DNA from: Candidatus Saganbacteria bacterium | Lineage (GTDB): Bacteria > Margulisbacteria > WOR-1 > JAKLHX01 | Length of the DNA stretch: 32,000 bases | Direction of reading: 5' to 3' | Assembly (NCBI GenBank): GCA_026387835.1 | Contig: JAPLKZ010000005.1 | Location: forward strand, 120,001-152,000 | In this document: positions 1 to 32,000 of the stretch, piece after piece | Layout of the letters: each line of letters starts with the position of its first letter | How positions within the stretch are numbered: the stretch's first letter is position 1 | Notes under the pieces: generated by a model | What the model saw: only the letters and a program-made list of their open reading frames with translations | Databases searched by the model: none | What the model was told of the DNA's origin: nothing | Translations under genes and position numbers: made by a program

Positions 1-2
1 CT

Positions 3-191
3 GTTAAATACATGCTCGAGAACTATTTCATCGCGGATATACCGATCATCCTGGCTGCGATAGACCCGTGTTTCTCGTGCGCTGACAGGATGGTCAGGGT
101 CGCGGAACCCGATCACGAGCATGTGATGACATGGGAGGCACTGAGCAAATTCGGAATAGAATGGTACAAGAAAAATGGAAATAATATTTAA
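3..191 (+). CDS. C-terminal fragment of a group 4 (Mbh/Ech/Hyc-type) [NiFe]-hydrogenase large subunit; the 5' end lies outside the window
   Basis: Frame-3 translation reads VKYMLENYFIADIPIILAAIDPCFSCADRMVRVAEPDHEHVMTWEALSKFGIEWYKKNGNNI*. DPCxxCxxR is the C-terminal Ni-ligating Cys motif of NuoD-like hydrogenase large subunits and is absent from true NuoD. The TAA at 189-191 overlaps the next gene by 17 nt. It is missing from the ORF track because no start codon lies in the window. Confidence 0.7.
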   Translation, partial: VKYMLENYFIADIPIILAAIDPCFSCADRMVRVAEPDHEHVMTWEALSKFGIEWYKKNGNNI

Positions 192-1110
192 ATTATTCTA
201 TCTTCTGATATTCCCGGGATTTTTATTCCTGGTATTTTACGGTCTTTTCCTTGAATGGATCGACCGAAAGCTTCTGGCAAAATTCCAGAACCGCGTGGGG
301 CCTCCGTGGTTCCAGCCTGTCGCGGATTTCATAAAGCTTTTCGCGAAAGAAGATACTGTGCCGGCTAAGGCCGACAGGGCAATGTTCGCTCTCGCGCCGG
401 TATTTGCTCTCGCGGCGGTATTGACCACAATTGCTTTTATCCCGGTCATTGTCCCGGCGTTATATTCTTTTCCCGGGGATATAGTCGTGATCGCCTATCT
501 TTTAATGGTCCCGACATTTGGCCTGTTCCTGGGCGGCTGGTACTCGGCAAATTATTTTGCTTCCATAGGAGCCGTGAGAACGACTCTCCTGTTATTTTCG
601 TATGAAGTCCCGCTTTTAATGGCACTGCTCGGGCCCGCGATCCTTGCAGGGTCATGGAGCATCGAAGGTGTGATCGCTTTTCAGGCGGCCCATCCCTGGA
701 TCATACTCTATCAGCCTCTTGGCTTCATCGTTGTGCTGGTGTCTATTGTCGGCAAGCTCGAAAGGATCCCGTTCGACATACCGGAAGCCGAGACCGAGAT
801 AGTCGAAGGTCCGCTTTGCGAATACTCAGGAAAGAAGCTCGCTCTTTACAGGCTGATGTTCGATGTAGAGACTGTGATAGGAGCTTCGCTTATCAGCATA
901 TTCTATCTGGGCGGTTTTTACGGCGCGAACATCCTGTTGACAGCGGCAATATTTCTTGTAAAGACCTTGGTCGTCCTATTCATGATATCCCTGGCAAAAG
1001 CCGTATTCGGAAGGATCAGGATAGACCAGATGATAGAGTTCTGCTGGAAGATCCTGATGCCCACAGCGATACTCCAGTTTTTGCTGATAATAATAGCGAG
1101 ATTGTGGTAG
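175..1110 (+). CDS. NuoH/HycD/MbhM-like integral membrane subunit of the energy-converting hydrogenase
   Basis: 311 aa and polytopic. The motif DRKLLAKFQNRVGPPWFQPVADFIKLFAKED is the complex I subunit 1 family signature. The gene overlaps the hydrogenase large-subunit stop. Confidence 0.85.
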   Translation: MEIIFKLFYLLIFPGFLFLVFYGLFLEWIDRKLLAKFQNRVGPPWFQPVADFIKLFAKEDTVPAKADRAMFALAPVFALAAVLTTIAFIPVIVPALYSFPGDIVVIAYLLMVPTFGLFLGGWYSANYFASIGAVRTTLLLFSYEVPLLMALLGPAILAGSWSIEGVIAFQAAHPWIILYQPLGFIVVLVSIVGKLERIPFDIPEAETEIVEGPLCEYSGKKLALYRLMFDVETVIGASLISIFYLGGFYGANILLTAAIFLVKTLVVLFMISLAKAVFGRIRIDQMIEFCWKILMPTAILQFLLIIIARLW

Positions 1111-1119
1111 GAGAAAAAA

Positions 1120-1500
1120 ATGCTTGGAGCTTTGATACCTGAATCAATAAGACAGCTTTTTAAGAAGGCCGCGACAAACATGTATCCTGCGGAACAATTT
1201 GCGACGCCGGCTGACTTTCGGGGTAAGCTTGTCGCTGACATAAAGAAATGCATCGGCTGCAAACTTTGCATGCGGGACTGCTCCGCGCAGGCGATAGAAG
1301 TCATAGACGTAACGCCTCCTCCGCCGCCGGAAGCTCAGGAAAAACAGAAGAAGAAATTTAAGCTTAACATCTATCTTGACCGTTGCGTCTATTGCGGCCA
1401 ATGCATGGAGAATTGCCCGACAGACACCCTTTCGATGGAGTCAACGCACGATCTTGCCTCTTATGACAGGGCATCGTTGAAGACTGAATACGAGTTTTAG
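1120..1500 (+). CDS. NuoI/MbhN-like 2x[4Fe-4S] ferredoxin subunit
   Basis: Two cluster motifs are present, CIGCKLCMRDC and CVYCGQCMENCP. A GGAG-rich sequence lies upstream. The order large subunit, NuoH-like, NuoI-like matches mbhL-M-N. Confidence 0.8.
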   Translation: MLGALIPESIRQLFKKAATNMYPAEQFATPADFRGKLVADIKKCIGCKLCMRDCSAQAIEVIDVTPPPPPEAQEKQKKKFKLNIYLDRCVYCGQCMENCPTDTLSMESTHDLASYDRASLKTEYEF

Positions 1501-1501
1501 T

Positions 1502-2857
1502 CTATCTTCTCTTATCCGGTGAAAGGTATTTCTTGCGGGTCGTGACGTTCTTGTAGGCCGGCCGTATTATGCGCTTTGATACCATCAGTTCCTCTATCCT
1601 GTGCGCCATCCAGCCGGAGATGCGCGCCATGGCGAACAGCGGAGTGTAAAGGTCCTGCGAGATGCCGAGGCAGTTGTACACAAAGCCGGAGAAAAAATCG
1701 ACATTAGGAGCGATTATCTTAGTATTCTGTTTTACCTCAAGGAAGGTCTGCGGGACCAGCTCTTCCATGTTCAGATACAGCTGTAATTCCTGCTCGTGTC
1801 CTTTTTCCTGGGCGAGGCGGATGGCGTACTCTTTCAATATTACTGCTCTCGGGTCCGATTTTGTGTAGACGGCATGCCCGAAACCGTAGATCTTCCCGCT
1901 CCTGTCCCCGACTTCGCAGCGCATCAATTTCGCGATGTAATTTTTCAGCTCTTCCTTGTTCGTCCAGTCCTTGACGTTCTTCTTGATATCTTCCATCATC
2001 GTCATCACGCTCAGGTTGGCGCCGCCGTGCAGAGGCCCTTTCAGGGACGCGATCGCTCCGGATATAGAGGAATAAGCGTCTGTCCCCGAAGACGAGGTGA
2101 CCCTGGTGGCAAAAGTCGAATTGTTCCCGCCCCCGTGGTCCGCGTGGAGCATAAGCATCACGTCAAGCACCTGGGCTTCCGTCTTGGTGAAGTGGTGGTC
2201 TTTTCTCAGCATATGGAAAAAGTTCTCCGCCGTCATCAGGCCGTCGTTAGGGGGCTGGATGAACAGGGTCTCGTTATAGAATTTAGAGCGCATCGCGTGA
2301 TACGCGTGGACGATTATGACGGGGAACTTTGCTATTAAAGATATGGCCTGTTTTATCTGGTTATCGATCGACAGGCTGTCAGCATCCGGATCGGCACTGT
2401 AGAGCGCAAGAGTAGCCCTGGCCAGGCTGTTCATGATGTTTCGCGCCCTGAAGTTCAGTATGATATCTCTTGTGAAGTTCTCGGGCAGGTGCCTTTCTTT
2501 GACAAATAAATCGGTGAACTCCTTGAACTCCCTTTTTTTCGGGAGCTCGCCGAACAGAAGAAGATAGATGACTTCTTCAAAACCGAACCTGTCGTCCTGT
2601 TTTATGCCGTTGATGATATCGTTCACGTCTATTCCCCTGTATTCAAGGCGGCCTTCAACGGGGACGATATCCTCGTCGATCTTTTCGTAGCCTAAAACCG
2701 AGGCGATACGGGTCAATCCTACTAAAACGCCGCTGCCGTCCTCATTCCTCAGGCCCCTTTTTACGTTGTATTTTTTAAAAAGGTCCTGGCTGATATTATT
2801 GTTCTCATTGCATTTTTCATGCAGGCGCTGAATAAGGTCCTTCTTCTCATTTTCCAT
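1502..2857 (-). CDS. gltA: citrate synthase
   Basis: Motifs GFGHAVYTKSDPRA and LHADHGGGNNSTFA are present. I prefer the ATG at 2857 (MENEKKDLIQ...) over the TTG at 2887 given in the ORF track. Neither start has a clear SD. Confidence 0.9.
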   Translation of the reverse strand: MENEKKDLIQRLHEKCNENNNISQDLFKKYNVKRGLRNEDGSGVLVGLTRIASVLGYEKIDEDIVPVEGRLEYRGIDVNDIINGIKQDDRFGFEEVIYLLLFGELPKKREFKEFTDLFVKERHLPENFTRDIILNFRARNIMNSLARATLALYSADPDADSLSIDNQIKQAISLIAKFPVIIVHAYHAMRSKFYNETLFIQPPNDGLMTAENFFHMLRKDHHFTKTEAQVLDVMLMLHADHGGGNNSTFATRVTSSSGTDAYSSISGAIASLKGPLHGGANLSVMTMMEDIKKNVKDWTNKEELKNYIAKLMRCEVGDRSGKIYGFGHAVYTKSDPRAVILKEYAIRLAQEKGHEQELQLYLNMEELVPQTFLEVKQNTKIIAPNVDFFSGFVYNCLGISQDLYTPLFAMARISGWMAHRIEELMVSKRIIRPAYKNVTTRKKYLSPDKRR

Positions 2858-2880
2858 ATTTAAATAATACCATAACTTTG

Positions 2881-2909
2881 TTGACAATTAAAGAATATTT
2901 GTTATATTT
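2881..2909 (+). promoter_or_regulatory. sigma70-like promoter for the AI-2E transporter gene
   Basis: TTGACA at 2881-2886, a 16-17 nt spacer, then TATATT/ATATTT at 2903-2909. AAGGAG at 2946-2951 lies 6 nt before the ATG at 2958. Confidence 0.55.
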
Positions 2910-2957
2910 AACATAAGCAATAAGTCCTGATAGACAAAAATATCTAAGGAGACAACA

Positions 2958-4004
2958 ATGAACACAATGATCCATTTCCGCTGGAAGATGCTTCTGATAC
3001 CGGTAATAATATTGACGATCTTATATATGATGTACCGCGTGCCTAACACGATAGGGACATTCCTGATCGGTCTGATGATCTACCTTATATTAGACCCGCT
3101 GGTGGACGCGCTGGCAAAAAGATACAAATCAAGAGCCCTGATAACGTTAATAGTCTTCACACTGGTGTTGCTGTTGTTTGTCCTGTTCCTGGTCCCGCTG
3201 AACTATCTTGCCCAGGTGGAATTGCCGAAGTTCATAACTCAGACGCCGGTATATTTAGAGTCCTTTAAATCGATGATAAAAGCATTTGACAGTAAATTCG
3301 CGTTCCTTTCGCAGTTATTGGGGCTGGGATCGCAGGGGATATTTACTTTGATGTTCAAGAGCATGGCTTCACAAAACTTCGTAACGACGATAGCCTCGAA
3401 TTCAGCGGACCTTTTCATGAAGATCGCGACGATCTCTTTCGACTTTATCATGGGGCTGATAATAGCGGCTTATCTTATCATCGACGAGCCGAGGATACTT
3501 TCTTTCATAGAAAAGCACCTGCCGAAAAAACTGACACTGATCAACAGGGAAATGTGGCACGATATGCTGAGGTGCATCTCCGGATACTTCGGCGGGATAT
3601 TGTTGTTAGGTCTTATATTATTTGCATTGAGCTGGATAGGGCTTGCTGTTCTGAACGTCCCGTATGCCTTCATGCTTTCCGTATGGGCCGGGATGACGAT
3701 AATTATCCCCTATATCGGGCCGTTCGCCGGTTCTATACCAGCTGTAGCGGTCGCGCTAACGAATGGCATATGGCTCGGTACTATAGTTGCAGTGTTCATG
3801 ACGATACTGCAGTTCATCGTGACAAGCGTGGTCGGGCCAAAGGTCCTGGGAGAGATAATCGGGATACATCCTATCATTGTCATACTCGCTTTGATAATCG
3901 GGGGCGAGCTTGGCGGGCTTGTGGGCATGATCCTTGCGGTTCCGCTCACCAGTGTCATAGTCATCTTTTTAAGATACTACTGGCCGATGTTCATTGAGGA
4001 TTAG
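2958..4004 (+). CDS. AI-2E family (PerM/YhhT, UPF0118) transporter
   Basis: 348 aa with about 8 TM segments. The C-terminal pattern GEIIGIHPIIVILALIIGGELGGLVGMILAVPL is typical of the family. Confidence 0.7.
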   Translation: MNTMIHFRWKMLLIPVIILTILYMMYRVPNTIGTFLIGLMIYLILDPLVDALAKRYKSRALITLIVFTLVLLLFVLFLVPLNYLAQVELPKFITQTPVYLESFKSMIKAFDSKFAFLSQLLGLGSQGIFTLMFKSMASQNFVTTIASNSADLFMKIATISFDFIMGLIIAAYLIIDEPRILSFIEKHLPKKLTLINREMWHDMLRCISGYFGGILLLGLILFALSWIGLAVLNVPYAFMLSVWAGMTIIIPYIGPFAGSIPAVAVALTNGIWLGTIVAVFMTILQFIVTSVVGPKVLGEIIGIHPIIVILALIIGGELGGLVGMILAVPLTSVIVIFLRYYWPMFIED

Positions 4005-4010
4005 CTGTAA

Positions 4011-4064
4011 TATAACAACCCGGACCTGATATTCAGCAGGCAGAAGATAGTGATAAAGAAATAG
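4011..4064 (+). pseudogene. relic of the 3' end of a LysM-domain gene (a third barrel-LysM copy)
   Basis: It translates as YNNPDLIFSRQKIVIKK* and is closed upstream by an in-frame TAA at 4008-4010. By eye, 4027-4056 matches 15569-15598 (end of gene 14218..15606) at 29/30 nt. The last 12 nt match the end of gene 8824..10038 at 11/12. Confidence 0.75.
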
Positions 4065-4077
4065 ATAAAAATATTTC

Positions 4078-4105
4078 TTGACAATCAAAGCCTTTCTATT
4101 ATAAT
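4078..4105 (+). promoter_or_regulatory. sigma70-like promoter for module A
   Basis: TTGACA at 4078-4083, a 16 nt spacer, then TATAAT at 4100-4105. AGGAG at 4139-4143 lies 6 nt before the TTG at 4150. Confidence 0.6.
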
Positions 4106-4149
4106 TAGAATATTATTTTTATATATATACAAAATACCAGGAGTTTTGC

Positions 4150-5001
4150 TTGAAGAACGATCAACACAATAAAGGCCTCAGAAATTATCTGTGCCGAAAA
4201 GTCATGAAGTTCACGGCTTTTATCGCGTTCATATCCATCATTTTATTTTCAGCGCAGCCGTCATTCGCGCTTGTGGCGGCGACTGGCGGAGCGATCACAT
4301 ATGACGGAGATTATACTGTCCACACTTTCACTCAAGAGGGCACGTTCCTTGTGACCGGCGGCACTTTGAGCTGCGAAGTGCTTGTTGTGGGCGGCGGAGG
4401 AGCAGGCGCATTCAACATAGGAGCAGTCGACGCAGGAGGCGGCGGAGGAGGCGGCGGTGTTATAGTATCAAATAAAAATTTAAGCGGTTCGTATGCCGTA
4501 ACAATAGGTTCCGGCGGCAGTGGTCCTTTTGATTTTCAAATTCATAACGGGTACCCTTCTTTTCTTGGTTCTTTAGTAACGGCAGAAGGCGGAGGCGGGG
4601 GTGCTTATTCAGGAGCAAATGGTGATCACGGCGGTTCAGGTGGCGGAGCTGCTTATACCATCAGCGATCCGGGAACAGGGGAAGCCGGTCAGGGATATGG
4701 CGGAGGCCATAATATAGATGGGAGTTCCTCCGCGTCTGCAGGAGGAGGCGGCGCGGGAGCAGCCGGTTCAGACGTGACTTCCGAGGCCGGTTCAAACGGA
4801 GGTAACGGAGTATTGTTCCATGGTACGTATTATGGAGGCGGAGGAGGCGGAGGCGGGGGATCTGGGGATGGTGGAATAGGCGGCAGTGGCGGAGGAGGTA
4901 ATGGAGGTAAGGGAGGTGGAGGTCCGGATGGTGGGGGATCAGACGCGACGCCTAATACAGGCGGAGGCGGCGGTGGTGATGGGTATTATGACAATCAGTG
5001 A
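4150..5001 (+). CDS. secreted glycine-rich domain protein
   Basis: The TTG start has a good SD; an alternative ATG lies at 4204. The signal peptide is [24 protein letters not shown]. It is followed by [35 protein letters not shown] and long poly-Gly tracts ending [15 protein letters not shown]. Confidence 0.7.
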
Positions 5002-5008
5002 TCATAAA

Positions 5009-7390
5009 ATGTTGAAATTAACAAACATATTTTTTAAAATTTTATGGGCCGCATTATTTTTAGTATATGCGCTTGCTCCTTTGTGCAGCGCAAACAACAG
5101 CGGCGGCTCGGGGATAGTGGTCATAAGATATTTGACCGATCAGCCTGCGACTACTTATGTTATCACGCCTGAAGCGGGAGCTAACGGAAGCATCAGCCCG
5201 GCTACAGCGCAGACAACTGATGAAGGAGGCAATATAACATTCACGTTCACTCCAAATACCGGTTACGGTGTTTCGCGCCTTCTTGTGGACGGTGTGGCGA
5301 CAGCGGTGGCGACAAGTTACACGTTCACGAATATTACCGCGAACCACACGATAGAAGCGGACTTTAGTCCTACGTTCATCTCAACCTGGGACACGAGAAA
5401 TACATCGACGGGCTCAAGCAACGATCATCAGATCACGCTCCCTCTATACAGCGGCGGAACATATAACTTCACGGTCAATTGGGGAGACGGAAGCAGCGAA
5501 ACGATCACCGCTTATGATCAACCTGGAGTTACTCATACTTATGCATCGACGGGCGTCTACACGCTCGAGGCCAGCGGAACGATCGAGGGATGGAGTTTTT
5601 ATAATGTCGGAGACAAATTAAAGATAACAAATATCAGCCAGTGGGGACCATTAAGACTAGGGAACGGCCCTTCCAACGACGGCGGTCATTTTGACGGAAC
5701 ATCCAATTTAAAGATAACGGCGACGGATGTTCTGGACCTGACAGGGACAACCAGTATGATCAATGCTTTTGCATCCAGCGGGATCGACACAGTTCCTTCT
5801 ATGAATAGTTGGGATGTGTCAAATGTGAATACTATGAGGGGTATGTTTTCCGGCGCAACGCTGTTCAATCAGGACATCGGGAGCTGGCATGTTGATAACG
5901 TTACGGATATGAGTTCTATGTTCACCAGCGCATCATCATTCAATCAGAACATAGTAAGCTGGGATGTCTCAAAGGTCACGGATATGAGCAATATGTTCTG
6001 CGGCGCAGCCTCATTCAACCAGAATATAGGGAGCTGGAATGTATCAAGCGTTGAGAGTATGTTGCAAATGTTCGCTTCTGCCACCTCATTCAACGGGAAC
6101 ATAGGCGACTGGGGAACAAAAACATCCAAAGTTGCTAATATGAGTTCTATGTTCCAAAACGAGCAGTTGTTCAACCAGAACATAGGAAGCTGGGATGTTT
6201 CGAGCGTTACTGATATGAACCATATGTTCTTTGGCGCGATACAATTCAACCAGAACATAGGTAACTGGGATGTGTCAAAAGTCACTAATATGAACGGCAT
6301 GTTCTATTATGCAACATCATTCAACGGGAATATAGGCAACTGGGGGTCTAAAGTATCAAAAGTTACGGATATGCAGCATATGTTCGATTCCGATACCTCA
6401 TTCAATCAGAACATCGGGAGCTGGGACGTCTCAATCGTTACAAATATGAGCGGTATGTTTAATGAAGTAACATTATCAACGGCTAATTACAATAATTTGT
6501 TGACGGGATGGGCCGGCCTGACACTGCATAACGGCGTAACTTTCGATGGAGGAAATTCCAAATATAATGGAGGAACCCCCGAAGCCGCACATACAGTTTT
6601 GACCGGAACTTATGGCTGGACAATAACCGACGGTGGAATAATAACATGGACGATCACACCTGAAGCCGGAGCAAACGGTACGATAAGTCCGAGCACAGCG
6701 ACAACAACGAATGAGGGCTCGTCTACGACGTTCACGTTCACTCCGAACGCCCATTACCATGTATCGCAGGTGCTAGTAGACGGGGTTGCGACAACAGCGG
6801 CGACCAGTTACACGTTCACGAACGTGAGCGCTAACCATACGATAGAAGCTGATTTTGCACAAACTACATGGATGATAACTCCGGAAGCCGGAGCTAACGG
6901 GACGATAAGTCCAAGCACAGCGACAACAACTAATGACGGATCGTCTACGACGTTCACGTTCACGCCGAGCGCACATTACCATGTATCACAGGTGCTAGTA
7001 GACGGGGTTGCGACAACAGCGGCGACCAGTTACACGTTCACGAACGTTACCGCGAACCACACGATAGAAGCGGGTTTCAGCCAAACCACATGGATGATAA
7101 CGCCGGAAGCTGGAGCTAACGGGAGCATCAGTCCCGCTACGGTACAAACGACGAACGAGGGTTCAACAACAACGTTCACGTTCACTCCGAACGCCCATTA
7201 CCATGTATCGCAGGTACTGGTGGACGGACAGGAGCTAACGGGAGCATCAGCCCTGCTACTGTGCAGACAACGAATGAGGGTTCAACAACAACGTTCACGT
7301 TCACGCCGAGCGCACATTACCATGTATCACAGGTACTGGTGGACGGAGTGGCGACGACGGCGGCGACCAGTTACACGTTCACGAATGTGA
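5009..7390 (+). CDS. module A giant surface protein, N-terminal part (BspA-like DUF285 LRR plus InlB-B-like repeats); the reading frame is lost after about 7228
   Basis: The real start is probably the ATG at 5009 ([30 protein letters not shown] signal peptide), not 4886. The [12 protein letters not shown] motif and about 10 [20 protein letters not shown] units (DUF285) span 5366-6637. Tandem TW(T/M)[12 protein letters not shown]...[11 protein letters not shown]...HTIEADF units begin at 6647. The last 54 codons are out-of-frame Arg-rich sequence. Confidence 0.75.
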
Positions 7391-7653
7391 GCGCGAACCA
7401 TACTATAGAAGCGGATTTCAGCCAAACAACATGGATGATCACGCCGGAAGCAGGAGCCAACGGGAGCATCAGCCCTGCCACGGTACAGACTACGAATGAG
7501 GGTTCAACAACAACGTTCATGTTCACCCCGAACGCCAATTATCATATATCGCAGGTGCTTATTGACGGTGTAGCAACAACGGCAGCCACCAGTTACACGT
7601 TCACGAATGTGAGCGCTAACTATACGATAGAGGCGAATTTTGAGATAAATGCC
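6647..7653 (+). repeat. tandem 222-nt (74-aa) InlB-B-like repeat array with one truncated unit
   Basis: The unit-initial TGG (Trp) codon falls at 6647, 6869 and 7091, then at 7432. The last interval of 341 nt equals 222 + 119. A divergent unit starts at 7654. Confidence 0.85.
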
Positions 7654-8802
7654 TATCTGATAACCAGTGAAGCCGGTTCACATGGAACGGTCTCTCCGAG
7701 CGGAGAAACAAGCGTGAATTACGGAAACGACCAGCAATATCTAATAACACCGGAGGCCGGCTACAGCATATCGGATGTATTGGTAGATTCTGTCTCGCAG
7801 GGAAAGATCAGCAGTTATACGTTTACAAATGTCACTGCAAATCATTCAATTGAAGCGAGCTTTACCTCTTCGGCTATCACAGTGAACACGCCTGAAGCTG
7901 ATGCGTTCAGCGGAGTGACGACAACGGTGATCAAAGCCAACTGGAAAGCTAACGGGAATCCCGCGACAACGGAATATTATTGTGAGAATATTACAAAAGG
8001 AACAAACTCAGGCTGGATAACGGCATTTACATGGACATCGTCATCGCTTGAAGCAAGTACAATATACAACTTCCGCGTCAAGGCGAGGATCACTGCAACT
8101 GCTGAGAGCGGATGGGCGGCTCTCGGGACACAGGAGACAACAGCACAGGCTACGTCTGACGCGTCTATCGCAGGAGTCAGTCTAAAGGACGGAGATACCA
8201 TCTCAAGCACGCTGACGATAACAGTATCAATGACAGGAGAAAGCACAATAAGTTCTTCGTCACTGAGACCACAGGCAACGCTGGGAGGAGTGAAAAGTGT
8301 GTATGTTGACGGAGTCGCAGTAGCCTATGACATTATTTCTACAACATCCACGGCAGTGACACTGAAACTGCGCGACGCTCTTTCTGTCGGAACTCATACG
8401 GTCAGGGTAATAACTTATGATACCGCGGGGACTGAATATGTTTTAGAAAGGACCGGCTTATCCGTATCTTCTGGTGCTATCACAACAACGGGTCCTACAT
8501 TAGTATATCCAAACCCGTATGATCCTTTAGCCGGGAATCTCAAGATAACGTATTATCTTTCTGTTGATACAGGAACAACCATATATGTATTTGACACATC
8601 GGGAAGATTAGTATGGAAGAGCAGCTATGACAGCGGTACTAACGGAGGCAAGGCGGGATATAACGAAGTTCTCTGGAATGCAATCGATATGTTTGGCAGC
8701 CCGCTTGCAAGCGACACGTATTTCATCAACATAATAGAGCAGGGGACAGGGAGAGCGATAACGAAGGTGAAGCTTGTGGTATGGAAAGGCGGAGTGAGAT
8801 AG
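7261..8802 (+). CDS. module A giant surface protein, C-terminal part (InlB-B-like repeats, FN3-like, Ig-like, FlgD-Ig/T9SS-type CTD)
   Basis: Repeat homology in this frame already begins at 7228 ([12 protein letters not shown]...). The C-terminal roughly 390 aa is colinear with giant B. Confidence 0.8.
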
Positions 8803-9862
8803 GGATAAGAATGAGGGAGAGGAATGAGGAAGACAAAAAATAATATTATTTGCACAGTGTTATTAATGTTCTGTTTAACAGGGATATCGATAGCAGCTGA
8901 CGTGCTTGATATAGGGGCAGGTGCAAGGTCAATAGGACTTGGCAGGACGAATACCTCGGTGAAGGGAGATGCCTACGGGATATTCGGCAACCCGGCAAGC
9001 TTAAGGGGAGTGACAACGGGCGAGATAGTGAGCATGTACGGGACGATGAACACGGACGTCAAATACACGCTTCTCGGTTACGTGCTGCCTACAAAATACG
9101 GCAAGTTCTTCGCGGGTTACGCTAACAACCAGACACCCGATATTACATCCACGACGCTTGATGCCACAACAGGAAGGCCCGTGGCCGTGACAAACTTTGA
9201 TTTCAGGAACGACATGCTTCTTTTGGGATACGAGAACAGCCTGAGCAAGGCAATATCATACGGATTGAGGGTGAAATACTACAATAAAGGGAGCGCGGCC
9301 ATTGCGAACATGTCGGGTAGCGGAGTAAATGCGGACGCGGGTGTTCAGATAGACACAAATGACAAGCTGACAGTCGGTATGATCGCAAAGAATATAATAC
9401 CCGGACAGTCGATAAAGCTTCTTAACGGGCAAACTGAGGAGCTTCCGGGAGAGTTTGACATAGGACTTGGGTTTTTCCCTCATAAGAGACTGGATATCTA
9501 TGCGGATCTGAATCTTACAAGGAACATCCCTGCGGAAGCAAAAGTTGGTATCGAGTGGAGGATGGTGGATTTTCTGGCATTGCGCCTTGGCGCAGAGCAG
9601 AAGTCGATGGGTGCAAGTTCAAGTTATATAAACGGTTCAGCCGGCGTGGGATTAAACCTGGGGATATTCGGTATAGATTACGCGTATTACTATGACAGTC
9701 TTGTGACGACCAACTCAAGGCATTTCATTTCGATATCAATAAAAACACCGGCAGTGAAAGCGGCTGAGCCTGTGTTCCCGGAAAAGACAGCAACTAAAGC
9801 GATATCTAAAGAAGAAGTTAAGATCATAACTCCTAAAGCGCCGGCAATTCCGGTTGAAGAAG
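7642..9862 (+). repeat. segmental duplication, copy A (partner 13036..15256)
   Basis: The two copies align without indels at a constant 5394-nt offset from FEIN(A/S)YLITSEAG through the barrel gene linker ...PKAPAIPVEE. Confidence 0.9.
8491..8799 (+). other. FlgD-Ig / Por_Secre_tail-like C-terminal domain of giant A
   Basis: The sequence [93 protein letters not shown] matches the YPNP(F/Y).P....I.Y.L......I.(I/V)(Y/F)D..G.LV......G.....W.......G..(V/L)..(G/D).Y pattern of these sorting domains. Confidence 0.7.
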
Positions 9863-10038
9863 TGAAAGCAAAAGAGCCTGAAGCGATTGAATATATAGTA
9901 GTGGAAGATGACTGGTTGAGTAAGATAGCGTTAAGGTACTTAGGTGATATGAAGAGATATCCTGAGCTTGCCAAGATGAACGACATCAAGAATCCCGATC
10001 TGATATTTCCCGGGCAGAAGATAATTATAAAGAAATAA
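8824..10038 (+). CDS. PorV/PorQ-like outer-membrane beta-barrel fused to one C-terminal LysM domain
   Basis: The signal peptide is MRKTKNNIICTVLLMFCLTGISIAA/DV. The N-terminal motif is GARSIGLGRT..V.GDAYGIFGNPASL. Amphipathic strands end at NSRHFISISIK, followed by a P/K/E linker and a LysM domain YIVVEDDWLSKIALRYLG...NPDLIFPGQKIIIKK. The purine-rich GGGAGAGG lies just upstream, 21 nt after the giant A stop. Confidence 0.65.
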   Translation: MRKTKNNIICTVLLMFCLTGISIAADVLDIGAGARSIGLGRTNTSVKGDAYGIFGNPASLRGVTTGEIVSMYGTMNTDVKYTLLGYVLPTKYGKFFAGYANNQTPDITSTTLDATTGRPVAVTNFDFRNDMLLLGYENSLSKAISYGLRVKYYNKGSAAIANMSGSGVNADAGVQIDTNDKLTVGMIAKNIIPGQSIKLLNGQTEELPGEFDIGLGFFPHKRLDIYADLNLTRNIPAEAKVGIEWRMVDFLALRLGAEQKSMGASSSYINGSAGVGLNLGIFGIDYAYYYDSLVTTNSRHFISISIKTPAVKAAEPVFPEKTATKAISKEEVKIITPKAPAIPVEEVKAKEPEAIEYIVVEDDWLSKIALRYLGDMKRYPELAKMNDIKNPDLIFPGQKIIIKK

Positions 10039-10066
10039 CCCTTCGCTGACCTCTTCCAATTTCTTC

Positions 10067-10095
10067 TTGCTTATTGAGCTCGCGTTATATATTAT
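10067..10095 (+). promoter_or_regulatory. possible promoter for module B
   Basis: TTGCTT at 10067-10072, a 17 nt spacer, then TATTAT at 10090-10095. There is no strong SD before the ATG at 10129. Confidence 0.35.
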
Positions 10096-10128
10096 ATAAA
10101 CATCTAATCATATGACAAGAAAACAGAA

Positions 10129-13100
10129 ATGAATAATATCTTGAAAAAGCCCGGTTTAATATTATTTTATTGTTTAGCGGTCATATTTCTCTGTCTCTCA
10201 CCCGCATACGCCAGTTATCCGGATCATGTAACAAAAACAATGTCCGGATTCAGTCTCCCTCTTGGTATAGCCATTACTCCGGGTGGAGATTATGCGTATG
10301 TTGCAAATAGTGGTGGCAACAATGTTTTGGTTATTCAAACCTCCAGCAATACCACAACAGCAGCGATCTCCGTAGGGACGAATCCCAAGGGTGTTGCCAT
10401 TACTCCTAATGGAAATTACGCATATGTTACAGATTATTCCGGTGCTTCCGGCAATAGAGTTACGGTTATCGATACTTCCACCGGTACCGTTGCAGCGACA
10501 ATTTCCGGACTGAATGGACCCTTTGGCGTAGCCATAACTCCGGATGGAAATTACGCTTATGTCGCAAATTATGTTGGCAACACGGTTTCGGTTATCCAAA
10601 CCTCAACCGAAGCTGTTACCGCGACAATCAATGTAGGGACTCAACCCCAAGCTGTTGCCATTACTCCGAATGGAAATTTTGTGTATGTTGTAAATTATAA
10701 TGGCAACAGTGTTTCGGTAATCAATACTTCCACCAATACTGTTTCAGCGACGGTCAATGTAGGGAGTCAACCCCAAGGTGTCGCAATAACTCCGGATGGA
10801 AATTACGCGTATGTTTCAAATTCTTCCAGCACTCTTAGCAACTCGGTTTCGGTAATCAATACTTCCACCAACACAGTTACAGCGACGATCCCTGTAGGGA
10901 GCAACCCCATCGGCGTAGCCATTACTCCGGATGGAAATTACGCATATGTTGCAAATTATCTTAGCAACTCGGTTAAGGTTATCGATACTTCCACCAACAC
11001 CGTTGCGGCGACGATCACTGTAGGGACTCAACCCAACGGTGTCGCCATAACTCCGGATGGAAATACTGCGTATGTTACAAATACTAACGGCAACACGGTC
11101 TCGGTCCTCGGAAAAACAACATGGACGATCACGCCGGAAGCGGGAGCTAACGGAAGCATCAGCCCAGCTACTGTACAGACAACGAATGACGGCTCGTCTA
11201 CGACATTCACATTCACACCGAACGCCCATTACCATGTATCGCAGGTGCTAGTTGACGGGACAAATGTAGGGACACCAGCAGCATATACATTCAGCAATGT
11301 GAGTGCGAACCACACGATTGAGGCTGATTTTGTTATCAATACCTGGACGGTCACGCCTAATGCGATAGGTTACGGCACGGTCAGTCCGGGCACAGCAGTA
11401 ATAACGGACGAAGGCTCGACAACAACATTTACGTTCAATCCCAATCCGCATAGTCACGTAACTAATGTACGAGTAGACGGGACCAGCGTGGGTACTCCGT
11501 CATCGTACTCGTTCACAAACGTGAGTGCTAACCACACGATAGAAGCGGAATTCGAGCGGATCACCTGGATGATCACACCGGAAGCCGGAGCTAACGGAAG
11601 TATCAGTCCTGCTACTGTGCAGACGACGAATGAGGGAAGCGATACGACATTCACGTTCACGCCGGATGCTAATTACCATGTATCGCAGGTGCTGGTTGAT
11701 GGTGCAAATGTAGGGACGCCGACAGCGTATACTTTCAGCAATGTCAGCGCGAACCATACTATTGAAGCGGACTTTATAGCATTGTCTCCCGCTGCACCGA
11801 GTAATTTTAATCCCGTACCGGCTTCAACAACTCAAATGAATTATACATGGACAGATAATTCATCAAACGAATCGGGGTTTGTGATACTTGACGGATCAAA
11901 CAATGTAAAAGTGCTTGTGGCCGCGAATGCCACATCAACAAGTGAAACAGGTCTATTGGCTAATACGCAGTATACAAGGAAAGTAACCGCATATAACGGC
12001 GGCGGAGCGGCGACGTCAGATGCGGTTTCCAAATACACATCAATAGAAGCGGCTGTAAGGGGAACATATGAAGCGGGGACAACTACAAGCATAACTATTC
12101 ATTCATCAAATGCCCCGTCCAATTTGACATCGGAATCGTCCGGAATATACTTTGAAAATGTCACACAGGGAACAAATTCAGGTTGGATACAAAATAATAC
12201 TTGGACAAGTTCCGGCTTACCGTCTAATACTACATACAGTTTCAAAATAACTGCAAGGAACGGTGACGGGACAATAACATCGACAACGGATGCCGGTTGC
12301 CAGACAACTAACAATCTTCTCACCAATCCGGGAGGGGAAAGTGCGGACACAACGGGATGGACCGTGATCGACAACGGAGGGAGCGGATGGTTAGTGGGCG
12401 GAGGCTTTGTCCACTCCGGGAACTACTCATTTCAATCTTCATACAGCTGGTGCAGTATGAACCAGACAATAGATCTTTTATCCAAGGGGTATTCGGCCGC
12501 CCAGCTTGATGCGCAACCCGTTATCACCTTCAAAGACTGGGTTATGTGCCGTGACTACTTTGATACTTATTACTACATGAAATTCGACTTACTGGCTGCT
12601 GACGGGGTGACCGTGATCTCATCAGAGTCCATCGGGAGCCAGGCTAGTCCTGTTACTCTTCCCCAGAATACAGCTTGGACCGAGGTCTCTCGTACTTTTA
12701 CCGGTTACGGCACGGGGGTCAGATACATCAAATTTAAACATGCAGGATATGATGGCGGGAGGTGGGCGGGTCAATACGGCACATACTTTGATGACGCATC
12801 CGTCACTGTTGCTGGCAGCACATATTATCTGATCACAAGTGAAGCCGGCTCACACGGGTCAATAACCCCGAGCGGAACGGCAAGTGTTTATTATTGCGAT
12901 AGCCAGCAGTATGTGATTACCCCGTCAACCGGATATCATGTTTCAGGACTATTGATTGACGGCGGTACAGTGACAGCCACAACGGAATACACTTTCACCA
13001 GTGTTGCGGCAGATCATACAATAATCGCGAGTTTTGAGATCAATTCATATTTGATAACTTCCGAAGCCGGCTCACACGGAACGATCACACCGAGCGGGGA

Positions 13101-14196
13101 AACGAGCGTGAACTATGGAAGTGATCAGCAATATCTGATAACACCTGAAGCAGGGTACAGCATATCGGATGTGTTGGTCGATGCTGTCTCGCAGGGAAAG
13201 ATCAGCAGTTATACGTTTACAAATGTCACGGCAAACCATTCAATAGAAGCGAGCTTCTCTTCGTCGGCAATTTCAGTGCACACTCCCGAGGCCGCAGCTT
13301 TCAGTAATGTAACTACAACAGTGATAAAAGCTAATTGGAAAGCAAACGGCAATCCCGTGTCAGCTGAATATTATTGCGAGAATGTAACCACTTCAACTAA
13401 TTCCGGATGGATATCAGGCTTGACATGGACATCATCGTCGCTTGAAGCAAGCACAGTGTACAGCTTCAGGGTCAAAGCCAGGATAACTGCAACATCCGAG
13501 AGCGGCTGGGTATTACTGGGGACGCAGGAGACAACTGCGCAGGCCACAGCTGATGCTTCTATAGCGGGAGTGAGCCTGAAGGACGGAGATTCGATCTCCA
13601 GCACTCTGACGATCACGGTATCACTGACAAGTGAGACCACAATAAGTTCTCTGTCAATAAAACCTCAGGCGACTCTCGGAGGAGTGAAGGAAGTGGATGT
13701 TGACGGGGCCTCTGTCGCATATGACGTGATCTCAACCACATCAACTTCAGCCACGATAAGATTAAGAAATGCGCTCTCAGTCGGAACGCATACCATCAAA
13801 ATAATAACTTATGACACGGCGGGCACAGAATATGTGCTTGAGAGAACAAACCTGAAAGTTTCATCCGGTACCATCACAACGGTAGGTCCCACACTGGTAT
13901 ATCCCAACCCTTATGATCCTTTAGCGGGGAATCTTAAGATAACCTATTATCTCTCTGTTGATACAGGGACCACAATATATGTCTTTGACACAACAGGAAG
14001 ACTGGGCTGGAAGAGCGATTACCCGAGCGGTACCAACGGAGGCAAGGCGGGATACAACGAAGTGCTATGGAACGCTGTCGATATGTTCGGCAGCCCGCTT
14101 GCAAGCGACACGTATTTCATCAACATAATAGAGCAGGGGACCGGTAGAGCGATAACGAAGGTGAAGCTTGTGGTATGGAAAGGCGGAGTGAGATAG
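10129..14196 (+). CDS. module B giant surface protein (1355 aa): 7-blade YVTN beta-propeller, InlB-B-like repeats, FN3, FBA-like lectin domain, Ig-like, FlgD-Ig/T9SS-type CTD
   Basis: The signal peptide ends ...LSPAYA/SY. Seven P.GVAITPDGNYAYVAN...V.VI.TSTNTV.ATI.VG units span about 10258-11127. Three [15 protein letters not shown] units span 11119-11775. FN3-like units span 11776-12309 and the FBA-like domain spans 12310-12810. [11 protein letters not shown] units span 12823-13257 and the CTD spans 13885-14193. Confidence 0.9.
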   Translation: MNNILKKPGLILFYCLAVIFLCLSPAYASYPDHVTKTMSGFSLPLGIAITPGGDYAYVANSGGNNVLVIQTSSNTTTAAISVGTNPKGVAITPNGNYAYVTDYSGASGNRVTVIDTSTGTVAATISGLNGPFGVAITPDGNYAYVANYVGNTVSVIQTSTEAVTATINVGTQPQAVAITPNGNFVYVVNYNGNSVSVINTSTNTVSATVNVGSQPQGVAITPDGNYAYVSNSSSTLSNSVSVINTSTNTVTATIPVGSNPIGVAITPDGNYAYVANYLSNSVKVIDTSTNTVAATITVGTQPNGVAITPDGNTAYVTNTNGNTVSVLGKTTWTITPEAGANGSISPATVQTTNDGSSTTFTFTPNAHYHVSQVLVDGTNVGTPAAYTFSNVSANHTIEADFVINTWTVTPNAIGYGTVSPGTAVITDEGSTTTFTFNPNPHSHVTNVRVDGTSVGTPSSYSFTNVSANHTIEAEFERITWMITPEAGANGSISPATVQTTNEGSDTTFTFTPDANYHVSQVLVDGANVGTPTAYTFSNVSANHTIEADFIALSPAAPSNFNPVPASTTQMNYTWTDNSSNESGFVILDGSNNVKVLVAANATSTSETGLLANTQYTRKVTAYNGGGAATSDAVSKYTSIEAAVRGTYEAGTTTSITIHSSNAPSNLTSESSGIYFENVTQGTNSGWIQNNTWTSSGLPSNTTYSFKITARNGDGTITSTTDAGCQTTNNLLTNPGGESADTTGWTVIDNGGSGWLVGGGFVHSGNYSFQSSYSWCSMNQTIDLLSKGYSAAQLDAQPVITFKDWVMCRDYFDTYYYMKFDLLAADGVTVISSESIGSQASPVTLPQNTAWTEVSRTFTGYGTGVRYIKFKHAGYDGGRWAGQYGTYFDDASVTVAGSTYYLITSEAGSHGSITPSGTASVYYCDSQQYVITPSTGYHVSGLLIDGGTVTATTEYTFTSVAADHTIIASFEINSYLITSEAGSHGTITPSGETSVNYGSDQQYLITPEAGYSISDVLVDAVSQGKISSYTFTNVTANHSIEASFSSSAISVHTPEAAAFSNVTTTVIKANWKANGNPVSAEYYCENVTTSTNSGWISGLTWTSSSLEASTVYSFRVKARITATSESGWVLLGTQETTAQATADASIAGVSLKDGDSISSTLTITVSLTSETTISSLSIKPQATLGGVKEVDVDGASVAYDVISTTSTSATIRLRNALSVGTHTIKIITYDTAGTEYVLERTNLKVSSGTITTVGPTLVYPNPYDPLAGNLKITYYLSVDTGTTIYVFDTTGRLGWKSDYPSGTNGGKAGYNEVLWNAVDMFGSPLASDTYFINIIEQGTGRAITKVKLVVWKGGVR
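12310..12810 (+). other. FBA (F-box-associated, FBXO2/Fbs1 sugar-binding)-like domain within giant B
   Basis: The sequence is NNLLTNPGGESADTTGWTVIDNGGSGW...SSYSWCSMNQTIDLLSKGYSAAQLDAQPVITFKDWVMCRD...W.EVSRTFTGYGTGVRYIKFKHAGYDGGRWAGQYGTYFDDASVTV. It shares the ordered motifs NLL.NP.GE...GW..GG.GW, S..WC...Q.IDL...GY...LD.QP.I..KDW..R.D, W.E.S.TF..YG.GVR...F.H.G.D..W.G..G and SV.V with human FBXO2 as I recall it. Confidence 0.6.
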
Positions 14197-15256
14197 GGAT
14201 AAGAATGAGGGAGAGGAATGAGGAAGACAAAAAATAATATTATTTGCACAGTGTTATTGATATTCTGTTTAACAGGGATATCGATAGCAGCTGACGTGCT
14301 TGATATAGGGTCAGGCGCAAGGTCAATAGGACTTGGCAGGACGAACACGTCGGTGAAGGGAGATGCCTACGGGATATTCGGCAACCCGGCAAGCCTGAGG
14401 GGAGTGACGACGGGAGAGATAGTGAGCATGTACGGGACTATGAACACGGACGTCAAATACACGCTTCTCGGTTACGTATTGCCTACAAAGTACGGGAAGT
14501 TCTTCGCGGGATACGCCAATAACCAGACACCCGATATCACGTCCACGACGCTTGACGCCACAACGGGAAGGCCCGTGGCCGTGACCAACTTTGATTTCAG
14601 GAACGACATGCTTCTTTTGGGATACGAGAACAGCTTAAGCAAGACAATATCATACGGATTGAGGCTGAAATACTACAACAAAGGCAGTGCGGCCATTTCG
14701 AACATGTCGGGTAGCGGAGTAAATGCGGATGCGGGTGTCCAGATAGACGCAAATGACAAGCTGACAGTCGGTATGATCGCAAAGAACATCATACCCGGAC
14801 AGTCGATAAAGCTTCTTAACGGCCAAACGGAGGAGCTTCCGGGAGAGTTTGACATAGGACTCGGTTTTTTCCCGCATAAGAGACTGGACATCTATGCGGA
14901 CCTGAATCTTACAAGGAACATCCCTGCGGAGGCAAAGCTTGGCATTGAATGGAGGATGTTGGACCAACTGGCATTGCGACTTGGTGCCGAGCAGAAGTCA
15001 ACGGGTGCGAGTTCAAGTTATATCAACGGTTCTGCAGGCGTGGGTTTGACCCTGGGGATATTCGGAATAGATTACGCATATTACTATGACAGTCTTGTCC
15101 AGACGAACTCGAGGCATTTCGTATCGATATCGATAAAAACACCGGCAGTGAAAGCGGCTGAGCCTGTGTTCCCGGAAAAGACAGCAACTAAAGCGATATC
15201 TAAAGAAGAAGTTAAGATCATAACTCCTAAAGCGCCGGCAATTCCGGTTGAAGAAG
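13036..15256 (+). repeat. segmental duplication, copy B (partner 7642..9862)
   Basis: Same alignment as copy A. By eye, about 13 aa differences occur in about 345 aligned residues of the barrel proteins. Confidence 0.9.
13885..14193 (+). other. FlgD-Ig / Por_Secre_tail-like C-terminal domain of giant B
   Basis: Colinear with 8491..8799 and shows the same YPNPYDP...IYVFDT.GRL.WK...YFINIIEQ pattern. Confidence 0.7.
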
Positions 15257-15606
15257 AAGCAACAGAGGCCGTAACATCCGTTGAAGAGACAAAAGAGCCG
15301 GTAATGACGTATGCGGTAAAACCGGGAGACACGCTTGGCAAGATATCATCACTTTTCCTGGCGGACGGCTCAAAGTATACGGAGATAGCGAAAGATAACG
15401 GGATTGAAGACCCGAACCTGATATATGCGGGACAAAGGATCAAGATAACTAGAGTCGTATATGTCGTCAAGGAAGGGGATACGTTAAGCGGGATCGCTTT
15501 AAAGTTCATGAACAATGCAGATCTTTATACCAAGATCGCCAAAGATAACAGCATCGAGGATCCCCGGCTGATATTCAGCGGGCAGAAGATAGTGATCAGA
15601 AAATAA
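14218..15606 (+). CDS. PorV/PorQ-like outer-membrane beta-barrel fused to two C-terminal LysM domains
   Basis: The barrel and linker are nearly identical to 8824..10038. They are followed by YAVKPGDTLGKISSLF...NLIYAGQRIKI and YVVKEGDTLSGIALKF...RLIFSGQKIVIRK. The same 21-nt spacer follows the giant B stop. Confidence 0.65.
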   Translation: MRKTKNNIICTVLLIFCLTGISIAADVLDIGSGARSIGLGRTNTSVKGDAYGIFGNPASLRGVTTGEIVSMYGTMNTDVKYTLLGYVLPTKYGKFFAGYANNQTPDITSTTLDATTGRPVAVTNFDFRNDMLLLGYENSLSKTISYGLRLKYYNKGSAAISNMSGSGVNADAGVQIDANDKLTVGMIAKNIIPGQSIKLLNGQTEELPGEFDIGLGFFPHKRLDIYADLNLTRNIPAEAKLGIEWRMLDQLALRLGAEQKSTGASSSYINGSAGVGLTLGIFGIDYAYYYDSLVQTNSRHFVSISIKTPAVKAAEPVFPEKTATKAISKEEVKIITPKAPAIPVEEEATEAVTSVEETKEPVMTYAVKPGDTLGKISSLFLADGSKYTEIAKDNGIEDPNLIYAGQRIKITRVVYVVKEGDTLSGIALKFMNNADLYTKIAKDNSIEDPRLIFSGQKIVIRK

Positions 15607-15631
15607 TAACAACCTTAGCGCTTACTCCTAT

Positions 15632-15660
15632 TTGAACCATATATATATATTTGTTATAAT
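15632..15660 (+). promoter_or_regulatory. sigma70-like promoter upstream of tRNA-Gly and tig
   Basis: TTGAAC at 15632-15637, a 17 nt spacer, then TATAAT at 15655-15660. Confidence 0.55.
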
Positions 15661-15680
15661 TCACTTATATTTCGTTCGTT

Positions 15681-15708
15681 AGTTATCAGTTATAAGTTAT
15701 CAGTTATA
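15681..15708. repeat. two tandem copies of the 14-mer AGTTATCAGTTATA; the left arm of an inverted repeat bracketing tRNA-Gly
   Basis: 15681-15694 equals 15695-15708. 15682-15698 is the perfect reverse complement of 15902-15918 (17 bp). Confidence 0.85.
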
Positions 15709-15818
15709 GGTTAATTGTGGGAGTAGTCCTTCGACTCGCTATGCTCGCTCAGGACTAAACTGAAACCGATTAGTGCAGGATTTAAATTAAGTATTGAGTG
15801 AACGAAGTAAATCGAAAT

Positions 15819-15890
15819 GCGGGAGTAGTTCAGTGGTAGAATGTCTCCTTGCCAAGGAGAAGGTCGAGGGTTCGAATCCCTTCTCCCGCT
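15819..15890 (+). tRNA. tRNA-Gly (anticodon GCC)
   Basis: Manual cloverleaf: acceptor GCGGGAG/CTCCCGC, D arm GTTC..GAAT, anticodon stem TCTCC/GGAGA with loop TTGCCAA, and T arm GAGGG-TTCGAAT-CCCTT. No CCA is encoded. Confidence 0.9.
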
Positions 15891-15942
15891 TTTGAACCGA
15901 CAACTTATAACTGATAACATATAAAAGAAAGAGAGAAAGACT

Positions 15943-17217
15943 TTGAAGATATTAAAGCAGGATAAGACAGGAAGCAATGTCAAGCTTGAAGTCGAGGCCG
16001 ATTATGACGAGTTTAAAAAGGCTTACGAAAAGTTGTTCGGTGAAGCTGGCCGCGAGATAAAGATCCCGGGTTTCCGTCCGGGTAAAGCCCCCCGCAATAT
16101 ACTTGAACAGAATATAAATGCCGAATATGTAAAAGACCGGGCGCTTGAACATGTGATAAAGACGAACCTTTCCGATATCATCAAAGAGTCCGGCCTTGAG
16201 GTCATCGAGATACAGAACTGGCTGCCGGTATCGCTTGACGGCAAGTGCGTCTTTTCCCTTGATGTGGTCGTCCAGCCTGATGTTGAGCTCGGAAAATACA
16301 AAGGCGTCCAGACGGAACGGACATCCGTGAAGGTCGAGGAGAAAGATATTGAAGCGCATATAAACTCGATCATCGAGGAAGGCGCCCAGGTCAAAGAAGT
16401 CACCGACAGGCCGGTAAAACACGGCGACATTGCCGAGCTTGATATCGAAGGCAGTACGGACGGTTCGGTGAGGGATGCCCTGAGCCAAAAGGCGCTGCCC
16501 ATACTGACAGGAGATGACCGTATCGCTCCTGGGTTCGACATAAATATAGAAGGGATGTCGGTCGGGGACGAAAAAGAGTTCTCCATTCCTCTTCCGCAGG
16601 ACTACTACATAAAGGAGTTCGCCGGGGAAAAAGCATCCTTTAAAGTATCTTTAAAAAAAATAGCGGGCCGGGACCTTCCCGAATTCAATGACGAATATGT
16701 AAAAAAGATAAGTTCATTTAATACCGCGGATGAATACCGCAGTGATGTCAGGAAAAGGATGGAGGAAGCGGTAAAAAAGGACTCCGAAGACAAAGCCAAG
16801 GATGATCTGCTGAAAAAAGTACTTGAGGATTCCAAGGTGGACGTGCCGGATGCCGCCGTGAGGAGGGAGACGGACACGATGATCGAGGAGATGAACTCAA
16901 ACCTTCAGAGCAAGGGATTGACCCTGGATTATTATCTTAACGCCAGAAAATTGACAAAAGAAGGATTTACAGAAGAATTAAAGCCCAAGGCGACCGAAAG
17001 GGCCAAGGCAAAACTGGTGCTCCGCGCCATCGCCAAAAATGAAGGCATTTCCGTGACGGAAGAAGAATGTGAAAATGAAATAAAGGAGATCTCAAAACAG
17101 ATGGGCAGGCCGGAAGAGGACAACAGGAACGAGATGATGAAAGAATATATCAGGGATTATCTTTTAAGAACGAAAGCGCTGGACTTTATTTTTGAAAACG
17201 CTAAAATAAAAGGATAG
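15943..17217 (+). CDS. tig: trigger factor
   Basis: TTG start. The IPGFRPGKAPRNILE motif, a PPIase middle domain, and the 424 aa length and architecture are typical. Confidence 0.9.
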   Translation: MKILKQDKTGSNVKLEVEADYDEFKKAYEKLFGEAGREIKIPGFRPGKAPRNILEQNINAEYVKDRALEHVIKTNLSDIIKESGLEVIEIQNWLPVSLDGKCVFSLDVVVQPDVELGKYKGVQTERTSVKVEEKDIEAHINSIIEEGAQVKEVTDRPVKHGDIAELDIEGSTDGSVRDALSQKALPILTGDDRIAPGFDINIEGMSVGDEKEFSIPLPQDYYIKEFAGEKASFKVSLKKIAGRDLPEFNDEYVKKISSFNTADEYRSDVRKRMEEAVKKDSEDKAKDDLLKKVLEDSKVDVPDAAVRRETDTMIEEMNSNLQSKGLTLDYYLNARKLTKEGFTEELKPKATERAKAKLVLRAIAKNEGISVTEEECENEIKEISKQMGRPEEDNRNEMMKEYIRDYLLRTKALDFIFENAKIKG

Positions 17218-17272
17218 AAGGCGGCGGGTCTGAAACCAGCCCGTAAGGGATATAAAGAAGGGAGAGAACAAT

Positions 17273-17893
17273 ATGCCGGTATTACCGATGGTAATCGAGC
17301 AGACATCAAAAGGCGAAAGGGCTTATGATATCTATTCCAGGCTTTTGAAGGAAAGGATAATCTTCATAGGCGGCGGGATAGATGACGACGTAGCGAACAT
17401 GATAATCGCGCAGATCTTTTTTCTGCAGTCTGAGGACAAGGAAAAAGAGACTTACATGTATATAAACTCCCCGGGCGGGGTCGTGACGGCGGGACTGGCC
17501 ATATACGATACGATGCAGTATGTCGACATGCCGATATCCACTGTCTGCCTCGGGCAGGCCGCAAGCATGGGCGCGCTGCTGCTGGCCGCGGGCAACAGGG
17601 GCAAAAGGTTCGCCCTTCCGAACTCAAGGATGCTGATACACCAGCCGCTGGGCGGGGCGCAGGGACAGGCGACCGATATCGAGATACAGGCCCAGGAGAT
17701 ACTTAAGATGAAAAGCCTGGTAAACGAGATCCTTGCAAAGCACACGGGGCAGTCCCTTGAAAAGATTTCAAAAGATACGGACAGGGATTTTTACATGTCA
17801 CCCGTTGAAGCTCTGAAATACGGGTTGATTGATAAAATACTGGAACCAAATAAATTAAAGAAGTTCGGCGAGACCGTAAAAGGCAAAAAATAA
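17273..17893 (+). CDS. clpP: ATP-dependent Clp protease proteolytic subunit
   Basis: [28 protein letters not shown] (Ser) and IHQP (His) are present. A GGGAGAG SD lies upstream. Confidence 0.95.
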
Positions 17894-20361
17894 TGGAAAA
17901 GCCCGAAAAGAGCCCGGCGGCTCAGTTCGAGTGGAAGGACGAGCTTCCTCTTATCCCTTTGAGGAACATGGTCGTCTTTCCGCAGATGATAGTGCCTCTT
18001 TTCATCGGCAGGAGCAAATCCGTCAAAGCGCTCGAAGACACGCTTGAAAAAGAACGCCTCGTTGTTTTTGCCTCGCAAAAGTCCGAGGACATTGAAGAGC
18101 CCGCGCCCAAAGATATATGCACCATCGGGACCCTTGCCGAGGTAGTTCAAATGCTCGCTCTTCCGGACGGCACTACAAAGATACTTGTCGAAGGCGTCAC
18201 GAGGGTAAAACTCGATTCGTTCACGCAGGACAGCCCGTATTATAAAGTTAAGATATCAAAGATCCCGGAGCCCGTGGAAGTTACCGTGGAAGTCGAGGCG
18301 ATGCTGAGGGTGGTGATAAAGAAGTTCGAGAACTACGTCAAACTTAACAAAAGGATCCCGTCCGAGACACTGATGTCGATAATCAACGTGGAAAACCCGG
18401 GGAGGCTCGCGGACCTTATCGCTTCCTACCTTACATTGAAAGTGGACGAAAAGCAGGCGATACTCGAATCGATCGTCCTTTCAAAAAGGCTGAAAAAACT
18501 CACGGAGATACTTGATAAGGAGATCGAAGTCCTGGAAGTCGAGAAAAAACTGCAGGGCAGGGTGCGCAAGCAGATAGACAAGGTCCAAAAAGAATATTAT
18601 TTAAAAGAAAAGCTCCGTGCCATACAGGAAGAGCTCGGAGTGGAGGACGAAGAATCCGGTCCGGAAGTGGCGGAATACAGGAAAAAACTGGAAGTCGCCA
18701 AGCTTCCGGAGGAAGTGAAGGAGAAAGCGTTCAAGGAGCTTGAAAGACTGGCCAAAATGCCTTCGATGGTGGCGGAATCGACAGTGATCAGGACGTATCT
18801 CGACTGGATCATAGACCTTCCATGGAAGAAAAAAACAAAAAGCAAGATAGACATCAACGAGGTGGAAAAGATCCTTAACGAGGACCATTACGGGCTTGAT
18901 AAGGTGAAAGAGAGGATAGCCGAATATTTCGCGGTTCTGCAGAGGACGGGAAAGATGGGCGGCACCATACTTTGCCTGGTCGGCCCCCCGGGAGTAGGCA
19001 AGACCTCCATCGGAAAATCGATCGCCAGGGCGATAGGCAGGAAGTTCGTAAGGATCTCGCTCGGCGGCATCAGGGACGAGGCGGAGATCAGGGGGCACAG
19101 GCGCACTTATGTCGGTTCCCTTCCCGGCAGGATAATACAATCTATCGCCAAAGGGCGGGTAAACAACCCTGTTTTCCTTCTTGACGAGATAGATAAGCTT
19201 GGCACGGATTTTAGGGGCGATCCTTCGGCAGCGCTGCTCGAAGTTCTTGATCCGGAGATGAACAAAGAATTCTCGGACCATTATCTTGAAGTGCCGTTCG
19301 ACCTTTCGGACGTGTTCTTCATCACTACGGCGAACACGGTCGAGCCCATCCCGCGTCCTTTGAGGGACAGGATGGAGCTTATCGAGATGTCGGGTTATAC
19401 CGAAGAAGAAAAACTGGGCATAGCAAAAGGGTTCCTGGTGCCGAGGGAGATAGAAAAACACGGTCTGTCAAAGGACATGATCAAATTCGACGATGAAGCG
19501 CTGTTTTCGATCATAAGGGAATATACGAGGGAAGCGGGTGTCAGGAACCTCGAGAGGATGATAGAGACTATCTGCAGGAAGATCGCGACAGCCGCCGTCA
19601 AGAATAATAAAGACGAGAAGATGAACGTGAAAAAGAAAGACCTTGCCGGATATCTGGGCCCGTTCAGGTACAGGTTCGGGATAGCCGAAGAAAAGGACCA
19701 GGTGGGTGTCTCCACGGGACTTGTCTGGACCGAGGTCGGAGGCGACACGACGCCGGTCGAGGTGACCGCGATGCGCGGAAGAGGCAATCTCACTCTTACG
19801 GGAATGCTGGGCGATGTGATGCAGGAAAGCGCCAAGGCGGCGATGAGCTTTGTCAGGTCCCGCGCGGAAGCTCTCGGAATAGATGAAGCGTTCTACAGGA
19901 AGACGGACATACACGTGCATGTTCCCGAAGGAGCTGTCCCGAAAGACGGTCCTTCCGCGGGAATAACGATAGCTGCCGCGCTTGCTTCAGCCCTGTCCGG
20001 AATCCCGGTGAAGAAAGATATAGCGATGACCGGAGAGATAACTCTGCGGGGCAGGGTGCTGCCTATCGGCGGGCTTAAGGAAAAACTTCTCGCGGCAAGG
20101 CGCGCGGGCATGAAAAAGGTGATACTTCCGGAAGATAACAGAAAAGACCTGGCGGAAGTCCAGGAACAGATAAAACAGGACCTCAACATGGAATTCATTT
20201 TTGTTAAGCACATGGACGAAGTTTTAAGGAGCGCTCTGGTCAATGTCCCCAAAGGGCTCCTTGAAAAAAAACAGGAAAAAGAAGAGCCCGGGCCGAAAGA
20301 AAAGACGATCCCTATTGCAGCAAAAACCCCGCGGCAGATAGATACCCAGTTGTCCAACTAA
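17893..20361 (+). CDS. lon: Lon protease (LonA)
   Basis: An N-terminal LON domain, the Walker [10 protein letters not shown], and the catalytic motifs DGPSAGI and [10 protein letters not shown] are present. The start overlaps the clpP stop (TAATG). Confidence 0.95.
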
Positions 20362-20374
20362 ATCCGGGAAAAAT

Positions 20375-23173
20375 ATGGAATACAAAAATACGCTCAATCT
20401 TCCGAGTACTGATTTTCCGATCAAAGCTAATTTCAAGGAAAAAGAGCCTGAGTTCTTAAAATACTGGGAAAGTTCCGGTTTATATCAAAAAATGCAGGAA
20501 GGCAGGTCCGCGAATAAATACATCCTGCACGATGGTCCGCCTTACCCTAACGGTGATATCCATCTCGGACACGCGCTTAACAAGATCCTCAAGGATATAG
20601 TCGTCAAGTTCAGGGCAATGGAGGGATACTCTGTCCCGTTCGTGCCGGGCTGGGACTGCCACGGGCTGCCGATAGAGACGCAGTTGATAAAAGAACTTAG
20701 CGTCAGGAGATCGTCCCTGTCGGTCCCCGAGTTCAGGCAGAAATGCAGGCAGTACGCCCTTAAATATGTAGATATCCAAAAAGAACAGTTCAAAAGGCTC
20801 GGAATAATCGCGAAATGGGACGGACCGTACCTTACGCTGGATAAAGATTACGAAGCCGGAGTGATAGAACTCTTCGGAAAGCTTGCGGATGGCGGTTATG
20901 TTTATAAATCCCTGAAGCCGATACACTGGTGCCCTAACTGCGAGACCGCGCTTGCCGAAGCGGAGATAGAGTATGAAGATGATCCTTCGCCTTCGATATT
21001 TGTCAGGTTCAAAGTAAAAAATACAAAGTCAAAAAATAAGGTCGTGGAAGAGGTCCTGAGTACAGGCCCTTCGAACTTCATCATCTGGACGACGACGCCG
21101 TGGACGCTTCCTTCGAACGTGGCGATAGCGGTACATCCCGGCTATGACTATGACATTGTCAGGCACGGAAATGAGATGTATGTGATCGCTCATGACCTTT
21201 TGGACCGGGCGGCGCAGCTTATGAAATGGCCGCAGGAGGATTACAGCATTGTTTCCGGTTTCAAGGGCAGGGATCTTGAAGGCATCGTCTGCAGCCATCC
21301 GTTCATCGACAGGGAATCTGTTGTTGTCCTGGACGAGTTCGTCACGCTGGAATCCGGAACAGGCTGCGTGCATATAGCCCCGGGCCACGGCGAGGAAGAT
21401 TACAAAGTCGGCCTTATATATAAACTTCCGATCATTATGCCCGTCGACGGCAAGGGGCTCTTTACGGACGATGTTCCGAAGTATTCGGGCGTCCATGTCT
21501 GGAAAGCAAATCCGCTGATACTTGAAGAGATGAAAGAGAACGGGTCTCTCCTCGCGTCTGACACGGTAAAACACCAGTATCCGCATTGCTGGAGATGCAA
21601 AAAACCGATCATATTCAGGGCCACGGAACAGTGGTTCATAAGTGTAGACCATAATAATCTGAGGCAGACGGCACTGGATGAAATATCACACACAAAGTGG
21701 TTCCCTTCCTGGGGCGAGAACAGGATAAACGGGATGGTCAAGACAAGGCCCGACTGGTGCATATCGCGCCAGCGGTCATGGGGTATACCGATACCGGCGT
21801 TCTACTGTCTGACCTGCGGCAAGCCTAATTTCAAAGGAGCTTTTAACAAGGCAGCGGTTGAAACGGTCAAAAAAGAAGGTACTGATGCCTGGTTCATAAA
21901 AGAAGCAAAAGATATCCTGCCGGCCAAAATAAAGTGCGAGTTCTGCGGCGGCAGCGAGTTCAGGAAAGAGACCGACATAATGGATGTATGGCTTGAATCG
22001 GGTTCCAGTCATTACAGTGTCCTTAAGTCGGACCCGAAGGTATTCTCATGGCCGGCCGATCTTTATCTTGAAGGAAGCGACCAGCACAGGGGCTGGTTCC
22101 AGACATCACTGCTGACTGCGGTAGCGGTGTTTAAAAAAGCTCCTTTCAAGGCGGTACTCACGCACGGCTTTACCGTGGATGAAAAAGGCAAAAAGATGAG
22201 CAAATCCCTCGGCAATATCGTGGACCCGCAGACGGTCGTCAGGGAATACGGCGCCGATGTGCTCAGGTTATGGGTGGCATCTACCGATTTCAGGAACGAC
22301 ATGGCGGTCTCTAGAAATATATTGAAGCAGATAAACGAAGGATTTTCCAAGATCAGGAACACCTGCAGGTTCCTTCTCAGCAACATCAATGATTTCGACC
22401 CGGAAAAGGACCGCGTGGAACATCAAAAGCTCAAAGAGATCGACAAATATATTTTATTTAAACTTGAAGGGCTTATTCAAAAAATCCATAAGTCCTATGA
22501 TGAGTTTGAATTCCATACAGTCTACCACTGCCTGTACGGGTTTTGCGTCAACGATCTCAGCGCTTTCTATCTGAACATCATAAAAGACCGGCTTTACTGC
22601 GACAGCAAGGGGTCCGTGTCGCGAAGAGCGGCGCAGACCACCGTTCACGAATTGCTTACGGCGATCATCAGGATAATGGCGCCGGTATTAAGTTTTACGG
22701 CGGAGGAGCTGTTTCGGAGGATCAGGGACAAAGGGCCAAACAGGGGGGAAGATAAGGAGAGCGTATTTCAACAAAAATTGCCTGAACCCGGTCAGCGTAA
22801 TTTTAACAAGGATCTGCAAATAAAATGGGACAGGATAATAGCCGTCAGGGGAGAAGTTTATAAAAAAATCGAAGAGCTTAGGATAGCCAAGACAGTGAAT
22901 CAGACCACGGAATGCGACGCGGATATCAGCCTGAAAGAAAGCGACTATAAGATATTAAGTTCCGTCGCAGCCGATCTGGCTGACATTTTCATGGTATCTT
23001 CTGTTATTATTAATACCGGCAGCGGCCTGTCGGTAAATGTCAAAAAGACCGGCAATAAGAAGTGCGAAAGATGCTGGAAATATTTGGACAGCGTCGGCCG
23101 GCACGAAGAACATCCGACACTCTGCGCAAGGTGCACTGATGCGGTAAAAACAGGAGGGAAAAGCGATGGATAA
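20375..23173 (+). CDS. ileS: isoleucine--tRNA ligase
   Basis: [11 protein letters not shown] (HIGH), KMSKS, and the C-terminal Zn motif CERCW...CARC are present. Length is 932 aa. Confidence 0.95.
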
Positions 23174-24557
23174 TCAAAAAATAAAGGACATAAGCCTTGC
23201 CGATTTCGGCAGGAAGGAGATCGAGATAGCCGAGCAGGAGATGCCGGGCCTGATGTCAGTCAGAAAAAAATACTCAGTAAGCAAGCCGTTGAAAGACGTG
23301 CGCATAATGGGTTCCCTGCACATGACCATCCAGACAGCGGTGCTTATTGAGACTTTGACAGATCTCGGTGCGGAAGTGCGGTGGGCAAGCTGCAACATAT
23401 TTTCAACCCAGGACCACGCGGCGGCGGCGATCGCGAAGGCCGGAATACCCGTATTCGCGTGGAAAGGCGAGACGCTTGAGGAATTCTGGTGGTGCACGGA
23501 GCAGGCATTGTCTTTCCCGGGAGGCAAGGGGCCGCAGCTTATTGTCGATGACGGTGGCGACGCAACTCTGATGATGCACCTCGGATACGCGGCAGAAAAA
23601 GAAGCGTCGATTCTTGACAAAAAACCGGGCGGTGAAGACGAAGCGGAGCTGATAAAACTCCTGAAGAAAAGGCTCAAAGAGAAACCAAAAAAATGGACCG
23701 ATATGGTAAAAGAATGGAAAGGCGTCTCGGAGGAGACAACGACCGGCGTCCACCGCCTTTACCAGATGAAAGAAAAAGGGACCCTGCTGGTCCCCGCGGT
23801 CAATGTCAACGATTCCGTGACAAAATCAAAATTCGATAATCTCTACGGTTGCCGCGAGTCTTTAAATGACGGGCTCAAGAGAGCGCTTGACGTGATGGTG
23901 GCCGGAAAAGTCGCGGTAGTATGCGGGTACGGCGATGTGGGCAAAGGTTCGTGCCAATCTTTGAGAGGACTGGGCTGCAGGGTGATCGTGACGGAGATAG
24001 ACCCGATCTGCGCTCTTCAGGCCGCGATGGAAGGATACGAGGTCAAGACCGTCGAAGACACGCTTGGTATGGCGGATATATATGTCACCGCAACCGGCAA
24101 TAAAGATATCATCACGATCGACCATATGAAAAAGATGAAAAATCAGGCGATAGTATGCAACATCGGGCATTTTGATAATGAGATACAGGTGGCGCAGCTG
24201 GAGGCCTATCCCGGCATAAAAAAGGTCAACATTAAACCTCAGGTCGACAAATATGTTTTTCCGGACGGCCTCCTTGCCGAAGGAAGGCTTGTCAATCTCG
24301 GATGCGCGACAGGACACCCTTCTTTCGTGATGTCGAACTCGTTCACGAACCAGGTCCTGGCCCAGCTCGACCTGTGGAAGAACAGGGATAAATATAAACC
24401 GGGCGTTTACAGGCTTCCCAAATATCTGGACGAAGAGGTCGCGAGGCTTCATCTCGACAAGATCGGCGTGAAGCTTACAAAGATGACAAAAGAACAGTCG
24501 GAATATGTCTCGGTGCCAGTAGATGGGCCGTATAAAGCGGAGCACTACAGATATTAG
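23166..24557 (+). CDS. ahcY: adenosylhomocysteinase
   Basis: [22 protein letters not shown], the NAD-binding [10 protein letters not shown], and the C-terminal YKAEHYRY are present. The gene overlaps ileS by 8 nt and follows a GGAGGG SD. Confidence 0.95.
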
Positions 24558-24569
24558 AGCTGAGAAAAA

Positions 24570-24869
24570 ATGGAACACGATAAATTAGAGAAAAACATAG
24601 ATAAGCTTGCAAGGCATTTTGAAAAAGCGAACTTCACGGAATATGTAGAACTTTTACAAAAACCCTGGAAGTTCTTCTGGCTGCAGTTCTGTGCCGGGCT
24701 TTTGAGAGGTGTCGGTACTGCGATAGGGTTTACTATCATATTTGCGATCGTTATATATATACTTATAGCGGTGCTGAGGAATTTTATGGGTGTGCCGATA
24801 ATCGGGTCGTATATCGCGCAGCTCGTGGAATTCGTAAACCAATCGTTGAGGAACGGAATAAGCAGATAA
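24570..24869 (+). CDS. small membrane protein, DUF5665-like
   Basis: 99 aa. NFTEYVELLQKPWKFFWLQFCAGLLRGVGTAIGFTIIFAIV resembles DUF5665 proteins as I recall them. It has two TM segments. Confidence 0.5.
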   Translation: MEHDKLEKNIDKLARHFEKANFTEYVELLQKPWKFFWLQFCAGLLRGVGTAIGFTIIFAIVIYILIAVLRNFMGVPIIGSYIAQLVEFVNQSLRNGISR

Positions 24870-24884
24870 TACTATAGACGCGGG

Positions 24885-25379
24885 GTGAATTCGATCTTCT
24901 ATATTGCAACGGCCGTTATCTTTATCGTCGACCAATCGATCAAACACATCATCTCCGTTTATATGTGGACAGGGATGTCCGTAAAAATAATCCCCGGGTC
25001 CTTGTCACTCACTTATATCAGGAACACCGGAGCCGCTTTCGGGATATTCTCGGGCAAGACCCCGCTCTTGTCGGTTGTAAGCATAATTTTCATAATGCTG
25101 CTGCTGATCTACTACTTTAAAAAAGGCCGTCAAGAAGGAAACTACAGCCGTTCTCTGTTATTCAAGTTATCTCTGGCATCGATGCTTGGTGGAGCATTGG
25201 GCAACCTGGCAGACAGGATCTTCAGGGGATATGTGATAGATTATGTCGATGTCAGGTATTTCTCGGTGTTCAACTTTTCGGATATAATGATAAATGTCGG
25301 AGTGGGGTTATTGTTGTTGGGATTTGTGATGAAAAGGAGTAAGAAGACAGAGAACTCACCCCCAGCCCCTCTCTTATAA
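24885..25379 (+). CDS. lspA: lipoprotein signal peptidase II
   Basis: GTG start. The motifs NTGAAFG, GGALGNLADRIFRGYVIDYVD and FNFSDIMINVG are present. Confidence 0.85.
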   Translation: MNSIFYIATAVIFIVDQSIKHIISVYMWTGMSVKIIPGSLSLTYIRNTGAAFGIFSGKTPLLSVVSIIFIMLLLIYYFKKGRQEGNYSRSLLFKLSLASMLGGALGNLADRIFRGYVIDYVDVRYFSVFNFSDIMINVGVGLLLLGFVMKRSKKTENSPPAPLL

Positions 25380-25438
25380 AGAGAGGGGTGCCGAATCCCG
25401 AGCGAATGAAATGAGCCGAGGGAGAGGCGGGGTGAGTT
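25353..25438. repeat. nested palindromic (REP/MITE-like) element bridging the lspA 3' end and the lgt 5' UTR
   Basis: The outer 10-bp inverted repeat is AACTCACCCC (25353-25362) / GGGGTGAGTT (25429-25438). The inner perfect 10-bp hairpin is CCCCTCTCTT-ATA-AAGAGAGGGG (25366-25388), with the lspA stop codon positioned in and next to the loop. Confidence 0.6.
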
Positions 25439-25447
25439 GGAGATAAT

Positions 25448-26179
25448 ATGCACCCGATAATATTACAATTAGGTCCGTTATCCGTATATTCCTGGGGCCT
25501 CATGGTCGCAACGGCTTTTGCCGTGGGGATCGGGCTCGCGATATTGAACGGCAAAAGAGAAGGCATAACCGCCGACCACATTATGGACCTCGCGATGTAT
25601 GTCGTGATATTTTCGGTGATAGGAGCGAGAATATTTTATATCGTCCAATTCTGGGATGATTTTAAGGGCAATATCGCCGCAATGTTTGCTGTCTGGGAAG
25701 GCGGGATGGTATTTTACGGAGGGCTGATATTTGCCGCGGCCACAGTATATTTTGTCGCAAGGAAACGCGGTCTTAATGTCCTGCAGATACTTGATGTCAT
25801 CTCCCCTTCAGTCGCGATCGGATACTCCATCGGCCGTATAGGATGCTTTCTCCGCGGCTGCTGTTTCGGCCTGCAGTGCGATCTGCCGTGGGCCGTGCAT
25901 TTTCCGGATGCAACAGGTTTTGTCCATCCGACACAAATTTATTCTTCAATAGCCGGGCTATTGATGTTCATCGTCCTTTCGCGCGTTTTCAGCCGGAAAA
26001 AATATAACGGCCAGGTATTTATCTGGGGATTGTCATTATATTCGATATACAGGTTCATCATAGAGTTCTTCAGGTTCTGTCCAGACCATTATTTCGGGCT
26101 CACCGCTTCGCAGATCATCTCGGTCGCGCTGCTGATCTTCGCGCTCGTACTAAGGCCTTTTCTTTTAAAACGCGAATAA
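25448..26179 (+). CDS. lgt: prolipoprotein diacylglyceryl transferase
   Basis: W.GGMVFYGG, GRIGCFLRGCCFG and HPTQIYSS are present. A GGAG lies 5 nt upstream. Confidence 0.85.
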   Translation: MHPIILQLGPLSVYSWGLMVATAFAVGIGLAILNGKREGITADHIMDLAMYVVIFSVIGARIFYIVQFWDDFKGNIAAMFAVWEGGMVFYGGLIFAAATVYFVARKRGLNVLQILDVISPSVAIGYSIGRIGCFLRGCCFGLQCDLPWAVHFPDATGFVHPTQIYSSIAGLLMFIVLSRVFSRKKYNGQVFIWGLSLYSIYRFIIEFFRFCPDHYFGLTASQIISVALLIFALVLRPFLLKRE

Positions 26180-26268
26180 CTGAAATCCCGCCAAAGATCT
26201 GACGATAAATAAACAGATCACAAACTGGTCTATTATTTAATATATATACGAAAAAACAAGGAAATAAT

Positions 26269-26907
26269 ATGTTCACAAAAGAGACAAACAATATCAAGCG
26301 GGAAGTAATATGCGGACTGATATCCCGTTCTTTGAGGAAGCTGCCGAAAGCTGTGATCAGCCCCGAACAGATGCAAAGATTGACGGGCAGTTCATCGTTC
26401 CTGCTGACAAGGCCCGGCGGAGGCCTTCTGCAGTTTAGGCATGTTGCGATACCGATAGAAAATCAAATAAAAGGGCATCGGGTGTTCCAGTTTGAGGTAT
26501 TCCGCAGGCAGACGTTGATAGGGGATACCAAGCCGGCAGGATGCCTGAGTATTTTTCCGGATCAAGGCGCAGGACCTTCCCTGACATTCGATGCCGTCAT
26601 GAGCTCGATGCTCAACACGAAAATGTTATCAGGATACTCAAAAAATGCGGAACGAATAATAACCATCTCAAGACATCTGTTTAATTCCGGGCCCTATGCG
26701 GTCATGTTCGTTCCTGATTCAAACGTCTCTTATTATCTTTGGAGCAGCGATCCTGCACTCCGGCTGTCGCAGATAGGAAATATCAGGGAAAGCCAGGCGG
26801 ACAATAATGGATTCAGGGCATTTATGATGTGGACGATGAATTACGATGCCCTTGGCGTAATGATGATAAAGCCGATGAAGTACCGGAATATGTTCATCCC
26901 GATATAA
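26269..26907 (+). CDS. hypothetical protein (no recognisable family)
   Basis: It is the only long ORF in 26180-26840. AAGGAAA lies upstream of the ATG, and the sequence is not low-complexity. Its 3' end overlaps the convergent GT2 gene by 67 nt. Confidence 0.45.
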   Translation: MFTKETNNIKREVICGLISRSLRKLPKAVISPEQMQRLTGSSSFLLTRPGGGLLQFRHVAIPIENQIKGHRVFQFEVFRRQTLIGDTKPAGCLSIFPDQGAGPSLTFDAVMSSMLNTKMLSGYSKNAERIITISRHLFNSGPYAVMFVPDSNVSYYLWSSDPALRLSQIGNIRESQADNNGFRAFMMWTMNYDALGVMMIKPMKYRNMFIPI

Positions 26908-27752
26908 CAGAGAAGAACCGCTGCAAAAAATATAAGAAATGCCCTTATGACATCAAAAAAGATCAATACGGATAAAGTTTTCCATCCGAAGTGTTTTTTG
27001 AAATAATGGTTCCTGCTCCTTGTCCAGTGTTTCCCCAGTTTCAGCGGTCCCCATTTCTTTATCGAGCTGCCGCCATGGTGGACTATCTGAGCAGTCGGAG
27101 TGAAAAATATCTTCCACCCTGCCTTTTTTATCCGTGTACACAGGTCCACCTCATCAAAGAACATGAAACTTTCCTCATCGAACAGGCCGACCTTGTCCAG
27201 AACGTCTTTTCTTAACATGATAGCCGCGCCCATCGGCTGGTCAATTTCCATGACCATGTCGTGTTTGAAACCCGCCATGAGATATTTACTTGAGTACGGG
27301 TTGCCGGGCCATATCTGTTCGATAAAAATAAGCCTCATTATCATGGCGCCGAGGGTAGGGAAGGAGAGCACGGACCTTTGAAGGGAAAGATCGGGATTTA
27401 ATAATTTAGGCGCAACAGCGGCAGCGTCCGGATGGCCGTTAAAAAAAGCTATAAGTTTGTCCAAAGCACCCGGCAATACTTCCGTGTCGGGATTTAGCAA
27501 CAGAATGTATTTACCTTTACTTTGTTTGATGCATTGATTGTTGGCAGTCGAAAAACCGAGATTATTGTTATTTATTATCAAATTGACCCTGGGATACGAA
27601 GCCCTTACCATTTCGACCGAACCATCGGAAGAATTATTGTCCGTTACGATGACTTCAAAATCGCAGGCGGGAGGATTAGTATATATTGAATCGAGGCACT
27701 TTTTCAAAAACTCTCTGACATTCCAGCCTACTATACAGATGGAGAGGTCCAT
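26841..27752 (-). CDS. family 2 glycosyltransferase with a C-terminal TM segment
   Basis: The N-terminus is LSICIVGWNVREFLKKCLDSIY...FEVIVTDNNSSDGS, followed by LLNPD..V and FFDEVDLC motifs. It lies 30 nt downstream of the DUF4116 gene on the same strand. Confidence 0.85.
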   Translation of the reverse strand: MDLSICIVGWNVREFLKKCLDSIYTNPPACDFEVIVTDNNSSDGSVEMVRASYPRVNLIINNNNLGFSTANNQCIKQSKGKYILLLNPDTEVLPGALDKLIAFFNGHPDAAAVAPKLLNPDLSLQRSVLSFPTLGAMIMRLIFIEQIWPGNPYSSKYLMAGFKHDMVMEIDQPMGAAIMLRKDVLDKVGLFDEESFMFFDEVDLCTRIKKAGWKIFFTPTAQIVHHGGSSIKKWGPLKLGKHWTRSRNHYFKKHFGWKTLSVLIFFDVIRAFLIFFAAVLLCYIGMNIFRYFIGFIIITPRAS

Positions 27753-27782
27753 ATATAGAATTATAGACTAAAAAATATGGGA

Positions 27783-29846
27783 TTATTTCCCTGCAGCTTT
27801 CAGTATGTCCGGATCGTTCTGCAGCGACACATCCGCAAACCTTAATGCCAGCCCACTTTGTTTAACGGCAGCCAAGACGACCTCTTTATCTTTTTTTAAG
27901 GACCCGTCAGCATATTCTAATGCCCACCCGTTTTGTTTGACCGCAGCCAAGACGATCTCTTTATCTTTTTTCAGGGACCCGTCAGCAAATTTTAATGCCC
28001 ACCCGTTTTGTTTGACCGCAGCCAAGACGACCTCTTTATCTTTCTTTAAAGATCCGTCAGCATATTCCAGTGTGTCCCAATTATTATTAACCGCAGCCAA
28101 AACGATCTCCTTATCTTTTTTCATAAACTCGTCAGCATATTTCAATGCCTCCCCATCTTGTTTAACCGCAGCCGAAACGACCTCTTTATCTTTACATAAA
28201 GCCTTGTCAGCAAACTCTAGTGAATTTCCCTTTTGTTTAACCGCAGCCAAAACGATGTCTTTATCTTTTTTTAAAGATCCGTCAGCATAATATAGTGCCC
28301 AACCATTTTGTCTGACCGCGGCCAAAACAAAATCTTTATTTTTTTTCAATGATCCGTCCGCAAATTTTATTGCCTGCCAGCTTTGTTTGACCGCAGCTAA
28401 AAACGACCTCTTTTGTTCAGCCGCAGCCGAAACAATATCCTTGTCTTTTTTCAATGACTCATCAGCAAATAATAATGCTTCCATATCTTGTCTAACGGCA
28501 GCCAAGACGACCCCTTTATCTTGTTTTAAAGATTCGGCCGCAAATTCTAATGCCAGCCCATTTTGCTTAACGGCAGCTAAGACAACCTCTCTATCAATTT
28601 TTAAAGACTCGTCGGCTTTTTGTAAGATACACCCACTTTGTTTAACGGCAGCCAAGACGACCCTTTTATCTTTTTTAAAAGACTCATCAACAAAAATTAA
28701 TGCCGAACCCTCTTGTTTAACGGCAGCCAAAACAAACTCCCTATTTTGTTTTAATGACCAATCAGCGCACTTTAATGCCCACCCATTTTGTTTAACGGCG
28801 AGCAGAACAAACACCTTATCTTTTTTTAAGGACTCGTCAGCATAATCTAATGCCCACCCGTGTTGTTTGACCGCGGCCAAAACGACCTCTTTATCTTTCC
28901 TTAAATACAAGTCAGCAAACTCTAATGCCAGCCCGGCTTGTTTAACTGCAGCCAAAACAATATCCTTGTCTTTTTTCAAAGACTCGTCAGCATATATTAA
29001 TGCCAGGCCATCTTGTTTAACCGCAGCCAAAACGACCTCTTTGTCTTTCCTCAATGACTTGCTGCAGCATTCTAAAATATGAATATTTTGTTTGCTTGCA
29101 GCCAAGACGACCTCTTTATCTGTTTTTAAAGAATCGTCAGCGAACCTTAATACCCACCCATTTTGTTTAACCGCAGCCAAAACGACTTCTTTGTCTTTAC
29201 ACAAAGCATTATCAGCAAACTCTAATGCATCCCCATTTTCTTTAACAGCAGCCAAAACAAACTTTTTATCTTTCTTTAATGATTCGTCAGCATACTTTAA
29301 TGCCTTTCCATCTTGTTTGACCGCAGCCAAAACGACCTCTTTATCTTTTGTCAAAGACTTGTCCGCAATCATTAACGCCAGCCAGGTTTGCTTAACCGCG
29401 GCCAAAACAATCTCTTTATCTTTATTTAAAAATCCGTCTGTTATTAGAAAAGATGTTGAACCATTCTTAATTGCAGCTAATGCGAGCTCTCTTTTTCTTG
29501 TAGAAACAAAACCTTCTACTTCTATCTGCAGGCTGATGTTGCTCTGTTGTTCAGGGGTTAATGCAGTGTTTAGTTGAGGTCTCAGCGCGTTTATATTCCC
29601 ATCCAGATCGCCATCTGATTTATCTAATGTCCGAAGTTTTAAATACAGTTTCTGGATGACATCAAAAGAAGAAGTCTTGCCCTCGTTGAATTGTACCGAC
29701 GTATCGATCTGTTTATTTGCGGCCTCATCCAGTTCTTCGCGGGTTATGTTCCCGTCAATTATCCCGTCCCTTATCGAATCGATCTTTCTCAACCTTTCAT
29801 AAATATGCTGGATGTTATCGGCGCCGGTCAAAGTTACTTTTTCCAT
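27783..29846 (-). CDS. DUF4116-type repeat protein, paralog 1 (about 22 x 25-aa repeats) with a conserved N-terminal EF-hand/dockerin-like domain
   Basis: The start is probably the ATG at 29846 (GGAGGG SD, MEKVTLTG...) rather than the TTG at 29852. LAAVKQNGWAL.(F/Y)ADGSLKKDKE(I/V)V units span 27786-29489. No signal peptide is present. Confidence 0.85.
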   Translation of the reverse strand: MEKVTLTGADNIQHIYERLRKIDSIRDGIIDGNITREELDEAANKQIDTSVQFNEGKTSSFDVIQKLYLKLRTLDKSDGDLDGNINALRPQLNTALTPEQQSNISLQIEVEGFVSTRKRELALAAIKNGSTSFLITDGFLNKDKEIVLAAVKQTWLALMIADKSLTKDKEVVLAAVKQDGKALKYADESLKKDKKFVLAAVKENGDALEFADNALCKDKEVVLAAVKQNGWVLRFADDSLKTDKEVVLAASKQNIHILECCSKSLRKDKEVVLAAVKQDGLALIYADESLKKDKDIVLAAVKQAGLALEFADLYLRKDKEVVLAAVKQHGWALDYADESLKKDKVFVLLAVKQNGWALKCADWSLKQNREFVLAAVKQEGSALIFVDESFKKDKRVVLAAVKQSGCILQKADESLKIDREVVLAAVKQNGLALEFAAESLKQDKGVVLAAVRQDMEALLFADESLKKDKDIVSAAAEQKRSFLAAVKQSWQAIKFADGSLKKNKDFVLAAVRQNGWALYYADGSLKKDKDIVLAAVKQKGNSLEFADKALCKDKEVVSAAVKQDGEALKYADEFMKKDKEIVLAAVNNNWDTLEYADGSLKKDKEVVLAAVKQNGWALKFADGSLKKDKEIVLAAVKQNGWALEYADGSLKKDKEVVLAAVKQSGLALRFADVSLQNDPDILKAAGK

Positions 29847-29917
29847 TTTCAACCCTCCTTCTCTGTGGCATATTTAAAACCCAAATTTCTTTATTAAATA
29901 GCAGCCAGATCAAGTTA

Positions 29918-30703
29918 TTATTTCCCCGCAGCTTTCAGTATGTCAGGATCTTTCTGCAGCGATGCATCCGCGTAATTTAATGCCCACTCATGCTGTTTGA
30001 CCGCGGCCAAAACAACCTCTTTATCTTTCTTTAAAGAGTCATCAGCAAAATATAATGCCCACCCGTTTTGTTTAACAGCGGCCAAAACAATATTTTTATC
30101 TTTCTTTAAAGATTCGTCGGCATATACTAATGCAAGCCCGTTTTCTTTGACCGCGGCCAAAACGATCTCCCTGTCTTTTTTGAAGAGTTCGCCGGCATAT
30201 TGCAATCCATTCCCGTATTGTTTAACCGCGGCTAAAACGCTCGCTCTATCTTTCTTTGAAGCCGTATCCGCAGATGGTTTTGCCGCCCGCTCATCTTTTT
30301 TGACCGCAGCCGGAACGGCCTCTTTGTCTTTCTTTGGAGCTTCTTCCTTTTTTCCGGTAAGATCAGAAGCTTCTAATTCTAATTGCAGGCTGAACTTGCG
30401 CTGTTGTTCAGGGGTCAAAGGAAAGTTGAGGCGGAACCTTAGATCTTTGATATTGCCGTCCAGTTTGCCATCCTCTTTGTCCATAGTCTGAAGTTTCAAA
30501 TAGAGTTTTTGAATAACCTCAAAAGACGTAGTTTTGCTTTCATTGAATTGCACGGACGTATCGACTTGTTTCTTTGCAGCCAGGTCCAGTTCCTCCCGGG
30601 TTATATTGCCGTCTATTTTCCCGTCCTTTATCGAATCTATCTTCCTCAGCCTCGCATAAACGCTCTCGATATTTACGGTCCCGGTCAATGTTACTTTTTC
30701 CAT
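29918..30703 (-). CDS. DUF4116-type repeat protein, paralog 2 (4 intact repeats plus a degenerate K/A/P-rich linker)
   Basis: It has the same N-domain (MEKVTLTGTVNIESVYARLRKIDSIKDGKIDGNITREELD...) and the same C-terminus DPDILKAAGK* as paralog 1. An AAGGAAGGA SD lies upstream. Confidence 0.85.
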   Translation of the reverse strand: MEKVTLTGTVNIESVYARLRKIDSIKDGKIDGNITREELDLAAKKQVDTSVQFNESKTTSFEVIQKLYLKLQTMDKEDGKLDGNIKDLRFRLNFPLTPEQQRKFSLQLELEASDLTGKKEEAPKKDKEAVPAAVKKDERAAKPSADTASKKDRASVLAAVKQYGNGLQYAGELFKKDREIVLAAVKENGLALVYADESLKKDKNIVLAAVKQNGWALYFADDSLKKDKEVVLAAVKQHEWALNYADASLQKDPDILKAAGK

Positions 30704-30754
30704 GTTATCCTTCCTTTCTTTTTAAGATAAATATAAATCCTTCATATACTTAGT

Positions 30755-31903
30755 TCAATGCCTGCCTATTTGTTCGGCTGCAGCAGAAATAACATCTTTA
30801 TCATTTTTCAAAGACTCGTCCGCAAATTCTAATGCCCGCCCATTTTGCTTAACCACGGCCAAGATAAACGCTTTATCTTTCTTTAAAGATTCATGGGCAA
30901 AATTTAACGCCCACACATCCTGTTTGATCGCCGCCAGAACAATTTCCTTGTCTTCTTTTAAAGACCCATCTGCATATGCCAATGACCGCCCGTTATGTTT
31001 GACCGCTGCCAGAACAACATCCCTGTCTTTTTTTAAAGAGTTGTCAGCAAAGTCTAATGCCCACACATCTTGTCCGATCACAGCCAGAACAAACTCCTTA
31101 TCTTTCTTTAAAGACTTGTCCGCAAACTCTAATGCCCGCCAGTCTAGTTTAGCCGCAGCCAGAACAAACGCTTTATCTTTTTTCAAAGACCCGTCCGCAA
31201 ACTCTAATGCCCGCCCATTTTGCTTAACCACAACCAAGACAAACGCTTTATCTTTTTTCAAAGACCCGTCCGCAAACTCTAATGTCCGCCCATTTTGCTT
31301 AACCGCAGCCAAGACAAACGCTTTATCTTTTTTTAAAGATTCGTCTGCAAATTCCAGTGTCTGGACATCTTGATTAGCCGCAGCCAAAACAACCTTTTTA
31401 TCTTTCTTTAAAGACTCGTCTGCATACATAAATGTCCGCCAATTTTGCTTGACCGCCGCCAAAACAATCTCTTTATCTTTATTTAAAGATCTATCAGTTA
31501 TCAGGAAAGATGTTGAGCCATTCTTAATTGCCGCTAATGCGAGCTCTCTTTGTTTTGTGGAAACAAAAGCTCCCACTTCTAACTGTAGGCTGACTTTACT
31601 TTGTTGTTCAGGAGTTAATGCGGTAACCATGTTAGGTCTCAGCACGTTTATATTGCCATCCAAGTCACCATCCGCTTTATCTAATGCCTGAAGTTTCAAA
31701 TATAGTTTTTGAATAACATCAAAAGACGAAGTTTTGCCCTCGTTGAATTGCACTGACGTATCGATCTGTTTATCTGTGGCCTCGTCCAGCTCCTCGCGTT
31801 CTATATTTCCGTCAATTATTCCGTCCCTTATCGAATCGATCTTTCTCAACCTTTCATAAATATGCTGGATATTATCGGCGCCGGTCAATGTCGCTTTTTC
31901 CAT
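30755..31903 (-). CDS. DUF4116-type repeat protein, paralog 3 (about 10 repeats)
   Basis: The start is probably the ATG at 31903 (AAGGAAGG SD, MEKATLTG...) rather than 31939. The N-domain is near-identical at nt level to paralog 1. The protein ends ...DKDVISAAAEQIGRH*. Confidence 0.85.
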   Translation of the reverse strand: MEKATLTGADNIQHIYERLRKIDSIRDGIIDGNIEREELDEATDKQIDTSVQFNEGKTSSFDVIQKLYLKLQALDKADGDLDGNINVLRPNMVTALTPEQQSKVSLQLEVGAFVSTKQRELALAAIKNGSTSFLITDRSLNKDKEIVLAAVKQNWRTFMYADESLKKDKKVVLAAANQDVQTLEFADESLKKDKAFVLAAVKQNGRTLEFADGSLKKDKAFVLVVVKQNGRALEFADGSLKKDKAFVLAAAKLDWRALEFADKSLKKDKEFVLAVIGQDVWALDFADNSLKKDRDVVLAAVKHNGRSLAYADGSLKEDKEIVLAAIKQDVWALNFAHESLKKDKAFILAVVKQNGRALEFADESLKNDKDVISAAAEQIGRH

Positions 31904-32000
31904 ATTAGCCTTCCTTTCTTTATAGAGAACTTTGATCATTTAGCCTCTTTTGGCCTCAACTATGTATCGACAGAATATTTGAAAAATTTCACACTTTATT

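Follow-up and report, generated by a model that had tools for sequence, protein, structure and literature searches.

Two tandem gene pairs from a Candidatus Saganbacteria MAG raise the question of how giant modular proteins that end in a T9SS-like C-terminal domain (CTD) are held, or perhaps exported, in a lineage for which T9SS is not reported, and which part the outer-membrane barrel encoded next to each giant has in this. Both giant-barrel pairs lie on the + strand of a 32 kb stretch of a 281,595-bp contig; this whole stretch is referred to as the window. The ORF positions of both pairs (Table 1) confirmed the gene order, strand and coordinates given in an earlier reading, which had been made from the sequence alone. 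That reading had also stated a spacing of exactly 21 nt between giant and barrel gene, which is true of both pairs. The two spacers are moreover identical in sequence, TAG GGATAAGAATGAGGGAGAGGA ATG, with the Shine-Dalgarno-like run GGGAGAGG. For the promoter-like site in front of the gene block, the evidence consists of agreement with the consensus, and such sites were no more numerous in the region than expected from shuffling.

Table 1. Positions of the features of the two giant-barrel pairs and their surroundings in the window.
Feature	Position	Strand	Basis
Promoter-like site, 5' of gene block	4078..4105	+	perfect TTGACA-16-TATAAT match; consensus match only
Secreted glycine-rich protein (Gly_rich_2), first gene of block	4150..5001	+	PF21722 E 2.5e-12; signal-peptide-like N-terminus
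Giant 1, whole (frame broken)	5009-8802	+	ORF/three-frame translation
Giant 1, 5' part, frame 2	5009..7228	+	signal peptide, InlB-B-type (Flg_new_2) repeats, DUF285/PARCEL repeats
Giant 1, frame break	7229..7231	+	'...VLVDG' runs directly into 'GANGSIS...'; ~103 nt of 222-nt repeat unit skipped
Giant 1, 3' part, frame 1	7231..8802	+	Flg_new_2 repeats, conserved stalk (fn3-like domain and two Ig-like modules), CTD
CTD of giant 1, T9SS type-A-like sorting or anchoring domain (predicted)	8485..8802	+	TIGR04183 29.0 bits; YPNPYDP motif at 8506
Spacer of pair 1, 21 nt	8803..8823	+	Shine-Dalgarno-like GGGAGAGG inside; sequence same as pair 2 spacer
Barrel 1, 404 aa	8824..10038	+	NF033709, PF01476, AF2 model, PDB fold matches
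Giant 2, intact, 1355 aa	10129..14196	+	profile matches
CTD of giant 2	13879..14196	+	TIGR04183 23.4 bits; AF2 model; PDB fold matches
Spacer of pair 2, 21 nt	14197..14217	+	sequence same as pair 1 spacer
Barrel 2, 462 aa	14218..15606	+	NF033709, PF01476; two LysM (aa 365-411, ~415-461)

In giant 2, a signal peptide is followed by a YVTN beta-propeller, Flg_new_2 repeats, fn3, an FBA lectin-like domain, a conserved stalk and the CTD, with profile matches to TIGR02276 (E 6.4e-71), PF04300 (E 1.2e-32), PF18998 and PF00041. In this assembly, the reading frame of giant 1 is broken, because a gap of ~103 nt in a 222-nt repeat shifts the frame: three-frame translation gave a sensible reading in frame 2 from the start to ~7228 and in frame 1 from ~7231. 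The break lies within the 222-nt Flg_new_2 tandem array, in which one unit is ~103 nt short and the D1 spacing is irregular (119 nt). The 5' part matched PF03382 (E 1.9e-80), PF18998 and TIGR02167 and contains the repeat families D1, D2 and D5. The NCBI counterpart of the 3' part (P0029) is a separately annotated hypothetical protein of 455 aa. Two giants of more than 1200 aa had been described before; this holds for giant 2, whereas giant 1 is frameshifted in the assembly.

Scored over their last 110 aa, both giants passed the cut-off of TIGR04183 (23 bits), giant 1 with 29.0 bits and giant 2 marginally with 23.4 bits. With 21.9 and 15.9 bits, the window CTDs did not pass PF18962 (cut-off 27 bits), they had no match to PF13860, and CHU_C, the model for type B CTDs, gave only 15.5 bits. 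The AF2 model of the giant 2 CTD (pLDDT 86.9) is a 7-strand beta-sandwich as in solved T9SS CTDs. Its top Foldseek matches in the PDB were the retained CTDs of PorZ (5m11, E 2.9e-5, 25% identity) and PorU (6za2, TM 0.75), with the Ig-like domains of FlgD and ScpA ranking close behind, and the CTD profile matched the C-termini of PorU and PorZ when searched against PDB sequences. By HMM and by predicted fold, the window CTD is T9SS type-A-like. The sorting-type domain of the sequence-only reading is thus upheld by TIGR04183 and the PorZ/PorU-like fold, but not by PF18962 or PF13860.

The PorV/PorQ family model NF033709 aligned with both barrels over positions 3-325 of 326 (barrel 1: 72.8 bits, E 3.6e-20; barrel 2: 73.3 bits, E 2.6e-20), and both scores missed its curated cut-off of 90 bits. 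PorQ was the next-best model (NF033711, 48 and 44 bits, cut-off 220), and PorV scored 13 and 16 bits (NF033710, cut-off 250). Since the matches are full-length with E ~1e-20 but below the cut-off, we regard the barrels as remote relatives of PorV/PorQ and not as curated members. The barrel sequence profile barely detected true PorV (E 0.25); this and the sub-threshold family score count against the anchoring explanation proposed below. The AF2 model (barrel 1, pLDDT 75.9) has 14 strands and an N-terminal plug, with a helical N-terminal segment at aa 26-62. PorV chains (8gl6_F, E 5.1e-12, and 6h3i_F) were its best PDB matches, TodX and FadL ranked lower, and OmpM1 was among the weak fold matches. 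The proposed likeness to PorV/PorQ therefore stands for the full-length profile match and the top fold, but the score remains below the curated cut-off. Neither window barrel matched the FadL/OmpP1/TodX uptake family (PF03349), the identity that the sequence-only reading had set against its own proposal; among 101 relatives, 9 matched weakly. With PF11751 (PorP/SprF family), neither window barrel gave a match at E ≤0.1, and of the 101 relatives only 2 matched at E ≤0.001. The extracellular loops of the barrel model are short (≤20 aa). PorV binds its partners through long loops, and the short modelled loops are a point against the anchoring explanation proposed below.

Barrel 1 consists of a signal peptide (aa 1-25), the plug and 14-strand barrel (aa 26-312), a P/K/E linker (aa 313-353) and LysM (aa 357-403). 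PF01476 (LysM, cut-off 20.9 bits) matched one copy in barrel 1 (36.6 bits) and two copies in barrel 2 (83.1 bits, E 1.3e-23). Because the strand count is even and the even-to-odd turns are short in the model, the linker and LysM at the C-terminus are expected to lie in the periplasm, in agreement with the location previously assigned to LysM on an even-stranded barrel. Among 101 close cluster representatives of the barrel, fusions to wall-binding domains were found with SLH (37), LysM (6) and SPOR (4).

A CTD-bearing gene was located directly upstream of the barrel gene in 14 of 16 independent contexts, an association for which the sequence-only reading had proposed a survey of gene neighbourhoods. 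Cargo and barrel gene overlap by up to 19 nt or are up to 45 nt apart, with one exception of 484 nt, and the stop and start codons often overlap, suggesting translational coupling. Each locus has exactly one CTD motif, always in the gene preceding the barrel, and the upstream partner keeps the same kind of CTD despite differing N-terminal modules. Since the cargo-then-barrel order recurs in this way, the arrangement is not due to chance. We concluded that cargo and barrel are a conserved unit in Margulisbacteria-type bacteria.

Within the window, the two barrels share 96% and the two CTDs 95% amino-acid identity, and a 99%-identical DNA tract covers exactly the end of the CTD, the spacer and the start of the barrel. 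The dN/dS values for pair 1 versus pair 2 were 0.06-0.09 for stalk, CTD and barrel (stalk 0.085, CTD 0.072); by this estimate all three are under purifying selection. CTD divergence paralleled barrel divergence (Mantel r 0.965), which, like the synteny in 14 of 16 contexts, is indirect evidence for binding of the CTD by the barrel. The pairs had been called cargo-dedicated. Because the CTDs and the barrels are nearly identical between the pairs, this term is appropriate in the sense of one-to-one co-expression, but not in the sense of specific recognition between pairs.

With moderate confidence, we propose that the locus represents a two-gene surface-display cassette, conserved in Saganbacteria and Margulisbacteria and tandem-duplicated here, in which the cargo is held by its CTD and the barrel is a wall-tethered anchor. 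Of the readings considered, a pair that anchors the cargo and is tethered to the wall has the best support; what the analysis shows of it are the domain identities, both folds, the topology expected from 14 strands, the conserved synteny and the purifying selection. Each large modular protein would be exported by Sec and would terminate in a type-A-like beta-sandwich CTD, for which PorZ and PorU have the closest counterparts. The next gene would provide the 14-strand PorV/PorQ-like outer-membrane barrel, probably by translation coupled to that of the cargo gene. By analogy to PorQ-PorZ, PorV-PorU and SprF/PorP with type B cargo, the barrel would bind the uncleaved CTD directly and hold it non-covalently, so that the cargo would be displayed on the cell surface. 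In the periplasm, the linker and LysM of the barrel would bind the wall and pin the complex to peptidoglycan, a role which SLH or SPOR may take in relatives. For PorP, this task falls to PorE, which acts in trans; here the wall domain would perform it in cis, as part of the barrel. Some cargo homologues have an extra hydrophobic and basic tail beyond the CTD, which this explanation leaves unaccounted for.

The PorQ-PorZ and PorV-PorU pairs of the P. gingivalis T9SS attachment complex also combine a 14-strand barrel of the PorV/PorQ family with a type A CTD; this CTD is not cleaved, and PorZ is held through it by PorQ and PorU by PorV (PMC7463736, PMC10202324). PorZ and PorU are the best structures for the window CTD, and PorQ is the best equivalog for the barrel. 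Unlike in these pairs, the barrel gene lies directly 3' of the cargo gene and was duplicated with it, the barrel has a fused LysM (in relatives, SLH or SPOR) and does not reach the cut-off of the family model, the host belongs to a Saganbacteria lineage and not to Bacteroidota, and neither a PorU sortase nor other T9SS core genes were seen in the 32-kb window and the scanned neighbours.

Cargo-adjacent barrels, which the sequence-only reading considered foreign to T9SS, are in fact known for type B CTDs: PorP/SprF-like barrels adjoin the cargo genes and anchor those cargos, while binding to peptidoglycan is contributed in trans by PorE (PMC9143113, PMC12618676). The anchored cargo can be a large adhesin such as SprB, and the PorE-PorP-PG1035 complex is tied to peptidoglycan by the OmpA_C-like domain of PorE (PMC9143113, PMC12618676, PMC7463736). 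Different here are the type-A-like CTD (TIGR04183), the barrel without a PF11751 match, and the wall tether, which is LysM fused to the barrel and not OmpA_C on a separate lipoprotein. In inverse autotransporters (intimin, invasin, type Ve), an outer-membrane barrel that carries an adhesin is likewise linked to peptidoglycan by a periplasmic LysM. Their passenger has Ig-like repeats, LysM is N-terminal, and the 12-strand barrel and the passenger form one polypeptide. The window pairs share with them the idea of a LysM tether only, since cargo and barrel are separate ORFs here; the IAT_beta profile had no match in window proteins.

The export step is a point against the anchoring explanation: profile searches found no T9SS core genes in the 32-kb window, as already noted for porK/L/M/N, sprA/sov and porU, and none in the scanned neighbours. 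Reviews confine T9SS to Bacteroidota or the FCB superphylum, and Margulisbacteria-type lineages are outside that reported range. Since genomes carry their T9SS genes at scattered positions, a stretch of 32 kb without them is uninformative, and the cargo could cross the outer membrane by another route or through a T9SS translocon whose genes lie in other parts of the genome. A more far-reaching version, which we put forward only tentatively, is that Margulisbacteria and Saganbacteria have no T9SS translocon and motor. The cassette would then be a free-standing display and tethering system, in which the barrel receives, holds and perhaps helps export its own cargo and staples the outer membrane to the wall via LysM, SLH or SPOR. 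In this sister lineage of Cyanobacteria, the cassette would either have preceded the T9SS shuttle/anchor module or be an offshoot of it that arose independently.

The lack of core genes in the window and the scanned neighbours, the lineage and the coupled one-to-one gene pair kept in 14 of 16 contexts would also fit a self-contained exporter, in which the barrel alone or together with BAM moves its own giant across the outer membrane, as in two-partner secretion or an autotransporter in trans, and needs no T9SS translocon; the helix-like C-terminal tail of some cargos could thread a barrel. We consider this unlikely, since a plugged 14-strand barrel of the FadL type is too narrow for folded beta-propellers and the PorV-family barrels known so far serve as shuttles or anchors for cargo and do not translocate it. 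The analogy to two-partner secretion drawn in the sequence-only reading extends to the pairing of a large adhesin gene with an outer-membrane barrel gene and has no support from homology. The 16-strand Omp85 TpsB with POTRA, the N-terminal TPS domain on TpsA and the usual barrel-first gene order are not present here, and profile searches with ShlB, POTRA and Haemagg_act gave no matches in barrels or giants.

Likewise improbable, and ranked after the exporter, is a role of the barrel mainly as a tether between outer membrane and wall or as a FadL-like channel, comparable to OmpM or OmpA, with the adjacency reflecting co-regulation of envelope genes and not CTD binding. The prevalence of wall-binding fusions in the barrel family argues for this role, as do TodX and FadL as next-best folds behind PorV, the weak Toluene_X matches of some relatives, and two close relatives, barrel-SLH paralogues, that stand alone amid housekeeping genes, one between aroK and aroB and one after tilS. 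These two relatives also weigh against the anchoring explanation. OmpM/Slp-type SLH-porin tethers of diderm Terrabacteria also join an outer-membrane barrel covalently to a wall-binding domain, and SLH is the commonest fusion among the relatives. In OmpM, however, SLH is N-terminal and the barrel C-terminal, the reverse of the order here. OmpM is also a 16-strand trimeric porin, whereas the barrel here has a 14-strand FadL/PorV fold, and OmpM is not known to have a CTD-bearing partner cargo. Co-regulation is also difficult to reconcile with a CTD gene directly 5' of the barrel in most contexts, in many of them so close that stop and start codon overlap, with the same kind of CTD on partners with different N-terminal modules, with an almost identical tract limited to exactly CTD end, spacer and barrel start, and with window barrels that do not match PF03349.

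A periplasmic or envelope-spanning complex, in which the barrel offers its periplasmic face or its plug as a docking site for the CTD, the giant stays in the envelope and tailed homologues are anchored in the inner membrane by their C-terminal helix, would fit the short loops and the hydrophobic helix and basic tail of several cargo homologues, but is very improbable, since both window giants lack such a tail, PARCEL/DUF285 and InlB-B repeats, fn3, lectin-like FBA and beta-propeller are typical surface-protein modules, and the nearest CTD structures, PorZ and PorU, are from cell-surface proteins (PMC7463736).

Descriptions of CTD recognition by a PorV-like barrel in T9SS are confined to the FCB superphylum, and a conserved coupled pair in Saganbacteria and Margulisbacteria would widen this range. 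If the core machine is absent from these lineages, direct tests of how the T9SS shuttle/anchor step originated become feasible. Barrels with fused LysM, SLH or SPOR would represent a naturally occurring form of the wall anchor that has been proposed for PorE-PorP-cargo, and the fusions suggest a class of tethers between outer membrane and wall, not listed before, in diderm relatives of Cyanobacteria. At NCBI, the barrels are named only 'LysM/SLH domain-containing protein', and the cargos, where they are named at all, 'hypothetical'.

All genes between 4150 and 15606 lie on the plus strand, and each giant is followed by its own barrel gene. Features of the window are listed in the table.

Features of the giant-barrel block and of other parts of the window
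Feature	Position in window	Strand	Remark
Sigma-70 consensus	4078-4105		perfect match
Secreted glycine-rich protein (Gly_rich_2)	4150-5001	+	PF21722; ends 7 nt ahead of giant 1
Giant 1	5009-8802	+	frame break inside
Flg_new_2 tandem array in giant 1	6644-7641		222-nt unit
Barrel 1	8824-10038	+	404 aa
Giant 2	10129-14196	+	1355 aa
FBA (F-box-associated) domain in giant 2	12298-12810		aa 724-894; PF04300, E 1.2e-32
Barrel 2	14218-15606	+	462 aa
Tract of CTD end, spacer and barrel start	8695-8845 and 14089-14239		pair 1 and pair 2; 96-99% DNA identity
Three tandem DUF4116 repeat proteins	27783-31939	-	13, 4 and 9 repeats

A gene whose product has this kind of CTD at its end was found directly upstream of the barrel gene in 14 of the 16 distinct contexts examined. 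These were the two window pairs, the homologous loci L001 (the same place as L003), L002, L004, L005, L006, L013 and L014, the loci L007 and L008 with SLH-type barrels, the distant L009/L010, L015 with a spacer of 484 nt, and the contig of the barrel homolog P0014, which was counted for its upstream 2194-aa protein with the CTD unread. Outside L015 the spacing between cargo and barrel ranged from a 19-nt overlap to 45 nt, which suggests that both genes are translationally coupled. In the window both spacers had exactly 21 nt and the same sequence, including the ribosome-binding-like run GGGAGAGG. In a motif scan each locus had a single YPNP-type CTD, which was always encoded by the gene just ahead of the barrel. 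CTD and barrel identities co-varied over 10 pairs (Mantel r 0.965, p 2e-4); this sequence comparison shows inheritance of both as a unit, the correlation being confounded by phylogeny. We concluded that the pairing of each CTD giant with its own barrel, as proposed in the sequence-only reading, is real, conserved and under selection. The two remaining relatives stand alone amid housekeeping genes, flanked by aroK and aroB in one case and following tilS in the other. These stand-alone close relatives are barrel-SLH proteins (6001-7533 in the homologous loci L011/L012, and the contig carrying the homolog P0151); they may serve as a general shuttle or simply tether the outer membrane to the wall.

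The two window pairs differed in DNA identity along their length, with 71-82% for the cargo C-termini and about 90% for the barrels. The dS values between pair 1 and pair 2 fell from 1.31 for the stalk to 0.60 for the CTD and 0.35 for the barrel, and together with the near-identical tract around the spacer this suggests gene conversion between the pairs. Since protein identity between the two CTDs and between the two barrels was 95-96%, they are probably interchangeable, and on these sequences "dedicated" most likely refers to joint production in equal amounts and not to specific recognition.

In line with the earlier assignment of a T9SS-type CTD to the giants, TIGR04183 (T9SS type A sorting domain) matched the last 110 aa with 29.0 bits for giant 1 and 23.4 bits for giant 2 at a cut-off of 23. 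The scores of PF18962 were under its threshold for the CTDs of both giants. The AlphaFold2 model of the CTD (pLDDT 86.9) was a seven-strand sandwich. PorZ (5m11, E 2.9e-5, 25% identity) and PorU (6za2, TM 0.75) provided its best PDB matches, in both cases with their C-terminal domains, followed by Ig-like domains of the streptococcal C5a-peptidase and by FlgD. A profile of the cargo C-termini compared with PDB sequences likewise matched FlgD and the C-termini of PorU and PorZ. Among T9SS surface proteins, the two that retain their CTD are PorU and PorZ, with PorV holding the former and PorQ the latter (PMC7463736, PMC10202324).

NF033709 (PorV/PorQ family) aligned with both barrels along its full length (E about 1e-20), but the score of 73 bits lies below its cut-off of 90; PorQ was the next-best equivalog. 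The barrel model (pLDDT 75.9) consisted of a helical N-terminal plug segment (aa 26-62) and 14 strands, followed by a disordered P/K/E linker (aa 320-349) and a LysM fold. The best PDB matches were PorV chains of SprA-PorV translocon complexes (8gl6_F, E 5.1e-12; 6h3i_F), with TodX and FadL ranking lower. The sequence profile alone scarcely detected PorV (E 0.25), which makes this a remote relationship; the extracellular loops of the model (≤20 aa) were also shorter than those of PorV. The description of the barrel as PorV-like is borne out by the top fold match and the end-to-end match to NF033709, but not by the NF033709 score. Connections in the model were longer after odd-numbered than after even-numbered strands, so that the last strand would end in the periplasm and the LysM domain is predicted to be periplasmic, as had been proposed. 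Neither PF03349 (FadL) nor PF11751 (PorP/SprF) matched either barrel, and a plain FadL uptake channel unrelated to the neighboring gene was rejected on synteny.

Barrel 1 was identical to a protein from a Candidatus Saganbacteria MAG. The close barrel family comprised 28 matches, most of them with 380-424 aa and LysM. Two of the 28 carried SLH in place of LysM, and one of these was annotated as Margulisiibacteriota. When 1.84 billion cluster representatives were searched with a profile, 540 barrel relatives had E<=1e-30 and 6577 had E<=1e-10. The top 150 relatives all had the barrel at the N-terminus, and their lengths were 204-950 aa, mostly at least 300 aa. Among 101 of the best relatives, fusions to SLH (37) and to a Glucodextran_B-type sandwich (16) outnumbered those to LysM (6) and SPOR (4). 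Judged from these sequences, fusion to LysM thus represents a less common version of a wider architecture, in which a PorV-like barrel is combined with a C-terminal wall-binding domain. Named relatives belonged to Margulisbacteria/Margulisiibacteriota, and PorV/PorQ-TPR fusions of Zixibacteria formed the next tier. The homologs P0312-P0322, about 610 aa long, have a PorV/UPF0164-type barrel and many TPR repeats and represent another class of PorV-like barrel fusion; one of them carries the annotation of a PorV/PorQ family protein from Zixibacteria.

The best-supported reading of these analyses is a pair of cargo and anchor. The barrel would retain the uncleaved CTD of the giant at the cell surface and would itself be pinned to the wall. 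The anchoring part of the original proposal holds, and each element has a precedent in the T9SS: PorQ-PorZ and PorV-PorU for a barrel that holds a CTD, and PorP/SprF, cognate barrels encoded beside type B cargo, for adjacency (PMC9143113, PMC12618676, PMC7463736). In the PorE-PorP-PG1035 complex, peptidoglycan binding comes from PorE (same references), and in the Bacteroidota BAM the FadL-type barrel BamG binds a surface lipoprotein via its loops (PMC12578637). The contrast to the canonical T9SS drawn in the sequence-only reading was overstated with regard to adjacency, as the PorP/SprF barrels demonstrate. The difference from known T9SS lies in a combination: a type-A-like CTD and a PorV/PorQ-like barrel are cognate and adjacent, the wall-binding domain is fused to the barrel, and the host lineage does not belong to the FCB superphylum, the only group for which reviews describe the T9SS (PMC7463736). 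The pair would combine T9SS-style anchoring of the CTD by a cognate PorV-like barrel with a wall tether fused to that barrel, in a new lineage. Searches of the searchable library retrieved nothing relevant tying Saganbacteria/Margulisbacteria to T9SS, PorV to SLH or Termititenax to secretion, and for PorV with LysM and T9SS only Bacteroidota papers. Self-contained export by the giant-barrel pair is unproven; T9SS core genes were not found within the 32-kb window. A homolog of two-partner secretion was rejected, with no defining domain present.

Giant 1 is not an intact ORF in the assembly, and in the NCBI annotation the gene is split into separate ORFs, the 3' piece being the hypothetical protein P0029. 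The tandem array contained a single irregular step of 119 nt. Three-frame translation was sensible in frame 2 up to "...VLVDG" (~7228) and in frame 1 from "GANGSIS..." (~7231), placing the frame change at 7229-7231, where ~103 nt of one repeat unit are absent. Because stalk, CTD and barrel are under strong purifying selection (dN/dS between the pairs 0.085, 0.072 and 0.063, respectively), an old pseudogene seems less likely, on this sequence comparison, than a repeat collapsed in short-read assembly. A programmed frameshift was rejected, as the break is a repeat-unit deletion without slippery-site logic. In the region 4150-5130, the mature N-terminus of giant 1 resembles the usual end of a glycine-rich domain, and this may be due to a recombination scar or to another problem of frame.

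The N-terminal modules of the cargos varied freely (PARCEL/DUF285, YVTN propeller, FBA lectin-like, fn3, TIG), and the C-terminal stalk and CTD were conserved among the closer relatives. The query of the cargo C-terminal homolog search contained one InlB-B repeat; such matches dominated, and about 10 covered stalk and CTD. The minimal cargos P0033, P0035 and P0037 (380-450 aa) have nothing but signal peptide, stalk and CTD, which may make stalk plus CTD the core to which passengers are added. The FBA domain seen in giant 2 is a glycan-binding module mainly known from eukaryotic ubiquitin-ligase subunits; here its match is strong and lies in a bacterial surface protein.

In some cargos (P0033, P0095, P0101, L007:2-997 and L013:2-235) the CTD is followed by a tail made up of a linker, a hydrophobic helix and a basic terminus, and a pattern E-x-x-(M/L/V)-(R/K)-(F/M/V)-(Y/W) recurs in this tail. 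The layout is like that of a C-terminal sorting signal or membrane anchor; none of the models accounts for it, and the window giants end exactly where it would start. In L009 (9356-17217), and likewise in L010, a 211-aa protein with a PorZ-like CTD (NF052228, E 2e-14) is followed after 9 nt by a barrel with a C-terminal Ig-like domain, then by a 1107-aa TPR protein and ExbB-ExbD-ExbD-TonB, a proton-motive-force motor adjoining the CTD-barrel pair.

The remainder of the window holds housekeeping or unrelated genes, with nuoH, a ferredoxin-like gene, citrate synthase and an AI-2E transporter upstream of the block, and tig, clpP, lon, ileS, ahcY, lspA, lgt, a glycosyltransferase and the DUF4116 repeat proteins downstream. 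The DUF4116 stretch has a lower GC content (about 0.40) and a reversed GC skew.

Follow-up and report, generated by a model that had tools for sequence, protein, structure and literature searches.

DUF4116 proteins (PF13475) are built from units with a period of 25 residues, two of which are covered by the 49-residue Pfam model, and an alpha-solenoid fold has been modelled for them (PMC8078820). Our literature search found four papers that mention DUF4116 and no functional data for it or for the N-terminal domain described here (hereafter, the head); membership in the DUF4116 family is silent on mechanism. The named relatives that carry the repeat are few and include Naegleria, Anoxychlamydiales, Cocleimonas, a Flavobacteriales MAG and a phage family, among which Cocleimonas and the Flavobacteriales MAG have no recorded host association in the search results.

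Elsewhere, DUF4116 arrays bear an EF-hand pair, an F-box, a BRCT domain or an SH3_3 domain as their head, a variety that fits a generic binding array joined to a targeting or regulatory head. The N-terminus of the SH3_3 protein is hydrophobic and, as we read it, resembles a signal peptide. Two metagenomic proteins, P0091 (244 aa) and P0127 (361 aa), carry heads that pass the Pfam EF-hand thresholds (EF-hand_7, 36–53 bits) and have canonical 12-residue loops; in P0091, the EF-hand pair is N-terminal, and four or five DUF4116 units come after it. The F-box head joined to DUF4116 is that of P0085. Adaptor proteins such as the F-box-plus-repeat substrate receptors, like the locus studied here, combine a constant N-terminal module with variable repeats in expanded paralogs. 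This is an analogy of architecture alone; our head is unrelated to the F-box in sequence and structure.

Gene structure and DUF4116 arrays

The window, a 32,000-nucleotide stretch of DNA from a Candidatus Saganbacteria MAG, contains three intact, co-oriented minus-strand genes: par1 (27783–29846, −, 687 aa), par2 (29918–30703, −, 261 aa; MCX5748933.1, named 'DUF4116 domain-containing protein' by NCBI) and par3 (30755–31903, −, 382 aa). In each, a ribosome-binding site, GGAGG-like or AAGGAAGG, is followed 7–8 nt further downstream by the ATG. For par1, we used the ATG at 29846, where the mechanical list of open reading frames gives a TTG at 29852. The par3 frame is open up to an upstream ATG at 31939, and the start was placed at 31903 because the ribosome-binding site favors it. 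A GT2 glycosyltransferase gene (MCX5748931.1; 26841–27752, −; PF00535, E = 6.9e-24) lies downstream of par1 on the same strand after a gap of exactly 30 nt. The sequence-only reading, which had described three co-oriented paralogs with a GT2 gene 30 nt downstream, was thus accurate on both points. This adjacency was absent from the other family loci examined, and no conserved neighboring gene hinting at a partner was found at the other loci encoding the head.

The repeats had been assigned to DUF4116 in about 22, 4 and 10 copies, and the Pfam search agrees (PF13475, gathering score 24.9 bits; E = 1.2e-191 for par1, 1.1e-62 for par2 and 4.8e-114 for par3), as do the counts in the 25-aa register. 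Behind its head, par1 has 22 units, split into an array of 14 (28440–29489, −) and an array of 8 (27810–28409, −) by a 10-residue irregular segment, DIVSAAAEQK (28410–28439, −), which displaces the register by 10 and is similar to the C-terminal tail of par3; the protein closes with a cap, DILKAAGK. In par2, a K/E/A-rich linker (30245–30358, −) that includes one decayed unit (AVPAAVKKDERAAKPSADTASKKDR) leads to four regular units (29945–30244, −) and the same cap. The 10 units of par3 (30797–31546, −) are followed by an atypical tail, DVISAAAEQIGRH. The cap pattern of par1 and par2 (DPDIL...K) also occurs in unrelated DUF4116 proteins such as P0016. Within the unit, positions 1, 10, 12, 15 and 19 vary, and the remaining scaffold is conserved.

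A lineage-restricted head with two paired loops

The first 115 residues of the three proteins (par1, 29502–29846, −; par2, 30359–30703, −, 232.9 bits; par3, 31559–31903, −) share 68–86% amino-acid identity and lie outside DUF4116 itself. The existence of a shared and novel N-domain of ~110 aa, as first proposed, was confirmed: Pfam, NCBIfam, PADLOC and PHROGs contain nothing that matches it, and the PDB gave no match by sequence or fold. The taxonomic survey that had been suggested showed how rare it is. An exhaustive HMMER search of 1.84e9 proteins returned 11 representatives, one of them spurious, leaving about 10 real ones, and in all real members the match begins within residues 1–7. All the head proteins that bear a name come from Saganbacteria or Margulisbacteria (Margulisiibacteriota) MAGs. 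Among these, MCX5748683 and MCX5748684 are the products of adjacent genes and probably come from the MAG of the window, since their accession series matches that of the window proteins. No head turned up in two pattern-based scans that covered 185,579 GTDB species genomes, a metagenome scan found four loci, and the 120 array relatives listed as closest all lack the head. Hence, the head is a previously undescribed domain, lineage-restricted so far and always at the extreme N-terminus, and the proteins that carry it form a genuine, if rather ordinary, family specific to this lineage.

The head is internally duplicated (hhalign 90.9%, E = 1.1e-6; Smith-Waterman z = 9.2), each unit of ~50 residues consisting of a helix and then an extended Asp/Gly-rich loop (DSIRDGIIDGNITREE and DKSDGDLDGNINALR in par1). 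The two imperfect DxDxDG-type loops pointed out earlier are thus the two copies of one unit. In the AlphaFold model (pLDDT 80.1, pTM 0.72), helix-loop-helix elements coincide with the places predicted from the motifs, but, with strands at its ends and a hairpin, the fold is of the alpha/beta type and unlike a plain four-helix EF lobe.

The EF-hand likeness that had been claimed for this domain is weakly supported. As in canonical EF-hand pairs (calmodulin lobes; PF13499), there are two tandem homologous helix-loop-helix units with D, D, G and I at loop positions 1, 5, 6 and 8. Loop 1 of the window proteins, read from D27, has D1, D5, G6, I8, T9 and E12, and the second helix of the model starts at position 10, as in EF-hands. 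Against an EF-hand-pair profile, hhalign gave the head a probability of 31%, over the first motif only; against single sequences of genuine EF-hand heads, the probability was 5–10%. The alignments to EF-hand heads always placed loop 1 on the EF loop, with a four-residue gap at an insertion; against calmodulin, the probability was 6.5%. The head differs from canonical pairs by the loop insertion, the beta-strands at both ends and the lack of an HMM or fold match: par1–par3 match no Pfam EF-hand model even at E <= 10, and a Foldseek search with the model recovered no EF-hand protein and no solved fold. EF-hand models are the top recurring Pfam match of the family, with sub-threshold hits in three of its 12 members (best E = 5.8e-5), which are those without the four-residue insertion. 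Taken together, the head probably descends from an EF-hand pair and has since degenerated, a link to which these comparisons lend weak support.

Whether it still works as one is more doubtful. A functional calcium sensor, that is, a true but divergent EF-hand pair in which Ca2+ would switch the conformation of the solenoid or its partner binding in a calmodulin-like manner, is a possible but rather unlikely reading. It is favored by the loop 1 residues and helix start, by the paired layout that the internal duplication confirms, and by the real EF-hand pairs on the unrelated P0091 and P0127; because P0091 has it, the layout of an EF-hand pair joined to DUF4116 has a precedent. With its helix-loop-helix pair, units and short tail, P0091 is alike in layout and size to par2; compared with the heads of P0091 and P0127, however, ours falls below the EF-hand thresholds, its loops are extended, and it is longer by ~45 residues and has additional beta elements. 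In the window proteins, loop 1 carries the four-residue insertion and a hydrophobic residue (Ile) or Lys at position 3, and loop 2 has Arg at position 12, as do most members (Arg or Lys). Loop 2 of par1 and par3 reads DGDLDG, a DxDxDG motif, and such motifs, as Rigden and Galperin reportedly noted in 2004, can bind Ca2+ in non-EF contexts. Fully canonical loops (DSNxDGxIxxxE) are found only in P0011 and P0012, the two most divergent members, and these short loops could be due to a secondary four-residue deletion, which is clearly the case in P0001.

Variable bodies and the question of export

The bodies attached to the head differ among its relatives: DUF4116, DUF4116 with HEAT, a 670-aa region without a family match, or an unknown helical middle domain with either DUF4116 or a C-terminal region without a family match behind it. 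The C-terminal repeats of P0005 and P0006 are HEAT-like and match alphaRep binder scaffolds (E = 1.3e-12), whereas par1–par3 have DUF4116 units only. Modules have therefore been shuffled behind a constant head.

In par1–par3, neither a signal peptide nor a transmembrane segment was detected; the N-termini are hydrophilic and the Kyte-Doolittle maximum of a 19-aa window is 0.81–1.25, in line with the earlier statement that a signal peptide is missing. Judged only by this absence of classical signals, the three proteins are most likely soluble and cytoplasmic.

This weighs against the proteins being scaffolds on the cell surface or effectors that are secreted or translocated. The head would then serve export or trafficking in this lineage, much like the N-terminal domains that do so in polymorphic effectors, and the array would recognize a target in another cell, which might be eukaryotic. 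That reading, which we consider improbable, draws on the extreme N-terminal position of the head before variable C-terminal bodies, on the presence of DUF4116 in Naegleria and Anoxychlamydiales and its union with eukaryote-type F-box and BRCT heads, and on the surroundings: many of the proteins encoded in the window are large and of surface type, among them one that has a eukaryote-type FBA domain, and elsewhere the head genes lie among very large open reading frames without a family match. However, no secretion-system gene was present among the window ORFs scanned (at least 200 aa, plus one of 99 aa), no neighbor is conserved at other loci, the bodies are binding solenoids and not toxin or enzyme domains, and selection is purifying, not diversifying (see below). 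Nor was evidence found that Saganbacteria are host-associated; one paper discusses relatives that are associated with sediment.

Paralog age, array length and proposed role

The paralogs are old and under purifying selection, with a dS of 0.64–1.05 between them and a dN/dS of 0.12–0.19 for the head and 0.24 for the arrays. To call the heads of par1 and par3 near-identical, as was done at first, overstates their likeness, which is 85% at the nucleotide level (293/345; dS 0.64). The identical run of ~50 nt is real, although its par3 copy lies about 10 nt from where it had been put: 29764–29813 (−) in par1, encoding IQHIYERLRKIDSIRDG, is identical to 31821–31870 (−) in par3. Given a background identity of 85%, such a run has a P of about 0.012, and it may be a short gene-conversion tract.

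The description of the locus as rapidly evolving or contingent does not hold. That it is phase- or length-variable, or that its array lengths are assembly artefacts, is very improbable, for all that tandem 75-nt repeats differ in copy number between neighboring paralogs, short-read k=31 assemblies are interrupted inside the arrays and the 50-nt tract suggests occasional gene conversion. The units share a mean nucleotide identity of only 67%, the three reading frames are intact, and no more than three exact repeats are longer than 31 nt (50, 46 and 38 nt), none of which reaches the length of a typical read; with the longest at 50 nt, neither a contingency locus nor an artefact is indicated. Across the par3/par2/par1 and par1/GT2 junctions, the sequence of the window is reproduced exactly by independent Logan assemblies of several samples, which are interrupted only at exact repeats of at least 31 nt.

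P0005, whose second half aligns without gaps to residues 106–670 of P0006 (60% identity over 565 aa), is a fusion. With this clear precedent, the irregular segment of par1 may be the scar of two ancestral genes fused; alternatively, such a segment may be ancestral and mark the point where par3 was truncated. DNA identity at the par1 junction is ~75%, no higher than ordinary inter-unit identity. Array length appears to change slowly, by duplication or loss of units and by in-frame fusion of neighboring paralogs in which the head between them is lost, and high-frequency slippage plays no part.

The dockerin-like reading of the head, by which it would anchor the proteins in a scaffold that carries cohesins, as in the cellulosome, was rejected and is effectively refuted. 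Two duplicated Asp/Gly-rich loops followed by helices do resemble duplicated dockerin segments, but hhalign against the CelS dockerin gave 0.6%, Dockerin_1 was unmatched, the head is N-terminal and 115 aa long against a C-terminal module of ~70 aa, there is neither a signal peptide nor a structural match, and no cohesin domain was found among the window ORFs scanned.

The best explanation, to which we give a probability of about 0.55, is that par1–par3 are old tandem paralogs, so far confined to Saganbacteria and Margulisbacteria, that encode soluble, modular alpha-solenoid proteins with a constant head and a variable body. The head would be the constant module that docks each protein to a shared partner or self-associates, and it might bind a divalent cation; because the model matches no known fold, a docking or metal-binding role is conjecture. 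The solenoid would offer a variable ligand-binding surface through the five varying unit positions. The paralogs would then be alternative modular scaffolds or adaptors that differ in length and specificity.

Tandem genes and their surroundings

Near the 3′ end of the window, three tandem minus-strand genes with intact ORFs encode proteins in which a shared N-terminal domain of about 115 residues (the head) precedes an array of 25-residue units: paralog 1 (27783-29846, 687 aa, 22 units as 14 + 8), paralog 2 (29918-30703, 261 aa, four units and a decayed one) and paralog 3 (30755-31903, 382 aa, ten units). A ribosome-binding site (GGAGG-like or AAGGAAGG) lies 7-8 nt upstream of the ATG in all three, and these sites favor the starts at 29846 for paralog 1 and 31903 for paralog 3 over the TTG at 29852 and the ATG at 31939 of the mechanical ORF list. 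The intergenic gaps among the paralogs are 51 and 71 nt. By exact look-up, paralog 2 is MCX5748933, which already carries the name "DUF4116 domain-containing protein"; paralogs 1 and 3 have no entry in the protein collection under either start.

A family-2 glycosyltransferase gene (GT2; 26841-27752, minus strand; PF00535, E 6.9e-24; MCX5748931) lies 30 nt downstream of paralog 1, as a first, sequence-only reading of this DNA had noted. When other loci with head-bearing genes (L001 and L008-L010) were compared, this adjacency was restricted to the window and its copies in Logan assemblies. No conserved neighbor or partner was found at those four loci, where the large flanking ORFs have no Pfam match and are non-homologous between lineages. 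Scanning for promoters and terminators gave only chance-level consensus matches and no minus-strand intergenic terminator. A 212-aa ORF (26269-26907, plus strand), convergent with the GT2 gene and overlapping its 3′ end by 67 nt, matched nothing in Pfam, NCBIfam or PADLOC; independent Logan assemblies likewise have a gene call there.

Plus-strand ORFs of 71-164 aa over the arrays (e.g., 27805-28290 and 30924-31373) were rejected as genes. They span all three arrays (27805-31373), repeat LTAAKTTSLSFFKDxSA and stay open because the periodic repeat to which they are antisense has no stop codons in that frame. The GC content is 0.40-0.42 over 27000-32000 (0.447 for 27001-28000) with a negative GC skew (-0.07, then -0.20 to -0.31); in the remaining window, GC is 0.43-0.54, mostly 0.46-0.51, and the skew is mostly positive. 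Minus-strand coding and the Lys/Asp/Ala-rich composition of the repeats account for the low GC and the negative skew of the locus.

Elsewhere, the window holds housekeeping genes, namely those for a nuoH-type NADH dehydrogenase, citrate synthase, trigger factor, ClpP, Lon, IleRS, SAHH (MCX5748926), LspA and Lgt. Large, mutually paralogous surface-type proteins with Gly_rich_2, DUF285, InlB B-repeat (Flg_new_2), beta-propeller and fn3 domains are clustered at 4150-15606 (plus strand), which looks like a segmentally duplicated cell-surface locus: its two LysM proteins (8824-10038 and 14218-15606) have 86% identity to each other, and the C-terminal 458 aa of a 1355-aa protein (10129-14196, plus strand) match the 513-aa ORF at 7261-8802 with 79% identity. 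The 1355-aa protein also has, between its beta-propeller/fn3 and InlB B-repeat modules, an FBA domain (PF04300, "F-box associated region"; residues 724-894, E 1.2e-32), a family known mainly from eukaryotic Fbs-type F-box proteins.

A lineage-restricted head with the layout of an EF-hand pair

The head matched nothing in Pfam beyond noise at E <= 10 and nothing in NCBIfam or PHROGs, and in the PDB its sequence profile hit nothing but complement C4, spuriously (E >= 0.45), in keeping with the novelty first claimed for it. With the full-length proteins, PADLOC gave nothing of substance; a defense-system reading was rejected, as PADLOC and NCBIfam produced only repeat noise far below the cut-offs.

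Searched exhaustively with HMMER, 1.84 billion representative proteins yielded 11 head matches, one of them spurious (an Ig-repeat protein). The match begins within the first seven residues in every real member of the family, and those members that carry a name come from MAGs of Saganbacteria or Margulisiibacteriota. It was this search that revealed the family: a word-indexed search of 5.8 billion proteins with the head as query found a 99-aa fragment (P0001) alone, twice, and missed P0002, P0005 and P0006, all present in the searched collection. A metagenome scan found the head at four loci. Among 185,579 GTDB species genomes, two pattern-based scans turned up no relative of the head, an absence that is weak evidence because such scans depend on their patterns.

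The two halves of the head resemble each other (hhalign, 90.9%, E 1.1e-6; Smith-Waterman z = 9.2, a score that none of 500 shuffles attained), and the internal alignment pairs IQHIYERLRKIDSIRDGIIDGNI with IQKLYLKLRTLDKS-DGDLDGNI. The halves are therefore homologous and, as in an EF-hand pair, are laid out as two helix-loop-helix motifs in tandem. An AlphaFold model of the head, usable only with the 12-sequence family alignment (pLDDT 80.1, pTM 0.72; 34.8 pLDDT with the three paralogs), comprises a strand (2-7), a helix (9-23), a loop, a helix (36-44), a small hairpin, a helix (61-78), a loop and a strand (105-110), with the motif helices at 9-23/36-44 and 61-78/86-88.

Read from D27, the first loop offers D1, D5, G6, I8, T9 and E12, and in the model, the exiting helix starts at loop position 10, as in EF-hands. 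However, the 12-residue loop of the EF-hand families PF13499, PF00036 and PF13202 (oxygen ligands at positions 1, 3, 5, 9 and 12, Gly at 6, a hydrophobic residue at 8) is not found in the window proteins: position 3 is Ile or Lys in loop 1 (D-I/K-D-G-I-T/E-E), which is preceded by a 4-residue insertion, and position 12 is Arg in loop 2 (D-D/K-D-G-I-N/K-R). Loop 1 is fully canonical only in the most divergent pair of members, P0011 and P0012. No EF-hand HMM matched the window heads even at E <= 10. The only Pfam EF-hand matches, all below threshold, came from three of the 12 family members (P0001, P0011 and P0012; best E 5.8e-5; 21 bits for P0012 against a cut-off of 25.9) and, with the canonical loops, speak for an EF-hand origin.

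Profile comparison by hhalign gave 6.5% against calmodulin, aligned on head residues 87-110, and 31% (E 5e-4) against a four-sequence EF-pair profile. Two DUF4116-array proteins that lack the head were also compared: P0091, which has the layout and size of paralog 2 but a genuine EF-hand pair as its N-terminal head (10%), and P0127, which has C-terminal EF-hands (5%). The P0091, P0127 and EF-pair-profile alignments cover the first motif, with a 4-residue gap at the insertion. Of the marks of an EF-hand pair, the tandem motifs were thus seen in the window heads, and an HMM match or canonical loops were not; the head is plausibly a degenerate EF-hand derivative, with putative homology to EF-hands.

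That the head acts as a functional Ca2+ sensor agrees with its paired layout and with the canonical loops of the two divergent members; given the ligand positions missing in the window proteins, we consider it rather unlikely. Exported effectors with a trafficking head would fit a domain that opens every member of the family, but neither a signal peptide, whose absence had been recognized from the start, nor a transmembrane segment was found in the window paralogs, and this explanation appears improbable. The proposed likeness to dockerins did not hold: there was no Dockerin_1 (PF00404) match, hhalign against the CelS dockerin gave 0.6%, the position and size are wrong, the signal peptide is missing and no cohesin domain occurs among the window proteins, making a dockerin very unlikely.

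Putative solenoid bodies, fusion and the age of the arrays

The identification of the units as DUF4116 was borne out by the Pfam HMM PF13475, which scored 620.6, 207.8 and 372.2 bits for paralogs 1, 2 and 3 (gathering score 24.9 bits) over 13, 4 and 9 matched stretches. TRF found a period of 75 nt (~25 residues) with 7.6-13.1 copies per row, and the initial counts of 22, 4 and 10 units are correct in the 25-residue register. Paralog 1 consists, after the head, of 14 units, a 10-residue irregular segment (DIVSAAAEQK), eight units and a cap (DILKAAGK); paralog 2, of a K/E/A-rich linker with one decayed unit, four units and the same cap; and paralog 3, of ten units and an atypical tail, DVISAAAEQIGRH. 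Across 37 units, the scaffold xxVLAAVKQxGxALxFADxSLKKDK is strongly conserved, with variation concentrated at positions 1, 10, 12, 15 and 19, as would be expected if the units formed a solenoid whose ligand-binding face varies. Another DUF4116 member has been modeled with trRosetta as an alpha-solenoid (PMC8078820). Beyond that model, no structural statement on DUF4116 was found in the literature, and no solved structure of a DUF4116 protein was detectable by sequence search.

Other family members join the head to different bodies. P0010 has a short DUF4116 array. P0005 and P0006, the adjacent genes MCX5748683 and MCX5748684, combine the head with DUF4116 units and a HEAT-like tail that matches alphaRep scaffolds (E 1.3e-12); they probably come from the same MAG as the window, since the accessions belong to the same series, and form a second tandem pair of head-bearing genes, on another contig. 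In P0007, a middle domain of about 340 aa of unknown type separates head and DUF4116 units, and P0008 has the same type of middle domain before a C-terminal region without a family match, which we read as HEAT-like. The head of P0011 precedes a 670-aa region, also without a family match, that by eye resembles helical repeats, and that of P0012 precedes another repeat type. P0001 joins head residues 1-46 to a C-terminal tail like that of P0009, and looks like the collapsed remnant of a full-length member, i.e., a deletion derivative. Its gene (L001 10001-10300; Logan ERR15302191 and other samples) lacks the 4-residue loop insertion in the head part and is surrounded by ORFs of 526-2060 aa without a Pfam match.

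From residue 106 to its C-terminus, P0006 aligns without gaps with the second half of P0005 (60% identity, 565 residues), the last 15 residues of the head included. Hence, P0005 is, on this alignment, an in-frame fusion of two tandem paralogs with the loss of one head: a head plus nine-unit gene joined to a P0006-like gene minus head residues 1-105. The DIVSAAAEQK segment inside paralog 1, which offsets the register by 10 residues, resembles the C-terminal tail of paralog 3; together, these features suggest a P0005-type fusion of tandem paralogs as the origin of paralog 1. The evidence is not decisive, as DNA identity at the junction (about 75%) equals ordinary inter-unit identity; alternatively, the irregular segment could be ancestral and mark the point where paralog 3 was truncated.

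The heads of paralogs 1 and 3, taken at first for near-identical, share only 85% of their nucleotides (76% for 1 and 2, 74% for 2 and 3). With dS values of 0.64-1.05 between paralogs, and dN/dS of 0.12-0.19 for the heads and 0.24 for the arrays (first eight colinear units, paralogs 1 and 3), the genes are old duplicates under purifying selection. The run of about 50 identical nucleotides reported for paralogs 1 and 3 does exist (29764-29813 = 31821-31870). Such a run is somewhat surprising by chance (P about 0.012), and a short tract of gene conversion may account for it. No exact repeat in the locus is longer; this one lies between genes rather than units, and next come repeats of 46 nt, the longest between units, and 38 nt. 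Logan contigs from several samples are identical to the window over the two intergenic junctions as well as the one between paralog 1 and GT2; being k=31 assemblies, they stop exactly at repeats of at least 31 nt, with ends inside the arrays. The differing array lengths had suggested a rapidly evolving contingency locus, but its mark, long tracts of near-identical slippage-prone units, is absent here: because the exact repeats are short, the units diverged (mean nucleotide identity 67%) and the Logan junctions exact matches, a slippage-driven contingency locus or an assembly artefact is highly improbable.

DUF4116 proteins elsewhere and a possible adaptor role

A search with the array found 539 proteins at E <= 1e-10. 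Few have named sources (Naegleria, Anoxychlamydiales, Cocleimonas and a Flavobacteriales MAG); on these, a bias toward eukaryote-associated lineages, as first put forward, is a possibility. The phage family phrog_31839, of unknown function, matches paralog 2 residues 124-259 (E 4.3e-26), so DUF4116-like arrays also occur in viruses of bacteria or archaea. DUF4116 is widespread, in protists, chlamydiae, marine bacteria and phages. Apart from EF-hands, the heads of such proteins include F-box, BRCT and SH3_3 domains, the last, in P0035, behind what we read as a hydrophobic, signal-peptide-like N-terminus. P0018 belongs to a large expansion on one contig of 3,123,268 bp, where it has at least 16 paralogs; these DUF4116 proteins are about 450 aa long, and by eye, P0018 begins with an F-box-like N-terminus (LLTCKRW motif). 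The variety of heads supports a picture in which the DUF4116 array is a generic binding module and an exchangeable head (EF-hand, F-box, BRCT, SH3 or the Saganbacteria head) steers it.

The three paralogs are DUF4116 proteins, putative solenoids, with an undescribed, probably EF-hand-derived head, so far seen only in Saganbacteria/Margulisbacteria, relatives of Cyanobacteria. This head is strictly N-terminal, lineage-restricted, internally duplicated and under purifying selection, and it has been combined modularly with several putative alpha-solenoid bodies, with tandem expansion and fusion and no classical export signals. The proteins are plausibly cytoplasmic scaffolds or adaptors, in which the head would serve all members for docking, oligomerization or cation sensing, while the solenoid would offer a binding surface that varies. 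We give a probability of roughly one in eight to the specific proposal of a Saganbacteria/Margulisbacteria adaptor system, in which the head, a new lineage-specific docking or sensor domain that is possibly cation-responsive, would recruit interchangeable DUF4116/HEAT-like solenoid receptors to a common partner.

If true, this adaptor system would parallel, in bacteria, the substrate-receptor families of eukaryotes that join a head to repeats, and would provide the first functional handle on DUF4116. In practical terms, the gain is modest: the head is a candidate for a new Pfam-type domain family, and a few MAG proteins can be better annotated. The locus family documents the growth of arrays by fusion of tandem paralogs, and a free-standing, hitherto undescribed domain of ~115 residues, repeatedly combined with DUF4116 and HEAT-like solenoids, is small and tractable for structural and metal-binding work.
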